A stretch of DNA of 64,000 nucleotides from contig CAYMIL010000002.1 in the NCBI GenBank assembly GCA_964390845.1, forward strand, positions 33,885-97,884, in the 5' to 3' direction. The first letter of the stretch is position 1. Each line of letters opens with the position of its first letter. Source of the stretch: an uncultured Candidatus Saccharibacteria bacterium (GTDB lineage Bacteria > Patescibacteriota > Minisyncoccia > Phycocordibacterales > CALRHW01). Positions 1 through 64,000 of this stretch are shown here, in pieces. Both the position numbers and the translations under genes were made by a program. The notes under the pieces were generated by a model. That model was given only the letters and a program-made list of their open reading frames with translations. It searched no databases and was not told the origin of the DNA.

Positions 1-25
1 CCCTCGTGGCGTATGGCTTAGTAGC

Positions 26-409
26 GTGGAGATGGCCCACATGGTACAGTACTTTCTCCACGAGATGCCACAACGTCTCCAGAGGTTCATCGAGAGTGAG
101 GAGGGTCGTGCCGGCCTTCGGCTACTGAAGGCCGGTGGACGAGAACTAGTCCTCCACTCTTTCACTGACGGAAAAACCGTAACAACACTCGTTCTTTCCG
201 GCAAAGGCCTTCAGAAGCAGATTGGCACTATCTTTAATCGCAGAAAAAAGACGGTGCCACTGTCCTACAAGGATGCAGCGACAGCGATGCTCTTCTGCGA
301 TGCACCTTGCCGGAAAACCCATGAACAGGTTGGTTGGATTCGCGATCGTCTCAATGAGATTGCGAACGAGATTTTGCACGAGAAGGAGGAAGGCGCGCTG
401 AAACACTGA
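26..409 (+). CDS. hypothetical protein (127 aa), GTG start
   Basis: Long ORF followed by a rho-independent terminator; no recognizable motifs. Confidence 0.4.
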   Translation: MEMAHMVQYFLHEMPQRLQRFIESEEGRAGLRLLKAGGRELVLHSFTDGKTVTTLVLSGKGLQKQIGTIFNRRKKTVPLSYKDAATAMLFCDAPCRKTHEQVGWIRDRLNEIANEILHEKEEGALKH

Positions 410-432
410 ACCAACCCGCCCCCGCCACGAGA

Positions 433-462
433 GCCCCGCTCTTGTTGCGGGGTTTTCTTTTG
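433..462 (+). terminator. rho-independent terminator (CCCCGC-loop-GCGGGG + T-tract)
   Basis: GC hairpin 434-452 followed by TTTTCTTTT, seen directly. Confidence 0.6.
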
Positions 463-501
463 TGTACAGATTATGATTTAATGTGATGCGGAGGGTTCAT
501 C

Positions 502-771
502 ATGAACAACACCGGGAGTCATCGCAAGGAAACACGTTTCGGGCTATTCCGGCGTGACGCGCCCCACCTCTTTACCTACAGCACAGAGGTCGGAAATGCG
601 ACACTTGCTGACGCGGCACAGGACATCTTTGAAGAAATCCGCGGGATGCAACACCCAATTCCCGTAATTCTCTTCCGGCACCAAGACAAGCAGGTGCAGA
701 TCCGGCCACAAGATGTGTGCCCAAACCACATCATGGAACGGTGGCGCACCCACAGGAGGAATAATTCTTGA
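502..771 (+). CDS. hypothetical small protein (89 aa)
   Basis: GGAGGG RBS about 7 nt upstream of ATG; terminator 915-956 downstream. Confidence 0.35.
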   Translation: MNNTGSHRKETRFGLFRRDAPHLFTYSTEVGNATLADAAQDIFEEIRGMQHPIPVILFRHQDKQVQIRPQDVCPNHIMERWRTHRRNNS

Positions 772-914
772 TGAAACGTTTCAAATACATGTTCTCGAAC
801 TTCTCGGAGTATCGGGGGCGACGACATCGCAGGCGGGGGCACACGCGCGACTACGCACCCCCAACTCGCATACCGACAACGACGCGTTTGCGTCGCACGT
901 CCCCCTTCTCCTTG

Positions 915-956
915 GACCCCACGAGACGCTTCTAGCGCCGTGGGGTCTGTTTTTTA
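915..956 (+). terminator. rho-independent terminator (9-bp stem GACCCCACG/CGTGGGGTC + T6)
   Basis: Hairpin plus TGTTTTTT seen; lies inside the long ORF 713-1768, which argues the deacetylase starts at 989. Confidence 0.55.
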
Positions 957-988
957 GTTCCAAAGAATTTTCATATATACTTACACTC

Positions 989-1768
989 ATGAAGCACGCA
1001 CTCAAACGGCTGATTAAAAATATCCTCTATGGAGTCCGCCTTTTACTACCCTCTCCACGCAACAGAGCGGTTGTTCTTGTCTACCACTCAATTGGACACA
1101 ACTCACTTCCCTTCACTGTATCACCCACCGTATTTCAACAACACATGGCGTGGTTGCATGAGCAACACTTTACAGTAGTGAGTCTCGATACACTCATGGA
1201 CATGAAGCGTCGTGGCGATATACCACCAAAAACTATTACGATTACATTTGATGATGGGTACCGCGACAATCTTATAGAAGCATTTCCTATTCTTTCTCGT
1301 TACAATTTTCCAAGCACTATTTTTCTTATGACTTCAGATTTCGGAAAGGTACGAACACTACACGGCGTACCACTTGAGGTATTATCTGAAGAAGAAATCC
1401 GAACCCTACACGCATCGGGCCTCGTTGCTATAGAACCACACTCGGTAACACACCCGAAACTCAATGAAGTCTCCGCCGAAAATGTGCGTCGAGAAATTTC
1501 AGAATCTGCACGCATCATTGACACTCTCCTCTCAAAACACTCTCAACACTTTGCGTACCCAAAAGGCCGATACAACCAGACTGTACTTGATGTTATGCGC
1601 ACGACAGATATGCACTACGGATATACAACCAAAAACGGATGTGTAACCCCACGCAGTGTGCCGTTTGAAATACCACGAAATGGCATCGGGTACGACACCA
1701 CTATGATAGAGTTTAAAGCAATAGCAAAATCTGGTAGAGTAACGAGACATGACATCTTCCGCCGTTAA
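989..1768 (+). CDS. polysaccharide deacetylase (NodB homology domain)
   Basis: TFDDGYRDN and HSVTHP motifs typical of the carbohydrate esterase 4 / NodB family. Confidence 0.75.
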   Translation: MKHALKRLIKNILYGVRLLLPSPRNRAVVLVYHSIGHNSLPFTVSPTVFQQHMAWLHEQHFTVVSLDTLMDMKRRGDIPPKTITITFDDGYRDNLIEAFPILSRYNFPSTIFLMTSDFGKVRTLHGVPLEVLSEEEIRTLHASGLVAIEPHSVTHPKLNEVSAENVRREISESARIIDTLLSKHSQHFAYPKGRYNQTVLDVMRTTDMHYGYTTKNGCVTPRSVPFEIPRNGIGYDTTMIEFKAIAKSGRVTRHDIFRR

Positions 1769-2690
1769 AGACATCTATTGGGGAGAATTTCCCGAATCAG
1801 AACTCGACATCGTCTTGCGCCACATGCGCGCGGGCGACATGAATAGTGCTCGGGCATATATTGAAGAAAAAACAAAAAGAACGGATTTTATTTTTGGATC
1901 CGCACGATCAGATTTTCTCTATTACACAAGTCACGAACCAGAAACACACTGTCTTGATATTGGCTGTGGTCTCGGAGTGCACACATTTAATATGGCGCGG
2001 TACGCACACAGCGTGACTGCTTTCGACCTTTCTGCAAAACGAGCTGAATTTTGTAACCTTCGAGCACAACTCACAGGTGTCACCAACATATCGTGCACAC
2101 ACGACTCCCTAAAAACATTTGACCCTAAAGGAAAGACGTTTAACACCATCATTATGAACGGCATTCTTGAGTGGGTACCTGAAGACCGTGTACACAAAGA
2201 CCCACGGATGGACCAGCTCGATGCACTACGTAAAGTGAAGAGTCTTATGTCAAAAGACGGCATGCTCTATGTTGGAATTGAAAACCGATTCGCCCTCAAC
2301 TATCTAACGTCCGCCCGAGACCACAATCATTTGCGCTACACATCATTTATGCCACGCTTTCTTGCGTCACTTATCACAAAAATATTATGTGGAAAACCCT
2401 ACAGAACATACACATATTCAGCGTGGGGTTACAAAAAACTATTCCGTGACGCAGGATTTTCTCCAGCACACACCGAGCTCTACATCGCCCACCCCGGATA
2501 CAATTTACCCAAGTACCTTATCCCATTTGAAGATATTTCCGCATTACGCTTTTTTATAGACGGACTTATGGAGGGAAAAGGTGTGCGTGGCTCGATCATA
2601 CGTTTTCTCGCGCGAAGCAATATCTTTTTGCGCATGATTCGTCATGGTTTTTATAGCTACGCGATTTTTGCAAAAAACTCACATGATTAA
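1749..2690 (+). CDS. class I SAM-dependent methyltransferase
   Basis: LDIGCGLGVH glycine-rich SAM-binding motif; overlaps upstream gene by 20 nt (operon). Confidence 0.7.
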   Translation: MTSSAVKDIYWGEFPESELDIVLRHMRAGDMNSARAYIEEKTKRTDFIFGSARSDFLYYTSHEPETHCLDIGCGLGVHTFNMARYAHSVTAFDLSAKRAEFCNLRAQLTGVTNISCTHDSLKTFDPKGKTFNTIIMNGILEWVPEDRVHKDPRMDQLDALRKVKSLMSKDGMLYVGIENRFALNYLTSARDHNHLRYTSFMPRFLASLITKILCGKPYRTYTYSAWGYKKLFRDAGFSPAHTELYIAHPGYNLPKYLIPFEDISALRFFIDGLMEGKGVRGSIIRFLARSNIFLRMIRHGFYSYAIFAKNSHD

Positions 2691-3483
2691 CCGCATACGA
2701 CACATTTGCGCATCCCATCTTTCTGTATCACCCGATACATTATATGTATCGAAGTTTTATCATGGAGACGGCGAACGCGCGCGAAAAACAATCTTTCTGA
2801 TTACCGACGGCACGCAACCACTGTATATTTTTAAAATTGCACGATCCGCAGAGCGAAACCTGCTCATAGAGCGCGAATACGCAGCACTCAAAGATGCGAG
2901 CGCTCGTCCGCACGCACCCTTCAACATACCCCACCCAATTGGACACGGAGAACTCTATGGTCTTGCATATAGCATTGAACGTGTTGTTACTGGCTCGGTC
3001 GTCTCCCAACAACAGGCACCCGACCTTATCAGCTACGTCGTCGAATTTGAACGACAGAAACAACGTGGTGGCACAGTAACGGTTGGCGCGCTCTCTGCTG
3101 TACTTGAAAAAATATACATTGATGGCCCCGCAGAGTACCACGTGCTCCAAAAAGAGCTTGCGGCATACGCCACACATTCCCTCGTACATGCGCATGCGCA
3201 CGGCGACCTGACATTCCGAAACATCATCGCGTCACCCGATTCTACATATACACTGATAGATTGGGAATACGCACCATACAAACCACTGTGGGGTATTGAT
3301 TTTGCACACTATATACTACGAACATACGGACCGAAAGGCAACGTTGCTCACATGTTTCCTGAAATACAAGATTCCCTACCTCCACTCTGCATCATTGATC
3401 GCATATATGATATACTCCAAAAACATAGCAGATGCGACGACATAGAACGCCTCCGTGATTTTTTGAACGCCGCATCTGCGTAA
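2644..3483 (+). CDS. APH/choline-kinase family phosphotransferase (LicA-like)
   Basis: HGDLTFRN catalytic loop and IDWEYA motif (Brenner and IDxE motifs of the APH/ChoK fold). Confidence 0.65.
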   Translation: MVFIATRFLQKTHMINRIRHICASHLSVSPDTLYVSKFYHGDGERARKTIFLITDGTQPLYIFKIARSAERNLLIEREYAALKDASARPHAPFNIPHPIGHGELYGLAYSIERVVTGSVVSQQQAPDLISYVVEFERQKQRGGTVTVGALSAVLEKIYIDGPAEYHVLQKELAAYATHSLVHAHAHGDLTFRNIIASPDSTYTLIDWEYAPYKPLWGIDFAHYILRTYGPKGNVAHMFPEIQDSLPPLCIIDRIYDILQKHSRCDDIERLRDFLNAASA

Positions 3484-3489
3484 CGGGTC

Positions 3490-4677
3490 ATGAATACCAT
3501 ACCAGTACTCTACATTTCAAGGATGTACTTTTCATCCTCTCGCGCAAATGTACACACCGTCTCAAAAACAGCAGAGGCGCTTTCTCAAGACGCCCGCATT
3601 TCTTTTTCTCTTATAAGTACTGACACATCCATACGAAACCCGCGCAATCGCACAGACTATGAGCGCGCGCACAACATCACCACACCATTTCACATAGAAA
3701 CAATATGGTCACCTTCAGGCATACTTCAGCATATCAACGGTCGATTAGCGTTCTATGCAAGCGCACTCTGCGACAACATTGCTCTGGCCATATATATCAC
3801 ACGACGCCGCACACCGACCTCTGTACTCTACGTACGCGACCACATGCTCGCACCGTGCATCCTCTTTGCACACCACGTGCTTGGAATGAAATTCTTTTTC
3901 GAAGCACACTATGTATTACCCAACAAATTTGGTCAGTATCTTACGGACGTATTGGCTCGACGAGCACACGGCATTGTTGCTATCACCAAAGCACTCGCTC
4001 GATACTATACCCGGCACAATACCCGGACAACTGTATCGTATTGTGCAGCAAGTGATATTGAACAATATGAGCAGATTACTCAAAGCACTGCTAACCTCAG
4101 ATCAACACTGGGACTTCCCACGGAAAGCACGATTCTATGCTATACGGGCAACATTGGAAAAACCGGAACAGGCCACGACTACGGTGTGTCGGATATTATT
4201 ATGGCTCTCACCTACCTACCTTCGCACTATTTTCTCCTCATAGTTGGGAAAAAGGCTACTGATAGTAACGAGCTTGAGGAGCTTGCGCGCGTTCATGGTG
4301 TCAGCAACAGGGTTCAAATCCTTCCATGGCAACCACGCAACACCATACCATTGTATGTGCGCGCAAGCGATATCCTCGTCATACCAACGTCCGGTGGTTT
4401 GCCAGGCAATTCTCCTACAAAAATTTTTGAATATTTAGGAAGCGGTCGTCCGATTGTCGCAGCAAACACTGAAGCAATCACTGAGATACTTCGACACGAG
4501 CACAACGCCCTCATTGCAAAACCAGAACACCCAGACACATGGGCGCACGAAATAGAGCGTATTGCTTCAGACAGCGTTCTTCAATCACATCTCACCAAAA
4601 ACGCGCTTCAAGAAGCCCGACATTTTACATGGGCACAGCGCGCCCATACGATTGTTGATCTAATCTTTCACTCATAA
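3490..4677 (+). CDS. glycosyltransferase family 1 (GT4-like)
   Basis: C-terminal EYLGSGRPIVAANTEAITEIL motif typical of the GT1 retaining glycosyltransferase EX7E region. Confidence 0.75.
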   Translation: MNTIPVLYISRMYFSSSRANVHTVSKTAEALSQDARISFSLISTDTSIRNPRNRTDYERAHNITTPFHIETIWSPSGILQHINGRLAFYASALCDNIALAIYITRRRTPTSVLYVRDHMLAPCILFAHHVLGMKFFFEAHYVLPNKFGQYLTDVLARRAHGIVAITKALARYYTRHNTRTTVSYCAASDIEQYEQITQSTANLRSTLGLPTESTILCYTGNIGKTGTGHDYGVSDIIMALTYLPSHYFLLIVGKKATDSNELEELARVHGVSNRVQILPWQPRNTIPLYVRASDILVIPTSGGLPGNSPTKIFEYLGSGRPIVAANTEAITEILRHEHNALIAKPEHPDTWAHEIERIASDSVLQSHLTKNALQEARHFTWAQRAHTIVDLIFHS

Positions 4678-5402
4678 TGCATTTCATTAAGAAACGCTTT
4701 GGCATACAGCATCTTGTCGTATTTTTTGAAGACACTCTTTTTCAAAACGCTGTGGCAAATACATCCTACCCACTCATCACTGCCCTTTCATATACACGAC
4801 ACAACCTTCCTGGAGTTCGTGTGCGAGAAAAAGATACCGCACTCATCGACATCTCACCTTCACCAGAACATATCCTAGCAAGCATGCACAGGACGACACG
4901 AAATGAGATTCTGCGCTCCCTTGCTAAAAACTTTTCTGTAGAGCTACGCGTAGGTTTTCACGAGGATCTATATATGCTCTATGCATCATTTGAACGAGCA
5001 CAAGGTCGGACGCCTATGAAAAAAGATGAGTTTGCTCAGTTTCGATATGTTGTCGTTTCTTTGGACAACACACCACTCTCTGTAGTGTCTCTCATTGAAG
5101 AAAAGCCTTTACTGCGTATTCGATCGATTTTTTCTGCGCGTATGACAACCCAAGATGCCGAACAGAAGAAAAATATCAGCAACGCGTCACGGCGCGCGAT
5201 ATATGAAGCGTGCGTGTGGGGTCATGAAAACGGCTTTACAAGCCTCGATCTCGCATCAGTAAATATTACTGATGCCAACAAAGCACATCTCTCAAAATTT
5301 AAATTGTCATTTGGGGGCACATTTCGGAAAGAGTACACCCACATCTTTGCAACACCGGCTATACAGTTTGTGCTGAAGATACTCTCACGAGTACGTAGCT
5401 AG
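4677..5402 (+). CDS. hypothetical protein, possibly FemAB/GNAT-like acyltransferase
   Basis: Translationally coupled to the GT (ATG overlaps its stop); no firm motif. Confidence 0.3.
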   Translation: MHFIKKRFGIQHLVVFFEDTLFQNAVANTSYPLITALSYTRHNLPGVRVREKDTALIDISPSPEHILASMHRTTRNEILRSLAKNFSVELRVGFHEDLYMLYASFERAQGRTPMKKDEFAQFRYVVVSLDNTPLSVVSLIEEKPLLRIRSIFSARMTTQDAEQKKNISNASRRAIYEACVWGHENGFTSLDLASVNITDANKAHLSKFKLSFGGTFRKEYTHIFATPAIQFVLKILSRVRS

Positions 5403-6624
5403 CAATCAATCTACACACTCGGCTTATTCCGACACCAAGGACAATACCCAAGAGGCCGAAGTATGCGCCAACACAGATTCCTATACACTGAAACACGCTT
5501 CCAGAAACATTAAAATAATAGAGGCGTCGCTTGTCTGCGTGCGCCTGAAGAAAACTTACTGGCAAAACATTGGCTGTACTAAAAAGAAACAGCGCTGACA
5601 CCTGAGAAAGGAACACTGCACCCTCCTCATATTGCGGAAATAGATAGTGGAAAAAATATGGTGCCGCATAAATATAGCAGACACTCACCACAAACATACC
5701 GACAGCAAACACAGTCATCTTGTGCAACATTGTCTTTCGAGCAAGGTCGGGGTTGCCGTGAGAAAATTTTGGCTGTGCGAGCGTTCCAACATTTTTCCCC
5801 AATCCCTTTATTTGCTCCGGAATAGCTATCGCAAAAGAATACACAGCAAGTTGCGCAGGACCAAGAAGCTGGAATGTGATAAGACTATCAATACGATCTA
5901 TAATCCCCCCAAGTACCGACATGATACTGAGGTGAAAACCGTAATTCATTGCCTCTTTATCTACATCTGCATTTTTTGCATATACCCGATTGGCATACCA
6001 ATACACAACACCTTCAGCCACAACACTGGCCATCATAAATGTCGAAACGAGCACAATAAGGTTATGACTCAACAAAACTGCGACTATAGTAGCGGCCGTA
6101 ACACCCACAGACGCAAGCGATGTGGTGAGCGCACTTCGCTTAAAATCTCTTTTTCCAGAAAACACAGAATCTGATAACGACGCACTAGCAAATAATGGCG
6201 ACAAGAGTCCGACAATACAAACAGAAACTGCTAGCAATAGATCTTTCTGAACAAAATAATAGTATCCGGATACAGTAAAAAAAATAAGGAGCGAGGGCAG
6301 GCTCCAGATAAGGTTTTTGCGAAACACATAACGAAGCGTTCCGTCAAAACCTTTTGCGGCAGAATTCATAACCGCAACAGACAAACCAGTTAAAGAAAAG
6401 ACACTTATTGTGCTGGAAATAGCAAAGACATATTTATATGTTCCGTACAGCTCTTTAGAAAGAAAGCGGGCACAGACAATGGCAAACGCAAGAGTTGTGA
6501 GCGCAGATACGGCATGAGAATATGTGAGCCACGTACTGCCCCGCATGACATATCGCACATCCGTTTTGATAACACGCTCAATCCGAGAGAGAACGGGTAT
6601 GTATATTCTTCTTAAGAAACCCAT
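5359..6624 (-). CDS. polysaccharide biosynthesis protein / Wzx-like oligosaccharide flippase (MOP superfamily)
   Basis: 421 aa polytopic membrane protein with a Wzx/RfbX-like N-terminus (LTYSHAVSALTTLAFAIVCARFLSKELYGTY). Confidence 0.7.
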   Translation of the reverse strand: MGFLRRIYIPVLSRIERVIKTDVRYVMRGSTWLTYSHAVSALTTLAFAIVCARFLSKELYGTYKYVFAISSTISVFSLTGLSVAVMNSAAKGFDGTLRYVFRKNLIWSLPSLLIFFTVSGYYYFVQKDLLLAVSVCIVGLLSPLFASASLSDSVFSGKRDFKRSALTTSLASVGVTAATIVAVLLSHNLIVLVSTFMMASVVAEGVVYWYANRVYAKNADVDKEAMNYGFHLSIMSVLGGIIDRIDSLITFQLLGPAQLAVYSFAIAIPEQIKGLGKNVGTLAQPKFSHGNPDLARKTMLHKMTVFAVGMFVVSVCYIYAAPYFFHYLFPQYEEGAVFLSQVSALFLFSTANVLPVSFLQAHADKRRLYYFNVSGSVFQCIGICVGAYFGLLGIVLGVGISRVCRLIASYVLVRVSSAQTV

Positions 6625-6660
6625 ACAAGGAATAATACCAGAACACGGCTCCGTGTCACT

Positions 6661-7227
6661 TTAGTACTTCCTCACAACCCCCTTCACCACCGCGGCGATA
6701 CGGAAACTCTCTGTTGGATAAATGGGCTTGTAGTGTTTGTTGGCAGGCTCAAGCCAGACTTTGCCCCCGCGCGTACGATAATATTTCATCGTCCACCCAC
6801 CATCGACTTCTGCAATAACAATCTCGCCATCGCGCGCATGCTCACGTCGCTCCGCAACCACCATGTCTCCCTCTTTAATTCCCTCCTCAATCATTGAATC
6901 ACCCTTCACTTCGAGCAGATAGGTGTTGCCTTGATCTTCTATCAGAAGCTCGTCGATACTTGTTGTATCAAGCGCGTCTTCCTCTGCGACAGACGGTAGA
7001 CCGGCTTCAACTAAGCCAAGGACAGGGACTTGGCCAAACATATTTTTGGGAATCAACTTACCTCTCGCATCTTTCTCTACAACACCTTCTTCGACAAGAC
7101 GATTGATAAGTTTGTATACTGCGTTTTTCGACTTAAAACCAACGAGCGCCATGATTTCCTGATACGCGGGCATTCGCCGATTTTTTTTATAGAAGCCGAG
7201 AATTTTTTGTTTGTATTCCTGATTCAT
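6661..7227 (-). CDS. lexA: LexA repressor (S24 peptidase)
   Basis: N-terminal wHTH, cleavage-site region VPVLGLVEAG (Ala-Gly), GDSM serine motif, catalytic K in C-terminal domain. Confidence 0.9.
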   Translation of the reverse strand: MNQEYKQKILGFYKKNRRMPAYQEIMALVGFKSKNAVYKLINRLVEEGVVEKDARGKLIPKNMFGQVPVLGLVEAGLPSVAEEDALDTTSIDELLIEDQGNTYLLEVKGDSMIEEGIKEGDMVVAERREHARDGEIVIAEVDGGWTMKYYRTRGGKVWLEPANKHYKPIYPTESFRIAAVVKGVVRKY

Positions 7228-7247
7228 GCGGGTGTATACCCATTATT

Positions 7248-7442
7248 CTACAGGAACGAAGCGAAGCCAAATGAACGTGTGAGCCATGATGCTCGGCGAG
7301 CGCGGTTGAGCTGACTTCGCAATGATCGGTGGCGCCGCGCCTCTTGGGCATATGACTGACCTTTTATAATTTTGATATCGATTTGCTCATTAAGACGCTT
7401 GAGCTCGTCGTGAATCGAATACAGCATTTTTGTTTTACTCAT
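7248..7442 (-). CDS. small hypothetical protein (about 65 aa) co-transcribed upstream of lexA
   Basis: ORF between the SOS promoter and lexA; start chosen at MSKTK. Confidence 0.35.
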   Translation of the reverse strand: MSKTKMLYSIHDELKRLNEQIDIKIIKGQSYAQEARRHRSLRSQLNRARRASWLTRSFGFASFL

Positions 7443-7491
7443 ATATATGTGGCGATAGTTTATTGATAATCCCCCTTCGCACTCTGTGTAT

Positions 7492-7521
7492 AGTATAGGT
7501 GAACATTCGTTCACCAGTCAA
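7492..7521 (-). promoter_or_regulatory. sigma70-like promoter (TTGACT-18nt-TATACT) driving small ORF + lexA
   Basis: Read on minus strand: TTGACT (7516-7521), TATACT (7492-7497), LexA box fills the spacer. Confidence 0.55.
7499..7514. promoter_or_regulatory. LexA operator (Cheo-box-like GTGAACATTCGTTCAC; GAAC-N4-GTTC)
   Basis: Perfect 16-bp palindrome in the lexA promoter spacer; matches Gram-positive-type SOS box consensus CGAACNNNNGTTCG. Confidence 0.6.
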
Positions 7522-7560
7522 TGTGGATAACTTTCACTATGATAAAATGACTGTACTACC

Positions 7561-8643
7561 ATGGCTCCACTCAAGCGAAAACCCGAATTTTATCTCGATG
7601 GCGCACACGCATGGGAAGCGATGCTCACTGCGTGCGAACAAGCGCGCCACTCTATCGACCTTGAACAATACATCTTTATGGTCGACACAATCGGTCGCCG
7701 ATTTATTGACGTTCTCATGCGCAAACGTATTGAAGGTGTGCGTGTGCGCATCATATGTGACACCGTTGGGAGCTTCTCATTTTACAACTCAACCGTACCC
7801 GCAATGCTCCGCGACGCGGGCATTGAGATTCGCTTTTTTAATATCGTAAGTCCGTGGCGCATTCGAGATATTTTTTCTTGGTACTTTAGAGATCATCGCA
7901 AAATACTTGTTGTCGACGAAGCGGTTGGTTTTACCGGCGGTGTCGGTATTCATGACGCCATGCGCACATGGCGCGATACGAGCGTGAGAGTGACTGGTCC
8001 GACTGCCCGAGAAATGCAAGATGCATTTGAAGAAATGTGGGATCTTGCCGCAGAAAAAAATATTTTTTCTCGACTGAAAAAATTTAAGCGCTACCACCGC
8101 GGCGAACGTCTCGTAACCAACGCCCCCTACCCGCGCCGCCGTTTTTTGTATCACACATTCATACAAGCGCTTCGCTCCGCAAGGCAATACGCGTTCCTCA
8201 CAACCCCCTACTTTGTTCCCAACCAGCGTTTTGTAAAAGAACTACGCAGAGCTGTCGCACGCGGAGTAGACGTAAAAATTCTTGTTCCAGAAACGTATGA
8301 TGTAATCTTGGTCAACCGCGCATCACACAGCTTTTTTCACGAGATACTTGAAGCTGGCGCTCATATCTACACATATTCCGGCGCATTCCTGCACGCAAAA
8401 ACAGCGGTTATCGACGATACGTGGGCAACGATCGGAAGTTTCAATTTTGACAACCTCAGCTTTACCTACAACCACGAAGCAAACATCGTTTCTATGGATC
8501 AGGCATTTATCAAGCCCCTCAAGAGCCACTTCCTCGCCGATATAGCCCACTCAAAAGAAATCCTCCTTGAAACATGGAAAAAACGTCCTCTCATATGGAA
8601 ATTGCATGAGTTTTTTGTCCTGCCAATACGCAGATTCCTCTAG
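7561..8643 (+). CDS. phospholipase D family protein / cardiolipin synthase-like (two HKD motifs)
   Basis: HRKILVVDEAVGFTGGVGIHD and HAKTAVIDDTWATIGSFNFDNLS HKD motifs; no N-terminal TM helices. Confidence 0.8.
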   Translation: MAPLKRKPEFYLDGAHAWEAMLTACEQARHSIDLEQYIFMVDTIGRRFIDVLMRKRIEGVRVRIICDTVGSFSFYNSTVPAMLRDAGIEIRFFNIVSPWRIRDIFSWYFRDHRKILVVDEAVGFTGGVGIHDAMRTWRDTSVRVTGPTAREMQDAFEEMWDLAAEKNIFSRLKKFKRYHRGERLVTNAPYPRRRFLYHTFIQALRSARQYAFLTTPYFVPNQRFVKELRRAVARGVDVKILVPETYDVILVNRASHSFFHEILEAGAHIYTYSGAFLHAKTAVIDDTWATIGSFNFDNLSFTYNHEANIVSMDQAFIKPLKSHFLADIAHSKEILLETWKKRPLIWKLHEFFVLPIRRFL

Positions 8644-8717
8644 GTGGGGTACCTATTGCCCATTTTTCAAAAGAATGCTATATTTTTGGGACGTTATTAA
8701 GTTATTTCACACACATA

Positions 8718-9227
8718 TTGAGTACGAAGGTTAGAATCAATCATCAGATAAAAGCCCCGCAATTGCGGGTTATAGGCCCTGACGGGGCTAATATTGGGGT
8801 CATTTCCCTCGAGGAAGCCCTCAAACGAGCCACAGAAGCAGAGCTTGACCTGATTGAGATTTCACCCAATGCCGAGCCTCCGGTCGCCAAGATCATGGAT
8901 TATGGCAAGTTTCAATACGACGACAACAAAAAGCAAAAGCTTGCAAAGGCCAAGGCTCACGTAGTCGAAGTAAAGAACATTCAGGTGAAAGTCGGTACTG
9001 GCGACCACGACCTCGCACTTAAGGCAAAAAAAGCATCGGAATGGCTTTCGGAAGGACATCGAGTCAAAATCGACCTCTTCCTCCCGGGACGCTCAAAGTT
9101 CATGGATCTCAATTTCCTCAAAGAGCGCATGGAACGAGTGTTAAAGCTCATCACCGTAGAATACAAAATTGCCGACGCACCAAAGAAGAGCCCGAAGGGC
9201 CTCACCGCGGTCATCGAACGAGTGTAA
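8718..9227 (+). CDS. infC: translation initiation factor IF-3 (non-ATG start, TTG or ATA)
   Basis: KVRINHQIKAPQLRVIGPDGANIGVISLEEAL... IF-3 N and C domains; atypical start as usual for infC. Confidence 0.9.
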   Translation: MSTKVRINHQIKAPQLRVIGPDGANIGVISLEEALKRATEAELDLIEISPNAEPPVAKIMDYGKFQYDDNKKQKLAKAKAHVVEVKNIQVKVGTGDHDLALKAKKASEWLSEGHRVKIDLFLPGRSKFMDLNFLKERMERVLKLITVEYKIADAPKKSPKGLTAVIERV

Positions 9228-9258
9228 AAATAACATCAGGACGGAAATAATTATTCAT

Positions 9259-9444
9259 ATGAAAACGAATAAATCATTTACAAAGCGATTGAAGCTGACT
9301 CGAAACGGCAAGATTATTGCGCGCAAAACTGGTCAGAACCACTTCAACTCAAAAGAAAGCGGACGATCTGGTATTTCAAAAAAGCGTTCTGCTCGGTTCA
9401 CAATGAACAACAAGCTCAAGAGCCGATATCTTGTAAACCAGTAA
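9259..9444 (+). CDS. rpmI: 50S ribosomal protein L35
   Basis: MKTNKSFTKRLKLTRNGKIIARKTGQNHF... basic 62-aa protein between infC and rplT. Confidence 0.8.
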   Translation: MKTNKSFTKRLKLTRNGKIIARKTGQNHFNSKESGRSGISKKRSARFTMNNKLKSRYLVNQ

Positions 9445-9460
9445 TCAGTAATATACGACC

Positions 9461-9805
9461 ATGACACGAGTAAAGAAGGGTGTAAACGCACTCAAAACAC
9501 GAAGAAATGTTCTCAAGCAGGTAAAAGGTTACCGCTTTGGACGAAGCAAAAAGGAGCGCCAGGCATATGAGGCCATCTCACACGCTGGAACATACGCTTT
9601 TGCTCACCGACGAGACAAGAAAAATGATATCCGCCAGCTTTGGGCGGTCCGCATCAACGCGGCGCTTGAGCCACAGGGTCTCTCATATAGCAAAGTAATC
9701 GGCGCCCTCAAAAAGAAAGGTATCGCGCTCGACCGAAAGATTCTTTCGACACTTGCAGACAAGAATCCTGAAACATTCAACCGAATCATTGCACAGATTA
9801 AGTAA
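9461..9805 (+). CDS. rplT: 50S ribosomal protein L20
   Basis: MTRVKKGVNALKTRRNVLKQVKGYRFGRSKK... canonical L20. Confidence 0.95.
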   Translation: MTRVKKGVNALKTRRNVLKQVKGYRFGRSKKERQAYEAISHAGTYAFAHRRDKKNDIRQLWAVRINAALEPQGLSYSKVIGALKKKGIALDRKILSTLADKNPETFNRIIAQIK

Positions 9806-9807
9806 AC

Positions 9808-9837
9808 AAAAACCCCGCACACGCGGGGTTTTTGTTT
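9808..9837. terminator. bidirectional rho-independent terminator (CCCCGC acac GCGGGG flanked by A and T tracts)
   Basis: Serves rplT (+) and the convergent RNase gene (-). Confidence 0.65.
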
Positions 9838-11206
9838 AGCACGGCAACTCGTATACTTTCCCTCGTTCTGGGTACAGGGCGTTGACACCCACGTAATCTC
9901 GTAATCGCTGAACGAGAAACAAACCTGACTTTGGCTCACCCAGAACAACAAACACTTTTTGCACGGTCTCGGCAGTCTGCGCGACAAACTCAACGAGATG
10001 GTCGGAGTCTTTGTGGGCAGAATATCCGGAAATCGTTTCTATGGTCGCGCGCACAGGCACTTTTTCACCATTCAACACCACCTCTTTTGCACCATCCTGC
10101 AACTGTCGCCCCATCGTCCCCAACCCCTGATACCCAATAAGCAACAACGTATTTTTTTCATCAGACAAATACTGCGCCTCATGAAATACTACCCGCCCAC
10201 CGTTGGACATACCTGAGCCCGCGATAATAATTTTTGGGTTTGATGTATGACTAATCGCACGCGAGTCCTCACCTCGGATACTATTTTTAAGTTTCGGAAA
10301 ATTGAAAATATGATCGCCACCCGCAATATCTTTTCGTATCGCCGAGTTGAAATGTTCCTGTGAACTATACTTGTTATATATTTCAGTAATCTTGATAGCT
10401 AAAGGCGAATCAACAAATACAGGGAGTGGCTCAATTACCCCGTCCTCAACCATATTATTTATCTTGTACAAAATAATTTGTGTGCGCTCAAGCGAAAACG
10501 ATGGGATAATGAGCACACCCTTTTTCTCGATAGTGCGCCGTATTGTCTCTTCAAGTTTTTTGTCTGCGACATCCCTGCTTTCGTGGTTACGGTCACCATA
10601 GACGCTATCAACGACCAAATACGTGGCGTCTGTAACTGCTTCTGTATCCTTTAAAAGCGCCGCTGGAGAATTTCCCAAATCACCACAAAAAACGATTTTC
10701 TTTCCCTGATATTCAAACTCAAAAATAGACGAGCCGAGCACGTGCCCCGCATCCTTGAGCGTTACCTTGAAATCGTCTGAAACGCTTGTTGGTGTATGGT
10801 ATGGTATCGTCTTCCACAAAAGAAAAGCATTGTGCACGTCGGCGTCAAAATATAGTGGTGTGACACCCTTTGTTTTTGACTCTATTTCAATGATACGAAC
10901 CGCATCAAGCAACATGAGCTTTGCAATCTCCATTGTTTCCGGCGTTGAATAAATAACGCCCTTAAAACCGTCACGAACAAGTTTTGGGATTCTGCCAATA
11001 TGGTCGATATGCGCATGCGTCACAAACAACATATCGATCGTTGCGGGGTCATAGAGAAATTCTTTTCGATTCTCCCCCTCTGCATATGAACCACCTTGCA
11101 CCAAGCCACAGTCTACGAGAAGCTTCGTCTTGTCGCTCTCCAAGAGAAAATTCGCGCCCGTTACTGTACCAACACCTGTGCAAAATGTAAGTTTAAGCGT
11201 TGCCAT
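9836..11206 (-). CDS. MBL-fold beta-CASP ribonuclease (RNase J / CPSF-like)
   Basis: HAHIDH zinc motif; beta-CASP-like C-terminal half; start set at MATLKL. Confidence 0.6.
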   Translation of the reverse strand: MATLKLTFCTGVGTVTGANFLLESDKTKLLVDCGLVQGGSYAEGENRKEFLYDPATIDMLFVTHAHIDHIGRIPKLVRDGFKGVIYSTPETMEIAKLMLLDAVRIIEIESKTKGVTPLYFDADVHNAFLLWKTIPYHTPTSVSDDFKVTLKDAGHVLGSSIFEFEYQGKKIVFCGDLGNSPAALLKDTEAVTDATYLVVDSVYGDRNHESRDVADKKLEETIRRTIEKKGVLIIPSFSLERTQIILYKINNMVEDGVIEPLPVFVDSPLAIKITEIYNKYSSQEHFNSAIRKDIAGGDHIFNFPKLKNSIRGEDSRAISHTSNPKIIIAGSGMSNGGRVVFHEAQYLSDEKNTLLLIGYQGLGTMGRQLQDGAKEVVLNGEKVPVRATIETISGYSAHKDSDHLVEFVAQTAETVQKVFVVLGEPKSGLFLVQRLRDYVGVNALYPERGKVYELPC

Positions 11207-11606
11207 GATATGGTTTTTTATATCGATATACCGCAACCGCCACAACTACACCGCCAACAACATCCATAATCAAATCAAGGACTGTGTCGGGGACGTAGTT
11301 GGACACAAGAAATGTAATGCCTGTCACATATTCAAAAACTTCCCACAACACACCAACGACAAGCGCCCCCAACACAGACACACTCACCACATATACAATA
11401 TCTGTGCGTGCCGGCATAGAAAAATATCTGGAATAAAAACAAAGCCAGATACATACAAAACCAATCCATGCACCACCGAGAAAATGCATCAAAATATCAA
11501 ACCACGGAAGAGTCCAATACAGATACCAGTCGACAGCAACCACATGCAGAACCGCGATGAGCACAAGAAAGAAAAAACCGAAGATGAAAAGGGGTTTTTG
11601 AAGCAT
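11193..11606 (-). CDS. hypothetical integral membrane protein (4 TM helices)
   Basis: Hydrophobic segments; start chosen at MLQKPLF. Confidence 0.4.
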   Translation of the reverse strand: MLQKPLFIFGFFFLVLIAVLHVVAVDWYLYWTLPWFDILMHFLGGAWIGFVCIWLCFYSRYFSMPARTDIVYVVSVSVLGALVVGVLWEVFEYVTGITFLVSNYVPDTVLDLIMDVVGGVVVAVAVYRYKKPYHGNA

Positions 11607-11898
11607 GGTGTACCGTGTTGGGTATACACCTATTGTACCGTCTTTGTCCCCCAATTAAAACATCCGCTCGCGCGGATGGTTTAATGAGGGTTACTCGAGT
11701 ATATTGCCCTAGTCTTAAACTAGGTGGGTGCTCGCAACAACAATGCCAAAGCATGATGCGATATAAAGCTCCCTGAATATATCTTTAATCTAGATAATAT
11801 CCCAAATAACCCTGCTGTAATTATACGCCCATGCACTGTGGGCACAAATATTTTCTACTATTGCGATACAAAAGAAATTTTGACGCAAGAAATGCAGC

Positions 11899-11928
11899 AA
11901 AAAACGCCCCAACAAGGGGCGTTTTTTC
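11899..11928. terminator. bidirectional rho-independent terminator downstream of ndk (A6-CGCCCC-loop-GGGGCG-T6)
   Basis: Seen directly. Confidence 0.65.
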
Positions 11929-11944
11929 GACCGACATTCATCTC

Positions 11945-12559
11945 CTACTCAAAAATACCATCCAAATTTACATCATAGAGCATCGCATCCTGAATCAATC
12001 GGTAATCGATAAGCTCTTTCTCTGAAAACCAATGCTTGATCTCGTTTTCCGCCTCTGGTACCGTGCCTGATGCGTGCACAAGGTTGCGCACCGCTCGACC
12101 ATCTGTGTCTGCCATCATGTAGGAGTCGAGCACGAAGTCTCCTCGGATCGTTCCGACATCTGTGCTTCGAGGCTCGGTACCACCTGTAATTTTTCGCACA
12201 ATAGCAACCGCATGAGCGCCCTCCCACACCATAAGCACCACAGGGCCACTCGTCATGTACTTCTTGAGATTGTCGAGTACGATACGAGTAATCTCAAGTG
12301 GGTCGTTGGTAGCAAGCACTTCCCCCTTTTCCTGAGCCGCCTTGATGCGCTTCTCGCCGGTAATACGTCGCCATTCTGGGTCAAGTGTATAGTGTTGCTC
12401 AATCTGCTCAGCCGATGCCGCCATCATTTTCATAGCAACGAGCTTGAGACCCGCGCGCTCATATCGCTTAATAATTTCTCCAATGAGCGTTCGCTGTACG
12501 CCATCCGGCTTGATAATCACAAGTGTTCTCTCTTTCTTTGGGTGTTGTTCCTTTGTCAT
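11945..12559 (-). CDS. ndk: nucleoside diphosphate kinase (long form, 204 aa)
   Basis: ERTLVIIKPDGVQR...; about 55 aa longer than canonical NDK (internal insertion and C-terminal extension). Confidence 0.85.
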   Translation of the reverse strand: MTKEQHPKKERTLVIIKPDGVQRTLIGEIIKRYERAGLKLVAMKMMAASAEQIEQHYTLDPEWRRITGEKRIKAAQEKGEVLATNDPLEITRIVLDNLKKYMTSGPVVLMVWEGAHAVAIVRKITGGTEPRSTDVGTIRGDFVLDSYMMADTDGRAVRNLVHASGTVPEAENEIKHWFSEKELIDYRLIQDAMLYDVNLDGIFE

Positions 12560-12601
12560 ATGGCTATACTCTTAATATCCCGTAAGTATAAATGCTGTCT
12601 G

Positions 12602-13369
12602 CTAGCGAGTCAAAATTTCTGGGTCGCCGTCGGTAATTAGAATAGTGTGCTCGCAGTGCGCACTGCGCTTTCCGTCGCGTGTGCGATATGTGTATCCATC
12701 GCTGTCGAGTTTTGTCCTGCCCGTACCCTCGCAGAGCATCGGCTCGATAGCAAGCACCATACCGGGCTTGAGTGTAATCCCTGTACCCTTTTTGCCAGTG
12801 TTTGGCACATATGGGTCTTCGTGCACGGCATAGCCCACACCATGCCCCGCGAGCCCTTCAGCATGAGAAAAACCAAACGGCTCCACAAACGACTCTATAG
12901 CGTGCCCAATATCCCCAATCTTATTGCCCGCTCGAGCGGCAGAGATACCGCGCATAAGCGCTTCGCGTGTTGTTGAAATAAGCAGACGAGCTTGCTCATC
13001 GACACGTCCCACCGGTACAGTAATTGCCGAATCTGTAAACAGACCTTCATGAATAATTCCCATATCAAGAGACACGATGTCTCCTTCTTTAAGGGTTTTT
13101 GGCTGTTCATTTGGAATACCGTGCACGATTTCGTCATTTATCGAAACACATAGGCTCGCGGGGTATGGACGGCGTGCACCATCTGGTTGATATTCTAGAA
13201 AAGAGGGTTCGTCTCCACCCTCCCGTGTAAGCGCAAGTGCCATCTCATCGAGTTCTTTTGTAGAAATACCCGGACGCACTGCTTTTTGAAGCTCGCGCAA
13301 AATAAACGCGAGGCGAGCACCACCTTCGCGCAAAATCTGTTGTTCTTCTTTCGTCTTTATCGTAACCAT
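12602..13369 (-). CDS. map: methionine aminopeptidase type I
   Basis: Pita-bread fold motifs (D, D, H, E, E ligands); canonical position after adk. Confidence 0.9.
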   Translation of the reverse strand: MVTIKTKEEQQILREGGARLAFILRELQKAVRPGISTKELDEMALALTREGGDEPSFLEYQPDGARRPYPASLCVSINDEIVHGIPNEQPKTLKEGDIVSLDMGIIHEGLFTDSAITVPVGRVDEQARLLISTTREALMRGISAARAGNKIGDIGHAIESFVEPFGFSHAEGLAGHGVGYAVHEDPYVPNTGKKGTGITLKPGMVLAIEPMLCEGTGRTKLDSDGYTYRTRDGKRSAHCEHTILITDGDPEILTR

Positions 13370-13965
13370 TATGAAACCTTCAAATGCGACACAATAAAAT
13401 TGTGCACGTCCTCCTTCCCCATTTCTCCGTTTACCTCAATAAAGTTGCAGTGTGGGTCGTTTCGCAAAAACTCAATACCTGGCATCACGTCAGTATCAAA
13501 CCAATCGAGCTTTTTGTTGATCGCATCAACAGACGCATCGTCTGCGCGGCCACGCGACATAAGATGTTTGAAAGACCATTCCCGACTTACGTTGAGAAAT
13601 ATAACATTGGCAGTATGTCCATAAAAATTGAACGCCGAGCTCATTGCCATTGCTTCAGTGAGAGAGCGCGGAGAACCGTCAAACATAACGTGTTCGTTGC
13701 CTGTGCTCTGCTCGACAAGCACACTCGCCCATCCCCACACACCAAGGAAATCCGCACCACGCTTACCACGAGTGTTTACGTCCTCGCAGAGCTTTCCCGT
13801 GTATGAACCGCCCTTAATGAGCTCGCGAAACCGCCCCCCACTTTCTATATACAAAACAGGCCGAGCTGTAGTATCGTGCTCCTTGAGGTATTCTTTGAGA
13901 AACGTCGCCTGTGTCCCTTTGCCACAGCCCGACCTTCCGATAAACACAAACATATGGGGATTCAT
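13369..13965 (-). CDS. adk: adenylate kinase (divergent)
   Basis: GRSGCGKGTQ P-loop, FDGSPRS and RxxDD motifs; secY-adk-map synteny. Confidence 0.75.
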   Translation of the reverse strand: MNPHMFVFIGRSGCGKGTQATFLKEYLKEHDTTARPVLYIESGGRFRELIKGGSYTGKLCEDVNTRGKRGADFLGVWGWASVLVEQSTGNEHVMFDGSPRSLTEAMAMSSAFNFYGHTANVIFLNVSREWSFKHLMSRGRADDASVDAINKKLDWFDTDVMPGIEFLRNDPHCNFIEVNGEMGKEDVHNFIVSHLKVS

Positions 13966-14005
13966 AGCTTAAGTGTAGCACCAAAGGACGCTCACTGTCT
14001 TGCCC

Positions 14006-15277
14006 CTAGTACTCTCGAATAGAAATCTGCGCCTCAATTTTCTTAATCAAGTCGATAACCACAGAGACGACAATGAGGAGCGCTGTACCACCAATAGAGA
14101 AGGCTGTAATACCCGTTCCTGCCTTCATCGCGAGAGGCAATACTGCGATTATACCGAGGAAGAGTGCGCCGAAGAGTGTAAGACGAGTAAGGATGCGTGC
14201 GATGTATGCTGATGTTGAAGGACCCGGGCGGACACCTGGAATAAACGCACCGCTCTTCTGCAAGTTTACAGAAATTGAATCTGGATCAAACGTAACTGCT
14301 GTGTAGAAGTACGTAAAGATAAAGACAAGGAAGAAGTAAAGTCCTGCGTGCACCCAACCATTATTGAGTGTTGCCAACACAGAAGATGCAACGGACTTAA
14401 ACGTATCACTGTTGATGTTCTGCAAGAAGCTGAAAATCATCTGCGGGAAGAGCAAGATAGACAATGCAAAGATGATTGGAATAACACCCGCTTGGTTGAG
14501 GCGAAGGGGCAAGTATGTTGATACACCACCGTATACCCGTGCTCCACGAACACGCTTTGCGTAGGTAATAGGGATCGGACGTTCTGCCTCAGTGATAAAC
14601 ACAACAGCCGCAATAACGACAAGCGTGATCACAACGAAGAGCGCGTATACAGGAATCTGTGCCGTATCAAAAATAAACTGAAGCTGTGCGAGACCAGCAG
14701 GAAGACGAGAAACGATACCTGCAAAAATGATGAGTGACACACCGTTGCCGATACCATATTCAGTGATGAGCTCACCGAGCCACATCAAGAAGACAGCACC
14801 CGCCGTAACGATAAGGATATTTACAATCTGCTCCTGGAAACTCATCACATCAAGCACACCGTTTGTACGAAGAAGTGCGAGAAAACCGTATGCCTGCACC
14901 GCCGCGATAGGAACAGTGAGGAGTCGTGAGTACTGGCTAAACTTTTTGCGACCAGCATCCCCTTCCTCCTGATAAAGAGCCTTGAGGCGAGGCGACATGA
15001 TTGTGAGCAACTGCATGATGATAGACGCCGTGATGTACGGGCTTACACCAATCATGACGATAGAAAGATTTGAAAAGCCTCCTCCAGAGAAAACGTTGAA
15101 CAAGCTCAAAAAGTCATTGCCTGTAAAGAGTGAATGGAGTCGATTTGGGTCAACACCAGGAATCGGTATTGTTGCACAGAGTCGGAAGACAACGAGTGCC
15201 CCGAGCGTAAAGAGAATCCTCTTTCGGATGATACTGTCCTGAAAGATGGTAACGATTTTATTAAAAAAAGATGTCAT
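14006..15277 (-). CDS. secY: preprotein translocase subunit SecY
   Basis: 10-TM protein with canonical SecY N-terminus and synteny after rplO. Confidence 0.95.
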   Translation of the reverse strand: MTSFFNKIVTIFQDSIIRKRILFTLGALVVFRLCATIPIPGVDPNRLHSLFTGNDFLSLFNVFSGGGFSNLSIVMIGVSPYITASIIMQLLTIMSPRLKALYQEEGDAGRKKFSQYSRLLTVPIAAVQAYGFLALLRTNGVLDVMSFQEQIVNILIVTAGAVFLMWLGELITEYGIGNGVSLIIFAGIVSRLPAGLAQLQFIFDTAQIPVYALFVVITLVVIAAVVFITEAERPIPITYAKRVRGARVYGGVSTYLPLRLNQAGVIPIIFALSILLFPQMIFSFLQNINSDTFKSVASSVLATLNNGWVHAGLYFFLVFIFTYFYTAVTFDPDSISVNLQKSGAFIPGVRPGPSTSAYIARILTRLTLFGALFLGIIAVLPLAMKAGTGITAFSIGGTALLIVVSVVIDLIKKIEAQISIREY

Positions 15278-15280
15278 GTT

Positions 15281-15715
15281 TTAGAGCGTAACACTACCAC
15301 CCGCCTTCTCTATCTTTGCCTGAGCGGATGCAGAAACCTTACATCCTGATACTGCGAGCTTTTTTGAAAGCTCTCCACCGCCGAGAATTTTTACTATTGG
15401 ACGACTACCTTTTCGTGCGCCCACAAGACCCTTCTCAAGAAGAATTGTTGGAGTAACTGCATCGCCAGCAGAAAATGCTTTGTCGAGATCGCCAACATTA
15501 ACAGCGGTTGCCTTTTCCTGAATACTTCGGAATGAGTATCCTCGGAGTTTTGGAAGTCGCTTAATGAAATCTCGAACTTCTGGACGGAGCTTTCCACCAG
15601 CACGCGCTCGCTGTCCTTTTGTTCCTCGTCCTGAAGTTTTTCCACGCTTTCCGCCACGGCCCACTGACTGCGCCTTCTTGTTTTTTGTTTTTCGTTTGAT
15701 GTTATGAATCTGCAT
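15281..15715 (-). CDS. rplO: 50S ribosomal protein L15
   Basis: Gly/Arg-rich N-terminus typical of L15. Confidence 0.9.
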   Translation of the reverse strand: MQIHNIKRKTKNKKAQSVGRGGKRGKTSGRGTKGQRARAGGKLRPEVRDFIKRLPKLRGYSFRSIQEKATAVNVGDLDKAFSAGDAVTPTILLEKGLVGARKGSRPIVKILGGGELSKKLAVSGCKVSASAQAKIEKAGGSVTL

Positions 15716-15726
15716 GGTCGTGTGTA

Positions 15727-16377
15727 TTATGCCGAAACAGTAGTGTCAGCAACTGGAGCTGGAGCAACCTTCTTTACTGTACCAAGTTTTCGAAGCGCTT
15801 CGATTGCTGCACGCGCGTTGTTAATTCGGTTTTTACTTGGAGAAAAGATTTTTGCGCCAATATTTTTGATACCCGCAAGCTCAATCACAGATCGTACTGC
15901 GCTTCCTGCGATAACACCCTTACCCGGAGCAGGCATCACGCGAACGCGTGAACTGCAGTACTTTGCCTCTGCATCATGAGAGATAGACATGTCTTTTGTG
16001 AGGCGAACTGTAATCATGTTCTTCTTTGCGTCTCGGAGTGCTTTTTCGATAGCAAGTGATGTATCACCCGCCTTTCCGATACCAACACCGACGGAACCCT
16101 TTCGGTTTCCAGCAACCATCGCAACGCTGAAACTAAATCGGCGACCTCCCGTAACCACACGTGTTACACGGCGGATGCTGATAATTTTCTGGTCAAACTC
16201 AGGCTTTGCGCGAGCTTCTCGTCGTGGAGCCTTTCGAGGGTTTTTCTGGAAAGAGTTGCGATCACGGCGGCCACCTCGGCGATCGTGCTGTGCATCAGCA
16301 GAAACAGGCGCGACAGGTGAAGCTGTCTCAACAACATCAGTCTGTGCAGTATTCATCGTGTTTGTTTCTTGTTCCAT
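15727..16377 (-). CDS. rpsE: 30S ribosomal protein S5 (N-terminally extended)
   Basis: IISIRRVTRVVTGGRRFSFSVAMVAGN...; immediately followed by rplO with no rpmD (L30) between. Confidence 0.9.
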   Translation of the reverse strand: MEQETNTMNTAQTDVVETASPVAPVSADAQHDRRGGRRDRNSFQKNPRKAPRREARAKPEFDQKIISIRRVTRVVTGGRRFSFSVAMVAGNRKGSVGVGIGKAGDTSLAIEKALRDAKKNMITVRLTKDMSISHDAEAKYCSSRVRVMPAPGKGVIAGSAVRSVIELAGIKNIGAKIFSPSKNRINNARAAIEALRKLGTVKKVAPAPVADTTVSA

Positions 16378-16380
16378 ATA

Positions 16381-16731
16381 TTAAAACGTTAGTCCACCTT
16401 CGCGCGCACCTTCTGCGGCAGCTCGCACTTTTCCTGTATACATATTGCCACCACGGTCAAAGACGACAGCAGTTACACCCTGTGCAAGAGCTTTCTTTGC
16501 AAGCTCAGCACCAGCCGCTCGAGCAGACTCAACAGGAGTCTTCCCTTTTACAGTGCGAGTAGAGATAGCAACGAGTGTCTTTCGTGCTGTGTCATCAATA
16601 ATCTGAAGATACAACGCAGTGTTTGTCTTTGATACTGAAAGTCGTGGGCGTGCTGAAGTACCCGATATCGCAGATCGGATTCGTGCTTGTCGGCGTGCTC
16701 GCTTTGCTGTTTTTATCTGACTCTTATTCAT
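16381..16731 (-). CDS. rplR: 50S ribosomal protein L18
   Basis: Sequence and synteny. Confidence 0.9.
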   Translation of the reverse strand: MNKSQIKTAKRARRQARIRSAISGTSARPRLSVSKTNTALYLQIIDDTARKTLVAISTRTVKGKTPVESARAAGAELAKKALAQGVTAVVFDRGGNMYTGKVRAAAEGAREGGLTF

Positions 16732-16736
16732 AAATA

Positions 16737-17291
16737 TTATGCGGCTTTCTTACCCTGCTTTCGTCGGACAACCTCATCAGAGTATCGGATACCCTTACCC
16801 TTGTACGGCTCAGGCTTTTTGAGCGCACGGATTCGCGCTGTAAACTGACCGACTACTTCTGAATCAATACCCGATACTGTGATAGTGCCCTTTTCTGATA
16901 CAACCTTAAGATCTGAAGGGATTGGAACTTTCACAGGGTGTGAGAAACCAAGACCGAGGATAAGGTCGCTTCCCTTTACTTCTGCTTTGTATCCAATACC
17001 CTCAATAACGAGCTTCTTTTCGTACGCCTTATTGACGCCCTTTACCATGTTCATTACATGAGAAGCGTAGGTGCCCCACAATGCTGGATTGGTGTTGCCC
17101 TTTGCAATAGAGAGCGTGATTGCATTGTCTGCAATAGCAATATCGATTCCGTTTCCGAAAGATCGTGAAAGCTCGCCAAGAGGACCTTTTACGGTAAACA
17201 CATCACCAGAGACACGAGCCTCAGTCTTTTCAGGAATCTGTATTACTTTTTTGCCAATTCGGGACATGGTTCTTGTTACGTTGATTACCAC
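16737..17291 (-). CDS. rplF: 50S ribosomal protein L6
   Basis: MSRIGKKVIQIPEK... Confidence 0.95.
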   Translation of the reverse strand: MVINVTRTMSRIGKKVIQIPEKTEARVSGDVFTVKGPLGELSRSFGNGIDIAIADNAITLSIAKGNTNPALWGTYASHVMNMVKGVNKAYEKKLVIEGIGYKAEVKGSDLILGLGFSHPVKVPIPSDLKVVSEKGTITVSGIDSEVVGQFTARIRALKKPEPYKGKGIRYSDEVVRRKQGKKAA

Positions 17292-17674
17292 ACTTTAAAC
17301 AAAGCCTCTCCGCCAACTTTCTCCTTTCGTGCCTGAGCACCAGTGAGAATACCTTTTGGTGTTGTGAGTACAAGCAAACCTGTGCCGTACTTCACTGGGA
17401 AAATATCTTTTGCTTTCTGGTAAATACGCTTTGAAGATTTTGAGATGCGCTCTACGCCGTTGATCTTTGGCTGACCCTCTGCATCATATGCGAGCTCTAC
17501 TTCAATAAACTTTGTGATCTTCTTACCCTTCTTTGAAACAGACTTAAGGAAGCCTTCTTTCTCAAGAACGGTCGCAATATCAAATTTGAGTTGAGAATAT
17601 GGGAACACGACAGACTCTTTGCGCACGTCGGTCGCATTCTTGATTCGTGTAATCATGTCAGCAATGTGGTCCAT
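17285..17674 (-). CDS. rpsH: 30S ribosomal protein S8
   Basis: MDHIADMITRIKNA... Confidence 0.95.
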   Translation of the reverse strand: MDHIADMITRIKNATDVRKESVVFPYSQLKFDIATVLEKEGFLKSVSKKGKKITKFIEVELAYDAEGQPKINGVERISKSSKRIYQKAKDIFPVKYGTGLLVLTTPKGILTGAQARKEKVGGEALFKVW

Positions 17675-17680
17675 AGTATA

Positions 17681-17866
17681 TTACCAAGAAGACTTCTTAA
17701 TGCCCGGGATCTTACCTTCGTTTGCAAACTCACGGAAACAGATACGGCAGAGATCGAAATCTCGCATATATCCGTGCTTTCGACCACAACGGAAACATCG
17801 TCGAACAACCCGTGTAGAGAATTTCGGGGTCTTCTTTGCTCGTGCTTTTACTGATGTTTTTGCCAT
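17681..17866 (-). CDS. rpsZ: 30S ribosomal protein S14 type Z (zinc-binding)
   Basis: 61 aa with CxxC...CxxC. Confidence 0.95.
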
Positions 17867-17953
17867 TGTGTTATATATTCAAACAAAAAAAGCTCTAAAA
17901 AGCTTGTGCTTCATACTATCAAGTGAGTCTACCGTTGTCAAACAAACCAAGGC

Positions 17954-18535
17954 TTACTTCTTGGCCTTTTTTCGGCCAGCCGATACATCCTCCGACTTCT
18001 TGAATGGGAAGCCAAGATACTCGAAAAATGCCTTCGCATCTTCCGGTGTCTTTGCGGTAGTCACAACCGTGACCGCCATACCAAAGACGTCCTTGAGCTC
18101 CTCATCCGTCGTCTCAGGGAAAATCGTGTGTTCCCTGATGCCGAAGGTGTAATTGCCCATGGCGTCGATAGCTTTTGAGGAAACTCCTCGAAAATCCTTT
18201 GTTCGAGGGAGCGCTACGTGAACGAGCTTATCGAGAAAGTCATACATTCGCTTTCCCTGGAGTGTAACCTGAAAACCAACCGGGTCACCTTGTCGAACCT
18301 TAAATGCCGCAATAGAAATCTTTGCACCTTTCTTTGCTGGCTTCTGGCCTGTAATCTTTGCGAGACGATCCTCAACAAGGTCAATCTTCTTTTTGTCTTT
18401 GAATGATCCGACGCCCGTGCTTACCACAACCTTTACAAGGCGAGGTGCCTGCATTGGGTTGGTGTAACCGCGCGCATCCTTAAGAGCCGCAAACGCGCCA
18501 TCATTCTTTTCTTTCATTGTTTTAATCTTTGCCAT
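17954..18535 (-). CDS. rplE: 50S ribosomal protein L5
   Basis: Sequence and synteny. Confidence 0.95.
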   Translation of the reverse strand: MAKIKTMKEKNDGAFAALKDARGYTNPMQAPRLVKVVVSTGVGSFKDKKKIDLVEDRLAKITGQKPAKKGAKISIAAFKVRQGDPVGFQVTLQGKRMYDFLDKLVHVALPRTKDFRGVSSKAIDAMGNYTFGIREHTIFPETTDEELKDVFGMAVTVVTTAKTPEDAKAFFEYLGFPFKKSEDVSAGRKKAKK

Positions 18536-18544
18536 ATTCGTAGA

Positions 18545-18850
18545 TTACAGCGTTGTTCCGCTCTTTTTGCTTACCCGAACCTTCTTGCCTCCATCAACAG
18601 TAATACCGACTCGAGAACCCTTGTTTGTCTTTGGGTCCACAATCATCACGTTTGAAACATGGATTGGCATTGTCTTGTCGACAATCTGTCCTTTCTGCCC
18701 ACCCTTTCGAGGGCGCTCATGTGCCTTTCGGATATTTACTCCAGAAACAATGATTCGGTTTTCACGAGGAAGGGCCTTGATGACCTTTCCTGTCTTACCC
18801 TTATCCTTGCCGGATATCACTATGACGTTGTCGTTTTTTCGGATTTTCAT
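18545..18850 (-). CDS. rplX: 50S ribosomal protein L24
   Basis: MKIRKNDNVIVISGKDKGK... KOW motif; start trimmed from longer ORF. Confidence 0.9.
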   Translation of the reverse strand: MKIRKNDNVIVISGKDKGKTGKVIKALPRENRIIVSGVNIRKAHERPRKGGQKGQIVDKTMPIHVSNVMIVDPKTNKGSRVGITVDGGKKVRVSKKSGTTL

Positions 18851-18869
18851 GGTTGTAATAAAAAGGAGA

Positions 18870-19241
18870 TTATACGACTTCTGGAGCGCGCGAAATAATA
18901 GTCTGGAAACCAAGCTCTCCAAGCTCACGTGGAATCGGACCGAAAATACGTCCTGCGATAGGCTCGTTCTTTTCTTTTTCCAAAATAACTACTGCGTTTT
19001 CATCAAATCGGACATATGATCCGTCCTTTCGGCGGTATGCAGCTTTTGATCGCACAACAACAGCGCGAAGCACATCCTTCTTTTTAATTGTCTTTCGTGG
19101 TGCCGCTTTCTGCACAGAGAGAATAATAGTGTCGCCGATGCGAGCGTATCGCTTCTTTGAGCTACCAAGCACCTTAAACACTCGTCCGATTTGTGCTCCG
19201 GAGTTGTCAGCAATTTTAATAATGGATCGTGGCTGTATCAT
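18870..19241 (-). CDS. rplN: 50S ribosomal protein L14
   Basis: MIQPRSIIKIADNSGA... Confidence 0.95.
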   Translation of the reverse strand: MIQPRSIIKIADNSGAQIGRVFKVLGSSKKRYARIGDTIILSVQKAAPRKTIKKKDVLRAVVVRSKAAYRRKDGSYVRFDENAVVILEKEKNEPIAGRIFGPIPRELGELGFQTIISRAPEVV

Positions 19242-19247
19242 GGTCGT

Positions 19248-19490
19248 TTATATAACTCGAAACTTCTTATCTTTTGAAACAGGCGCTGTTTCTTCGATAA
19301 CAACGACATCACCAATTTTCTTTGTGTTACCAGCGTCATGCGCTTTGTATTTCTTGTGAAGCTTAATGTACTTGTGGTACTTAGGGTGCTTAACAAATCG
19401 TTGCACGCGAACAACAATCGTATCTTTCATTTTGTCTGATACAACAGTTCCCTTGAGGGTTCGCTTTGTTTTGTTCGCTGTATTATTCAT
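19248..19490 (-). CDS. rpsQ: 30S ribosomal protein S17
   Basis: Sequence and synteny. Confidence 0.9.
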   Translation of the reverse strand: MNNTANKTKRTLKGTVVSDKMKDTIVVRVQRFVKHPKYHKYIKLHKKYKAHDAGNTKKIGDVVVIEETAPVSKDKKFRVI

Positions 19491-19495
19491 AACGA

Positions 19496-19678
19496 TTATT
19501 TCTGTACTGCGTTAATCTCAGTAAGGATTCGAGCGATTTCTCGCTTGAGCTCCTTGCCTTCCTTCACATTACGCACCTTGCTACCCGCAAGACCGAATCG
19601 GAAATTTCGAAGTGCCTCTCGCTTGTCTGCGAGAGTCTTTTCGAGTTCTGTTGTTGTTTTTCCTTTAAATTCGGACAT
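19496..19678 (-). CDS. rpmC: 50S ribosomal protein L29
   Basis: Start trimmed to MSEFKG... Confidence 0.85.
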   Translation of the reverse strand: MSEFKGKTTTELEKTLADKREALRNFRFGLAGSKVRNVKEGKELKREIARILTEINAVQK

Positions 19679-19717
19679 GTGATTGTTGTATACTATCTTT
19701 TTCCGCCGTTGCGTCAA

Positions 19718-20140
19718 CTATCCAACGCGTGCGATTGACTTTGACTTCACCGGCAACTTTGTGCCAGCCTTTCGAAGCGCCTCACGAGCAGTTGCTTCAT
19801 CGACACCGTCAACCTCAAAGATTACTCGGCCTGGCTTTACAGGCACCTGATAACCCTGCGGATCTCCCTTTCCTTTTCCAAGCTTTACTTCAGCAGGCTT
19901 AGATGTAAATGGCATATCTGGGAATACTCGAATCCAGATTCGGCCGTTCTTTCCAAGCGCACGAGAGAGTGCCTTTCGAGCGGCTTCAATCTGGTTTGAT
20001 CGGATACGTGCCGCAGTAAGAGCCTTGAGTCCGTATGAACCGAATGCAAGCGATGTACCTCGAGAAGCGACGCCAGTCTTTGCTGGGTTCTTTCGGAAGG
20101 TATGCCACTTTCGATATTTTACTTTCTTAGGGAGTAACAT
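19718..20140 (-). CDS. rplP: 50S ribosomal protein L16
   Basis: MLLPKKVKYRKWH... Confidence 0.95.
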   Translation of the reverse strand: MLLPKKVKYRKWHTFRKNPAKTGVASRGTSLAFGSYGLKALTAARIRSNQIEAARKALSRALGKNGRIWIRVFPDMPFTSKPAEVKLGKGKGDPQGYQVPVKPGRVIFEVDGVDEATAREALRKAGTKLPVKSKSIARVG

Positions 20141-20157
20141 GGTCGTGTATTAAATGC

Positions 20158-20829
20158 TTATGCTTTCTTTGTGTCTTTTGCAAAAATATCTCCCTTGTAA
20201 ATCCATACCTTAATACCAATCTTTCCGTATGGGAGAAATGCTTCGTACTTACAGAAATCTACGTCTGCACGGAGTGTCTGAAGAGGAATACGTCCCTTCT
20301 TAAGCTTCTCTGTTCGAGACATTTCCGCACCGCCAAGTCGGCCTGAGAGCTCAATCTTTACTCCTGCGACTTCTCGGTTTGCCATGACCTTCTCAATCAT
20401 TTGCTTCATAACACGGCGGAATGGCATGCGCTTCTCAAGACCCTCAGATACCATCTGCGCAACGATAGGAGCACTCGCTTCAGGATAGCGAACCTCTTTT
20501 ACATCCACCTTCAATTCTTCTTTTACAGGAAGACCTTTCTTCTGGAGCATTGAGAGCACATCGCTTCGAAGCTTTGTCATTCCCTCACCGTTTCGGCCAA
20601 TGATAGCTCCTGGTCGAGATGTCTCGATAATGATGCGGAGTGTTTTTGAACCACGCTCGATTTCGATACCGCTTACAAAAGAACCCCGGAGCTTCTTATC
20701 CAAATATTCTCGAATAACAATATCGCTCTGGAGGAATTTCTTGTATTGTTCGCCCACGCCAAACCATCGAGATTTCCAATCTCTGATGATACCGAGTCTA
20801 TGTGCGTATGGGTGAACTCTGTGTGACAT
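20158..20829 (-). CDS. rpsC: 30S ribosomal protein S3
   Basis: KH domain and synteny. Confidence 0.95.
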   Translation of the reverse strand: MSHRVHPYAHRLGIIRDWKSRWFGVGEQYKKFLQSDIVIREYLDKKLRGSFVSGIEIERGSKTLRIIIETSRPGAIIGRNGEGMTKLRSDVLSMLQKKGLPVKEELKVDVKEVRYPEASAPIVAQMVSEGLEKRMPFRRVMKQMIEKVMANREVAGVKIELSGRLGGAEMSRTEKLKKGRIPLQTLRADVDFCKYEAFLPYGKIGIKVWIYKGDIFAKDTKKA

Positions 20830-20830
20830 A

Positions 20831-21208
20831 TTATTTTGTAGTATCTGTTACTGCTTTTTTTACCTTCTTCGGAGAAGCTTTTTCGCCGAGGACAAGTGAA
20901 ATCTTGCTCGTTCGCTTTCGAAGTGGAAACGCTCGTCCGTGTGCCATAGGAAGGCGTCGGTACATAATAGGGCCCGCGTTTACACTCACCTCTCGCACCA
21001 CAAGCACCTCTGTGTTGAGGTCGGCCTGCTTTGCATTTGAAAGTGCTGAACGAAGTAATTTCTCGATAGGGGCAGCTGCTTTTTTATCTGCAAACTGCAA
21101 GCTTGCGAGCGCGCGCTCAACACTCTTTCCTCGAATAAGGTCAGCGACAAGTCGCACCTTTCGTGGTGACTGTCGATAGCTATTGAGATGTGCGCTTGCT
21201 GTATTCAT
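20831..21208 (-). CDS. rplV: 50S ribosomal protein L22
   Basis: Sequence and synteny. Confidence 0.9.
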   Translation of the reverse strand: MNTASAHLNSYRQSPRKVRLVADLIRGKSVERALASLQFADKKAAAPIEKLLRSALSNAKQADLNTEVLVVREVSVNAGPIMYRRLPMAHGRAFPLRKRTSKISLVLGEKASPKKVKKAVTDTTK

Positions 21209-21218
21209 AACAATCTAA

Positions 21219-21560
21219 TTACTTCTTTGTATCTGTAGTAGCTTTAGCGGCCTGAGCAGCTGCAATCTCACCCTCTTTCTTCTTTTGCTCAAGCTCCTTC
21301 TGCATCTTTCCACCGTGCTTATTAAACTTTCGAGTAGGAGAAAACTCGCCAAGTCGGTGCCCTACCATGTCTTCTGTAACGAGTACTTCGATATGCTCAC
21401 GTCCGTTGTGAACACCGAATGTAAAACCTACCATTTCAGGAGAAATCTGGCTGTCTCGCGCCCACGTCTTAATAACGCCGGTTTCTAGCGGTCGTTTGCC
21501 CTCAATTTTTTTGAGGAGTCGTTCGTAGACGTATGGTCCTTTTTTAAGTGATCGTGTCAT
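21219..21560 (-). CDS. rpsS: 30S ribosomal protein S19 (with K/E-rich C-terminal tail)
   Basis: [11 protein letters not shown]... Confidence 0.95.
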
Positions 21561-21649
21561 TGATAGACAAAGATAAACAAAAACAGCACCTAAGCTGCGT
21601 AGCGACTATCATAGCCAAAAGGGCTCTAATAGTCAATTCTTTGCAGCGC

Positions 21650-22489
21650 TTACTTCTTTCCAACCTTGCGTCGGCTGACAATGAGGCGGTTCGAGTACTT
21701 TTTCGGAGTACGCGACTTCTGACCCTTACCTGTCGGCTTGCCCCAACGGCTCTTTGCGCGTCGAGTACCGCGACCCTGTCGTCCTTCACCTCCACCGTAT
21801 GGATGATCCACAGGGTTCATGGCAGTACCTCGTACTGTAGGGCGGATACCGAGCCATCGGCTTCGGCCAGCCTTTCCAATATTTACAAGGCGATTTTCAT
21901 CGTTGGAAACCTCACCGACAGTAGCCCATGCGGTTTCAGGAACCTTTCGAACTTCTGTAGAAGGCATCTTAAGGTCAACATATCCACCGTCTTTCGCGAC
22001 AACTTCCGCGAAACTTCCAGCAGATCGGACAAGCTTTGCGCCACCCTGAGGCTTGATTTCAATATTGTATACAAATGTACCAACAGTAATGTTCTTGAGT
22101 GGGAGGCGATTACCCGCTTTGATTTCTGCTTTTTCTGATGTGACAAGTGTATCACCTACTGTTACACCCTTTGGAAGAAGCACATACCGCTTCTCACCAT
22201 CTCGGTAAAACACAAGACCGATAAAGCCAGAACGGTTTGGATCGTACTCAACAGTCTTTACTGTATATGGAATATCCATTTTCTCGAAACGGAAATCGAT
22301 TTCTCGATAGAGACGCTTGTGACCACTTCCCTTGTGTCGAGTTGTGATGCGTCCGCGGTTGTTTCGGCCGACAGCTCGCTTAAAGCCGTGAGTCAAAGAC
22401 TTTTCTGGCTGACTTGCAGTCAAAAATTGATTGTATGAAATAGTCGTAAGTCCTCGGCGTGATGGCGATGTTGGTTTATATCGTTTCAT
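21650..22489 (-). CDS. rplB: 50S ribosomal protein L2
   Basis: Sequence and synteny. Confidence 0.95.
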   Translation of the reverse strand: MKRYKPTSPSRRGLTTISYNQFLTASQPEKSLTHGFKRAVGRNNRGRITTRHKGSGHKRLYREIDFRFEKMDIPYTVKTVEYDPNRSGFIGLVFYRDGEKRYVLLPKGVTVGDTLVTSEKAEIKAGNRLPLKNITVGTFVYNIEIKPQGGAKLVRSAGSFAEVVAKDGGYVDLKMPSTEVRKVPETAWATVGEVSNDENRLVNIGKAGRSRWLGIRPTVRGTAMNPVDHPYGGGEGRQGRGTRRAKSRWGKPTGKGQKSRTPKKYSNRLIVSRRKVGKK

Positions 22490-22495
22490 GGTCGT

Positions 22496-22858
22496 TTATA
22501 CTAGTTCGATCTTATCGCCCTCCTTGAGATAGACGTATGCTTTCTTCACACCAGACTTTAGACCGGCCTTTCCACGTACAAAAACACGCTTTGCGGGAGA
22601 ACGGACGATTCCAATTTTCACTGGAGTTACTTTGTATGAATTAAAAATTGCCTGCGCAACATCCTTCTTTCCAGCTCGGCCCTGTATCTCAAATACGTAC
22701 ACGTTGCGCTCGCTCTGCACGGTCGCTTTTTCTGTAATACGAGGCTTTACGAGAGTGTGTGCTGAGCTTTTTACAGATGCTGAAACAACAGCCGGAGCTT
22801 CAGTTGCCACCTTCTCTTTCTGTGCTTTCGTATTCTTTTTTCGTCCAAGCATAGCCAT
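22496..22858 (-). CDS. rplW: 50S ribosomal protein L23
   Basis: Sequence and synteny. Confidence 0.9.
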   Translation of the reverse strand: MAMLGRKKNTKAQKEKVATEAPAVVSASVKSSAHTLVKPRITEKATVQSERNVYVFEIQGRAGKKDVAQAIFNSYKVTPVKIGIVRSPAKRVFVRGKAGLKSGVKKAYVYLKEGDKIELV

Positions 22859-22863
22859 GGTAA

Positions 22864-23535
22864 TTATTTCTTAACTTCTGCTGTTCGAGCAATTGCCTTG
22901 ATTGATTCTTCGGGATCAGTAATCACAATGTATTTTGCATTTACGAGCTGCAATGGATCGATGTTTCGGGTTTCGCCAATCTCAATGTTTGCGAAGTTTC
23001 GGAAACTTTTCTCTGTGTTTACATCCTTTCGCCCAAGAGCAATATGAGCCGCGTTGCGTCGCTTTTTTGTAATAGACTCAAAGCCCTTGATACCGCCAAT
23101 AGCGTTGAGTACGTGTTTTGCTTCGCTGGTCTTTGGAGCCTTAAATGAAAGCGAGTCGATAAAGAGCACTTCACCGTCCTTAAACTTCTTTGAAAGAATT
23201 GTGAAGAGCGCCTTAAGCTTCATCTTCTTGTTGATCTTTCGATCGAAGTTTTTGTCATTGCGAGGGCCGTGAGCAACACCTCCACCAACCCAAATCGGTG
23301 ATCGTGTAGAACCGTGTCGAGCGCGACCTGTTCCCTTCTGCTTCCATGGCTTCTTTCCACCTCCGCGTACCTCACCTCGAGTTCGAGAGTGTGCTACGGG
23401 TGTTCGAGAAGACGATAGGATTGATGACACAACCTGATGTACGAGGTCGGCATTCCATGGCAAACCAAACACATTCTCTGGAAGTTTGATGCTTCCTGTC
23501 TCTTTGCCTTGCTGATTGTATACTTTAGTTTCCAT
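22864..23535 (-). CDS. rplD: 50S ribosomal protein L4
   Basis: Sequence and synteny. Confidence 0.95.
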   Translation of the reverse strand: METKVYNQQGKETGSIKLPENVFGLPWNADLVHQVVSSILSSSRTPVAHSRTRGEVRGGGKKPWKQKGTGRARHGSTRSPIWVGGGVAHGPRNDKNFDRKINKKMKLKALFTILSKKFKDGEVLFIDSLSFKAPKTSEAKHVLNAIGGIKGFESITKKRRNAAHIALGRKDVNTEKSFRNFANIEIGETRNIDPLQLVNAKYIVITDPEESIKAIARTAEVKK

Positions 23536-23552
23536 GATAATGCGTATCGTGA

Positions 23553-24173
23553 TTATATCGATCGGATTTCGACGAGTGTTCCCTTTCGGCCTGGAAGTGC
23601 ACCGAGGACGAGCACCTGGTTGTGTGCTGTGTCGATATCAACAATCTTGAGATTCTTGACGGTGATGCGATCGCCACCCATTCGGCCGGCCATACGCATG
23701 TTCTTTGGAACACGTCCTCCGTTTCGATTTCCTCCAGAAATAGATCCTGGTTCGCGCTCAGAATGTTTCTGACCGTGACTTCGTGGACCACCACCGAAAC
23801 CATGTCGCTTTACGACACCCTGAAATCCCTTACCTTTTGAAATAGCAGATACCTCTACAGCATCTCCCTGAGCAAATGTACCCGCCTCAATCTTGTCGCC
23901 AACCTTAAATGGAATCTCGGCGCCGTCCATTCGGAACTCCTGCACGTGCATGAAGTTGCCAAGGTCTTTAAAGTGACCCTTCTGTGCCTTAGAGATGTTC
24001 TTCTCTTTTCGAGCGCCGAAGCCTACCTGAACAGCTTTATAGCCGTCTTTTCCGCCGTCTTTTACCTGAGTGACGACCATGGGGCCAGCCTCAACAACGG
24101 TAACAGGAACTACCTCGCCCTGAGCGTTGAAGACTTGTGACATCCGTATTTTTTTTCCAAGAATGAATTTCAT
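23553..24173 (-). CDS. rplC: 50S ribosomal protein L3
   Basis: Sequence and synteny. Confidence 0.95.
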   Translation of the reverse strand: MKFILGKKIRMSQVFNAQGEVVPVTVVEAGPMVVTQVKDGGKDGYKAVQVGFGARKEKNISKAQKGHFKDLGNFMHVQEFRMDGAEIPFKVGDKIEAGTFAQGDAVEVSAISKGKGFQGVVKRHGFGGGPRSHGQKHSEREPGSISGGNRNGGRVPKNMRMAGRMGGDRITVKNLKIVDIDTAHNQVLVLGALPGRKGTLVEIRSI

Positions 24174-24241
24174 GCTGTATTTTCAAGCCATTATAAGACT
24201 CTAGGCAGGTTGTACCCTGCCTTTAGAGCCCCATACTACCC

Positions 24242-24598
24242 CTACATTATCTTTACGTCAATATTTACGCCCGACGGAAGACTGAGGTTCGTAAGCGACT
24301 CAATAATCTTAGGACTTGGGTTAAGAATATCGATAAGTCGCTTGTGAATTCTCATTTCAAACTGCTCTCGAGCATTTTTGTACACGAACGCCGCTCGATT
24401 GACCGTATATTTCTTAATCTCGGTCGGTAGAGGGATTGGACCAAGCACCTGCGCATCATAACGAATCGCTGTATCGATAATCTGCTTTACAGACAAATCG
24501 AGTACTTTGTATTCGTACGCCTGCACGCGAATGCGAAGCTTCTGGATACCGTCTCCTGCTTTCTTTGGCGTCTTTTTTGTGGCAGTTGCCTTAGTCAT
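24242..24598 (-). CDS. rpsJ: 30S ribosomal protein S10
   Basis: IRIRVQAYEYKVLD... ; immediately downstream of tuf. Confidence 0.95.
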   Translation of the reverse strand: MTKATATKKTPKKAGDGIQKLRIRVQAYEYKVLDLSVKQIIDTAIRYDAQVLGPIPLPTEIKKYTVNRAAFVYKNAREQFEMRIHKRLIDILNPSPKIIESLTNLSLPSGVNIDVKIM

Positions 24599-24620
24599 GT
24601 TGGTCGTTTATGAGATGAAG

Positions 24621-25820
24621 TTAGGCGATGATCTTTGTTACAACACCAGCACCCACTGTCTTTCCACCTTCTCGAATAGCGAAGTTCTGCTTCTCTTCAA
24701 GAGCAACAGGGGCTACGAGCTTTACCTTGAAAGTAACCGTGTCTCCAGGCATAACCATTTCTACACCTTCCTTGAGAGTCACGTCTCCCGTTACGTCTGT
24801 AGTTCGAACGTAGAACTGAGGCTTGTAACCAGAGAAGAATGGAGTGTGTCGGCCACCTTCCTCCTTCTTGAGGATGTATACTTCTGCCTCGAATTCTGTG
24901 TGAGGAGTTACTGATCCTGGCTTTGCAAGAACCTGACCTCGAGAGATGTCTTCTTTCTTAAGACCTCGAACAAGGATACCTGCGTTGTCTCCAGCAAGAC
25001 CTTCCTGAAGAGACTTGTTGAACATTTCGATACCAGTCACGACAGTCTTTGCAGATGCCTTAAGACCGATAACTTCAACTTCTTCACCTACCTTGATGCG
25101 ACCTCGCTCGATTCGGCCTGTTACTACAGTTCCACGACCTTCAATAGAGAAGATGTCTTCAACTGGCATAAGGAATGGCTTGTCGAGTTCACGCTCTGGG
25201 ATTGGAACGTATGTGTCGAGAGCATTAGCAAGCTCAAGAATCTTCTGTGCCCATTCGTCAGAATTATCCTTTGACTCAAGAGCCTTAAGGCCTGAACCTC
25301 GGATTACAGGAGTGTTTGCGCCGTCATAACCGTTCTTTGTGAGAAGCTCTCGAACTTCCTCTTCAACAAGGTCAATAAGCTCCTTATCAGGAACCATGTC
25401 ACACTTGTTAAGGAATACGATAATCTTTGGCACACCGATCTGATGAGCGAGGAGAACGTGCTCACGAGTCTGGGGCATAACACCGTCAGTAGCAGCAACC
25501 ACGATAATAGCGCCGTCCATCTGTGCGGCACCAGTAATCATGTTCTTGATGTAGTCGGCATGACCAGGAGCGTCGATGTGTGCGTAGTGACGAGTTGGAG
25601 TTTCGTACTCGTTGTGAGAAAGGGCAATAGTAATTCCACGTGCCTTTTCTTCAGGCGCCTTATCAATACCGTCGATACCGACGATTTTCGCGCTGTAGCC
25701 ATTACCCTGTCGTCCGAGGACTGAGAGGATAGCCGCTGTAAGCGTAGTCTTTCCGTGGTCAACGTGTCCGATAGTACCGACGTTCACGTGTGGTTTTGAT
25801 CGATCAAAATCTCCTGCCAT
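24621..25820 (-). CDS. tuf: elongation factor Tu
   Basis: [23 protein letters not shown]-motifs. Confidence 0.98.
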
Positions 25821-25922
25821 AGTTTTAATTTCTATTTATTAATAATTGCTTGTATATTTGACGGTTTTTATTGGGCATCTGAAGGCCACAAAACAAAAAC
25901 AGCGCAAAAAGCGATAACGCTC

Positions 25923-25950
25923 ATATTAGCAAACGGCTCATGTAAGTCAA
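25923..25950 (-). promoter_or_regulatory. candidate sigma70 promoter for tuf (TTGACT-16nt-TAATAT on minus strand)
   Basis: Reverse complement of 25945-25950 = TTGACT, of 25923-25928 = TAATAT; about 95-nt 5' UTR. Confidence 0.45.
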
Positions 25951-25987
25951 GTAAGCTACCCCGAAAGGGTAGTTTCACTCGTTACCA

Positions 25988-26971
25988 CTAGAGAGAATTG
26001 GGTGTCGGGGGACCGAATATTTCAGGTTTATGGTGTATTGGATAGCCTGGAAGGAATGGGAGGAGGGGGTCATCTATAACGATGGGGGTGCATTTCGGAA
26101 TACCATATTCAATGTTTACGCAAAAACACCATGCATTTTTATTATCTGGGCATTTCTTAAACTCATAGTATCCCCAGCCACCAGGCAAATCCTCCCAACA
26201 ATCATCTCCCAGACAAATTAATTTTCTTTTATAGCAAACAAAGTTATATCCCCCATCAGGAGAAAGTGATATATCACATTTTATATGCGGTAAAATCATA
26301 CCGTCGACAATATCAATCGTGCAATTACCAGACTCATCACAGACAATTGTCGCTCTATAGCAGATTTTTATACCCTCAACGAAGAAACACACCTGAAGCT
26401 TATCTTTACCCAATATCTTTACACAAAGAACGTAGCCATTAACGGTAAACTGTTGCTCCCCGGCAGCGCAGGAGGCACCTTCTTGGGGAGCTTCGTTGGC
26501 AGCCAGGTATAATTCTGCTTCAACGGCGGAAAATGTCTGGGATTGAAGGACTTCGAGGGTGTTTGCATCAACGATGCCAGTTTGCGGGAGGTCGTTCTTC
26601 TGCTGAAACTTTTTTACAGCAATCGCAGTAAGCTGACCAAACACATCCGATTCATTACGGGGAGAACCTGTACCAAACTGAGCAATCGGAAAACCTAGAA
26701 TATTCAACGCTTTCTGTATATCCCGCACACCTTCACTCACCACCCCCAGACCAAGGGGTGAAAAAGATTCTGTCTCCTGGGCTTTTTCTGGTTCTTGGAC
26801 CTTCACAGCTGGTGATTTTGTTCTCAACTGAGCGATGTTTTGCACTGAGGCTACCCAAGAAGAGCTTTGGTACTCACCACCCCTTACGTATGAGACAATA
26901 ACAGATAACAGAGCGAGAGCTACCACCGAACACAAAAGACCAACAACGGCCTTGAGGTTTTTGTTTTTCAT
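25988..26971 (-). CDS. secreted/membrane-anchored protein: N-terminal TM, PG_binding_1-like domain, C-terminal Cys-rich (about 20 Cys) domain
   Basis: MKNKNLKAVVGLLCSVVALALL TM segment; VRDIQKALNILGF...FGQLTAIAVKKFQQKNDLPQTGIVDANT matches the peptidoglycan-binding domain consensus; dense Cys in last about 170 aa. Confidence 0.6.
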   Translation of the reverse strand: MKNKNLKAVVGLLCSVVALALLSVIVSYVRGGEYQSSSWVASVQNIAQLRTKSPAVKVQEPEKAQETESFSPLGLGVVSEGVRDIQKALNILGFPIAQFGTGSPRNESDVFGQLTAIAVKKFQQKNDLPQTGIVDANTLEVLQSQTFSAVEAELYLAANEAPQEGASCAAGEQQFTVNGYVLCVKILGKDKLQVCFFVEGIKICYRATIVCDESGNCTIDIVDGMILPHIKCDISLSPDGGYNFVCYKRKLICLGDDCWEDLPGGWGYYEFKKCPDNKNAWCFCVNIEYGIPKCTPIVIDDPLLPFLPGYPIHHKPEIFGPPTPNSL

Positions 26972-26989
26972 ACACACAGTATACCACGC

Positions 26990-27024
26990 AAAAACCCCCA
27001 GATTTTTCAATCTGGGGGTTTTTG
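26990..27024. terminator. rho-independent terminator after fusA (CCCCCAGA-loop-TCTGGGGG + T5), bidirectional
   Basis: Seen directly; lies only about 18 nt upstream of the start of the Cys-rich gene. Confidence 0.65.
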
Positions 27025-27032
27025 CTGTTTTG

Positions 27033-29177
27033 CTATTTTCGACTCTCGACGATCGTCTTCTCGACGTTCGGAGGAACGATCTCGTAGTGATCAAATTCCA
27101 TACCGGCATTACCACGACCCTCTGTCATAGAGCGGAGCTGTGTGGTATACCCGAACATTTCAGACAATGGAACCATCGCGCGGATAACCTTCACACCACC
27201 TGGTCGGTCCTCAAATCCTTCAATCTGAGCACGCTTTGAAGAGAGGCTTCCTGTCACATCACCAAAGAATTTTTCAGGAGCTGTCACCTCGACTTTCATA
27301 ATAGGCTCGAGAATCACAGGACGTGCACGCTTAGCGGCCTCTTGGAATGCCTGAGAACCCGCAATCTTGTAGGCAATTTCAGATGAGTCCACGTCGTGGT
27401 ACGAACCGAATGTGAGTTCGCAGGATACGTTTACCATCTTGAAGCCAGCAACGATACCGCGATCCATTGCCTCCTTTACACCCTTTTCTACCGCAGGGAT
27501 AAATTCCTGAGGAATAACACCTCCCTTGATAGAATCAATAAACTCGAAGTCGTCGTATCGCTTAACGTTCTTAGGTACTTTTTCACCCTCCTCAAGCTTC
27601 TCCATAGGCTTAAGGGTGATTTTAACGTGACCGTACTGACCCTTACCTCCAGACTGCTTGATGTACTTGTGTTCTGCTTCAGCTTCGCCAGTGATAGTTT
27701 CCTTGTATGACACCTGAGGCTTTCCAACGTTTGCCTCAACACCGAACTCTCGCTTCATTCGATCAACCATGATTTCAAGATGAAGCTCTCCCATGCCTGA
27801 GATGATAGTCTCGCCTGTTTCAGCGTTTGAACCAATTTTAAATGTAGGGTCTTCGTCTGAGAGTTTCTTGAGAGCGATACCCATTTTTTCCTGATCTGCC
27901 TTTGTTTTCGGTTCGATTCGGAGGGATACCACTGGCTCAACGAACTTAATCGGGTCGAGAATGATTGGGTTGTTTTCGTCGCAGAATGTATGCGATGTCT
28001 TTGCGCTCTTGATACCCACAGCGGCAGCAATTTCACCTGCAAACACCTTCTTTACCTCTTCTCGCTTATCTGCCTGAAGGCGGACAATACGGCCAAGGCG
28101 CTCTTTCTCACCAGTCGTTGAGTTGTATAAATAGCTTCCCGCTTCAACTGTTCCAGAATACACACGGAAGAATGTGAGCTGTCCGACGAATGGGTCGTTT
28201 TGGAGCTTGAAGGCAAGCGCCGCAAACGGCTCGCTGTCTGAAGGACCACGCTCGATTTCATTGCCTGTCTTAGGGTCAATTCCCTTTACTGGAGGCATGT
28301 CTAGAGGAGATGGGAGGTATCGAACAACAGCATCGAGCACAAGCTGAACACCTTTGTTTTTGAGCGCAGAACCTGCGTACACAGGAATGAGCTTAACTGC
28401 GAGTGTCGCTTTTCGAAGTGCCGCATGAAGCGCATCCATTTCAGGCTCTTTGCCCTCAAGATACATGCTCATAAGCGCATCGTCTGTCTCGACAATTCTC
28501 TCGATGAGTTCTGCTCGATACTTCTTTGCTTCCTCTACATACTCTGCAGGAACTTCATCTTCACGAATAGTGTTACCCATTGTTCCCTCAAAGTAGAATG
28601 CCTTCATCTTGAGAAGGTCGATAACACCGAGGAAGTTTTCCTCAAGACCAATAGGAATCTGCATACGAACTGCATTTTTGTTGAGGCGGTCAAGAATAGA
28701 TTTGTATGATCGCTCAAAACTTGCGCCCATTCGGTCGAGCTTGTTGATAAAACAGATTCGAGGCACTTTTCCGTCGTCAGCATAGCGCCAGTTTGTTTCA
28801 GACTGAGGCTCCACACCCGCCACACCGTCGAAAACTACCACCGCACCGTCGAGCACTCGAAGGGAGCGCTTCACTTCAGCGGTAAAGTCGATGTGTCCAG
28901 GAGTATCGATAATATTAAAACGATGCTTGAAAGAGGTGTCCGCACCCATGAATGTCGGATTCCAGAAACATGTAATCGCCGCGGCAGTAATGGTAATGCC
29001 ACGCTCTCGTTCCTGCTCCATCCAGTCGGTCGTCGTATTACCCTCGTGCACCTCGCCGATCTTATGACTCTCGCCGGTGTAGTAGAGCACGCGCTCAGAC
29101 GTAGTCGTCTTTCCGGCGTCGATGTGCGCAATAATTCCAAAATTTCTAACTTTTTCTAGAGGGTAATCTCGGTTCAT
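27033..29177 (-). CDS. fusA: elongation factor G
   Basis: [18 protein letters not shown]-motifs; 714 aa. Confidence 0.98.
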
Positions 29178-29208
29178 AATGAATTACGTAATAATTTGTA
29201 TAAGCCCC

Positions 29209-29268
29209 GTGCAGAAATGTACCTCGCGCCGTCGCGCTCGTAAGTCTCCGCTCAACACATTTCTGCAC
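29209..29268. promoter_or_regulatory. structured rpsG-fusA intercistronic element (12-bp stem GTGCAGAAATGT/ACATTTCTGCAC, 36-nt loop)
   Basis: Perfect inverted repeat seen in the 115-nt spacer between rpsG and fusA. Confidence 0.4.
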
Positions 29269-29292
29269 ACGGAAAACAGATAGATACTAAGT

Positions 29293-29763
29293 CTACCACG
29301 CAAAATGCGCGAATGCTTTGTTTGCCTCGGCCATCTTGTGGGTATTTTCCCGCTTTTTGACGGCCTCACCTTCGTTTTTGCTTGCAGCGATAATCTCGTC
29401 TGAAAGGCGGTTTGCCATAGGAGAGCCCTTCTTTGAGCGAGCCGCCTCAATAATCCACTTCATAGAAAGCGCGAGTCGGCGCTCTGGGCGAACTTCTCGA
29501 GGAATCTGGTAGTTTGCACCACCGACACGTCGAGAACGAACCTCCATAAGAGGGCCTGTGTTTTTCAGCGCCGCATCGAGAACTTCGAGAGGATCGGTTG
29601 TCTTTGCCTTATCTTTGAGTTGCTCAAGGGCATCGTAGACTACCGTACGAGCAGTCTGCTTCTTTCCATCAAGCATTACGTAGTTGATAAGCTTTCCAAC
29701 CTTCTCTGATTCGTAGACAAAGTCTGGACCAACAATATTTCGATTCTTAACTTTTCGTCGCAT
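29293..29763 (-). CDS. rpsG: 30S ribosomal protein S7
   Basis: Sequence and synteny. Confidence 0.95.
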   Translation of the reverse strand: MRRKVKNRNIVGPDFVYESEKVGKLINYVMLDGKKQTARTVVYDALEQLKDKAKTTDPLEVLDAALKNTGPLMEVRSRRVGGANYQIPREVRPERRLALSMKWIIEAARSKKGSPMANRLSDEIIAASKNEGEAVKKRENTHKMAEANKAFAHFAW

Positions 29764-29780
29764 AGTGAGATAAATTCGGC

Positions 29781-30191
29781 TTATTTCTTAGGTTTTTTAG
29801 CACCGTAGACAGAACGGCTCGTGTTTCGGTTCTCTACACCAGTAGCATCGAGTACGCCTCGAACAATAGTGTATCGAAGACCAACGTCCTTTACACGACC
29901 ACCTCGAATCATTACCACGGAGTGCTCTTGGAGGTTGTGGCCAATACCTGGGATGTATGCGGTGACTTCCATGCCGTTTGTAAGGCGAACTCGGGCGATT
30001 TTTCGGATAGCTGAGTTAGGCTTTTTTGGAGTCTTTGTTGTTACCTTTGTACATACACCTCGCTTAAATGGAGCGGCGTAGTATACGGGTCGGTTTTTAA
30101 TCACATTGAAACCACGAGAAAGAGCGACAGCCTTAGACTTTCGCTTAATTTTGCTTCGGTTTCGTTTTACGAGCTGATTTATTGTTGACAT
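29781..30191 (-). CDS. rpsL: 30S ribosomal protein S12
   Basis: [12 protein letters not shown]..., conserved PNSA region. Confidence 0.97.
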
Positions 30192-30287
30192 GCCTTGTGG
30201 GCGAAATTAAAACCGCAACGCGGAATACGGGATACTTTAATATGTAACGCTAAAAAATGCAAGTGCCGAGCGCAAGACCCTGCTCCC

Positions 30288-30896
30288 CTAAAGCCCAAGG
30301 ATAAGCCGAAAGACCATCTCAACAACAGGATAGAGAAACTGCCAGAGGAAAAAGATAAAGATGAGCACAAACATAAAGCCATATCGCTCAAGGAATTCGC
30401 GAACCCTCCTCATGTGATATGGCAAGAAAGCAAAGAGTATTTTTGACCCATCGAGTGGAGGAATGGGCACGAGATTAAACACCGCCAAAAGAATATTGAT
30501 GAACACGAGAGTGGCTGTCGCCGAAAGAAGGCTGTCCGGCAATATACCGAGCGGACCAACAAACCGAAGCGCAAGTCCAAACACAAGTGCAATCGACAGA
30601 TTTGAGAGTGGCCCCGCTGCCGCAACAATTGCCTCGCCCCATCGCTGGTTGCGCAGGTTGTATGGGTTGTATGGCACCGGCTTTGCCCAGCCAAACACAA
30701 TCCCCGTACGGGTGAGCACAAAGAGTACTGGAATGATAATCGAACCCCATAGGTCTATATGTTTGAGCGGATTGGGGGTAAGGCGCCCTTGGAGCTTTGC
30801 GGTTGGATCACCAAGATAGTACGCTGCGTATCCATGGGACACCTCATGAACAACAACTGACATAATAAGGAGAAGTATTTCAAAAAGTGTGTCCAT
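30288..30896 (-). CDS. site-2 protease family (peptidase M50) membrane metalloprotease
   Basis: HEVSHG HExxH motif in TM helix; multiple TM segments; start trimmed to MDTLFEILL. Confidence 0.7.
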   Translation of the reverse strand: MDTLFEILLLIMSVVVHEVSHGYAAYYLGDPTAKLQGRLTPNPLKHIDLWGSIIIPVLFVLTRTGIVFGWAKPVPYNPYNLRNQRWGEAIVAAAGPLSNLSIALVFGLALRFVGPLGILPDSLLSATATLVFINILLAVFNLVPIPPLDGSKILFAFLPYHMRRVREFLERYGFMFVLIFIFFLWQFLYPVVEMVFRLILGL

Positions 30897-30957
30897 GGGT
30901 GGGTATGGCTTGCCAAATATAGGAGTTATGATACCATACGGTTCATTCAATAAAAAC

Positions 30958-31200
30958 ATGGCTAGGACTTGCGCAATCACAAAACGAGGTTCAATTGTAG
31001 GAGGCGGATACAGCAACCGCACTCGTGCAACGCAGTTTAACCCTACAGGGAAGGTCCGCAAATACATCAATCTCAAGCGGAAGAAAATTTACGTGCCTGA
31101 GCTCAAGAAGCACGTTGTATTGACCGTCTCCACTCGAGCGCTCAAGACCATCAACAAGAACGGTGCATTCTCAACTCTCAAGAAAGCAGGACTCATTTAA
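30958..31200 (+). CDS. rpmB: 50S ribosomal protein L28
   Basis: MARTCAITKRGSIVGGGYSNRTRATQFNPTGKVRKY... ; start trimmed. Confidence 0.8.
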   Translation: MARTCAITKRGSIVGGGYSNRTRATQFNPTGKVRKYINLKRKKIYVPELKKHVVLTVSTRALKTINKNGAFSTLKKAGLI

Positions 31201-31206
31201 AAAAAA

Positions 31207-31241
31207 TAACCGCTCGGCAAATGCCGGGCGGTTATTTTTTT
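31207..31241 (+). terminator. rho-independent terminator after rpmB
   Basis: TAACCGCTCGGCA aat GCCGGGCGGTTA + T7. Confidence 0.6.
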
Positions 31242-32089
31242 GCCCATTGTAGACCATCAGACTCAAACACAATTCTCCCCTCTGCATACGTACCAAACAC
31301 TTGGACGCCAAAAGAGCGCAATCTGTCTACAACTATCGGCGACGGGTGGCCATATGAATTCTTTTTACCAGCCGAAATGACTGCATACATGGGCGAGACA
31401 GCCTGTAGAAATTCATCACTTGTTGATGTTTTCGACCCATGATGGCCGACCTTGAGAATGTCGCTGTCGAGCATATCGGCATCAAGACCGACGAGGTGTT
31501 TTTCTGTTTTCTCCGGAGCATCACCCGTAAGCATCATCGTCGTGCTGCCATACACAAGCTTTGCGACAATCGAGCCGTCGTTTGTAGACAAAGCCGATGG
31601 ATCAGTATCTGGAAAAAGCACAAGAAGATGCACACCCTCATCAAGAACAATATCCATGCCCCTACGCGCGAGAACTCGACGAGAACCCTCTGCAACAACG
31701 AGCCTTTCTAACTGTGCATACGTCGCACTATCTGAAACAGTGCCCGGCTCTAGAACGAGCGACACGTCGTATCGCCGTAGCACATCGATAAACCCTCCAA
31801 TATGATCCTTGTCCGGATTAGTTACCATAAGCACATCAATAGTATGGTCAAAAAACGACATCTGCGAACGCAGTTGTGCCAATACCTTAGCAGAAGAACC
31901 ACCATCGATAAGAATCTGGCGTCCATGTGGCGTTTCTATAAAAATAGCGTCCCCCTGCCCCACATCAAGTACGGCGACACTGAGTACACCTCTGCCATCA
32001 AGACGCACGAGAGCGCACACTGAGACGATGTATACACACAGACATAGCGCGGTCGCAGAAAGTAGTGGAAATGTAAGCAGGTATTTCAT
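31232..32089 (-). CDS. ComEC/Rec2-associated MBL-fold metallo-hydrolase (ComEC C-terminal domain as a separate ORF)
   Basis: VLDVGQGDAIFIETPHGRQILIDGG and HHGS motifs typical of the ComEC beta-lactamase-like domain; N-terminal signal/TM. Confidence 0.7.
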   Translation of the reverse strand: MKYLLTFPLLSATALCLCVYIVSVCALVRLDGRGVLSVAVLDVGQGDAIFIETPHGRQILIDGGSSAKVLAQLRSQMSFFDHTIDVLMVTNPDKDHIGGFIDVLRRYDVSLVLEPGTVSDSATYAQLERLVVAEGSRRVLARRGMDIVLDEGVHLLVLFPDTDPSALSTNDGSIVAKLVYGSTTMMLTGDAPEKTEKHLVGLDADMLDSDILKVGHHGSKTSTSDEFLQAVSPMYAVISAGKKNSYGHPSPIVVDRLRSFGVQVFGTYAEGRIVFESDGLQWAKK

Positions 32090-32111
32090 AAGTTTGATAT
32101 AGTATGCGCAT

Positions 32112-32711
32112 ATGAAACCATACACCGAACACACATTTTCGATTCCTGAACTTGCAGGAATTTCGAAAAAAAATATTGAAGAGCATCTTAAGCTCTACGC
32201 GGGCTACGTAAAAAGCGTAAACACCATTTTTAGCAAGATTGAAGAACTACGTACCGATAGTGAAAAAAACGCGTACGTACTAGGCGAGCTTCAACGACGA
32301 CTCGGATTTGAATTTGATGGTATGCGCAATCATGAATACTATTTCAAAAGCCTCGAAGGTGGAGCTACCGCTCTCGCTGAAGGATCACTCAAGCAGGCAC
32401 TTGAAGCACAATTTGGTAGTGTTGACGCGTGGATGAACACGTTTTCAGCACTCGCCCTCACTCGAGGTGTCGGTTGGGCGATACTGTACTGGGATCATCA
32501 GACGGAGCAATTTGTGCACACATGGGTAGAAGAACAGCATCTCGGCCACCTCGTCGGCCTTCAGCCGGTGCTCGCGCTCGATATGTGGGAACACGCATAC
32601 GTCTACGACTACCCAACATCTGAAAAGAAAAAATATATCGCGGCATTTTTTGCAAATCTTAACTGGTCCGTTGTTGAACAAAACTTCGCCGACGCACAAA
32701 CTCGATCATAA
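32112..32711 (+). CDS. sod: Fe/Mn-family superoxide dismutase
   Basis: C-terminal DMWEHAYVYDY signature (DxWEHAYY) and 199 aa length. Confidence 0.8.
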   Translation: MKPYTEHTFSIPELAGISKKNIEEHLKLYAGYVKSVNTIFSKIEELRTDSEKNAYVLGELQRRLGFEFDGMRNHEYYFKSLEGGATALAEGSLKQALEAQFGSVDAWMNTFSALALTRGVGWAILYWDHQTEQFVHTWVEEQHLGHLVGLQPVLALDMWEHAYVYDYPTSEKKKYIAAFFANLNWSVVEQNFADAQTRS

Positions 32712-34167
32712 ACACAACATAAAACACAACAACAAGCCACGCGGAGATGCGTGGCACTGTTGTATATGCATACGGCACTGACGCACCAAACTCAACAACG
32801 ACAAGCGCATACCGCAACAACATATATGCGCCCAAGCCGATCATTGTAGAGCATATCGGCAAAAGAAAACCAACAACACCCGCGAGAAAACTAAGACCCA
32901 TCGCGGAAGGTATGAGTGGCGGCACAAGAACATTTGTGACCAAAGAGATAAACGACACCATACCTGTCATATATACAAGCATCGGGAACAAAAAACACTG
33001 CGTCGCAAGTGTCGTTGCAACGCATGCGCGCAGACCAAACTTCTCTGGAATAATACTAAGGCGCGATTCAAAAAAAGGAACACATGCAACAAGAGCAAAT
33101 GTTGCCATGCACGATAATTGAAATGATGGGTCGGAGATGAGGATGAGTGGGTTGTGCAAGACCATCACCGTAGCGGCAATGGCAAGCGCGCGGAGTAAAT
33201 CATATTCCCTGCCATATGCCCGAGCAACAAGAGCGATGCACGCCATAATGGACGCGCGCACGACAGTAGCGCCACTGCCCGTTACAATTGCGAAGACGAT
33301 AATACCGAACACCCCACCGAGAACGCCCGAAGGTTTCGGGAGAAATGAAAACATTTTTATAATACACTCCGCGACAATAGTAACGTTGTAACCAGAAAGT
33401 ACGACGATATGCACCAAGCCCACCTGACGAAACTTTTCTTGCAAATCCTTACCCAGCGACTGTTTTGTCCCAAGGAGAATTCCTCCCGCAAGCGCGGACT
33501 CTGGAGATGGAATGGCGTATTCTATACGGGCAATAAATGCTTGCTTTGCATACAGCAGTGCACGACGCAGAAATGATCCGTGTCCGCGAGATAATAGAGA
33601 AAATGTGGGATTGTCTACATAATACCCAACATTATCTTTTTCTAGATACGCGCGATAATCGAACACTCGCCCCGTGTCAGTTTCAAAATTTTCTGGCAAC
33701 TGCAGAAGACCCGAGAGGCGGACTTCATCGCCGTACAAAAACTCTGTATCGGTATACGGCGCCACCACAAGTATATCGTGGCGGTACCCCTCAAGTGTGG
33801 TGTTGTTGTAAAGATGTGGCGTTACCATGAGACGCACATGTGTCTCGCGCCTATCTGGCTCTTCTGAAACAACACCAACAATATCGACCACCTCCCCCAC
33901 GGCATGCACCAAAGCATCGTGTGCCCGATATGAAAGTGTGTATGCATGGCGCGCTACGCCAACACACACACTACACAAGCACACACCCATAAGAAAGACG
34001 CGCGGATGTGCTCGATACACATACGTACACACCGCACAACAACACGCGAGGAACATCGCCGCATATCCAGATACGATGTGAAACAGCACAGTGTTGAGCG
34101 CAACACCACATAAAAAACCAGCAACACTTGTATACAACACCCTTGAAGGCATACGCCCAGTATGCAC
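32659..34167 (-). CDS. comEC: ComEC/Rec2 DNA internalization channel (membrane competence domain)
   Basis: Polytopic membrane protein, LVHIVVLSGYNVTIVAECI competence-domain motif; lacks the MBL domain, which sits in a separate downstream ORF. Confidence 0.75.
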   Translation of the reverse strand: MHTGRMPSRVLYTSVAGFLCGVALNTVLFHIVSGYAAMFLACCCAVCTYVYRAHPRVFLMGVCLCSVCVGVARHAYTLSYRAHDALVHAVGEVVDIVGVVSEEPDRRETHVRLMVTPHLYNNTTLEGYRHDILVVAPYTDTEFLYGDEVRLSGLLQLPENFETDTGRVFDYRAYLEKDNVGYYVDNPTFSLLSRGHGSFLRRALLYAKQAFIARIEYAIPSPESALAGGILLGTKQSLGKDLQEKFRQVGLVHIVVLSGYNVTIVAECIIKMFSFLPKPSGVLGGVFGIIVFAIVTGSGATVVRASIMACIALVARAYGREYDLLRALAIAATVMVLHNPLILISDPSFQLSCMATFALVACVPFFESRLSIIPEKFGLRACVATTLATQCFLFPMLVYMTGMVSFISLVTNVLVPPLIPSAMGLSFLAGVVGFLLPICSTMIGLGAYMLLRYALVVVEFGASVPYAYTTVPRISAWLVVVFYVVFMIEFVRRRSFVQQRTS

Positions 34168-34224
34168 ATACGCGATACATTTTTTCTAAAGAGAACATAA
34201 AAGACTGTTATACTAAAAGTACAC

Positions 34225-34701
34225 ATGAAAAAGAATTCATCGGGGTTATCTATCGTGGAAATTATCGTGAGTGTCGCCATCCTCTCTCTATTTGCAACAA
34301 TTAGTTTGTATTCTTTTTTTGCACTAAGCCGTCGTAGTGCGCTCGACACAAGTGCAACCATCGTAAAATCTGTACTCACTGAAGCGCGTTCAAAAACACT
34401 CGCGGGAGAAAGTGGCACTCGATACGGTGTGTATTTTTCCTCCTCATCAGTCACCACCTTCTCTGGAACGTCATACACAGCAAACGCATCGGGAAATGTT
34501 GTTAGCCCCCTTCAATCAGGTGTCACCATTTCAAATGTCTCACTCGCTGGAGGTGGCGCATGCTCAAGCTCATCATGCAACATCATCTTCAACCGTCTCA
34601 CTGGCGAGACATCACTTGCAGGGACAAGCACCGTAACACTTCGCGGGCAAGATGGCGCAACAACGAGCGTTACAATTTTCGGCACAGGTATTGTAGAATA
34701 A
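34225..34701 (+). CDS. type IV pilin-like / pseudopilin (prepilin N-terminal motif G|LSIVE)
   Basis: MKKNSSG-LSIVEIIVSVAIL: class III signal peptide with Gly at -1 and Glu at +5. Confidence 0.75.
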   Translation: MKKNSSGLSIVEIIVSVAILSLFATISLYSFFALSRRSALDTSATIVKSVLTEARSKTLAGESGTRYGVYFSSSSVTTFSGTSYTANASGNVVSPLQSGVTISNVSLAGGGACSSSSCNIIFNRLTGETSLAGTSTVTLRGQDGATTSVTIFGTGIVE

Positions 34702-34706
34702 CTATC

Positions 34707-35189
34707 ATGAACGCACGCAAAGGTATGGTTCTTGCAGAAGCACTTGTTGGCGCATCCGTGCTGATTGTGTTTATCTCCGCACTCGTGCTTGCGCAACGCA
34801 TCTTTATCGCGCAGTCATCGATGTCTATCGACAAAACACAGTCTGCACTCCTTGCAGAAGAAGGTATCGAGGTTGCAAAGTTTTTGCGTGATGAAAACTG
34901 GGCAAATATCGCCTGCGCAAGCACAACCTGTGGTCCCTACGGCCTCCAGTGGGATACGACGTGGTCAACAACCACATCCGCCGAAATTATCGACGAAAAA
35001 TTTTATCGCACCCTCACTATCGACCGCGTCTGTCGTAACAACAGCACATTTGCCATAGCATCATCATGTTCTGGTGCTGTTACCAACGATCCAAACACCA
35101 AAAAGGTAACCATTTCCGTATCGTGGTCGCGCAACAACGCGACAACAACAAAAACGATGGCGACATATCTCACCAACTTCCATGAATAA
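34707..35189 (+). CDS. type IV pilin-like / pseudopilin (G|MVLAE)
   Basis: MNARKG-MVLAEALVGASVLIV; start trimmed from longer ORF. Confidence 0.7.
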   Translation: MNARKGMVLAEALVGASVLIVFISALVLAQRIFIAQSSMSIDKTQSALLAEEGIEVAKFLRDENWANIACASTTCGPYGLQWDTTWSTTTSAEIIDEKFYRTLTIDRVCRNNSTFAIASSCSGAVTNDPNTKKVTISVSWSRNNATTTKTMATYLTNFHE

Positions 35190-35694
35190 GCACAGAGGAT
35201 TTAGCTTGGCAGAAATGATTGTGTACGTCGCGCTCGTAGCGATGCTCCTCTTTATCGTTATCAACATTCTCATTGTGGGGCTCAACATGTATCGACGCTT
35301 TGATGCGGCGCGCAATGTGCAGGATGCGGCAATTGCTGTAATCGAGCGGGTCGTATCCGAATCTCGCAACGCATCAATGATCAGTGTCGAGGCATCTGGC
35401 GTCGACAGCAGTGGCCAAAACGCTCTCGTTATGTACAACGAAAACGATGCTCGGTTGGCACAATTCACCATTGGCACCGATGGTATCATTCGGCTCTACA
35501 ACAGTAGCGGAAACCTCGTTGGCCCCCTTACTCCAAAGGATGTAACCGCTGCGGGGTCGTATTTCCTCATTGCATCAAGCACTTCTGGTACGCCACTGGC
35601 GCGCGTGATCCTCATTCTTCGTTCAGGCGAAGGAGAGACAGAGCGCACAGAAAATTTTTACACATCTGTCGTGCCTCGCGGTTCATATAAATAA
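35182..35694 (+). CDS. type IV pilin-like / pseudopilin (G|FSLAE)
   Basis: MNKHRG-FSLAEMIVYVALV; 8-nt overlap with upstream pilin (translational coupling). Confidence 0.75.
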   Translation: MNKHRGFSLAEMIVYVALVAMLLFIVINILIVGLNMYRRFDAARNVQDAAIAVIERVVSESRNASMISVEASGVDSSGQNALVMYNENDARLAQFTIGTDGIIRLYNSSGNLVGPLTPKDVTAAGSYFLIASSTSGTPLARVILILRSGEGETERTENFYTSVVPRGSYK

Positions 35695-35699
35695 ACACC

Positions 35700-37718
35700 A
35701 TGCGTTCCCTTTTTAAACACATACACAACACACGCGGAGGATACGTTGTACTCACAGCGGCCCTTTGTTTTATCGCAGTATCACTCACTATTATTTTTGG
35801 TATTGTGTCGCCGGCAATCGCACAGGTAAAAAATTCTTCTCGTTCGTTTGTGTCGCGCGAAAGCTATTTTCTCGCTGAGGCAGGAGTCGAAGATGCAGTG
35901 TACCAGTTCAAAAACGGATACACCCCAACATCAGGACAGCTCAGTATCAATGGCGAAACTGTAGCTGTCACCATAGCAACAGGTAACGGCTCGACCACCA
36001 TCACCGCGACAGGTGATAAAAACAACACCGAGCGAAAGGTAGAAGCTGAGCTCGTTGGCGACACCGGTGCTATTTTCAACAATGCCGTATTCTCTGGTAA
36101 TGGTGGTTTTAGCATCACCGGCGGATCACAGATTATCGGTAGCGTATATTCCAACGGCGACATCATCGGTGGTGGTGGTTCTTCGATTTCACAAAATGCT
36201 GTCTCTGCAACGCTTGTAAGCCCATCAGTCAACCAATCAAACGGCACCGTCTTCCCTCCTGCGTACGGCATTAGCTTTGGAAGCAACGTTGCCCCACAAG
36301 ATGTCGCGCAAAGTTTCCAAGTTTCCACATCAACAGCGATAACCGCGATCCGTCTGTATATCAAAAAGAGCACAAGCGGATGGATGAACGACATCACCTT
36401 GCGCATCATGAGCAACAACTCGGGCACAGGAAACCCAGGCACAACAAGTATCGCATCCGTTAATATTCCCGCATCGCAGATTTCTACATCATACGGTTAC
36501 CTCGCAGTAACCCTTCCAACAGCGCCCACACTCACACCAGGTACAACATACTGGATCGTCCTTGATACAGGCTCAACCTACGGAGCGTCATACACCATTG
36601 GCGCGGCGAGTGCGTCATACGCAAATGGCCTCGCGAAAGTTGGAACATACAATAGTAGCTGGTCCAACACATCTCCATCTGGACTCGATGCATATTTCGA
36701 CATTGTTGTCGGTGGCGACCCGGGCGTCATTTCTGGCTTAAGTATTGGCGGTGATGCGTGGGCGTACAATGTTGCAAACTCGTCTATTTCAGGAACAGCG
36801 TATTGCCAGATTGGCTCCGGCAACAACAAGTCCTGCAACACGACGCGGACAGACCCAAGCCCTGTCGGCTTCCCCATCTCCGACACAAATGTCACAACAT
36901 GGAAAGCAGGTGTTACCTCAGCAATTTCTCCGGCAATTACTGGCGGATGGACATACACAGGCAATCTCACTATCGGATACCAGGGCACCACAACTTCAAC
37001 ACTCAAGAAAGTAAACGGAAATCTTACGCTCTCTTGCTCAAGCGCTCCCGCAACATTTGGAGATTTGTGGGTTACCGGAAACGTGACGATTGGTAGTGGT
37101 TGTATCTTTAACGCAAATCAGGTAAAAATCGATGGCTCATTCAACGCGGGTTCTGGCCAAGGCAACATCGGCGCGCTTGAGGTGGTGGGAAATATTAGCA
37201 TCACAAGCGGAAACACATTGACCGCTGGGCCGATTAAAGTCGGTGGCGATCTCACTGTCGGCTCCACAGCGCTTGTCCTCAAGGGCACCCTGTGGACCGT
37301 CGGTAAAATTACTGTACAAAGCGGAGCGGCTGTGAGACTCCACTCATCCTACGGTACTCAACCAGGTGTCATCGTTGTCGACGGACGTGTCGACCTCGGA
37401 GGCGGCGGATCATTCTCTGGTTCTGGACAAACAGGAAGCTACCCTGTGCTTGTATCCCTCAGTACGTGTCCGACAGGTACCGGCTGTAGTAGCAACAACG
37501 CTATCCAAATGAGTGGAGGCGCGGGAGCAATTCTCCTTATTGCACAAAACGGAACAGTGAGCATGACCGGTGGAACAGCGGCGAAGGCGCTTATCGGAAA
37601 ACAAGTGGTTCTTTCAAACGGTGCTCGAGTAACATACGACAACAACCTCATCAATCTTGATTTCCAAAGCGGTCCTGCAGATGGCTATGACATCGGACTC
37701 TGGAAAGAAGTTGAGTAG
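35700..37718 (+). CDS. large pilus-associated protein (672 aa): N-terminal TM/pilin-like anchor lacking Glu+5, beta-helix-like Gly/Thr-rich repeats
   Basis: Follows three pilins; repeats such as GNVTIGSGCIFNANQVKIDGSFNAGSGQGNIGALEVVGNISITSGN suggest a parallel beta-helix. Confidence 0.5.
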   Translation: MRSLFKHIHNTRGGYVVLTAALCFIAVSLTIIFGIVSPAIAQVKNSSRSFVSRESYFLAEAGVEDAVYQFKNGYTPTSGQLSINGETVAVTIATGNGSTTITATGDKNNTERKVEAELVGDTGAIFNNAVFSGNGGFSITGGSQIIGSVYSNGDIIGGGGSSISQNAVSATLVSPSVNQSNGTVFPPAYGISFGSNVAPQDVAQSFQVSTSTAITAIRLYIKKSTSGWMNDITLRIMSNNSGTGNPGTTSIASVNIPASQISTSYGYLAVTLPTAPTLTPGTTYWIVLDTGSTYGASYTIGAASASYANGLAKVGTYNSSWSNTSPSGLDAYFDIVVGGDPGVISGLSIGGDAWAYNVANSSISGTAYCQIGSGNNKSCNTTRTDPSPVGFPISDTNVTTWKAGVTSAISPAITGGWTYTGNLTIGYQGTTTSTLKKVNGNLTLSCSSAPATFGDLWVTGNVTIGSGCIFNANQVKIDGSFNAGSGQGNIGALEVVGNISITSGNTLTAGPIKVGGDLTVGSTALVLKGTLWTVGKITVQSGAAVRLHSSYGTQPGVIVVDGRVDLGGGGSFSGSGQTGSYPVLVSLSTCPTGTGCSSNNAIQMSGGAGAILLIAQNGTVSMTGGTAAKALIGKQVVLSNGARVTYDNNLINLDFQSGPADGYDIGLWKEVE

Positions 37719-37728
37719 TCTCGAGAAA

Positions 37729-38451
37729 TTATGAAAATGAGGCGATAATCTCCTGCTCCTCTGAAGCGGACAATGCCTTTTTAAAACGTGCGCCGGCAAC
37801 GCCTTTGACGCGGCGCTCGCATTCGGCCCACGTCGCGTGAGTCTCTATCACTCCCCCAACCGCGCTCACATACGAATACGCCTGCGCGCGTGAGCGAGCG
37901 CCGCGCCCACTTTTTTCCCTTTGTCGTTTCTCCACGCGCCCTGTATCTGCAACTGTCTCAGAAAGATCAACTGTGTACTGCGCTCGCGCACCAGAAAAAA
38001 GCTCCACGGCTTTCCCCTCGGCATACGATGAGGCAATTTCATCAACACGCTCATTGCCTGGGATACCGACGTGACCGCCAACATGTTTCCATTCAATCCG
38101 TGCCGAGCGCTCTTCAATAAGCGCACTCAGTGTTTCCCACAAATCCCGATTCACCACGTCCTTTTTTTGTATAGTCTTCCAATTTCTTCGACGCCAATTT
38201 TCAAGCCACGATGTAATACCCGAGATAACATACGAGGAATCCGTGTGCACAACAACACATCCAGGGATAGTGCGCAGTTCTTCAAATGCACGGATTACTG
38301 CCGTAAGCTCCATGCGGTTGTTTGTAGTGTGGTCTTCCCGACCACCACGCTCTACTACCTGCGCTCCATACGCAACAATAGCGCCCCAGCCACCTGGCCC
38401 TGGGTTTCCCTTAGACGCACCATCGCTCCATACAACAATATGACCAGTCAT
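37729..38451 (-). CDS. rnhA: ribonuclease HI with C-terminal hybrid-binding (Cauli_VI-like) domain
   Basis: SDGASKGNPGPGGWG, TNNRMEL, HTDSSY, HVGIPGNERVD RNase H motifs; C-terminal YSYVSAVGGVIETHATWAECERRVKGVAGARFKKALSASEEQEII matches the HBD consensus. Confidence 0.85.
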   Translation of the reverse strand: MTGHIVVWSDGASKGNPGPGGWGAIVAYGAQVVERGGREDHTTNNRMELTAVIRAFEELRTIPGCVVVHTDSSYVISGITSWLENWRRRNWKTIQKKDVVNRDLWETLSALIEERSARIEWKHVGGHVGIPGNERVDEIASSYAEGKAVELFSGARAQYTVDLSETVADTGRVEKRQREKSGRGARSRAQAYSYVSAVGGVIETHATWAECERRVKGVAGARFKKALSASEEQEIIASFS

Positions 38452-38454
38452 CCG

Positions 38455-40185
38455 CTATACAATAATATCTACAATCCTCAAACGCAATTCTGGAAAATTT
38501 CTAAACATAGATTTCTCAAGTGTGCCAACAAGATTGATACTCATGCCCGCACGCACCGCAGACTTTTGTTCTGAAGAAGCAAAAAAGGCTATTGCTGAAA
38601 CTGGTTTGCCCGACGCCGTAGCAAGTTTGAGCTCAAGATGATTTTTTTCTTTACCAAACATCTTACTTTCTCCGACAACTACACGCTCAAACAAGAAAAG
38701 TGGTTTAGGGTTGCCAACACCAAACGGCGCGAGGCGCTCAACGAGTTTGTATGTATCCCAATTTACGTCATTGATTGAAAGCCGTCTGTCGATGAGGACT
38801 TTTTCTGGCTCGCGAGATGCATGATGAGCGGTGATACGCTCGTACGCCGAAACAATCGCATCTTCAAGCGTATGGATATGCTCATGAGAAACAGCGAAGC
38901 CTCCAGACATCGCATGACCACCAAATGTAACAAATGAGTCTTTTGTCGCCTCCATAAGCTCCACAACGCTTACTGTGCCGTCAGAACGACACGACCCTCG
39001 TATGAGCTCGCCACCTTCTCGCCCCCACAAAAATACCGTGCATCCATAATCATTTTTGAGTGTGTTGGCCGCAAGACCAAGCAATGCGGGCTTCCAGTCT
39101 GGATTACCGATTACCAACACCCTCTTAAAAGTTCCATTATCAATACGCTCGGCAATTGTCTTTTTTATCTCCTTTACCATCGACGCAACAATTCCCTTTC
39201 GTTCATTGTTGATGCCATCCAAATGCGTTGAGAGTTCGTCAGCCTCAAGCTCATCGCGCGTTGAAAGAAGTCTAAATGCATCGCGCGGAATACCCATACG
39301 TGACGCCGCGTTTATGCGCGGTGAAATCATAAAGCCAATATCATCTTCGTTGACATGACGTTGGTTTGTTTTTGCGGCACGTAACAATTTCATAAGCCCG
39401 ATACGTGGAGAGATGCGCAATACTTTAAGTCCATAATATGCAAAGACGCGATTCTCACCAACAAGTGGCACCATATCAGAAAGAGTTGCAATACCGACCA
39501 TATCAAGGAGCCACTTTTCCCATCCGTTAGGAATATTTTTTACGATATCTCGCTGACGCGCGGTATACATAAGCGCCTGCACAAATTTGAAAATGACACC
39601 TGCACCACAGAGTATTTTTTCTGGATACTGACACGTTGCTTGTTTTGGATTTACAATCGCATACGCGGGCGGAAGCTCCGAACCTGGCTCATGATGATCG
39701 GTGATGATAACGTCCATACCGAGCTCAACAGCTCTGCGTACCGGTGCAACATCTGCGATACCGCAATCTATCGTGATAACAAGCGCGGTACCTCGCTTGG
39801 CAAACTCTTCAATTGCCGGAATATTAAGGCCGAAACCCTCATCATGGCGATGTGGAATATAATTTTCGAAATGTTCAAAACCAATTTTCTTAAAAAAATC
39901 ATGCAACACCACAGCACCCGGAATACCATCTGCATCATAATCACTAAAAATTACCACCCGCTCCTTGCTTTCAATTGCCTTAAGTACGCGTTCGACAGCC
40001 CGCTCCATATCTTTCATTCGATACGGGTGATGGTTGTCTCGATCGTAATTTGGATTGAGAAATTGCTCGGCGTCTTCGGCGCGAGTGATACCGCGGGCCG
40101 TGAGAAGATCACGTAAGAGCTCCGGATACCCATTCAAACTATCTCCCGATGTCTGAACAGAGTAATCTCGAAGCGCGTAGTTCAT
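38455..40185 (-). CDS. recJ: single-stranded-DNA-specific exonuclease RecJ
   Basis: DHH motifs (FSDYDADG, ITDHH) and DHHA1 domain. Confidence 0.85.
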   Translation of the reverse strand: MNYALRDYSVQTSGDSLNGYPELLRDLLTARGITRAEDAEQFLNPNYDRDNHHPYRMKDMERAVERVLKAIESKERVVIFSDYDADGIPGAVVLHDFFKKIGFEHFENYIPHRHDEGFGLNIPAIEEFAKRGTALVITIDCGIADVAPVRRAVELGMDVIITDHHEPGSELPPAYAIVNPKQATCQYPEKILCGAGVIFKFVQALMYTARQRDIVKNIPNGWEKWLLDMVGIATLSDMVPLVGENRVFAYYGLKVLRISPRIGLMKLLRAAKTNQRHVNEDDIGFMISPRINAASRMGIPRDAFRLLSTRDELEADELSTHLDGINNERKGIVASMVKEIKKTIAERIDNGTFKRVLVIGNPDWKPALLGLAANTLKNDYGCTVFLWGREGGELIRGSCRSDGTVSVVELMEATKDSFVTFGGHAMSGGFAVSHEHIHTLEDAIVSAYERITAHHASREPEKVLIDRRLSINDVNWDTYKLVERLAPFGVGNPKPLFLFERVVVGESKMFGKEKNHLELKLATASGKPVSAIAFFASSEQKSAVRAGMSINLVGTLEKSMFRNFPELRLRIVDIIV

Positions 40186-40223
40186 GTGTTCATTGTATCA
40201 CGTACCGCAGAGTACCATGCTAG

Positions 40224-41740
<1,517 letters not shown>

Positions 41741-41754
<14 letters not shown>

Positions 41755-42517
41755 TGGCAGTTATGTTGATAATGTCTGCAAATGCAACCTTATCGAGACT
41801 CTGGCGCCCCACAAGAAAACCATCAACAGCACCCTGCTCCATGATGTCCCCCGCATTAATAGGCGCCACAGAACCGCCGTAGAGAATATAGACATCGGCA
41901 GACTCTTCTTTACCGTACATGTCAGCAAGGACTTTTCGAATAAAAATAGACATGTGCTGAATGTCCGCCCCAGACATCGCTTCAGAAAAACTTTTACCAA
42001 TAGCCCACACAGGCTCATACGCAATCACAAGCCCAGAGAGCATTCGCTTTGGAACACGCGCGAGAGATTCTTTTATTTGGTTTTTTACAACCTCAAGATA
42101 CGCACCATGCTCATCGCGTGTTTGTTCACCAATACACACAACCGTTGCGATTCCAGCTTTCAGTGCAGCGAATGCCTTCTTTGACACCATATCATCAGTT
42201 TCACCGCGCGCGCGACGCTCCGAATGACCGACAATTACATACGATGCGCCAAGGGAAGCAAGCATTGAGGCGCTCACGTCGCCCGTAAACGAGCCCGCAT
42301 CCTCCCAAAACACATCCTGCGCACCAAGATAGAGAGGCTTTTTAAACCGAGTACACGCCGAAAGGAACGGAAATGGCGGACACACAACAACATCCACACC
42401 ACGCACCTTTTGCATCACTCGCTTTACCGATGCAACAAGCGCTCGAGTTTCTTCAAGCGTCTGCGGATTCATCTTCCAGTTCCCCACAACTAGCTTTCTG
42501 CGTTTTCCGTTTTTCAT
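41741..42517 (-). CDS. tpiA: triosephosphate isomerase
   Basis: VVGNWKMN, AYEPVWAIG, YGGSV motifs. Confidence 0.92.
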
Positions 42518-42567
42518 GTCACTATTTTACCACACCGCACACACCTCACTGCACACGACAAAGGGTA

Positions 42568-43788
42568 CTAGATAGCGTCAACAAGAGAATACATCGGTCC
42601 AAGCATAGAGATTGCAAAGAATCCGACCGCGATACCAATAAACACCATAAGAAACGGCTCAATGATTGTCGACATATCTTTTGTCTTTTGGTCGACCTCA
42701 TCCTCGTAAAACTGAGCAACGTTTGTAAACATTTCAGACAATTTTCCAGTTTCTTCGCCAATACTCGTCATTTCACCCACAAACACGGGGTACAGTTTCT
42801 CGTGCGCAAGGAAGATGCCCGACATCGGCTCTCCTTTCTCGACACTACTTTCTGCCTCTGCAAGCACTGTTTTGTAATAAGAGTTTTGAATCACATCTTT
42901 TGTAATACGAATGGCTACCAGCACATCAACACCTGAGGACAGGAGGGAGGAGAGGGTGCGCGCTGTTCGAGCGGCGTTTACGTTTTTTACAATTGGTGAA
43001 ACAAGTGGAATATGAAGGACGATTGTATCAAGTGTGCGCTTACCTGAAGCAGTACGCGCAAAGAGATATACACCACACGCAAGCGCAATGAGCGAGCCGA
43101 GGGAAATTAAAATATTGTTTTTCAAAAAATCAGAGAGGAAGATTACGATGCGCGTCGACAGCGGAAGTGTAAGCTTAAGCTCGCGAAACGTTGCGGTGAG
43201 TGTCGGCACAAGATACACAAGCATAAGAACACCGATAACAAGCATAATGGAAAGTACGATACCAGGATAAATGAGCGCGCCGCGCACCTTTTTCGTCAGC
43301 AAATATGCCTTCTCAAGCTGGTCAGCAACTGTTTTAAGGGCGATAGTAAGCGTACCACTCTGCTCTCCAGACTTTACCATCGAGACGAAAAGTGTCGAAA
43401 ATGCCGACGGATGCTTTACCATTGCCTCACTAAGCTCACTTCCCTTGCTAATATCTGCCGAGAGGTTTGCGATGACACTCTTAAGTTTCTTATTCTTTGC
43501 TTGACGTTCCATCACAGAAAGAGCACGAGCCATCGGCAAACCCGCGGTAATCATCGTGCCAAGATTGCGCGCAAACAAAATACGGTCAATTGTTTTGACA
43601 CTTCCACCCTGAAGGCTCGCGAAAGCACTCGCAAGAAACCCTGAACGCTGTTTTTTTTCTTCTGCAAAGGTAACCGTTCCACCCTCCCCCTTTATCTGAC
43701 TATACAGCGCAGATTTATTTGCGGCCTCTTGCTCACCTTCATATCGCTCACCCGACGCATTAATAGCTTTAAATGTAAAAATTGGCAT
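42568..43788 (-). CDS. pilC: type IV pilus assembly platform protein PilC / GspF family
   Basis: Two GspF repeats, three TM helices; directly downstream of pilB. Confidence 0.85.
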   Translation of the reverse strand: MPIFTFKAINASGERYEGEQEAANKSALYSQIKGEGGTVTFAEEKKQRSGFLASAFASLQGGSVKTIDRILFARNLGTMITAGLPMARALSVMERQAKNKKLKSVIANLSADISKGSELSEAMVKHPSAFSTLFVSMVKSGEQSGTLTIALKTVADQLEKAYLLTKKVRGALIYPGIVLSIMLVIGVLMLVYLVPTLTATFRELKLTLPLSTRIVIFLSDFLKNNILISLGSLIALACGVYLFARTASGKRTLDTIVLHIPLVSPIVKNVNAARTARTLSSLLSSGVDVLVAIRITKDVIQNSYYKTVLAEAESSVEKGEPMSGIFLAHEKLYPVFVGEMTSIGEETGKLSEMFTNVAQFYEDEVDQKTKDMSTIIEPFLMVFIGIAVGFFAISMLGPMYSLVDAI

Positions 43789-43791
43789 AGA

Positions 43792-45576
43792 TTATTCTGA
43801 AATTACACGGAGAATTTCTTCGATTGTTGTGTGGCCTTGTACCGCCTTAAAGATGCCATCTTCAATCATTGTGAGCATTCCTTCTGTTTTTGCCTGCTTC
43901 TCAATGTCTTTATCTGTTTTCCCCTGCATCACAAGCTCTTTAATAGCAGGAGAAATTTTTAATATTTCATAAATGCCGACGCGACCACTAAACGCTTCTT
44001 CCTCAGAAGCACCCGCCTTTGGCCGATAAAACGGCACTTTGTCCCATGACACCTTACCCTCAACCACCTGCTCTTCTTTGAGGAACTTGAGTACACGATC
44101 GAGATCGACCGTTTTTTTGAGAGTTTCAATTTCAGCATCTGATAAAAAGTATTTTTCTTTTTTATCTGTGAGCTTTCGAACAAGACGTTGGGCAATGACG
44201 ATGTTGACTGTCGACACAATAAGAAACGGCTCAACCTTCATGTCGATAAGACGTGGGATAGCGCCCGCAGCGGAGTTGGTGTGCAATGTGGAAAGCACGA
44301 GGTGGCCCGTGAGCGACGCGTTGATCGCAAGCGACGCTGTTTCACCGTCTCGAATTTCTCCCACCATAATAATATCCGGATCCTGACGCACCAAGGTGCG
44401 CAACCCCGCAGAAAACGTGAGGCCAATTTCTGGCTTCACCTGTGTTTGGTTAATCCGATTCATCTGATACTCTACAGGATCTTCGATAGTGGAAATATTT
44501 ACATCCGGCGTGTTGAGAATATCGAGCAAGGTGTAGAGGGTTGTTGTTTTTCCAGAACCAGTCGGACCAGTGGTGAGAATCATACCCGTCGTGAGTTTCA
44601 TTGTGTGGTGAATACGCTCAAGCGCTTCTCCATGGAAGCCAAGCGCTTCCAGCGTAAAGCCTGAGGCTGTCTCACGCAACAAACGCATCACTGTCTTCTC
44701 TCCGTAATAGACAGGGAGTGTCGACACACGAAATGACACCTTTTCATTGTTAACCTCAATTTTGAAACGACCATCTTGAGGAAGGCGCTTCTCATCAAGC
44801 TTCAAATTTGCGAGCACTTTAATACGTGCCGTGATACTCGGCGCAATATTTCTCGGCAATGTCATCGCGTCGTGAAGTAGGCCGTCGATTCGGTAACGGA
44901 CAATCACCTGCTGTTCAAGTGGTTCAATATGAATATCGGAAGCATTTTGCAAAATAGCATGCTTGAGCAGTGTGTCGACAATACGCACAACAGGCACGTC
45001 CTCTGCGAGTTTCTTGAGGTCACTTTCAGACACATCCTCTCCCCCCTCATGTTCTTCTACTGTCTTGAGTGAGACCGCATCTTTTTGAATCAAATCGCCA
45101 AATTCTGCCTTGAGACTTTTCTGATACTGCAACAACGCCCCCTTCATCGACTCATTATCTGTAAGGCGGGGCAAAATTTTCAAACCTACTTTCTTTTTTA
45201 CGAAATCAATCGCCGTAAGATCGGCAATATCGAGCATCGCCACCTCAAGCGCGCCAGCAATTTTTTTAAAGGCAACAATGTTGTGGTTGCGAGCAATCGG
45301 CTCTGGCACAAGCGAGAGTACTTCAAAGTCGAGCTTCTGCCCTTTCAAGTCGACAAACGGTATGCCGAGCACGTGCGCGTGAATCCGGCGCAAATCGTCC
45401 TCACTAATCTTTCCTCGACTCACGAGAATTTCTCCAACGCTTACGTCGGTTGCCTTCGATTCTTTTTCTGCATCAGCAAAATCGGCTTTTGAGACAAGGC
45501 CTGCGTCAAGAATAAAATCCTTAAATTGTTTTTCTTCAACGTGCATCTGAACGTAGTGTTGACTTAAGTATAACAA
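43792..45576 (-). CDS. pilB: type IV pilus assembly ATPase PilB / GspE (with N-terminal GSPII_E_N domains)
   Basis: Walker A GPTGSGKTTT, Asp box, Walker B, His box; ORF starts TTG at 45576, an ATG (MHVEEK) lies at 45546. Confidence 0.9.
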   Translation of the reverse strand: MLYLSQHYVQMHVEEKQFKDFILDAGLVSKADFADAEKESKATDVSVGEILVSRGKISEDDLRRIHAHVLGIPFVDLKGQKLDFEVLSLVPEPIARNHNIVAFKKIAGALEVAMLDIADLTAIDFVKKKVGLKILPRLTDNESMKGALLQYQKSLKAEFGDLIQKDAVSLKTVEEHEGGEDVSESDLKKLAEDVPVVRIVDTLLKHAILQNASDIHIEPLEQQVIVRYRIDGLLHDAMTLPRNIAPSITARIKVLANLKLDEKRLPQDGRFKIEVNNEKVSFRVSTLPVYYGEKTVMRLLRETASGFTLEALGFHGEALERIHHTMKLTTGMILTTGPTGSGKTTTLYTLLDILNTPDVNISTIEDPVEYQMNRINQTQVKPEIGLTFSAGLRTLVRQDPDIIMVGEIRDGETASLAINASLTGHLVLSTLHTNSAAGAIPRLIDMKVEPFLIVSTVNIVIAQRLVRKLTDKKEKYFLSDAEIETLKKTVDLDRVLKFLKEEQVVEGKVSWDKVPFYRPKAGASEEEAFSGRVGIYEILKISPAIKELVMQGKTDKDIEKQAKTEGMLTMIEDGIFKAVQGHTTIEEILRVISE

Positions 45577-45630
45577 AAAACACTCACCCTGAAGTGGATA
45601 AGTGTCTTTTGTGTTTAGTGAAAAATGAGA

Positions 45631-46635
45631 TTACTCGATTCGAAGCGCCCAACCAAATCGTGTCTCTCCACAATCATAGTCATTACCAGAGCTCAAACAA
45701 CTTGTTGGTGGCACACCTCCGATACTACCGATTGTTGTGCCGCCAGCGTACACGCCCATGTATACATATGGAGTAGCTGTATACATTTCACGGTCTGCTG
45801 TACTGTCTCCTATCTGATCCATTCGTGTAAGGTTCACAAGCCACTTTGCGCTTGCGCCGCCAGGGAGCGTTGGGCCAGCACCGCTGTTGAGCACATCACC
45901 TGCCCATGATGTAGACCATTTTGATCCATCCACACCGATATTATGTCCCGGCTCGTTTCCATACGCCTCCAAGTATCCGAAGGCAAAAGAGATTGTAGCC
46001 CCAACGCCCGTTGTTTGGTTGGTGCCCGTTCCATATGGAAGCATGACTGATCTCCAATCACCCTGACCGCCCGTACCTGTTGCAGTAAAGACCTTTCCGT
46101 TTGAAGGCGTGCCACCTGTTACCTGAAGTGTTCCCGCAACTTTCACGTTGGTTGAAGACTGGGACATGATGGAGTTTGAAAGTGTCGTGCCGTTTGGAGA
46201 AAAGAACGGAATGTAGTTTGTTGTACCAGAGCCACCAATACCACCTGTACCCCCACCTGATGGCCATGTGTCTTTACATACTCCTCGAATACACAATCCT
46301 CCAGCAGTTGCAGAACCTCCGTTGATGTATCCTTCAGTATTAATTTTATAGTTTGGATCATGTGCTACAGTTCCCGCGATAATTGAGCCTGCGGATGCGC
46401 GAAGCGCAACTTCAGGAGCACCTGTACCTATCACGAGTCCACCAATTTTTGTCTGAGAAGCACTGCTCACATTAATCGGCGCATCACATCCGGGGCTACC
46501 TGATGTACATGCCGGTGGCAATGATGACGGCGCAGACCAGTCTGCGCGAAGTGCGCCGATGCCAACGGTGAGCATAAGCGCGAGTACAATCACTTTCACG
46601 CTCTGCAGAATTTCTTGTTTATTTATGATTTTCAT
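45631..46635 (-). CDS. secreted Gly/Thr-rich protein (334 aa), signal peptide
   Basis: N-terminal hydrophobic signal; low-complexity GGTGG tracts; upstream of pilB on same strand. Confidence 0.45.
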   Translation of the reverse strand: MKIINKQEILQSVKVIVLALMLTVGIGALRADWSAPSSLPPACTSGSPGCDAPINVSSASQTKIGGLVIGTGAPEVALRASAGSIIAGTVAHDPNYKINTEGYINGGSATAGGLCIRGVCKDTWPSGGGTGGIGGSGTTNYIPFFSPNGTTLSNSIMSQSSTNVKVAGTLQVTGGTPSNGKVFTATGTGGQGDWRSVMLPYGTGTNQTTGVGATISFAFGYLEAYGNEPGHNIGVDGSKWSTSWAGDVLNSGAGPTLPGGASAKWLVNLTRMDQIGDSTADREMYTATPYVYMGVYAGGTTIGSIGGVPPTSCLSSGNDYDCGETRFGWALRIE

Positions 46636-46675
46636 ACGTTGTTAATTAATCTATTACTATAAGTATACACCACTA

Positions 46676-46993
46676 CTACCTCATCGAGCCCACAGGGCTT
46701 GTCTCTCGAAGAAACTGTGCCTCCTGCTCCGGCGTCAGCGTCGATGAGACGCTTGCGCTCGACTCTGCGCGAAACTGTTTTTCCTGATCAGTAGAGAGTT
46801 GTGAGCCACTTGATGCGCTCGACTCTGCGCGAAAACGGTCCTCCTGACTCATCTCCGGCTCGCGAGAAGAATTGAAGAATGTAAAAATCGCAGCGAGAAC
46901 GATGAGGCACACGATAAACACAACAATCCAACGAGCCTTGTGCTGTGACGGAGGCATCGGAAACGTCTGTTGTGAGGGTGATTGAAATTCCAT
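46676..46993 (-). CDS. small single-pass membrane protein with tandem 20-aa repeat (FRAESSAS...)
   Basis: TM WIVVFIVCLIVLAAIFTFF; 60-bp DNA tandem repeat at 46745-46865. Confidence 0.4.
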   Translation of the reverse strand: MEFQSPSQQTFPMPPSQHKARWIVVFIVCLIVLAAIFTFFNSSREPEMSQEDRFRAESSASSGSQLSTDQEKQFRAESSASVSSTLTPEQEAQFLRETSPVGSMR

Positions 46994-47004
46994 ATGTGTT
47001 GAGA

Positions 47005-49269
47005 TTAAAATTCGTTAATTGATGGACGAACGATAACTGTCGCCTCCGCTTGAGGACAGACCGCAACATTTCCATTTGCGTCGGTTACCGTGAGCTTTCC
47101 GTGCTTAATACCTGTTGTCTGATAAATCTTTGTAACGGAAACACCTGTTCCAGAAAGTCCGTTATCTCCGCTCCACTGGTATGTAAGCGGAGGCACGCCG
47201 CCAGCAACAGTTCCCACCCACGTAAGTGGCGCATTTACCAAATACGGTGGATCATCCTGAAGCTCACACGTTACATCGATAGGAGCGTCTAGTGTCGGAG
47301 CAATCACTTCGACAGTTACAGTAACTGTGCGTGACGTTGCACCACTCACTCCCGTAAAGACCACGTTGTAAATACCCGGCTCTGCATTTGCCCATGCCGC
47401 GATTGTTACTGTTGTTGAACATGTAGGGTTACATGTTTGAGTAGCCCCCGGAATTGAAACCGTAAGAGGAGTATCTTCGGATATGGATGAAGTAATTGTT
47501 ACAGCCTCACTCACACCCGCATCAAGAATTCGAGAGATCTTTGTTGTCTTTTGAGTACCACGGTCGATAGTAAGATACACGGGCATTGCTGAGAGGTGAA
47601 AATCAAACTTCCCTGAAGGCTTTCCATAGGTAACCTTCGGATATCCATCACTCGAAGAATGCGAACCTCCAAAATACAACCACCCAACAACATCACCGCC
47701 CCACGCATATCCAACAATTCGTCCCGTTGCCGCATGGTATGTAAGGCCACGAGTACCGTCAGTAAATCCAGAAGGATATGTTGGTCCTGAGAGACTTATC
47801 CATCCATCCCACCCTGATGTGAGGTCTCCAAGCACCGCCTTTGCCCACCCTTTTATTGTCATACTGTCAGACTGAAGTGTCGCGTTTTGTGTATATGGCT
47901 CAGCAGAAGAAGGAAAACCTGACAAATTTCCAAACTTAATCCAACCGATTGACGGCGACCATGCGTGTCCAGTGATTGTTCCTGGACCACCCATCGTGCC
48001 GCCGTTATTGATAGTCACAGCAAACGGTTTGTTTGTTGATGTTGTTGTCTGACAGTTGGTTGTCGCCGCAGTACCATCGTCTGCAACACCGTCTACAGTA
48101 GCCACGCCGTTCACAATCGGATACGCATCTTCACAGCTGTTCATTTTTACCCACCCAATATTTGAAGACCATGCCCATCCGAAGACATTTCCTGTCTCCG
48201 CTGTACCCGTAAGTACACACAAACCATTTTCTGCAGTATATCCAGATGGACATGTTCGCTCGCACTTTGTTGCCTTGGTACACGAAGCCACAAGACCCCA
48301 CTGTGTTGGCTGTGTTAGCCCAGTGTCGTCACTTGAACACATCGTTGAGAGCGGGTCGTATGATCCATAACACACGTTTGAAGCAATCGGTATACATGCA
48401 CCATTTGAAAGTGTGTAGCCAGCGGAACATGTCGCTTCACACTTTGCTGATGTACACGAAGACACCGCCGCCCATGATGCAGGACTCGTCAATCCAGAAT
48501 CGTCGCCGGAACACATCGTGGAATTTGACGGCTGACTGCCGGAACATGAATACGTTTCAACATCTCCTCCACCGCCATCAGACTGAGTGATTGGAGAAAT
48601 TTCTCTCCACGCGCTCCATGCCTGCATACAATCTTTCCAATTTCTTACTCCAACCCTCAAACTCTGTCCGTAATATGCGTTACCGCCAGTAGTAAGCCCC
48701 GCGACAAGATTCCACGCAGAATGAATGTCACTTCGCGTGTCAGACCACATCGCGTCAGACACTTCGCTAAAACTCTGATTTGCCAAAATAACAGCGACCT
48801 GCTGTGCATCGCCCACACCAGCATCTGGATCACCGGGAATAGTAATGGAGAGGTTGTTTACACCACTTGCAGAATACACATCAGAGAAGCTTGCCGAAAG
48901 GTATGACGGCGCGACAGGTGCTTCTTGAGTACAGACACCGCCCCCGTCGTCGGTACCATCAGAAAGACCGGAGTCGTCGCTCACACCGATATCGCCACCA
49001 CCAAGACTTGGGGGTGTTTGACACGTTCCCGCACCAGAGGTTGTACACGAGCCTGTTGTTCCTGCGCAGTATCCAGACTGACACTGAGCATTTGAACTAC
49101 AGATACCACCATTTCTTGTGTTGTTGTTACATGAAAGCACCTGAGTTCCCGAAACGCCCTGCACGGGTGTTGCTTGAGAAAATAGGAACAGTCCCGACAA
49201 AAGCACCGCGGCAAGCACTGCGAGCGTGACGAGCTGTTTATTGCGCACAATTCCTCGAATATGTTTCAT
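47005..49269 (-). CDS. large secreted protein (about 754 aa): repeated Cys-rich modules, GW motifs, C-terminal PKD-like domain
   Basis: Signal/TM MKHIRGIVRNKQLVTLAVLAAVLLSGLF; two paralogous about 50-aa modules; GWAWSSNIGWVKM / GHAWSPSIGWIKF / GYAWGGDVVGWLYF; PKD-like YQWSGDNGLSG...LTVTDANG. Confidence 0.55.
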   Translation of the reverse strand: MKHIRGIVRNKQLVTLAVLAAVLLSGLFLFSQATPVQGVSGTQVLSCNNNTRNGGICSSNAQCQSGYCAGTTGSCTTSGAGTCQTPPSLGGGDIGVSDDSGLSDGTDDGGGVCTQEAPVAPSYLSASFSDVYSASGVNNLSITIPGDPDAGVGDAQQVAVILANQSFSEVSDAMWSDTRSDIHSAWNLVAGLTTGGNAYYGQSLRVGVRNWKDCMQAWSAWREISPITQSDGGGGDVETYSCSGSQPSNSTMCSGDDSGLTSPASWAAVSSCTSAKCEATCSAGYTLSNGACIPIASNVCYGSYDPLSTMCSSDDTGLTQPTQWGLVASCTKATKCERTCPSGYTAENGLCVLTGTAETGNVFGWAWSSNIGWVKMNSCEDAYPIVNGVATVDGVADDGTAATTNCQTTTSTNKPFAVTINNGGTMGGPGTITGHAWSPSIGWIKFGNLSGFPSSAEPYTQNATLQSDSMTIKGWAKAVLGDLTSGWDGWISLSGPTYPSGFTDGTRGLTYHAATGRIVGYAWGGDVVGWLYFGGSHSSSDGYPKVTYGKPSGKFDFHLSAMPVYLTIDRGTQKTTKISRILDAGVSEAVTITSSISEDTPLTVSIPGATQTCNPTCSTTVTIAAWANAEPGIYNVVFTGVSGATSRTVTVTVEVIAPTLDAPIDVTCELQDDPPYLVNAPLTWVGTVAGGVPPLTYQWSGDNGLSGTGVSVTKIYQTTGIKHGKLTVTDANGNVAVCPQAEATVIVRPSINEF

Positions 49270-49462
49270 GACAAAAATGGTTAAGTACTCGTTTGAAATT
49301 ATATCACACGACACCTGCTCAGAAGCGCGCTATGCACAGTTTTTGACAGATAAGCCCGACTTGACTTTTCTCTTTCAATTTACTATTATATGTGCATTGA
49401 AGTTCGCCCCCGGCGAGCTCATTTTTTTAGATAACGCCGGTTTCCCGGCAACATACACACAT

Positions 49463-50620
49463 ATGTTAGACCTAAAAGTAATACATTCCGTACTCCACCA
49501 GCTCGAAGAGGAGCGCGGTATTCCGCAGGCAAAAATCCTCGAAGCGATCGAGATGGCGCTCGCGACCGCATACAAGAAAGAATATGGCGAAAAAGGCCAG
49601 ATTGTTCGCGCAAAATTCGACATCAATAGCGGAAAAACAGAGTTTTTCCAGGTGAAAATCGTTGTCGACGACACAACGGTTGTTGTCGCTGACAAAAACG
49701 GCGATGTCGACTTTGAGCGTGCTGAGAAAGAAGAGAAGGACATCTTCAACCCAGAGCACCACATCATGATCGACGATGCTCGAAAGATTAAGAAAGACGT
49801 TACCCTTGGAGAAGAGATGATTTTCCCTCTCGAAGGACGCGAAGAATACGGCCGAATTGCTTCACAGACCGCGAAACAGGTCATTATTCAGAAAATCCGC
49901 GAAGCAGAAAAGACAGCGGTGCTCGGCGAGTATGGTAAACAAGAAGGCCAGATTGTAAACGGCACTGTTCAGCGCATCGAACGTGGCACTATCTTTGTCG
50001 ACATGGGTCGCGCAACAGGTATCCTCTCCTACGAAGACCAGATTCCGGGTGAGCGATACTCTCAGGGTGAGCGCGTACGAGCATACTTGTACCGTGTAGA
50101 GGAAACTCCTCGAGGTGTTTTCCTTCGTCTTTCCCGTTCGCATCCGCAGTTTTTGCAGAAACTCTTTGAGGTTGAAACCCCAGAAATCGGCGCGGGTGTT
50201 GTAGAAATTAAGTCGATTGCACGCGAAGCGGGCTCTCGCACAAAAATTGCTGTTGCATCGACAGATGAACACATCGATCCTGTTGGCTCTATGGTTGGAC
50301 AGCGTGGCGTACGTGTATCGACTGTCATGAGCGAGCTTGGTGGCGAAAAAATCGATATTATTGAGTGGTCAGCAGACTCAAAAAAGTTTGTTGAGGACTC
50401 GCTCTCCCCTGCAAAAGTACTCTCTGTTGAAATTGATGAGACAGAAAAGAAGGCTACCGTAAAGGTTTCTGAAGATCAGCAGTCACTTGCTATAGGTAAG
50501 GGTGGACAAAATGTGCGCCTTGCCGCAAAACTCACTGGCTGGAAAATAGACATCCAGTCTACTGTTGGTGAACACATCGAAGAGACAGATGGCGAAGCAT
50601 CTACTGAAGAATCTCACTAA
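49463..50620 (+). CDS. nusA: transcription termination/antitermination factor NusA
   Basis: N-terminal domain, S1 and two KH domains; start set at MLDLKVIHSVLHQLEEERGI. Confidence 0.9.
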   Translation: MLDLKVIHSVLHQLEEERGIPQAKILEAIEMALATAYKKEYGEKGQIVRAKFDINSGKTEFFQVKIVVDDTTVVVADKNGDVDFERAEKEEKDIFNPEHHIMIDDARKIKKDVTLGEEMIFPLEGREEYGRIASQTAKQVIIQKIREAEKTAVLGEYGKQEGQIVNGTVQRIERGTIFVDMGRATGILSYEDQIPGERYSQGERVRAYLYRVEETPRGVFLRLSRSHPQFLQKLFEVETPEIGAGVVEIKSIAREAGSRTKIAVASTDEHIDPVGSMVGQRGVRVSTVMSELGGEKIDIIEWSADSKKFVEDSLSPAKVLSVEIDETEKKATVKVSEDQQSLAIGKGGQNVRLAAKLTGWKIDIQSTVGEHIEETDGEASTEESH

Positions 50621-50648
50621 ACACATTAACAACTAACCATATTTCACT

Positions 50649-51173
50649 ATGAATTTGTGGCACGATATTGCTCCAGGAACAGCAGAATCAATTACAACAA
50701 TCGTTGAAATCAACAAGGGTTCAAAAAATAAGTACGAGGTAGACAAGGAAACAGGCCTCATTGCTCTCGACCGCGTCCTACACTCATCCCAAGACTTCCC
50801 TTTTGATTACGGCTTTGTACCGCAGACCCTCTGGGACGACGGCGATCCTGTAGACGTTGTACTCCTCACAACCTATCCCCTCATGCCGGGCATGCTTGTG
50901 CGCGTACGACCCGTCGCCATCATGAACATGACCGACAGTGGGGACTCTGACGCAAAGGTTATTGCTGTTCCCGTCGACGACCCTCGCTGGAATGATGTGC
51001 AAGACCTTGGCGACATCAACAAACACACCATAAAAGAAATCGAACACTTCTACGCAACATACAAAAAGCTCCAAAATAAAGAAGTTGTTGTTCATGGATT
51101 TGAAGGAAAAGATAAAGCAATAGAAGCATTTGCTCGAGGTACCGAGTTGTACAAGCAGAAATATCCAAAGTAA
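50649..51173 (+). CDS. ppa: inorganic pyrophosphatase (family I)
   Basis: DYGFVPQTLWDDGDPVDVVLL signature. Confidence 0.92.
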   Translation: MNLWHDIAPGTAESITTIVEINKGSKNKYEVDKETGLIALDRVLHSSQDFPFDYGFVPQTLWDDGDPVDVVLLTTYPLMPGMLVRVRPVAIMNMTDSGDSDAKVIAVPVDDPRWNDVQDLGDINKHTIKEIEHFYATYKKLQNKEVVVHGFEGKDKAIEAFARGTELYKQKYPK

Positions 51174-51197
51174 GCCATACGCTTATCCTCTACAAAA

Positions 51198-51222
51198 AAC
51201 CCGCCTTGCGCGGGTTTTTTGT
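51198..51222 (+). terminator. rho-independent terminator after ppa
   Basis: ACCCGC cttgc GCGGGT + T6. Confidence 0.6.
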
Positions 51223-51259
51223 TATACTTATAGACATATCAGAATTAACAATACAATCT

Positions 51260-51880
51260 ATGAAACATGTAATCATTCCTTTGTGCATTATGGCCGTGGT
51301 GTATACAGTAGCACCGCTTCGCGCGGGAGCAATGGAGCCACAGCGCGGGTTTTTTGATGCACGCGTAAAAGTTGCTTCACCAGAAGATACTGAAAAAATG
51401 CGAGCTCTCAAGCAAGCTCCGACAATGAAACCCGAAATGCGGAAAGTGATGCTCGACGGCGCTACAGGCACACCTCGCGCCCTCCTCAACGCTCACCCAC
51501 GCATGATCGAGCGACTTGAGAAAAAGATGGAGACTGTGTCAGACACACAACGCCCAAAAGTTGAGGCACGATTGCAGAAAGCCGAAGATATTCTCACGGC
51601 GCGCATTGAAGCGGCACTTGAGCGATTTTCCGGCATCGTTGAGCGGCTCGAGTCTCGCATTGATACACTCAAAACAAACGGCGTAGATACAAGCGAAGCA
51701 GAAAAGCATCTTGCAGAAGCAAAGAGTGCGATTGATACAGCATCCGCTGGTCTTTCGGGAGATGCTCGCAGTGCAATACAGGAGATGAAATCAAATCTCT
51801 TCACTATCCGACAACACCTCTCAGAGACTATCGCGAGCCTCAAGGCTGGAGTAAACACCTCAGCAGAACCAACTCTTTAA
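51260..51880 (+). CDS. secreted alpha-helical protein (paralog of C-terminal domain of 52214-53368)
   Basis: Signal peptide MKHVIIPLCIMAVVYTVAPLRAGA; RLESRIDTLKTNGVDTSEAEKHLAEAKSAI aligns with RIESRMEKMRSDGISIAAAEVFVERAKTSA of the dockerin protein. Confidence 0.5.
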   Translation: MKHVIIPLCIMAVVYTVAPLRAGAMEPQRGFFDARVKVASPEDTEKMRALKQAPTMKPEMRKVMLDGATGTPRALLNAHPRMIERLEKKMETVSDTQRPKVEARLQKAEDILTARIEAALERFSGIVERLESRIDTLKTNGVDTSEAEKHLAEAKSAIDTASAGLSGDARSAIQEMKSNLFTIRQHLSETIASLKAGVNTSAEPTL

Positions 51881-51900
51881 TCAACTAACATACACACATT

Positions 51901-52203
51901 ATGGAAACACCACACATGCAGTATCAGCCTCAGCAATCTCAGCAGGCACCAACACCAAAGCGCTCAACAACAGGTCCTGTTATTGGCATTGTCGTAGTAC
52001 TTGCAATGATTGTCGTTGGCGTTTTGTACTTCTGGGGCGAGCGTGTTGATACACTCAACAAAAATCGTGAGTTGCTTCAGAAAGGAGCAGACACGCAGGT
52101 TGAGCAACTTCAGACACAAAGCGCGTCAGATGACCTCACTTCTATCGAAGCAGATCTCGACGCAACCGATATCAATGCAATAGACACTGGCATTAGCAAC
52201 TAA
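51901..52203 (+). CDS. small single-pass membrane protein (paralog of 53373-53669)
   Basis: TM GPVIGIVVVLAMIVVGVLYFW; C-terminal SDDLTSIEADLDATD motif shared with paralog SDDIPSIEADLNATS. Confidence 0.5.
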   Translation: METPHMQYQPQQSQQAPTPKRSTTGPVIGIVVVLAMIVVGVLYFWGERVDTLNKNRELLQKGADTQVEQLQTQSASDDLTSIEADLDATDINAIDTGISN

Positions 52204-52213
52204 CGCATACGTC

Positions 52214-53368
52214 ATGATTACCCCGAAGAGATCTTTGCGGACCGTTGGCCTCATCGTACTGGTTGCCGTAGTGTCCTTTGCGCACGTTCCAACGGCACTT
52301 GCGAAGGCGGCATCGACAGAAACAACGAGTGTCCAAACAAACACATCAAACTCCTCAGTCAACACATCGGCAACACAAGCGGTCAGCACAACAAACTCTG
52401 CACCAAGTGCGACACCACAGAAATCAAGTGATCTCAATCACGATGGGTACGTCACAAATGCAGACGTAAATCTCGTACTCAGCAGTTTTGGTACATGCCA
52501 ACTAAGCGCGTCATGCCCGGCAGACATCAACAATGATGGTTCTGTAAACAATGCAGATCTCTCTATTGTTGTAAAAAACGCAAACTCTTCGACTGCGGGT
52601 GGCAATGGTGCACTCACTGGCGGCGGAATCAACAACACCTCAAACACTTCTGTCAGCACGACAGACGGCTCAACAAACTCTTCATCAAACGGCACAACAC
52701 ACACAACATCAAACTCAACAACGAACACCAATACAAACACATCCGGAAACACTTCACCCGTTTCATCAACACAACGCACTGGCGGTTCAACAGGAATAAA
52801 CCCGAACGCGTTTCTTGGAAACCAATCTCAGGTTCCTGCGGTAACACGCCAACTCATTGAGTTTGTCCTCCCTATCCCAAACTACATGCAAAATCCGAGC
52901 ACGCCACGTGTTGTAAATGAGGAAGAAGAGATGAAAGCACGAAGTGCGCGCTCAAGCACTGCTCAACAAAATTTCCAGACGATTCAAGACCGGCTTGAAG
53001 CAGGAACACAGCGTATCGACACACTCATTACACGCATCGAATCTCGCATGGAGAAAATGCGATCGGATGGTATCAGTATTGCCGCGGCTGAAGTGTTTGT
53101 GGAACGAGCAAAAACAAGCGCTGGTGTGGCGCGAGCAAATACCGCAGGACTTGAAGAAGCATTCAACAATGCCCTTGCACAAACAACAGACAACGATGCA
53201 CGCATCGCATTTGAAAGCGTGCGCGCACTCATCGCAAGCGCAAAATCTCAGCTTGAAGGAGCTCGACGAAATCTTCTTGAAGCAGTTCGCATCATGAAAG
53301 CGGCGCAAGAACGTTTTCAACCACAAGTATCGGCTGAGGACAGCGCACTCGAGAGTGAGTTAAACTAA
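52214..53368 (+). CDS. secreted dockerin-domain protein with S/T/N-rich linker and C-terminal alpha-helical domain
   Basis: Signal peptide; duplicated Ca-binding loops DLNHDGYVTNAD and DINNDGSVNNAD spaced 19 aa apart (type I dockerin pattern DxNxDGxVNxxD). Confidence 0.6.
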   Translation: MITPKRSLRTVGLIVLVAVVSFAHVPTALAKAASTETTSVQTNTSNSSVNTSATQAVSTTNSAPSATPQKSSDLNHDGYVTNADVNLVLSSFGTCQLSASCPADINNDGSVNNADLSIVVKNANSSTAGGNGALTGGGINNTSNTSVSTTDGSTNSSSNGTTHTTSNSTTNTNTNTSGNTSPVSSTQRTGGSTGINPNAFLGNQSQVPAVTRQLIEFVLPIPNYMQNPSTPRVVNEEEEMKARSARSSTAQQNFQTIQDRLEAGTQRIDTLITRIESRMEKMRSDGISIAAAEVFVERAKTSAGVARANTAGLEEAFNNALAQTTDNDARIAFESVRALIASAKSQLEGARRNLLEAVRIMKAAQERFQPQVSAEDSALESELN

Positions 53369-53372
53369 ACGC

Positions 53373-53669
53373 ATGCAACCTGAACACCCATACATTCCTG
53401 AAGTTACACCTGTAGAGCTCAAATCTCGCACGCCATTCATCATCATCGTGGCAAGCGGAGTGCTCGCACTTTTGGCGGCTGTGGGCTTTTATTTCTACAT
53501 CACCCGCCCAGTATCCACGACGACACCGGATGTTGTTGTGCCACAAGGCGATAATCAGTTGCATCAATTAGAAAACCAGAGCCTCTCAGATGACATACCG
53601 TCCATTGAGGCAGATCTCAACGCAACCAGCTTCGATGGTATCGATGCAGGTGCCGAAGAACTGAGATAA
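53373..53669 (+). CDS. small single-pass membrane protein (paralog of 51901-52203)
   Basis: TM FIIIVASGVLALLAAVGFYFY; shared C-terminal SIEADL motif. Confidence 0.5.
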   Translation: MQPEHPYIPEVTPVELKSRTPFIIIVASGVLALLAAVGFYFYITRPVSTTTPDVVVPQGDNQLHQLENQSLSDDIPSIEADLNATSFDGIDAGAEELR

Positions 53670-53685
53670 AAACGCAAGGAGAAGC

Positions 53686-53712
53686 AAAAACCCCGCCATC
53701 GCGGGGTTTTTG
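53686..53712 (+). terminator. rho-independent terminator (CCCCGC catc GCGGGG + T5)
   Basis: Seen directly. Confidence 0.6.
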
Positions 53713-53759
53713 CTTGCAAAGAGACGACAATCTCTATACACTGTGAAGCTACAACACAT

Positions 53760-54764
53760 ATGAAAAAAGACAAGCCATATTCAAATATTACAATTTCCCC
53801 CCTCGAACACTCTGAGGTCCTCATTGAGGGAGAAATCACTGCAGAGTATCTTGAGGAAAAGCGTGCGGAAGCACTCAAAAAACTCGTAACCGGAGCAGAA
53901 ATTCCTGGTTTCAGAAAAGGCACGGCCCCTGAACATCTTGTGGTCCGTCACTTTGGCGAATCACGCATTCTCGAAAACGCTGCTCAGGATGTGATTGAAG
54001 CACAGTACTGGGATATTGTCGCGGACAACTCTCTGCGCGCAATCGGCACCCCAGACATCACTATCACCAAACTCGCAGCAGGCAATCCTCTTGGTTTCAA
54101 GATCAAGACAGCAGTCATGCCAGAAGTCACACTTCCGGACTACGAGGCACTTGCACGTAAGGTAAACGCTGAGCCACAAGAAACACTTTCTGTTGATGAC
54201 AAAGAAATCGATAGCGCGCTCGAACAACTCAAAGAGGTGAAAAAGGTAGAAACAATCGACGATGCATTTGCTCAGTCATTGGGAGATTTCAAAACACTCG
54301 ACGAGCTCAAAAGTAAGATCTCAGAAAACATGCTCGCTGAAAAAAACGTACGCGCGAAAGAAAAGCGCAGACTCGCAATTCTTGAGGCAATTCTCGCAGA
54401 GACAACCTTCCCCGTACCTCAGGTTCTCGTAGATTTTGAATTGCAAAAAATGATTGCGCAATTTAAAGATGATGTTGCGCGCGCGGGTCTTGAATATTCT
54501 TCATACCTCAAGCAGATAAACAAAACAGAGGCGGACATTGCAACTGAATGGAAAGAAAGCGCTATCAAACGAGCGCGCACTCAGCTTATCTTCGGAAAAA
54601 TTTCTAAGGACAAACAACTCGTTCCCGACGAAAAAACAATCGAACACGAAGTCGACCACATCATTGAGCACCACAAAGACGCCGATAGGTTCCGCGCGCG
54701 CATGTTTGTAGAAAACATGCTCACCAACGAAAAGGTTCTTGAGTTTCTAGAGAATCAAAAATAG
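53760..54764 (+). CDS. tig: trigger factor (short form, 334 aa, apparently lacking PPIase domain)
   Basis: N-terminal ribosome-binding region with PGFRKGTAP signature (GFRxGxxP). Confidence 0.75.
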   Translation: MKKDKPYSNITISPLEHSEVLIEGEITAEYLEEKRAEALKKLVTGAEIPGFRKGTAPEHLVVRHFGESRILENAAQDVIEAQYWDIVADNSLRAIGTPDITITKLAAGNPLGFKIKTAVMPEVTLPDYEALARKVNAEPQETLSVDDKEIDSALEQLKEVKKVETIDDAFAQSLGDFKTLDELKSKISENMLAEKNVRAKEKRRLAILEAILAETTFPVPQVLVDFELQKMIAQFKDDVARAGLEYSSYLKQINKTEADIATEWKESAIKRARTQLIFGKISKDKQLVPDEKTIEHEVDHIIEHHKDADRFRARMFVENMLTNEKVLEFLENQK

Positions 54765-55448
54765 TGCGGGCGCAACAGTTGCCGCGGTCTCAGCCCTCAA
54801 TACATACTCGCCCATTGTGCGGACACGTACACCATGAGCCGTGCACACCTCTATTTCACGCTCATCCCACCCGCCCTCTGGGCCGATAAAAAGTGCAACC
54901 GGCTGAGGCTCGGAACGCTCTGCAGACAAAAGCGGGGTACCGGTTGTATGAAAAAGAATCTTGTCTTCTGGCATCTGTGGATGCTCCAGCGCCTCTGTGA
55001 GAGACATGGGTTCGTGTACCTGTGGAAGCATTCCTCTGCCCGACTGCTCGCTCGCTTCTCGAGCAATTTTTAGCAAACGTTCCATATGGAGAGACTTTTT
55101 TTCAGAACGGAGGGCAATAATTGGGACAATATGTGTAACACCAAGCTCCGTTGCTTTCTGTACCACCCACTCAAAGTTGTCTTTTTTAATAATCGCTACG
55201 CACAACCACACTTCCCGAGACGGGCTCACAACAAGACGCGATTCTTCCACGCGCACATGAATCTCCTGTGCCGATAATAGTTCAATGGTACACACATATT
55301 CCTCTCCGTGCCCATCGCACAGTACAATCTGGTCACCAGCAGACAAACGAAACACCCGTTTAAGCTGATGGATTAAATCCGCATCAGAGAGAGCTATTCG
55401 CTTTCTACCAGATAGGCGCTCTGTTACAAAAAATCTATGAAGTCTCAT
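54747..55448 (-). CDS. rsmE: 16S rRNA (uracil1498-N3)-methyltransferase RsmE
   Basis: MRLHRFFV... PUA-like N-terminus and SPOUT C-terminus (FIGPEGGW). Confidence 0.8.
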   Translation of the reverse strand: MRLHRFFVTERLSGRKRIALSDADLIHQLKRVFRLSAGDQIVLCDGHGEEYVCTIELLSAQEIHVRVEESRLVVSPSREVWLCVAIIKKDNFEWVVQKATELGVTHIVPIIALRSEKKSLHMERLLKIAREASEQSGRGMLPQVHEPMSLTEALEHPQMPEDKILFHTTGTPLLSAERSEPQPVALFIGPEGGWDEREIEVCTAHGVRVRTMGEYVLRAETAATVAPALFLIL

Positions 55449-55482
55449 AGGGACAGTCTAGAACGCATTGGATAAAAAAGGA

Positions 55483-55520
55483 AGCGGCGCGTGGCGCGCG
55501 CAGTTGCGCCACGCGCCGCT
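55483..55520. promoter_or_regulatory. 15-bp perfect GC-rich inverted repeat (AGCGGCGCGTGGCGC-8nt-GCGCCACGCGCCGCT) in divergent rsmE/clpP promoter region
   Basis: Seen directly; followed by TATACT (55525-55530) upstream of clpP. Confidence 0.4.
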
Positions 55521-55559
55521 CTGGTATACTATACGTGCACTATTAATAACAACACTTCC

Positions 55560-56132
55560 ATGCTCATACCAACAGTTATTGAAAAAACAAGTTTCGGCGA
55601 GCGAGCATACGATATTTACTCTCGCCTCCTTAAGGAGCGTATTATTTTCCTTGGTGGGCCAATCGACGACCACACCGCAAACATCATCATTGCTCAGCTT
55701 CTTTTTCTTGAGTCTGAAGACCCAAAGAAAGACATTCACCTCTACATCAACTCACCTGGAGGCTCAGTCACCGCAACACTTGCGATGCTCGACACAATGA
55801 ACCACGTGAAGCCAGACGTTTCCACTGTCTGCGTCGGTATGGCTGCGTCTGGTGCCGCTATCCTCCTCTCTGGTGGTGCAAAAGGAAAGCGCCTCGCTCT
55901 CCCAAACGCTGAAGTGATGATCCACCAGCCTCACGGCGGTGCAGAGGGTCAGGCAACAGATATCGAGATTACTGCAAAACAGATTCTCAAACTTCGAGCA
56001 CGCCTCAACAAAATTCTCGCCGAAGCAACAGGAAAATCAATCGAGCAAATAGAGAAAGACGTCGAACGCGATTACTTCATGGATTCTGCAGAAGCAAAAA
56101 AATACGGAATCATCGACAAAGTTATCCAGTAA
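55560..56132 (+). CDS. clpP: ATP-dependent Clp protease proteolytic subunit
   Basis: Catalytic triad context (GMAASGAA Ser, MIHQP His); start trimmed to MLIPTV. Confidence 0.92.
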
Positions 56133-56145
56133 CAACTCATACAAT

Positions 56146-56175
56146 GGATACAAAGAAACCGCCCGCAAGGTGGTT
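56146..56175. terminator. rho-independent terminator after clpP (GAAACC-loop-GGTTTC + TTTG), bidirectional
   Basis: Seen directly. Confidence 0.5.
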
Positions 56176-56205
56176 TCTTTGCGTAGGCGGTTGTTGCGCA
56201 GAAGG

Positions 56206-56433
56206 TCAGGTGACCGGTCCAATGATGCGATCGCCCGACATCGTCAGGAGACTGTTGTGCCGGACGATGGGACGGAGCTCCTTCGGGAACCCCTCCTCTT
56301 CCGTATCAACGGAAACGGTGATGGATGCCCCCACGATTCTGACGATGACGCCGTGCCACTCCACACGATCCCCCTTGGGTGTGTGGTCGAAAAAACGGAC
56401 ACGGTCGCTCACCTCGAGCTTGTTGTCGGGCAT
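56206..56433 (-). CDS. small hypothetical protein (75 aa)
   Basis: Strong AGGAGG RBS 5 nt upstream of ATG. Confidence 0.45.
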   Translation of the reverse strand: MPDNKLEVSDRVRFFDHTPKGDRVEWHGVIVRIVGASITVSVDTEEEGFPKELRPIVRHNSLLTMSGDRIIGPVT

Positions 56434-56720
56434 ATGCCCTCCTTGGCCTAAGGCCTAGTTATTTCCAAAGGAGAGAATACAAGAAAATGACCCATAAGTC
56501 AAAATTAGACAAGTCCAATACTTTCTTGTAGTATGAAATTGTTCACTTATTTGTAATTTTTAACGGTGCAGCTTTCAGATTTCCCTATCTTATGACGTTT
56601 TTTCCCGCATACCCCACAGACATGACCTTCACATTCAACACTACGAAGCAAAGAACACACAGCGCGGCCATATCCCCTATCTGCGTGTAAGGAATCTCCA
56701 GGCGGCATCGTCCGCACACC

Positions 56721-58250
56721 ATGACATTAAAATTAGCACTGCTCTTTGCGAGCTTTGCTGGACTCATGGGCGTCGTGCTCGGATATTTCGTGCGCTTGAT
56801 GCTGTCGCTCGGCAAGAAAGGTTCTGTCGAGCTTGCTATCAAGCAGATGGAGCTTAAGGCAAAAGAAGAAGCCCAGAGAATCATCACAGAAGCCGAAGAA
56901 AAAGCCGAACAGACACTCAAAGAAGCCCGCGCAGAGATCAGAGAGCGAGAAGAAAAAGTAAAAAAAGCAGAAGACAGAGTTATTAAGAAAGAAGAGCTTT
57001 TGGATAAGCGCCAGATAGATATCGACTCAGAAGTAGAACACATCAAACTTCGCATCGGAGAGATAAAATCCATCAAAGAGCGCGCAGATACCCTTCTTGC
57101 AGAACGTCAGGCAGAGCTTGAGAAGGTTGCCCAGATGACATCAGACGCGGCAAAGAAAGAACTTCTCGAGACAATCGAAAAGCAGTCCGAAGAAGATTTG
57201 CTTGTACGCATGCAAAAGCTTGAGGTCCATGCCCAAGAGACACTGGATCGAAAAGCAAAAGATATTCTTGCAACATCAATTCAGCGCCTCGCGACATCCG
57301 TGTCTTCAGACATGCTCACCACGAGCGTACCAATTCCTTCAGATGAAGTGAAAGGAAAAATCATCGGAAAAGAGGGTCGAAACATTAAGGCATTCGAGCG
57401 TGCGACGGGTGTTGAAATCATTGTCGACGACACGCCGGGCGCTATCACCATTTCCTCATTCGACCCCGTACGCCGCCAAGTGGCGCGCGTCGCCCTCGAA
57501 AATCTCATCACCGACGGCCGTATTCAGCCTGCAAAAATCGAAGAAATGGTAGAAAAGGCAAAAAACGAGATCAATAAAATCATCAAGGAAAAAGGTGAGG
57601 CGGCAGCATTCGAATGTGGCGTACTGAATCTCGATCCGCGCGTCCTTGCAATACTCGGACGCCTACATTTCCGTACAAGCTACGGCCAGAATGTACTTCA
57701 GCACTCAATCGAGATGACACACCTCGCCGGCATGATTGCCGAGGAGCTTGGTGCAAATGTTGCCGTCGCAAAAGCAGGCGCCCTTCTTCACGACATCGGC
57801 AAAGCACTCGACCACGAAGTCGCTGGTTCACACGTAGAAATTGGCCGACGCATTCTCCAGAAATTCGTCGTTAGCGAAGAAATCATCAAGGCAATGCAAG
57901 CTCATCATGAGGAATATCCGTACGAAACGATTGAGTCAATCATCGTACAGACGGCAGATGCTATCTCGGGCGGTCGCCCAGGAGCACGTCGCGACAGCGT
58001 AGAAAACTATCTCAAGCGCCTCGGCGATCTTGAAGCAATCGCAAACGGCTTCAAAGGCGTTGAAAAGTCCTACGCCCTCCAAGCAGGCCGTGAAATCCGC
58101 GTTTTTGTCCTTCCTCAGCAAGTAAGCGACCTCGAAGCAAAAGACATGGCGCGCAATATCGCACTCAAAATCGAAAAAGACCTCAAGTATCCGGGTGAAA
58201 TTAAGGTAAATGTCATTCGCGAGAGCCGTTCGATAGAGTTTGCTCGCTAG
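56721..58250 (+). CDS. rny: ribonuclease Y
   Basis: N-terminal TM, coiled coil, KH domain (GKIIGKEGRNIKAFE) and HD domain (LLHDIGKA). Confidence 0.92.
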   Translation: MTLKLALLFASFAGLMGVVLGYFVRLMLSLGKKGSVELAIKQMELKAKEEAQRIITEAEEKAEQTLKEARAEIREREEKVKKAEDRVIKKEELLDKRQIDIDSEVEHIKLRIGEIKSIKERADTLLAERQAELEKVAQMTSDAAKKELLETIEKQSEEDLLVRMQKLEVHAQETLDRKAKDILATSIQRLATSVSSDMLTTSVPIPSDEVKGKIIGKEGRNIKAFERATGVEIIVDDTPGAITISSFDPVRRQVARVALENLITDGRIQPAKIEEMVEKAKNEINKIIKEKGEAAAFECGVLNLDPRVLAILGRLHFRTSYGQNVLQHSIEMTHLAGMIAEELGANVAVAKAGALLHDIGKALDHEVAGSHVEIGRRILQKFVVSEEIIKAMQAHHEEYPYETIESIIVQTADAISGGRPGARRDSVENYLKRLGDLEAIANGFKGVEKSYALQAGREIRVFVLPQQVSDLEAKDMARNIALKIEKDLKYPGEIKVNVIRESRSIEFAR

Positions 58251-58337
58251 TACCCCACCCTGCACAGGCCGGTTGCGCTAAAAATGGCCTATTATATAAT
58301 TGGGGCGTAGCTTACAAGCAAGCCTTAACGAAATATT

Positions 58338-58610
58338 ATGAACAAACAAGGAATTGTAGACGCAGTGCACGGAAAGTTGATGGGCACAAAAGCACAGGCA
58401 GAAGAAGTGGTAGACATGATGATCGACTCAATCGTCTCCACACTCAAGAAAGGTGACGAAGTTTCTATCGCTGGCCTCGGCATCTTCTCCACGAAGACAC
58501 GCGCGGCTCGATCAGCTCGAAACCCACGCACGGGCGAGACCATTCAGGTCCCTGCAATGCGGGTTCCAAAGTTCCGAGCGGCAAAAGCGCTCAAGGACGC
58601 GGTGAAATAA
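58338..58610 (+). CDS. hup: DNA-binding protein HU
   Basis: MNKQGIVDAV... RNPRTGETI arm motif. Confidence 0.92.
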   Translation: MNKQGIVDAVHGKLMGTKAQAEEVVDMMIDSIVSTLKKGDEVSIAGLGIFSTKTRAARSARNPRTGETIQVPAMRVPKFRAAKALKDAVK

Positions 58611-58629
58611 TCTCTCTCGCACCCGCACA

Positions 58630-58658
58630 AAAAACCGCCCTTTCGGCGGTTTTTTTGT
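58630..58658 (+). terminator. rho-independent terminator after hup
   Basis: CCGCCC tttc GGCGG + T7. Confidence 0.65.
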
Positions 58659-58801
58659 TGCTAAAATTTGTTTTCCGCTAAGTAATTTAATATTGACTTA
58701 TCGTGTTTTAAATGTCACTATTACATTGTTGATGAAATGAAGTAATCGACCGCCACGTTGCCGGTGCATAGGCAAAGTTCATTTCAGAAAGGAGTGTCCC
58801 C

Positions 58802-59047
58802 GTGGCACTCAGCCCAGAACGGATTGGTCGAATCTCATTCCTCGTGCTTCAGCGGATGTTGGAGGACGAGAATAAGATTCGCCTGAACCCAAAGGAGGTT
58901 AAACGGAATGTCGCCAATGAGGCCAAGAAGTACGGCATTCCGCCACATGAAGCCGCTGAGTTCGCGCAACTGGTCATCAAGAGCGCGTACGAGCGGACGA
59001 TGGCAGAACTTGGGACCATGCTCAATCCCAATCCAGACGACAAGTAA
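58802..59047 (+). CDS. hypothetical small alpha-helical protein (81 aa), GTG start
   Basis: AGGAG RBS; own terminator at 59190-59229. Confidence 0.4.
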   Translation: MALSPERIGRISFLVLQRMLEDENKIRLNPKEVKRNVANEAKKYGIPPHEAAEFAQLVIKSAYERTMAELGTMLNPNPDDK

Positions 59048-59189
59048 CACCGCCCAACGGATAAGGTCGAGAAAGGACCACTTTCTCATAAAGGGGTAAT
59101 TCCGGTTTGCACTCAGCTGATCCGCTTCGGCCGATCCGCACAACAGCAAACCCAAGAGAACAAGAACCCTCACCTCTCCACTCACACGA

Positions 59190-59229
59190 TCCCCACTCAG
59201 CTCAAGCTGACGTGGGGGTTCTTTTTTTA
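59190..59229 (+). terminator. rho-independent terminator (CCCCAC-loop-GTGGGG + T7)
   Basis: Seen directly. Confidence 0.5.
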
Positions 59230-59347
59230 TAGTTATTTTGCAACAAATAAGCAGTGAACTTAAGCAAAGTAGATATTTGACTTCTTTTATAAAAATGATA
59301 CTGTTTTTTTCGAACTGATCCTCACCAAAACCCAAGGAGGTGCCCAT

Positions 59348-59872
59348 ATGTACCTATACCACAGGGTGCCGGATAACATGGACGGCACGATCCTCTACCC
59401 ACTCAATGAGTTGCGACTCATTAAGCCTGAGCTGTATGAGGCGCATGCCAAGAAGTACCGGAAGCGAGAAGCATTAATGGATAGACGCATCCCGCATCTC
59501 AACTGTCTGTGGAACGATGTGCTATTCTTCACGGCTGTTCATCCATCCGTGTTCAGGAAAGCATTCGAGCGATTTTGCTGGAGGCTTCCGCCATTCCGAT
59601 GCTTCAGGTTCAGCCCAACTGGACTCAACCCAACGCTCATGACAGTCCTAACGCGAATGAGTGGACCTAGAGGCGGATTCGAGGAATACGAACCATTTGA
59701 CCCACACAATCTCGAAAAGCACGCCACAATTCCTCAGGAAACGTTCGACTACTGGAATGATGAAATATCCTCTGGAAGCAGATCCGTTTTCTTGTGGCTG
59801 CACATTCCCCACATCCTTCACCGAGGACCGCTAGACACACGCCTTGCCACCATAGAAGAATCCACCGCGTAG
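59348..59872 (+). CDS. hypothetical protein (174 aa), strong RBS
   Basis: AGGAGGTG 6 nt before ATG; His/Trp/Phe-rich; no recognized motif. Confidence 0.5.
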   Translation: MYLYHRVPDNMDGTILYPLNELRLIKPELYEAHAKKYRKREALMDRRIPHLNCLWNDVLFFTAVHPSVFRKAFERFCWRLPPFRCFRFSPTGLNPTLMTVLTRMSGPRGGFEEYEPFDPHNLEKHATIPQETFDYWNDEISSGSRSVFLWLHIPHILHRGPLDTRLATIEESTA

Positions 59873-59900
59873 ACCAACAACTGGGTCTACGCGGTTTTTC
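59865..59900 (+). terminator. rho-independent terminator (11-bp stem CCGCGTAGACC/GGTCTACGCGG + T5)
   Basis: Seen directly; overlaps stop codon of 59348-59872. Confidence 0.65.
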
Positions 59901-59933
59901 ATGCGTGAATTCTACAGAGACCTAGAAATCTTT

Positions 59934-60006
59934 GGTGCGGGATGGGGGAATCGAACCCCCGACCTCGGTTTGGAAAACCGATATTATACCATTTAACCAA
60001 TCCCGC
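59934..60006 (-). tRNA. tRNA-Gly (anticodon TCC), CCA encoded
   Basis: Cloverleaf folded by hand: acceptor GCGGGAT, anticodon loop TTTCCAA, T-loop TTCGATT. Confidence 0.8.
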
Positions 60007-60043
60007 TTTTGTCGCGCACCTCTGTGCGTCAGACGTCATACTA

Positions 60044-60343
60044 TCACGGCTTTTTCGCGCTCGCAATTTTGAGCACCGCGTCAAAATTGTCCTTTTCAGA
60101 AACCTTATTACGCCGTATAAAACCACATTTCTCACACCGATGTACCAAATCGTACTTCCCCACTATCCCCTCTACCCCGACCGGTTTCATCATTCCCCCG
60201 CACACCTCGAGTCTGTCCCCTGGGTCTTTATCAACGTGCTTACTCCAGAGGCATTGCCGACAATGATTGGTAAAACCAGTGCCCGCATTTTCTGCGCCAC
60301 AATGCTCACATACAAAGTCTTCAACCGTCTTTTTAAACGCCAT
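60044..60343 (-). CDS. RNHCP domain-containing protein (Cys-rich, Zn-ribbon-like)
   Basis: FVCEHCGAENAGTGFTNHCRQCLWSKHVDKDPGDR matches the RNHCP motif; CxxC pairs. Confidence 0.6.
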   Translation of the reverse strand: MAFKKTVEDFVCEHCGAENAGTGFTNHCRQCLWSKHVDKDPGDRLEVCGGMMKPVGVEGIVGKYDLVHRCEKCGFIRRNKVSEKDNFDAVLKIASAKKP

Positions 60344-60365
60344 AGCCTTTGGCTTTACGCCTATA

Positions 60366-60440
60366 TGGTCGGGGCGCCGGGATTCGAACCCGGAGTCACT
60401 TGATCCCAAGTCAAGCATGTTACCGTTACACCACGCCCCG
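60366..60440 (-). tRNA. tRNA-Pro (anticodon TGG), CCA encoded
   Basis: Acceptor CGGGGCG, anticodon loop CTTGGGA, T-loop TTCGAAT. Confidence 0.8.
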
Positions 60441-60508
60441 AAAAACCAATGAACCATATACTAGCACAGAGACTCGAAATTCAAAAATGTTTGAGAAAAA
60501 AGGCTGTA

Positions 60509-60889
60509 TTAAAGGATATTAATGTGTTCTAAAAGACGTACGCGCCCTACACTCGCTTGGGTATCAAGCCCGACAACAATGCCATCTATCTGAAAAGGTG
60601 TTTCATGTGGAACACCAGACTTTAGGAGAAACATCTGCACGGTCTTTGCTACCTTGTTGATTTTTCTAGTGTGCATATTATCCTCTCCTCTCATATAGCT
60701 TTCACGTGAAACAGTTTTAACCTCAACAAAGTGTATAATCCCCTGCTTTTTGGCCACAATATCTATTTCCCCACATTTTTCACGGAAATTTCTCGCTAGT
60801 ATCGAAAAACCATGTTTCATGAGAAACATAACGGCTATTTCTTCACCCAAAGCACCTGTCTGTATATTTTTTGGCCTTTTTTCGTGCAT
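60509..60889 (-). CDS. yraN: YraN family (UPF0102) predicted endonuclease
   Basis: GALGEEIAVMFL...GEIDIVA...VEVK motifs of the PD-(D/E)xK YraN family. Confidence 0.75.
   Translation of the reverse strand: MHEKRPKNIQTGALGEEIAVMFLMKHGFSILARNFREKCGEIDIVAKKQGIIHFVEVKTVSRESYMRGEDNMHTRKINKVAKTVQMFLLKSGVPHETPFQIDGIVVGLDTQASVGRVRLLEHINIL
60695..60714. repeat. 20-nt motif TATAGCTTTCACGTGAAACA (contains 12-bp palindrome TTTCACGTGAAA), copy inside yraN
   Basis: Seen directly. Confidence 0.5.
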
Positions 60890-60918
60890 TTTGTGTGTTT
60901 CATGAATAACATTGCTTC

Positions 60919-60938
60919 TATAGTTTCACGTGAAACAT
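60919..60938. repeat. 20-nt motif TATAGTTTCACGTGAAACA (14-bp perfect palindrome GTTTCACGTGAAAC), copy 35-47 nt upstream of yraN start
   Basis: Seen directly. Confidence 0.5.
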
Positions 60939-61156
60939 ATATTTGAGCAAAGTGACAAAAAATCCCTTATCTAAGCCATTTTTTGGCCAAAAGACACTTC
61001 TAACAGACAGTTAAAATAGTGTCTTTAATGCACATATCCCCATAGTTATCCCCAGTTTTCCACACTTTTTGGGACAACGTCAGGGTCATTTGTCGCTAAA
61101 AAGCGAGTATAAAGACATTAGTCCCTAATACGTCCGAGAAGGCAGAAGAGAAGAAG

Positions 61157-61230
61157 TGGTGCGGGTAGGGGGAATCGAACCCCCGTCTCGTCCTTGGCAA
61201 GGACGTATTCTACCACTAAACCATACCCGC
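61157..61230 (-). tRNA. tRNA-Gly (anticodon GCC), CCA encoded
   Basis: Acceptor GCGGGTA, anticodon loop TTGCCAA, T-loop TTCGATT. Confidence 0.8.
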
Positions 61231-61308
61231 ATTCATGAAACCCTAAAGAAACAATAACGAATTATACTGCAGGATCATGTCGTTGCACAATCCAGCCCGC
61301 TGTACGGG

Positions 61309-61380
61309 TGCTCTCGGAGGGATTCGAACCCCCAACAACGGTTCCGAAGACCGGTATGATATCCATTTCACCACGAGAGC
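61309..61380 (-). tRNA. tRNA-Arg (anticodon TCG), 3' CCA not encoded (ACCC)
   Basis: Acceptor GCTCTCG/CGAGAGC, D-loop with GG, anticodon loop CTTCGGA, T-loop TTCGAAT; one C-U mismatch at top of anticodon stem. Confidence 0.6.
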
Positions 61381-61439
61381 GATAGGGAATATCATACTCT
61401 AGATTGGCTAAAAATCAAAAGCCATACTAAAATAAACCC

Positions 61440-62966
61440 ATGAAACGACCCTCCTCGTCTCGAAAAAAGGCAGATTCCTCCTTGCCCGACACATCAGCTC
61501 GGGTTGATTTTACCGTACCAGAAGAGGTTTCACGAGTAACAAAAACCCTGAAAAATGCTGGTTTTGAGGCCTTTTTAGTCGGTGGATGCGTCCGAGACCT
61601 CCTTATGGGTCGAACCCCCAAAGACTGGGATGTTACGACAAATGCAACTCCTGAAGAAATTATTCCACTCTTTCCAAAGACGTTTTATGAAAATCCGTAT
61701 GGCACAGTAGGTGTTGTACACGAAGGAACCGAAGATCCCACACTTAAAGTCGTGGAAGTCACTCCATACCGCCTTGAAACGAGCTATTCCGACGGTAGAC
61801 GCCCCGATTCAGTGCAATTCAGTAAAAGACTCGAGGACGACCTAAAACGTCGTGATTTCACGATTAACGCGATTGCGATGGGGTCCGATGGAGAGATTGT
61901 GGACTTGTATGGAGGCATAAAGGACATTCACGCGGGAATCATTCGAACTGTGGGTGATGCGGGGGAGCGCTTCTCTGAAGACGGCCTGCGTATCATGCGT
62001 GCAGTACGTCTCTTTGCAGAACTTGGCTTTTCTATCGACCAAGATACAGAAGAGGGCATAAAAAAAATGGCTACAATGCTTGGTAAAATAGCAAAAGAGC
62101 GTATTCGTGATGAGTTTGTGAGAATTATAGAGTCTCCTCGGCCAGCGCAGGGCCTCGAAATGTCCTTTAAGCTTGGTATTCTTGGCTACATCGTGCCCGA
62201 GCTCGAACAGGGAATTGGTATAAGACAAAACCAAGCGCATGCATTTGATGTGTGGACACATCTTTTAAAAACACTTCAACACGCCGCAGACAAACAGTGG
62301 CCCCTACATATTCGTCTCGCCGCACTATTCCACGACGTAGGGAAGCCGAAAACACGTCGCTTTGATGAAGGTAAGAAAGACTACACATTCTACGGACACG
62401 AAGTTGTCGGCGCACGCATGACAGAAAAAATCATGCAGAACCTTCGTTTTTCCAACGACCTCACCGATCAAGTCGTCAAACTCGTACGCTGGCACATGTT
62501 TTTCTCAGATACAGAGCAAATAACGCTCTCAGCAGTACGCCGTCTCATCGCAAAAGTCGGGAAAGAGAACGTCTGGGACCTTATGAATGTCCGTATTTGC
62601 GACCGTATAGGCACCGGTCGCCCTAAGGAAAACCCGTATCGTCTACGAAAATACAAATCTATGATAGAGGAGGTGATGCGCGACCCCGTCTCTGTGGGTA
62701 TGCTCAAGATAGATGGAAAAGGGGTCATGGAAGCCGCACATATACCAGCAGGGCCAAAAATTGGGCATATTTTGCATGCACTCCTTGAGGAGGTACTCGA
62801 TGACCCGACACGAAACACCTCTGAATATCTACAGGAGCGAGCACTCACACTATCTACACTTTCAGAAACAGAGCTTGAAGCAATAGGAAAAAAGGGAAGA
62901 GAGAAGAAAGAGGAAGAAGATGAAAAAGGAGTAAAAGAGATTCGAGACAAGTATCACGTCGAATAA
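61440..62966 (+). CDS. cca: CCA-adding tRNA nucleotidyltransferase with C-terminal HD domain
   Basis: GGCVRDLLMGRTPKDWDVTT polymerase-beta head motif; HD motif LFHDVGK; K/E-rich tail. Confidence 0.85.
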   Translation: MKRPSSSRKKADSSLPDTSARVDFTVPEEVSRVTKTLKNAGFEAFLVGGCVRDLLMGRTPKDWDVTTNATPEEIIPLFPKTFYENPYGTVGVVHEGTEDPTLKVVEVTPYRLETSYSDGRRPDSVQFSKRLEDDLKRRDFTINAIAMGSDGEIVDLYGGIKDIHAGIIRTVGDAGERFSEDGLRIMRAVRLFAELGFSIDQDTEEGIKKMATMLGKIAKERIRDEFVRIIESPRPAQGLEMSFKLGILGYIVPELEQGIGIRQNQAHAFDVWTHLLKTLQHAADKQWPLHIRLAALFHDVGKPKTRRFDEGKKDYTFYGHEVVGARMTEKIMQNLRFSNDLTDQVVKLVRWHMFFSDTEQITLSAVRRLIAKVGKENVWDLMNVRICDRIGTGRPKENPYRLRKYKSMIEEVMRDPVSVGMLKIDGKGVMEAAHIPAGPKIGHILHALLEEVLDDPTRNTSEYLQERALTLSTLSETELEAIGKKGREKKEEEDEKGVKEIRDKYHVE

Positions 62967-63268
62967 ATCAGCCAAACAAAAACCGCCCGACGCAGTCCTC
63001 GTGAAAGCGTAGAGCGGTTGAGAAGTCCGCTCAGAAGAACAGATAGGGAGCCGGAAGCTATATCTCATTTGGGGGAGAAATTGAAGATATATATGTCCGA
63101 TATGATCCCGTCTGCCCAAGCGACCCTCGTGGGGTGGCCGACCCAATTCCTGACAGAACTATTGAGGTAAATGTCCTTTAGGGGGACTAAACGGACTCTC
63201 CTCGGCTCTGGCAAAAGTATAGCACGCATAAAAAAATGTAAAAGACATTTCCTGTGGATAAGTGTCCT

Positions 63269-64000
63269 TTATGCTTTCAAAAAGAGCGCGAGTGGACAAT
63301 GATCTGACCCCCCAACAGTGTGGAGCATGTCCATCGACTGAACCCGAGGCAACATGTCTGGACTCACGAAAAAATAATCGATACGCCAGCCAACATTGCG
63401 TTCACGCGCAAATGTTTTCATATCCCAATAGCTATAGGCATCTTTTTTATCTGGGTACAAATAGCGAAACACGTCTACATACCCGTGTTCGATAACACTA
63501 TCTATCCACGCCCGCTCCTCGGGGAGAAAACCTGTATGCTCAGCGTTTTCTTTCGGTCGAGCGAGATCTATTTCTTTATGAGCAGTGTTGACGTCGCCAC
63601 AAAAAATGACCCCCTTGCCGGTTTTTCTCAATTTCTCAATATAGTTTAAAAACTCGGCGTAAAAATTGAGTTTATACTGAAGGCGCTCTGGGCCACCACC
63701 TCCATTGGGGAAATATACGTTTACCAAGACAAAATCGTTAAAATGAGCTGCGATTAGACGACCTTCATCATCGAGAGTCGGGACACCCATGATGTACTCG
63801 ACGTGTTCAGGCTCTTTTTTTGAGTATATGGCGACACCACTGTAGCCCTTTTTCTGCTTAGGAAAATCAAAAAAAGCATGGTATCCCTTTGGCGCACGCA
63901 CCTCATTTGGCAATTGATCCGGCTCAGCCTTCATTTCCTGCAAACAAAACATATCTGGAGACTCTTTGATGAGCCAATCCCACTGGCCCTTCCTATGAAG
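63269..64000 (-). CDS. xth: exodeoxyribonuclease III / AP endonuclease (5' end beyond window)
   Basis: CLQEMK, NVYFPNGG, DVNTAHKEIDL, SDHCPL motifs of the EEP/ExoIII family; ORF continues to the window edge. Confidence 0.85.
   Translation of the reverse strand, partial: LHRKGQWDWLIKESPDMFCLQEMKAEPDQLPNEVRAPKGYHAFFDFPKQKKGYSGVAIYSKKEPEHVEYIMGVPTLDDEGRLIAAHFNDFVLVNVYFPNGGGGPERLQYKLNFYAEFLNYIEKLRKTGKGVIFCGDVNTAHKEIDLARPKENAEHTGFLPEERAWIDSVIEHGYVDVFRYLYPDKKDAYSYWDMKTFARERNVGWRIDYFFVSPDMLPRVQSMDMLHTVGGSDHCPLALFLKA

Follow-up and report, generated by a model that had tools for sequence, protein, structure and literature searches.

TcpF of Vibrio cholerae and CofJ of ETEC are exported by the Sec pathway, are encoded with type IVb pilus genes and carry a recognition element at the mature N-terminus, through which they bind the minor-pilin trimer at the pilus tip. 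PilY1, one of the PilY1/PilC-type tip adhesins, lies inside a minor-pilin operon and has a C-terminal beta-propeller. The WxL/Csc clusters of Firmicutes, which occur in multiple copies, combine a small membrane- or wall-anchored protein with secreted proteins that carry a Trp-containing docking domain and Ig-like domains. In CPR bacteria, Pam pili are assembled by donor-strand exchange (bioRxiv 10.64898/2026.03.03.709456), and two further reports place adhesion through pili and surface proteins at the centre of the epibiotic lifestyle of cultivated Patescibacteria (PMC11623550; PMC10633639).

The window analysed here is a whole stretch of 64,000 nt, positions 33,885-97,884 of the forward strand of contig CAYMIL010000002.1 (GCA_964390845.1), from an uncultured Candidatus Saccharibacteria bacterium. 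It encodes, ahead of pilB and pilC, a large exported protein (the GW protein), a small membrane protein and a fibre-like protein of what we call the WTxP family (Table 1). Judged from their sequences, these three genes of an ultrasmall Patescibacteria bacterium probably code for unannotated cell-surface proteins that make up a new module for surface display or adhesion, next to the type IV pilus genes.

Gene order and transcription signals

The minus-strand order proposed in an earlier sequence-only reading, from the large protein through to pilC, is the order of the ORFs. The large protein is present as that reading described, but from its ATG it has 754 residues, not 750, and the end placed at 49314 belongs to the GTG codon that opens the longest ORF. 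Translation most likely begins at ATG 49269, because the identical database protein has 754 residues, because gene callers pick this codon, and because the TGATATAAT -10 box falls within the GTG extension. For pilB the start is most likely ATG 45546 (584 residues) and not TTG 45576. PilB scores 416 bits against T2SSE and 46 bits against MshEN (Pfam), and 525 bits against TIGR02538 of NCBIfam; PilC scores 183 bits against T2SSF (Pfam), in two copies. The best NCBIfam matches of the two proteins are PilB/GspE and PilC/GspF, both under their equivalog cut-offs. In the separate pilin operon two genes have N_methyl matches above cut-off and the prepilin motif was detected. The pilin block comes directly after pilC in relatives, six of which show the order pilB-pilC-pilins-580-aa protein-TIM-PGK.

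Table 1. Features of the locus (positions in the window; GW residues refer to the 754-residue protein)
Feature	Position	Strand	Basis
GW protein gene, 754-aa exported modular protein	47005-49269	-	ORF, homologues, AlphaFold full-length model
Signal-like helix, GW residues 1-33	49171-49269	-	
Cys knot, GW residues 46-88	49006-49134	-	
Beta-sandwich, GW residues 113-232	48574-48933	-	
EGF-like Cys module 1, GW residues 241-294	48388-48549	-	
Cys module 2, GW residues 299-353	48211-48375	-	
GW barrel, GW residues 357-545: four Trp-rich hairpins, predicted 8-stranded up-and-down beta-barrel	47635-48201	-	
Ig-like domain, GW residues 555-657	47299-47607	-	
PKD-like domain, GW residues 662-748	47026-47286	-	
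C-terminal tail VRPSINEF, GW residues 747-754	47008-47031	-	
105-aa single-pass membrane protein gene	46676-46993	-	Hydropathy; alignment with 12 orthologues
334-aa exported Gly/Thr-rich fibre-like protein gene, WTxP family	45631-46635	-	Alignment
pilB (type IV pilus/T2SS assembly ATPase), neighbour, separate predicted transcription unit	43792-45546	-	T2SSE, MshEN, TIGR02538
pilC (platform protein), neighbour	42568-43788	-	T2SSF, two copies
Predicted extended -10 promoter of three-gene operon, TGATATAAT	49298-49306	-	Motif match, 28 nt upstream of ATG 49269
Predicted intrinsic terminator of three-gene operon: A-tract, stem 10-11 bp, U6	45573-45612	-	MFE
Predicted extended -10 promoter of pilB-pilC, TGTTATACT, overlapping end of terminator U-tract	45567-45575	-	Motif match
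Pilin operon (context): own TGTTATACT box at 34206-34214, three prepilin-like genes, 672-aa protein	34206-37718	+	

The motif TGNTATAMT occurs nine times in the window against 2.4 +/- 1.6 in shuffled sequences (0 of 100 shuffles reached nine), mostly just upstream of genes. In 16 of 19 related loci it is also present in the 100 nt preceding pilB, compared with a background rate of 0.007 per 100 nt. A simple terminator scan gave no call at the hairpin at 45573-45612. This hairpin has an MFE of -24.2 kcal/mol (z = -4.98; 0 of 200 shuffles equally stable), and about 13 of the 19 loci have an A-tract, hairpin and U-tract of differing sequence at the equivalent position. Since terminator and promoter signals both fall between the 334-residue gene and pilB, separate transcripts are predicted; a hairpin with its U-tract and then a -10 box before pilB speak in part for the independent transcript that would weigh against linking the trio to the pilus.

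The three products

The three products are called secreted from their N-terminal hydrophobic segments (hydropathy), Cys content and composition. By hydropathy all three carry export or membrane signals, their GAST content is 44-46% against 25% for PilB, and a prepilin motif scan of the trio found no class III leader.

The AlphaFold model of the full-length GW protein has a mean pLDDT of 76, and that of the GW domain by itself a pLDDT of 75 and a pTM of 0.75. The protein contains 26 Cys residues. Its two Cys modules are paralogous, as had been proposed, with 31 of 54 positions identical (57%) and an alignment score of 171 against 31.5 +/- 6.0 (maximum 54) in 500 shuffles. The GW motifs are likewise present, but in four hairpins (at residues 364, 434, 474 and 520) and not three, the third being degenerate (GWAKA...GWDGWISL). 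Each unit spans about 14 residues with the consensus G-x-A-W-S-x-N-I-G-W-I-x-F, and its Gly and Trp residues are invariant or nearly so among 48 homologues. The PKD domain claimed for the C-terminal part is borderline by HMM (PKD_4, 26.3 bits against a Pfam cut-off of 27), and the AlphaFold model gives a confident Ig-like beta-sandwich over residues 662-748, with pLDDT 87-97 per 10-residue block.

No match to the barrel domain came from Pfam, NCBIfam, PHROGs or PDB sequences, or from viral contigs (IMG/VR), so it does not appear to be phage-borne. At least 495 confirmed GW stretches were found in species-representative genomes, and almost all of the 80 loci kept carry a Patescibacteria label; the Trp-rich barrel, predicted to be eight-stranded, is specific to this lineage. 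A typical family member has 400-480 residues and an Ig-like middle. The family tail, from a logo of 148 distinct tails, reads [VI]-x-[VI]-x-[PS]-x-[IFV]-x-E-[IF]-COOH. Its Glu stands at position -2 in 67 of 75 GW ORFs (89%) against 54 of 865 other ORFs of the same loci (6%), and E753 is kept in at least 90% of sequences. In the monomer model the tail is unstructured (pLDDT about 61), which counts against a docking role.

By analogy with Pam pili, the tail or C-terminal strand of one subunit might slot into the N-terminal barrel of its neighbour, head to tail, giving a Sec-dependent filament that is not a type IV pilus. Barrel and tail, which co-occur at the rates just given, are the two conserved parts of an otherwise variable family whose Ig-containing members come close to Pam pilins in size, and Pam operons, too, are accompanied by a tail-fibre-like protein (bioRxiv 10.64898/2026.03.03.709456). 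We nevertheless consider such a filament improbable: the models show both the barrel and the final Ig/PKD domain as complete folds with no strand missing, a PapD-like chaperone is absent from the cassette (the small protein has only about 60 residues on the outside), no PDB chain matched in sequence, and Pam pilins are reported from Saccharimonadia and Microgenomatia, not Paceibacteria.

The 105-residue protein has one predicted TM helix (residues 22-40; 46874-46930), with about 60 residues outside the membrane. The tandem repeat noticed earlier is real, but has three copies of about 20 residues and not two; the copies, L[TS]xxExxxI[LI]xx[LM][ST]A, lie in the ectodomain (46685-46855) and recur in an alignment with 12 orthologues found at related loci. 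Its topology (short inside N-terminus, one TM helix, ectodomain) resembles that of PilN or PilO, and pilM, pilN and pilO were found neither in the scanned parts of the window nor in the pilB-pilC-pilin operons of relatives. The small protein might thus stand in for PilN/PilO, with the exported proteins serving as envelope-spanning or alignment parts of the pilus machine. This we regard as very improbable: the protein lacks a PilN or PilO ectodomain and matches no Pfam family above threshold, the cassette is multi-copy and mostly distant from pilB, its exported proteins vary greatly in length and domains, unlike machine parts, and pilMNO may lie beyond the 64 kb window.

The 334-residue protein is Gly/Thr-rich, as described earlier (Gly+Thr 27.5%), with a hydrophobic, signal-like N-terminal segment. 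Its constant mature N-terminal motif is DWSAPSSLPPACTSGSPGCDAPINVSSASQTKIGGL (46426-46542), and its C-terminal head (45634-46068) is lineage-specific, being common only to one database protein and one related locus. The family shares the mature N-terminus W-T-x-P...PP...PINV...Q-K-G-L below a variable head: 736 representative clusters match, nearly always over the N-terminal 70-200 residues alone. Peptidase_S74 occurs in 6 of 89 members, and further members carry C1q, tail-collar or T4/T7 tail-fibre domains. Profile searches found no recognisable fibre domain in the 334-residue protein itself, which counts against the fibre reading.

The cassette and its possible link to pilB

The trio of GW-barrel, small membrane and fibre-like genes recurs in many loci of Paceibacteria MAGs, eleven of them with the trio upstream of pilB, in line with the earlier view that their proximity is not random. 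Of 25 fibre-like genes, 18 have a GW gene within 500 bp and all 25 share its strand, and the two also adjoin where pilB is absent; one genome has a second complete cassette elsewhere. Downstream sequence of 8 kb or more was available for 51 GW loci. In 16 of these a co-oriented pilB lies downstream, against about 5% expected by chance; in the other 35 pilB is not nearby, and pilins occur near the GW gene in one locus and, loosely, a second.

The sequence-only reading had taken the proteins for pilus-associated adhesins or proteins delivered by the pilus. A GW or fibre-like protein could dock on the pilus tip or ride out with the pilus: the linkage to pilB persists at PilB identities down to 53%, several relatives show the order GW-(fibre)-pilB-pilC-pilins-580-aa protein, the mature fibre-like protein begins with the constant WTxP motif, the 672-residue protein encoded with the pilins ends, as do its homologues, in W-x-E-x(1-2), like the GW tail, and one WTxP member has a match to Shufflon_N (the constant part of the tip adhesin PilV). 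Against it stand the predicted terminator of the trio and the separate predicted promoter of pilB at a conserved junction between them, the 35 loci without pilB, the missing class III leader, the equally conserved housekeeping neighbours, and the absence from Pfam searches of a PilY1-type propeller or Neisseria_PilC domain. This part of the earlier claim is therefore not supported; an association with the pilus is possible and, in our judgement, rather unlikely.

GW genes adjoin NusA in 28 loci, trigger factor in 24, ClpP in 17, PilB in 17 and RNase Y in 13, and TIM/PGK recur. As these housekeeping neighbours are as conserved as pilB, its adjacency may reflect a conserved syntenic block. The trio could then be non-adhesive envelope proteins, with a Trp-rich module binding wall or S-layer or a barrel holding a small ligand. 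Aromatic-rich repeats recall the non-covalent wall-binding modules of Gram-positive bacteria, and the barrel's structural neighbours include ligand-binding eight-stranded barrels (avidins, hemophilin, YceI). We think this unlikely, as it leaves unexplained both the tight pairing with a fibre-like family of interchangeable heads and the adhesin-typical Ig/PKD and Cys-rich modules, and variable bodies between conserved ends better fit diversifying surface recognition.

A proposed surface module and its nearest relatives

Our preferred, still tentative explanation is that the trio is a self-contained operon for a Patescibacteria-specific (Paceibacteria/Parcubacteria) surface module that works next to the type IV pilus. 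In its favour are the recurring cassette, its own transcription signals, the export features, the Ig-like and PKD-like domains, the fibre character of the WTxP family, the size of the GW family and its near-restriction to Patescibacteria, and the way variable bodies are framed by constant ends, the GW tail Glu and the WTxP N-terminus. The three products would be exported or inserted via Sec, after which the conserved pieces (barrel, C-terminal tail and N-terminal WTxP peptide) would dock, with the small membrane protein, from its topology, probably the anchor. The variable parts (Cys modules, Ig/PKD domains and fibre head) would be displayed outside the cell and bind host-cell or substrate surfaces, the module operating alongside the pilus (pull, then stick) and not as part of it. 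We infer the adhesive role from domain types and lifestyle, and the trio is a good candidate for host attachment.

Like PilY1/PilC-type adhesins, the GW protein is a large Sec-signal protein beside pilus genes with outward binding domains; it differs in lacking the propeller, in being split from pilB by terminator and promoter, and in that most family copies lie away from pilus genes. The WTxP motif occupies the same mature N-terminal position as the recognition element of TcpF and CofJ, but the proteins are unrelated in sequence, the pilus genes here are of the PilB/PilC type and come from a monoderm-like CPR bacterium, and the WTxP family runs to hundreds of proteins with fibre-like bodies. 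With Pam pili the module shares CPR-specific, Sec-dependent surface proteins, the Ig-like fold and conserved terminal strands, and differs in its N-terminal GW barrel, complete Ig domains, lack of a chaperone-like gene and CPR class.

Phage tail fibres and Peptidase_S74 proteins resemble the WTxP family in combining an unvarying N-terminus with Gly-rich repeats of the GxVGIGT type and exchangeable heads, some of which belong to the same domain families. The 334-residue protein, however, has no S74, tail-collar, C1q or tail-fibre domain, its motif follows a signal peptide, and the viral contigs searched contained neither the GW domain nor the WTxP motif. Listeria GW modules (InlB/Ami; SH3-like, about 80 residues) share only the name, through Gly-Trp dipeptides in surface proteins; no GW/SH3_8 Pfam match was obtained at E up to 1, and the units here are much shorter hairpins, four to a predicted eight-stranded barrel. 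Small eight-stranded up-and-down beta-barrels (NspA/OmpA-type; HpuA/fHbp/hemophilin; avidins) are among the closest known systems. WxL/Csc clusters are alike in their small anchored protein, secreted Trp- and Ig-domain proteins and multiple copies, and one WxLIP structure is among the generic Ig matches. Pfam and NCBIfam searches of the trio detected no WxL, DUF916 or LPXTG elements; the candidates for docking here are instead an N-terminal barrel and a short C-terminal tail.

Gene layout and transcription signals

As the sequence-only reading had it, the minus strand carries, in this order, an ORF for a 754-aa protein with a Trp-rich GW domain, a 105-aa ORF for a membrane protein, a 334-aa ORF for a fibre-like protein, pilB and pilC. 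The GTG at 49314 only marks the greatest length that the large ORF could have; the ATG at 49269 is the start used by gene callers, an identical 754-aa protein exists in the databases, and the -10 box falls within the GTG extension. PilB has the domains of a PilB/GspE assembly ATPase (Pfam T2SSE, E = 1e-124, and MshEN, E = 5e-12) and PilC has two T2SSF domains (Pfam). The top NCBIfam models are PilB/GspE and GspF/PilC, respectively, both scoring under their equivalog cut-offs (for TIGR02538 on PilB, 525 bits against 675). The closest relatives of the window are metagenome-assembled genomes labelled Paceibacterota, Parcubacteria or Patescibacteria.

Features of the window (nucleotide positions) and domains modelled in the 754-aa protein (residues)
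Feature	Position	Strand	Remark
754-aa GW protein	47005-49269	-	ORF
105-aa membrane protein	46676-46993	-	ORF
334-aa fibre-like protein	45631-46635	-	ORF
MBL part of ComEC	31232-32134	-	
ComEC	32659-34167	-	divergent neighbour of pilin operon
Coiled-coil proteins of duplicated pair	51260-51880, 52214-53368	+	53-aa stretch in common
Small TM proteins of duplicated pair	51901-52203, 53373-53669	+	39% identical; common SIEADL-AT-ID-G ending
TGNTATAMT sites	3408, 26978, 34206, 45567, 49298, 51220, 55522, 59983, 63216		motif match; mostly just 5' of genes
TGNTATAMT upstream of first pilin	34206-34214		motif match
TGNTATAMT upstream of pilB	45567-45575		motif match
TGNTATAMT upstream of GW gene	49298-49306		motif match
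754-aa model, start	Cys knot 46-88; beta-sandwich 113-232		preceded by signal-like helix
754-aa model, middle	barrel 357-545		after Cys module 1 (well modelled) and Cys module 2 (poorly modelled)
754-aa model, end	Ig-like domain 555-657; PKD-like domain 662-748		followed by free tail

The trio repeats in related loci, with the small gene either before or after the GW gene. The fibre-like gene lies within 500 bp of the GW gene in 18 of 25 cases and shares its strand in all 25, the typical gap of 310-390 bp being the small gene; this pairing is seen also in loci with no pilB in the flank. In locus L005, whose NusA is 90% identical to that of the window, a full cassette follows ClpP and there are two long-form GW genes (25-3194 and 9600-11314), one belonging to that cassette and the other in the slot directly after NusA, which indicates that the cassette is duplicated or moved as a whole.

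The 84 nt that separate the 334-aa gene from pilB comprise an A-tract followed by a 10-11 bp stem and a U6 tract (-24.2 kcal/mol, z = -5.0), and none of 200 shuffled sequences folded as stably. The built-in promoter and terminator scan had given no minus-strand terminator between the genes; it was explicit folding that revealed this terminator-like hairpin, and co-transcription of the cassette with pilB was then dropped. Directly 3' of the hairpin and ahead of pilB lies TGTTATACT, a box that also precedes the pilin operon. The window has nine matches to the extended -10 motif TGNTATAMT where 2.4 ± 1.6 are expected, and their placement, mostly just 5' of genes, suggests that it is the main promoter type of the genome. 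In 16 of 19 relatives it lies no more than 100 nt ahead of pilB (background 0.007 per 100 nt), and in about 13 of the 19 it is preceded by an A-tract, hairpin and U-tract of differing sequence; a structure that persists while its sequence changes speaks for real terminators. Between the cassette genes themselves, the gaps of 11 and 40 nt are without structure. Together with the hairpin and the two -10 boxes, this gives the predicted layout promoter, GW, membrane protein, fibre, terminator, promoter, pilB, pilC, so that the cassette and pilB-pilC are predicted to be separate transcription units, although read-through into pilB is possible. The trio is a conserved cassette of exported or membrane proteins that appears, from sequence, to have a transcription unit of its own.

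Two further observations concern -10 boxes. The gap between the 105-aa and 334-aa genes (46636-46675, minus strand) contains GTGTATACT, a -10-like hexamer with its TG one base out of register, from which the 334-aa gene might be weakly transcribed as from an internal promoter. In five relatives (L016, L021, L026, L037 and L042) the -10 box ends just 6-8 nt ahead of the pilB ATG, which implies leaderless or nearly leaderless pilB transcripts there.

The GW protein and its C-terminal tail

The duplicated Cys modules noticed earlier are borne out, residues 241-294 and 299-353 being 57% identical and aligning with a score of 171 (shuffles, 31.5 ± 6). Each ends C-x3-C-x2-G-Y-x6-C, which is EGF-like by pattern only, and Pfam detects no EGF domain in them. 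The three GW motifs counted previously are in fact four hairpins. The consensus of the GW-region alignment (GxAWSSNIGWISFN ... GYAWSSNIGWIKFGGLSGFP ... GWARA ... GWDGWISLSG ... GYAWGGDVVGWxxF) is modelled by AlphaFold as eight strands from these four hairpins (pLDDT 75, pTM 0.75). The proposed C-terminal PKD domain stood as a fold, with an Ig-like beta-sandwich of about 85 residues modelled at pLDDT 87-97 per 10-residue block; by sequence it is borderline, the PKD_4 match (PF18911 / PF00801) at residues 689-739 reaching 26.3 bits against a Pfam gathering threshold of 27 and being marked as weak in the precomputed annotation. A Foldseek search of the full-length model (mean pLDDT 76) against the PDB returned generic tandem Ig/FN3 proteins only. 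Seven homologues (P0002-P0008, 34-43% identical) have much or all of this architecture in common, and some 70 further matches cover only about 23% of the query, namely the GW region.

Searches of Pfam, NCBIfam, PHROGs and PDB sequences gave no match to the GW domain, and it has no relatives among IMG/VR viral contigs. The Listeria-type GW module (SH3_8/GW, SH3-like, ~80 aa) was rejected, there being no Pfam match at E up to 1 and the predicted fold being one eight-stranded barrel. At least 495 GW stretches were confirmed in species-representative genomes, and the 80 loci retained belong almost throughout to Patescibacteria. Two loci (L063 and L067) lie on short contigs binned as Dehalococcoidales and Patiriisocius; L067 has as neighbour an EF-G-like translation factor, resembling those beside the GW genes of L069, L070 and L083, all of them Patescibacteria loci. 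This suggests mis-binned Patescibacteria contigs rather than presence beyond the phylum.

Regardless of the preceding domain, nearly all members of the GW family end in [PS]-x-[IFV]-x-E-[IF]-COOH. Of the 75 GW ORFs recognised by the HMM, 67 have Glu at position -2, as against 54 of 865 other ORFs of the same loci, and in the window protein this residue, E753, is kept in at least 90% of a 48-sequence alignment. Among 148 distinct tails, 82% have Glu at -2, 49% Pro and 23% Ser at -6, 71% a hydrophobic residue at -4 and 55% Ile or Phe at -1. The tail also occurs in a few signal-peptide proteins encoded nearby in which no GW domain could be detected. The 754-aa protein stops 6-8 residues past its last beta-strand and has no TM segment at that end. 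Known C-terminal sorting signals (LPXTG/sortase, PEP-CTERM, GlyGly-CTERM, PGF-CTERM and the T9SS CTD), which consist of a motif, TM helix and basic tail or of a CTD of ~80 aa recognised by NCBIfam/Pfam models, were rejected on this account and for want of any match to those models. All-against-all clustering of neighbouring ORFs gave no sortase- or peptidase-like recurrent partner for the tail. A similar ending is found in the pilin operon, whose 672-aa protein (35700-37718, plus strand) ends GLWKEVE; its homologues of about 580 aa (from L016, L021, L036, L042, L064, L071, L081 and L006) always end W-[KREGA]-E-x(1-2), resembling the GW-family tail and the WKEI/WKEV variants of P0051, P0059 and P0066.

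No publication describing the cassette, its GW domain or the tail came up in literature searches, and none of the three appears to have a description in Pfam, NCBIfam, PHROGs, PDB or such literature as could be searched. In their general kind the constituents are familiar: modular Ig/PKD surface proteins, fibre proteins and an adjoining type IV pilus.

The fibre-like and membrane proteins

The 334-aa protein is rich in Gly and Thr (27.5% together) and has few close relatives. An exhaustive phmmer search with it nevertheless gave 736 representative clusters of proteins 107 to 1678 aa long, matching nearly always over the first 70-200 residues only. What they have in common is a signal peptide and, immediately after it, W-[TS]-x-P-x3-PP-x(2-8)-N/C..-P-I-N-V-x4-Q-x-K-x-G-x-L; given this position, the mature protein begins with the WTxP motif. 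Peptidase_S74 is present in six of 89 members of this family, and domains of the C1q, tail-collar, T4 or T7 tail-fibre, Peptidase_G2, Lcl_C or Shufflon_N type occur in single members. Many have GxVGIGTxxPxxKLxV repeats. With the matching confined to the N-terminus, these domains and repeats mark the family as fibre-like, its N-terminus being constant and its heads exchangeable. The head of the window's own protein (about residues 190-334) is seen elsewhere only in P0084 and L005, and an endosialidase-chaperone or tail-fibre identity (Peptidase_S74, Collar, Phage_T4_gp36) was rejected for it since it has no Pfam or PHROGs match of its own. The Shufflon_N match (Pfam, E = 1e-10) is to the constant region of PilV, the tip adhesin of R64 thin pili.

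For none of the three cassette proteins was there a match in PHROGs, NCBIfam gave noise only, and PDB sequences gave nothing. A profile of the WTxP N-terminus found only 33 short proteins in an index of 5.8 billion proteins. No WTxP motif was confirmed in viral contigs with a query of only 38 aa, the alignment profile being too variable for such a scan; with this, and with no GW relatives there, a phage origin of the cassette was rejected.

The 105-aa protein is, as had been described, a small TM protein with a tandem repeat. Apart from a single, strongly hydrophobic helix it has some 60 residues on the outer side, and it belongs to a bitopic family of ~90-120 aa with three L[TS]xxExxxI[LI]xx[LM][ST]A repeats outside the membrane. 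In the GW and WTxP families alike, the ends are conserved and the bodies, adhesin-like or fibre-like, vary.

Relation to the pilus genes and to known systems

The sequence-only reading took co-orientation with pilB-pilC as a sign of pilus association and looked to homologues beside pilB in related genomes. Such homologues exist: of all 80 loci, 19 have pilB downstream in the same orientation, and of the 51 with at least 8 kb of downstream sequence 16 have it so, above the 5% expected (binomial p ~2e-9, uncorrected for shared ancestry), with PilB 53-85% identical in the linked loci. However, most GW loci have neither pilB nor pilins in the vicinity, and housekeeping genes recur beside GW genes as often as PilB (NusA at 28 loci, trigger factor at 24, ClpP at 17 and RNase Y at 13, against PilB at 17 and PilC at 14; RsmE, pyrophosphatase and TIM/PGK recur likewise). 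The GW-pilB region is a conserved syntenic block. This synteny, the pilB-less loci and the transcription signals that split the cassette from pilB weaken the functional link, and the lack of prepilin leaders in the trio also speaks against it, so that a true pilus association, on the model of PilY1 or TcpF/CofJ, is unlikely. A non-adhesive role in the envelope, with pilB adjacency coming from the synteny that the housekeeping neighbours reflect, we consider quite unlikely as well.

None of the three proteins has the short basic leader ending in Gly, with a hydrophobic helix and Glu at +5 (N_methyl), that marks a prepilin. Scanned in all six frames, the prepilin motif occurs only at 34243, and the Pfam N_methyl domain only in the genes at 34225 and 35182; no pilM, pilT or similar gene was found in the window between 713 and 11245. 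That the trio supplies accessory parts of the pilus machine is most improbable. The pilin operon (34206-37718, plus strand) consists of three prepilin-like genes (sites G/LSIVE, G/MVLAE and G/FSLAE), two with N_methyl above threshold, and the gene for the 672-aa protein, which has a pilin-like N-terminal helix. In relatives the order is pilB, pilC, three pilins, the ~580-aa protein, TIM and PGK; as the pilin block there follows pilC directly, it has been shifted by about 5 kb and inverted in the lineage of the window.

A multi-TM protein of ~540-560 aa, which may be a sensor kinase, is encoded near GW loci (22 genes in 13 loci, e.g. L035 10791-12410 and L026 15890-17566), sometimes directly upstream of pilB. 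In the window, a gene pair at 51260-53669 (plus strand) is tandemly duplicated, with a similar pair in L005; the second coiled-coil protein has a dockerin-like Ca-binding repeat.

A PilY1/Neisseria PilC tip adhesin was rejected, there being no Neisseria_PilC domain (Pfam) and no propeller in the model; the PilY1 gene moreover lies within a minor-pilin operon, whereas the GW gene is upstream of pilB behind a predicted terminator and outside the 34-38 kb pilin operon. TcpF and CofJ bind a trimer of tip minor pilins through their mature N-terminal peptide and need the pilus for secretion; the 334-aa family has a constant mature N-terminus. Saccharibacteria pilus tip adhesins are minor pilins with large domains (PMC11623550), which the cassette proteins do not resemble because they are without prepilin leaders.

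The nearest published precedent is that of the Pam pili, Sec-dependent Ig-fold filaments of CPR (Patescibacteria) earlier mistaken for type IV pili, near whose genes a tail-fibre-like protein is encoded (10.64898/2026.03.03.709456). Pam pilins have a nine-strand N-terminal sandwich, a linker donor strand and a truncated Ig-like C-terminal domain, with PapD-like membrane-anchored chaperones encoded in the operon. The GW protein, in contrast, is modelled as a barrel followed by complete Ig-like domains, a distinction made on architecture, and the cassette has no chaperone-like gene, its only other product with a TM helix having ~60 residues outside the membrane. A Pam-like donor-strand filament is for these reasons very unlikely. 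The precedent, in which assumed type IV pili proved otherwise, and the present case both caution that pilB adjacency in compact syntenic genomes is weak evidence of pilus function.

We favour, tentatively, a surface-display or docking module that binds host or substrate and stands beside the pilus, not within it. In such a module the barrel, the tail and the WTxP peptide would be docking elements, the small membrane protein perhaps their anchor, and the variable parts would be displayed on the cell surface to bind host or substrate. Conserved ends with variable Ig-, Cys- and fibre-rich bodies are the build expected of host-recognition gear. Patescibacteria make up a large share of bacterial diversity, and the cultivated ones live attached to other microbes; for the large class Paceibacteria there are, to our knowledge, almost no cultures and no known attachment molecules. 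The cassette is widespread, counting both GW stretches and fibre-like clusters, carries no annotation in the libraries searched, and as a concrete target lends itself to multimer modelling, surface proteomics and cryo-ET. It is conceivable, if doubtful, that barrel, tail and WTxP peptide form a new display or assembly docking code of Paceibacteria, with interchangeable adhesin bodies on one acceptor. Candidates for that acceptor are the small membrane protein, the barrel of a further subunit, which would give head-to-tail polymers, and the pilus tip, since the 672-aa protein of the pilin operon has the tail too. If true, such a code would compare, at the level of its role, with sortase/LPXTG, WxL/Csc and the T9SS C-terminal domain.

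Follow-up and report, generated by a model that had tools for sequence, protein, structure and literature searches.

Described systems closest to the locus

Dockerin-domain envelope proteins are reported to be essential in the epibiotic Saccharibacterium Southlakia epibionticum, for which targeting of host glycans was speculated (PMC10633639), and cohesin/dockerin proteins are expressed by Ca. Shapirobacterales (bioRxiv 10.1101/2021.08.21.457207). In these CPR proteins (SEML1_0315, PMC10633639, and those of Ca. Shapirobacterales), the dockerin lies on an exported, non-enzymatic and non-cellulosomal protein with a proposed role in surface interaction. The same description applies to protein A2 of the locus analyzed here (Table 1). 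The A2 dockerin differs in its setting, a three-helix-bundle family (A) that spans the class and has a small membrane protein (B) as its partner in the pair, and the two reports concern other CPR classes; the likeness is one of description.

The type I dockerins of cellulosomes (PF00404; 2y3n chain B, family-48 glycoside hydrolase; Clostridium thermocellum Xyn10B and CelS) carry a duplicated segment of 22 residues in which a helix follows a DxNxDGxxxxxD calcium loop, as does A2. Unlike these, A2 has a two-cysteine linker between the segments, and the window (the whole stretch of 64,000 nucleotides analyzed) contained no CAZyme or scaffoldin, and no cohesin at positions 4000-62000.

In order and size only, the A-B pair resembles PspA-PspB/PspC and LiaH-LiaI: a helical protein of ~200-260 aa (LiaH/PspA type ~220 aa) is followed by a bitopic protein of ~100 aa. 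PspA and LiaH, both PF04012 proteins (PspA/IM30), stay in the cytoplasm, whereas A bears a cleavable signal peptide and 0/52 A members matched PF04012; the likeness is by analogy and does not place A in that family. Elongated three-helix-bundle surface proteins (Trypanosoma HpHbR, Plasmodium RH5/RBP2b, Streptococcus Fap1 NR-alpha, Borrelia FbpC) share a generic fold with A at 5-15% sequence identity, and homology of A to any of them was not supported by Foldseek or by PDB sequences.

The four genes between ppa and tig

Four plus-strand ORFs, designated A1, B1, A2 and B2, were found in tandem with spacers of 20, 10 and 4 nt, and the public gene calls of the source scaffold match all four. The two hairpins are the upstream and downstream limits of this unit. 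Both were identified by RNA folding (0/200 shuffles folded as stably); a consensus terminator scanner called neither, probably because the T-run pairs with the upstream A-run inside the stem. The hairpin after ppa could be bidirectional. Chance or an annotation artefact as the origin of the four ORFs and the dockerin was considered to have a negligible probability and is refuted by conservation across dozens of genomes and by the dockerin matches. The sole point recorded for an artefact was the absence of database names.

Table 1. Genes, terminators and protein segments of the locus, with positions in the window and the basis of each assignment.
Feature	Position	Strand	Basis or description
ppa (inorganic pyrophosphatase)	50649..51173	+	PF00719; upstream neighbour, syntenic in most related loci
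Terminator after ppa	51192..51222	+	A-tract, GC stem, T-tract hairpin; fold -18.8 kcal/mol, z -6.28
A1, 206 aa	51260..51880	+	ORF; same public gene call; A-family HMM 1e-32
A1 predicted signal peptide, ~residues 1-24	51260..51331	+	Site between AGA and M
A1 conserved three-helix bundle, residues 98-201	51551..51862	+	Bears family motif R-L-E-S-R-I
B1, 100 aa	51901..52203	+	ORF; B-family profile search
B1 conserved TM segment, residues 25-45	51973..52035	+	GPVIGIVV...GVLYFWGER
B1 acidic tail, residues 73-97	52117..52191	+	Motif QSASDDLTSIEADLDATD
A2, 384 aa	52214..53368	+	Dockerin_1 28.5 bits; A-family HMM 7e-20
A2 predicted signal peptide, ~residues 1-30	52214..52303	+	Followed by a Ser/Thr-rich spacer
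A2 dockerin, residues 72-125	52427..52588	+	Two loop-helix segments
A2 Ser/Thr/Asn/Gly linker, ~residues 126-205	52589..52828	+	Read from the translation
A2 A-family helical domain, ~residues 236-365	52919..53308	+	Followed by an acidic tail
B2, 98 aa	53373..53669	+	BLASTP to B1; motif-only HMM 1.9e-14
B2 TM segment, residues 21-43	53433..53501	+	Reads TPFIIIV...VGFYFY; GP...GGLYFW consensus lost
B2 C-terminal motif, residues 69-93	53577..53651	+	QSLSDDIPSIEADLNATS, intact
Terminator after B2	53682..53715	+	Fold -25.4 kcal/mol, z -6.34; 45 nt before tig
tig (trigger factor)	53760..54764	+	PF05697 and PF05698 (Trigger_N/C); downstream neighbour, syntenic in most related loci

A1 and A2 were assigned to one family by three features, namely a predicted signal peptide, a C-terminal bundle with the motif R-[IL]-E-S-R-[IL] (RLESRI in A1, RIESRM in A2) and an adjacent B gene, which lies directly downstream in both cases. 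The two proteins were 30% identical across 53 aa by BLASTP (E 5e-7), and the family HMM that matched both was built without A2. The AlphaFold2 model of A1 had a mean pLDDT of 80, and above 90 in the bundle. Across the family, the C-terminal domain is an antiparallel three-helix bundle in which R-x-E-S-R is nearly invariant, and the proteins commonly end in a short Ser/Thr-rich tail; at the N-terminus nearly all carry a positively charged n-region, then a hydrophobic core and an AxA-type site, as expected of Sec-type signal peptides.

The B family comprises bitopic proteins of ~100 aa whose TM helix (GPxIG...GGLYFWGxR) is unusually conserved and whose tail, of ~60 residues and with a net charge of ~-12, ends SDDxxSIEADLxATDxxxLDxEL. 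Nearly invariant positions in the 44-member alignment were G25, P26, G40, Y43, F44, W45, I82, E83, D85, L86 and T89. B1 carries both hallmarks of the family, the TM consensus and the SDDxxSIEADLxAT tail, and B2 qualifies by its tail, with a divergent TM segment. B1 and B2 were 39% identical over 96 aa by BLASTP (E 9e-15).

Single-protein word-index searches were nearly empty (3 matches for B1, A1 itself only for A1), and profiles were therefore needed. The A profile retrieved 95 Parcubacteria proteins, every one unnamed, and the B profile 2265 cluster representatives (50% identity, E<=1e-3), nearly all of 75-155 aa. Scans placed A1 in no Pfam or NCBIfam family, and NCBIfam, PADLOC and per-member Pfam scans returned coiled-coil or TM noise only. 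Foldseek with the A bundle gave no significant match, and profile searches of PDB sequences, with a best E not below 0.06, gave no relatives of either family.

For A2, Dockerin_1 (PF00404) scored above its gathering threshold (22.9) over two stretches (E 1.8e-6), and the segment aligned along the solved dockerin 2y3n_B (E 1.4e-5). The 12-residue loops DLNHDGYVTNAD and DINNDGSVNNAD lie 31 residues apart and are followed by VNLVLSSFG and LSIVVKNAN, respectively, giving an EF-hand-like loop and helix twice; the score together with these tandem segments places A2 among Dockerin_1 proteins. The NCBIfam GC-type dockerin matched weakly and below threshold (15.5 bits vs. cutoff 29). The two cysteines of the inter-segment linker (GTCQLSASCPAD) are both aligned in the closest relative of A2, the dockerin-bearing A protein of L017, for which Dockerin_1 scored 50.9 bits. 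In A2 the fusion partner of the dockerin is the A-family helical bundle, not a carbohydrate-active enzyme or a scaffoldin, and no CAZyme domain was present in the protein. No match to Cohesin (PF00963) was obtained from any called gene at window positions 4000-62000, and none when nine unannotated proteins were rescanned at E<=0.1. A metagenome scan seeded with A2 and the L017 A protein returned generic dockerin loops only, with A or B in 0/8 loci.

These results bear out most of a sequence-only reading of the stretch, which had proposed a terminator-bounded set of four genes between ppa and tig (seen in the ORFs, the public gene calls and both folded hairpins). It had also matched the A1 core to the C-terminal domain of A2, and had taken the two small TM proteins, with their SDDxxSIEADLxAT motif, for paralogs; BLASTP agreed on both counts, as did the shared HMM for A, and the proposed duplicated module of a secreted helical and a small membrane protein stands on the same similarities. 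The dockerin proved genuine by its HMM score and its matches to solved dockerins, the Ser/Thr/Asn linker after it was seen in the A2 translation, and cohesin was, as the reading had said, not in view. The organism, supposed to be a CPR bacterium, belongs to the Parcubacteria, and Pfam, NCBIfam and the PDB contain no description of either protein family.

Distribution and divergence of the A-B pair

In 74 of the 79 assessable species-level genomes A immediately preceded B (median gap 22 nt), and the gene order across Parcubacteria/Paceibacteria was nusA-(ppa)-A-B-(tig)-(rsmE)-clpP-rny. A-B is a vertically inherited pair with fixed synteny that is specific to Parcubacteria/Paceibacteria, and the present locus is two copies of this two-gene envelope module. 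The sequence-only reading had taken the four genes for a self-contained unit; a cassette confined to this locus was not supported, given the synteny of the pair in 74/79 related species genomes. A mobile cassette was likewise rejected, because the synteny is fixed.

The pair was nearly always single-copy and dockerin-free. The quartet A-B-A-B, whose lack of conservation in relatives would by that reading's own test argue against it, was present in this genome only, and one close relative (L017, genome CAYOUG01) had a homologous dockerin-A fusion within a single pair. This distribution makes dockerin-based docking, predicted for this genome and L017, a lineage-specific elaboration and not the core function of the module. 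Recent tandem duplication was considered and rejected, with B1 and B2 just 39% identical and each pair nearer to a different relative: A2 and B2 were nearest to the L017 dockerin pair; for B1 the nearest was the plain pair in L011.

Mean p-distances were 0.76 for A and 0.63 for B, vs. 0.31 for NusA and 0.27 for ClpP, and A was the fastest-evolving gene of the neighbourhood; among the three closest genomes NusA was 87-90% identical and A ~30%. Hairpin-plus-T-run sites, counted without a null model, flanked the pair in many loci and would fit a separate A-B transcript.

Possible roles of the pair

The explanation that we tentatively prefer is that A is an exported three-helix-bundle stalk acting with B at the cell surface, and that its second copy became a dockerin-presenting adaptor. 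A and B would act jointly on the external face of the membrane. B would be inserted N-in/C-out as a membrane anchor whose conserved tail engages A, and this anchoring would keep the rapidly evolving helical stalk on the surface. A variant of A in this clade may have had its charged N-terminal helix swapped for a dockerin on a long Ser/Thr/Asn spacer, and the dockerin would plug the module, calcium-dependently, into a cohesin-like partner, whether elsewhere on the same cell or on a different one. The genome retains a plain pair (A1-B1) beside the dockerin pair (A2-B2). Against action at the surface, it was recorded that the neighbours are housekeeping genes, which is compatible with a non-adhesive housekeeping role; the lack of a Cohesin match at window positions 4000-62000 was also counted against this explanation.

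The partnership was examined in several ways, with no positive outcome in any direct test of A-B contact. In favour of coupling between A and the B tail, the B motif was present in 77/83 B genes where A is present, and was lost or degenerate in 4/5 genomes that lost A (Fisher test of A loss against B motif loss, p ~1e-3, with one contig-edge locus included and phylogeny uncorrected). Charge compensation between A and the B tail came out with the opposite sign, a positive covariation (rho +0.41). Mirror-tree/partial Mantel analysis was uninformative because the B-Tig control correlated more strongly (residual correlation 0.47) than A-B (0.22-0.27). In an AlphaFold2 model of a single A-linker-B chain (P0100 pseudo-fusion), for which the B alignment held four sequences, the B motif had a pLDDT of 43-55 and no confident placement. 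P0100 was the only apparent A-B fusion. As a natural fusion it was rejected as a gene-calling artefact, an in-frame stop separating the genes in the DNA, and it was therefore dropped as Rosetta-stone or topology evidence.

One rival explanation differs in how B lies in the membrane. The positive-inside count was ambiguous (K+R 1.26 on the N-side vs. 1.54 on the C-side), with a slight lean to C-in, and the tail could therefore be cytoplasmic. B would then be N-out/C-in, with its conserved acidic tail serving in the cytoplasm as a peptide on which a housekeeping machine (for division, secretion or proteostasis) docks, and A would be merely co-transcribed or touch only the short external N-tail or the TM helix of B. 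The TM helix is conserved far beyond the needs of a passive anchor, which suggests an intramembrane partner, and the neighbours tig, clpP, nusA and rny and the high B-Tig residual distance correlation (0.47) point the same way. However, the B C-terminal motif goes missing together with A, which is easiest explained if the two share a compartment, and A is exported. Some B members also have N-tails of 50-99 residues, long for signal-less N-tail translocation, and the C-terminal end of the TM helix has a cluster of Trp and Tyr; such clustering is commoner at the outer interface. This reading as a whole is judged unlikely.

A similarly low standing was given to a module whose core purpose is to attach the cell to a host or partner, or dock it there, in line with the sequence-only reading; A would be the adhesin, B its anchor and the dockerin copy the most explicit form. 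A is exported and evolves faster than every neighbouring gene, a dockerin was added to A twice within the clade, and dockerin-domain envelope proteins were reported essential in an epibiotic Saccharibacterium (PMC10633639). Any exposed structural protein could also evolve fast, though, the pair sits at one fixed housekeeping locus as a single, dockerin-free copy in nearly all genomes, and Pfam/NCBIfam scans of the A family gave no recognisable adhesin or lectin domain. Very improbable is an extracytoplasmic holdase or chaperone of the basic helical Skp/OmpH-like kind, tethered by B and complementing cytoplasmic tig and clpP. The all-helical, exported A proteins have a median pI of 9.5 and the pair adjoins tig and clpP, but about a quarter of the members are acidic, a divergence of 0.76 is atypical of chaperones and the dockerin fusion is hard to rationalise. 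Matches to OmpH were weak (2/52 A members, best E 0.0048), at noise level amid many coiled-coil families and below the threshold for membership of Skp/OmpH (PF03938).

Returning to a surface role for A and B together, a more specific form of it is possible but doubtful: the pair may be a previously undescribed Parcubacteria surface scaffold in which an acidic ectodomain peptide of B holds a diversifying A stalk and the A N-terminus is a swappable presentation site. This site would carry a charged helix in most lineages and, here and in L017, a dockerin set on a spacer that is rich in Ser/Thr/Asn and may be glycosylated. If true, the genome captures the duplication of the module and its conversion into an adaptor for calcium-dependent docking in contacts with a host or partner, and the scaffold would be a symbiont-specific surface-display system without counterpart in studied bacteria.

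Few uncultivated bacteria are as abundant as the Parcubacteria, most of which are thought to need other cells; to our knowledge, how they build their envelope and contact their partners is largely unknown. Two families without Pfam, NCBIfam or PDB relatives here form a near-universal gene pair at a fixed position in the class, evolving much faster than its neighbours. As a surface scaffold the pair would provide a marker of, and an entry point to, the Parcubacteria cell surface; as a housekeeping membrane factor it would still be a class-defining unknown. The dockerin-tagged copy offers an experimental handle for finding a partner, and there are concrete sites to test in the conserved peptide of the B tail and on the RxESR face of A. 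Dockerins are extracellular modules, and the fusion of one to A was counted in favour of A export. The decayed TM consensus of B2, beside its intact tail motif, was counted in favour of the joint action of A and B.

The A-B gene pair and its duplicated copy

The A-B pair is a class-wide bicistron of fixed synteny, encoding an exported three-helix-bundle protein (A) and a bitopic protein (B) with a conserved TM helix and an acidic tail motif. In the window the pair is duplicated (order A1-B1-A2-B2, intergenic gaps of 20, 10 and 4 nt), and in one of the two copies a bona fide dockerin is joined to a long low-complexity spacer. The window lies on a 212-kb metagenome scaffold (ENA ERZ28655916, WANG18-1_SAMN08389278 scaffold_6) whose public gene calls agree with the ORFs; its closest relatives carry the label Parcubacteria group bacteria. 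Both flanking hairpins folded strongly (z ~ -6.3; 0/200 shuffles equally stable), which, with the matching gene calls, upheld the sequence-only reading of four ORFs between ppa and tig bounded by terminators. Neither hairpin was detected by a consensus terminator scan, probably because the T-run pairs with the upstream A-run inside the stem, so that no T tail stays unpaired; the A-tract/T-tract symmetry of both hairpins suggests possible bidirectional termination.

Features of the quartet and its surroundings (window positions)
Feature	Position	Strand	Description
ppa	50649-51173		Upstream neighbour of quartet
Upstream hairpin	51192-51222		A-tract + GC stem + T-tract, -18.8 kcal/mol
A1	51260-51880	+	ORF, 206 aa; public gene call agrees
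B1	51901-52203	+	ORF, 100 aa; public gene call agrees
A2	52214-53368	+	ORF, 384 aa; public gene call agrees
B2	53373-53669	+	ORF, 98 aa; public gene call agrees
Downstream hairpin	53682-53715		A-tract + GC stem + T-tract, -25.4 kcal/mol
tig	53760-54764		Downstream neighbour of quartet
T2SSF	42568-43788	-	Annotated domain
T2SSE/MshEN ATPase	43792-45576	-	Annotated domain
754-aa protein	47005-49269	-	C-terminal PKD domain
tRNA genes Gly-TCC, Pro-TGG, Gly-GCC, Arg-TCG	59933-61380	-	Four genes

The helical domain said to be common to A1 and A2 was recovered by BLASTP (30% identity over 53 aa, E 5e-7) and by an A-family HMM built without A2 (A1 1e-32, A2 7e-20). The proposed paralogy of B1 and B2 was likewise confirmed (39% identity, E 9e-15), with a conserved C-terminal motif, QS-SDD-x-SIEADL-xAT; in B2 the TM consensus is decayed and the motif intact. 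The dockerin claimed for A2 scored 28.5 bits against Pfam Dockerin_1 (curated cutoff 22.9), has canonical loops DLNHDGYVTNAD and DINNDGSVNNAD with a short helix after each, and matched the solved dockerin 2y3n_B (E 1.4e-5). Its HMM score, the anatomy of its loops and the PDB matches class it as a member of Dockerin_1, and the linker described after it is a Ser/Thr/Asn/Gly stretch of ~80 residues directly C-terminal. No Cohesin domain was found on the called genes of window positions 4000-62000, either in precomputed Pfam tables or when nine proteins without annotation were scanned again, in agreement with the absence noted earlier.

Two protein families at a conserved locus

No description of either family was found in the protein-family libraries searched. 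The A profile matched 95 Parcubacteria proteins (e.g. Zambryskibacteria), all ‘hypothetical’ or unnamed; precomputed Pfam domains were present in only one of them, as a lone EzrA entry of the kind expected from coiled-coil noise. A Sec/SPase-I-type signal peptide is predicted from sequence at the N-terminus of essentially all, many have a Ser/Thr-rich C-terminal tail, and the family median pI is 9.5. Residues 98-201 of A1 were modeled as an antiparallel three-helix bundle (AlphaFold2, 52-sequence alignment, pLDDT >90), the first helix of which reaches 81 residues in a typical member; R129, E131, S132, R133, A154, R170, H184 and L187 are near-invariant. Foldseek gave no significant match in the PDB, and profile searches of PDB sequences, NCBIfam, PADLOC and per-member Pfam gave coiled-coil noise only. 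In a Zambryskibacteria-like subgroup (loci L005, L008, L050 and L036) the A C-terminal tail, e.g. SSVEADLETDDSLEQ, resembles the SIEADLDATD of B.

Searched exhaustively as an HMM, the B profile returned 2265 cluster representatives (50% identity), nearly all of them 75-155 aa long; 607 had E<=1e-10. The N-tail of B proteins is mildly acidic and varies between members (median length 26 residues). B proteins further have a strikingly conserved TM helix (G25, P26, G40, Y43, F44, W45) and a C-terminal tail of ~62 residues with a net charge of ~ -12, ending in the motif (I82, E83, D85, L86, T89). The motif, in the window at 52150-52170 and 53610-53630, has the family consensus EADLNATD, whose D-x-N-x-T fits the extended bacterial N-glycosylation sequon D/E-x-N-x-S/T. 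The Asn is often substituted (D in B1; K, E, R or S elsewhere) and the Thr is nearly invariant; a helix N-cap role appears more likely than glycosylation. An extra or replacement B-like gene was seen in some Kaiserbacteria-like loci (L069, L080, L089, also L057 and L072), with GALYFWGA as its TM segment and the stretch ‘QLPLIPGD’ and without the SIEADL motif; it may represent a separate B' subfamily or result from gene splitting.

Single-sequence searches returned almost no A or B homologues; two distant B homologues lay at the same chromosomal position, each preceded by the gene of a helical protein 212-254 aa long. Scanning one genome per GTDB species with the B pattern gave 148 confirmed loci, the best 80 of which all belonged to Parcubacteria/Paceibacteria lineages (Zambryski-, Taylor-, Kaiser-, Campbell-, Wolfe-, Nomurabacteria, Minisyncoccia). 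All ORFs of the loci were scored against HMMs of the two families and against the NusA, Ppa, Tig, RsmE, ClpP and RNase Y of the window, and the order NusA-(Ppa)-A-B-(Tig)-(RsmE)-ClpP-RNaseY was found almost everywhere. A was immediately 5' of B in 74 of 79 assessable loci (median gap 22 nt); terminator-like hairpins were counted upstream of A in 35/79 and downstream of B in 52/79, as descriptive counts without a null model. Among the scored loci the A-B-A-B arrangement was unique to the window genome; three had an additional B-like gene without the motif. The sequence-only observation of a four-gene cassette with a dockerin was fully confirmed, and its interpretation as a surface docking or attachment system was supported in part; the quartet was not conserved in relatives. 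The window holds no other A or B copies, and all four proteins are singletons at 90% identity.

In two loci (L005 5173-7167, L006 1645-3639) a 664-aa membrane H+-pyrophosphatase (PF03030) replaces ppa upstream of A, with the remaining synteny intact. A 3.2-kb contig in a ‘Nitrospira sp.’ MAG (L076, JBEBJM010000072.1) has the Parcubacteria NusA-Ppa-A-B arrangement and is thus probably mis-binned. Many TPA assemblies (CAY*/CAZ* loci) titled ‘uncultured Candidatus Saccharibacteria’ show Parcubacteria-type synteny, so the title looks like a placeholder label.

Divergence of the pairs and candidate functions

A is the fastest-evolving gene of the neighbourhood (mean p-distance over 45 genomes: A 0.76, B 0.63, NusA 0.31, ClpP 0.27). 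The window genome and two relatives, L011 and L017, are about equidistant (NusA 87-90% identity, Tig 55-60%), with A only ~30% and B ~50% identical. L017 has one A-B pair, its A bearing two dockerin modules (Pfam 50.9 bits); the A2 dockerin aligns to the second, including both inter-segment-loop Cys, the A2 helical domain has its closest match in the same protein, and the B2 tail resembles L017 B. B1 is closest to L011 B (53%), and L011 A is without a dockerin. Since each pair has its nearest counterpart in a different relative, a recent tandem copy was ruled out, and the comparison indicates that the pairs are old paralogues or that one was exchanged between relatives. The alignments point to a single origin of the dockerin-A fusion within the clade.

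In favour of A and B acting together, their adjacency and co-orientation are near-universal, and B2 has kept the motif despite its decayed TM consensus. The B motif was present in 77 of 83 B genes where A is present, and lost or degenerate in four of five genomes truly without A (L039, L057, L061, L072; L058 keeps a degenerate copy); Fisher's test gave p ~1e-3, ignoring phylogeny and including L075, counted as without A in this test only because its locus begins at B. As A is exported, the simplest reading would place the B tail outside, engaging A. Tentatively, B would retain A on the external side of the membrane as a fast-evolving surface stalk; in the clade of the window genome, dockerin and spacer would have taken the place of A's charged N-terminal helix, and the stalk would then act as a calcium-dependent adaptor whose cohesin-like partner is not encoded nearby. 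That the pair is a Parcubacteria-specific surface-display scaffold is rather doubtful. Against a joint action of A and B, or neutral to it, the positive-inside count was ambiguous with a slight lean to C-in, and the partial Mantel A-B correlation (0.22-0.27) was below the B-Tig control (0.47). The charges of A and the B tail covary positively (rho +0.41), apparently through a common trend in composition and not as compensation. A cytoplasmic B tail working for a housekeeping machine, with A no more than loosely connected, is unlikely.

Attachment as the core role of the entire family is about equally improbable; dockerin-bearing A proteins were those of the window and L017. A Skp-like holdase role for the exported helical protein is very unlikely, and artefactual ORFs or an artefactual dockerin can practically be dismissed. 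Resemblance to PspA-PspBC and LiaH-LiaI is limited to size and gene order, A differing in its export and lack of PF04012. No cohesin, CAZyme or scaffoldin was found in the window, and on gene content the locus is not a cellulosome. Non-cellulosomal dockerins, by an account ascribed to Peer et al. in 2009, are reportedly widespread. Dockerin-bearing envelope proteins of CPR bacteria have been reported previously, one of them essential in Southlakia epibionticum, with host glycans as its speculated target (PMC10633639), and cohesin and dockerin proteins are expressed in Ca. Shapirobacterales (bioRxiv 10.1101/2021.08.21.457207). The novelty is not the dockerin itself; it is its presence on one copy of an undescribed, near-universal Parcubacteria gene pair, A2 being a putative dockerin-tagged surface protein within a pair formed by two uncharacterised families.

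The only apparent A-B fusion, the database protein P0100 (L093 325-1329), was rejected; it is a gene-caller read-through in which an in-frame stop in the DNA was translated as Q. AlphaFold2 placed its B motif at pLDDT 43-55, from an alignment with four B sequences only. Read-throughs of this kind among database proteins can lead Rosetta-stone arguments astray.

Wider neighbourhood

Type IV pilus-type machinery lies near the A-B locus at 42568-49269 (-) and 34225-37718 (+). After the T2SSF and T2SSE/MshEN ATPase genes come two genes for proteins without annotation (334 aa and 105 aa) and then that of the 754-aa protein; in L010 a T2SSE gene is likewise upstream of nusA. On the + strand, three small genes (34225-35694), two with prepilin N-methylation motifs, precede a 672-aa protein without a Pfam match. 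Positions 12000-30200 hold a large ribosomal-protein/secY/adk/map block and the fusA-rpsG-rpsL region, a typical core-genome context, in which a 327-aa PG_binding_1 protein is encoded between two GTP_EFTU-domain elongation factor genes.
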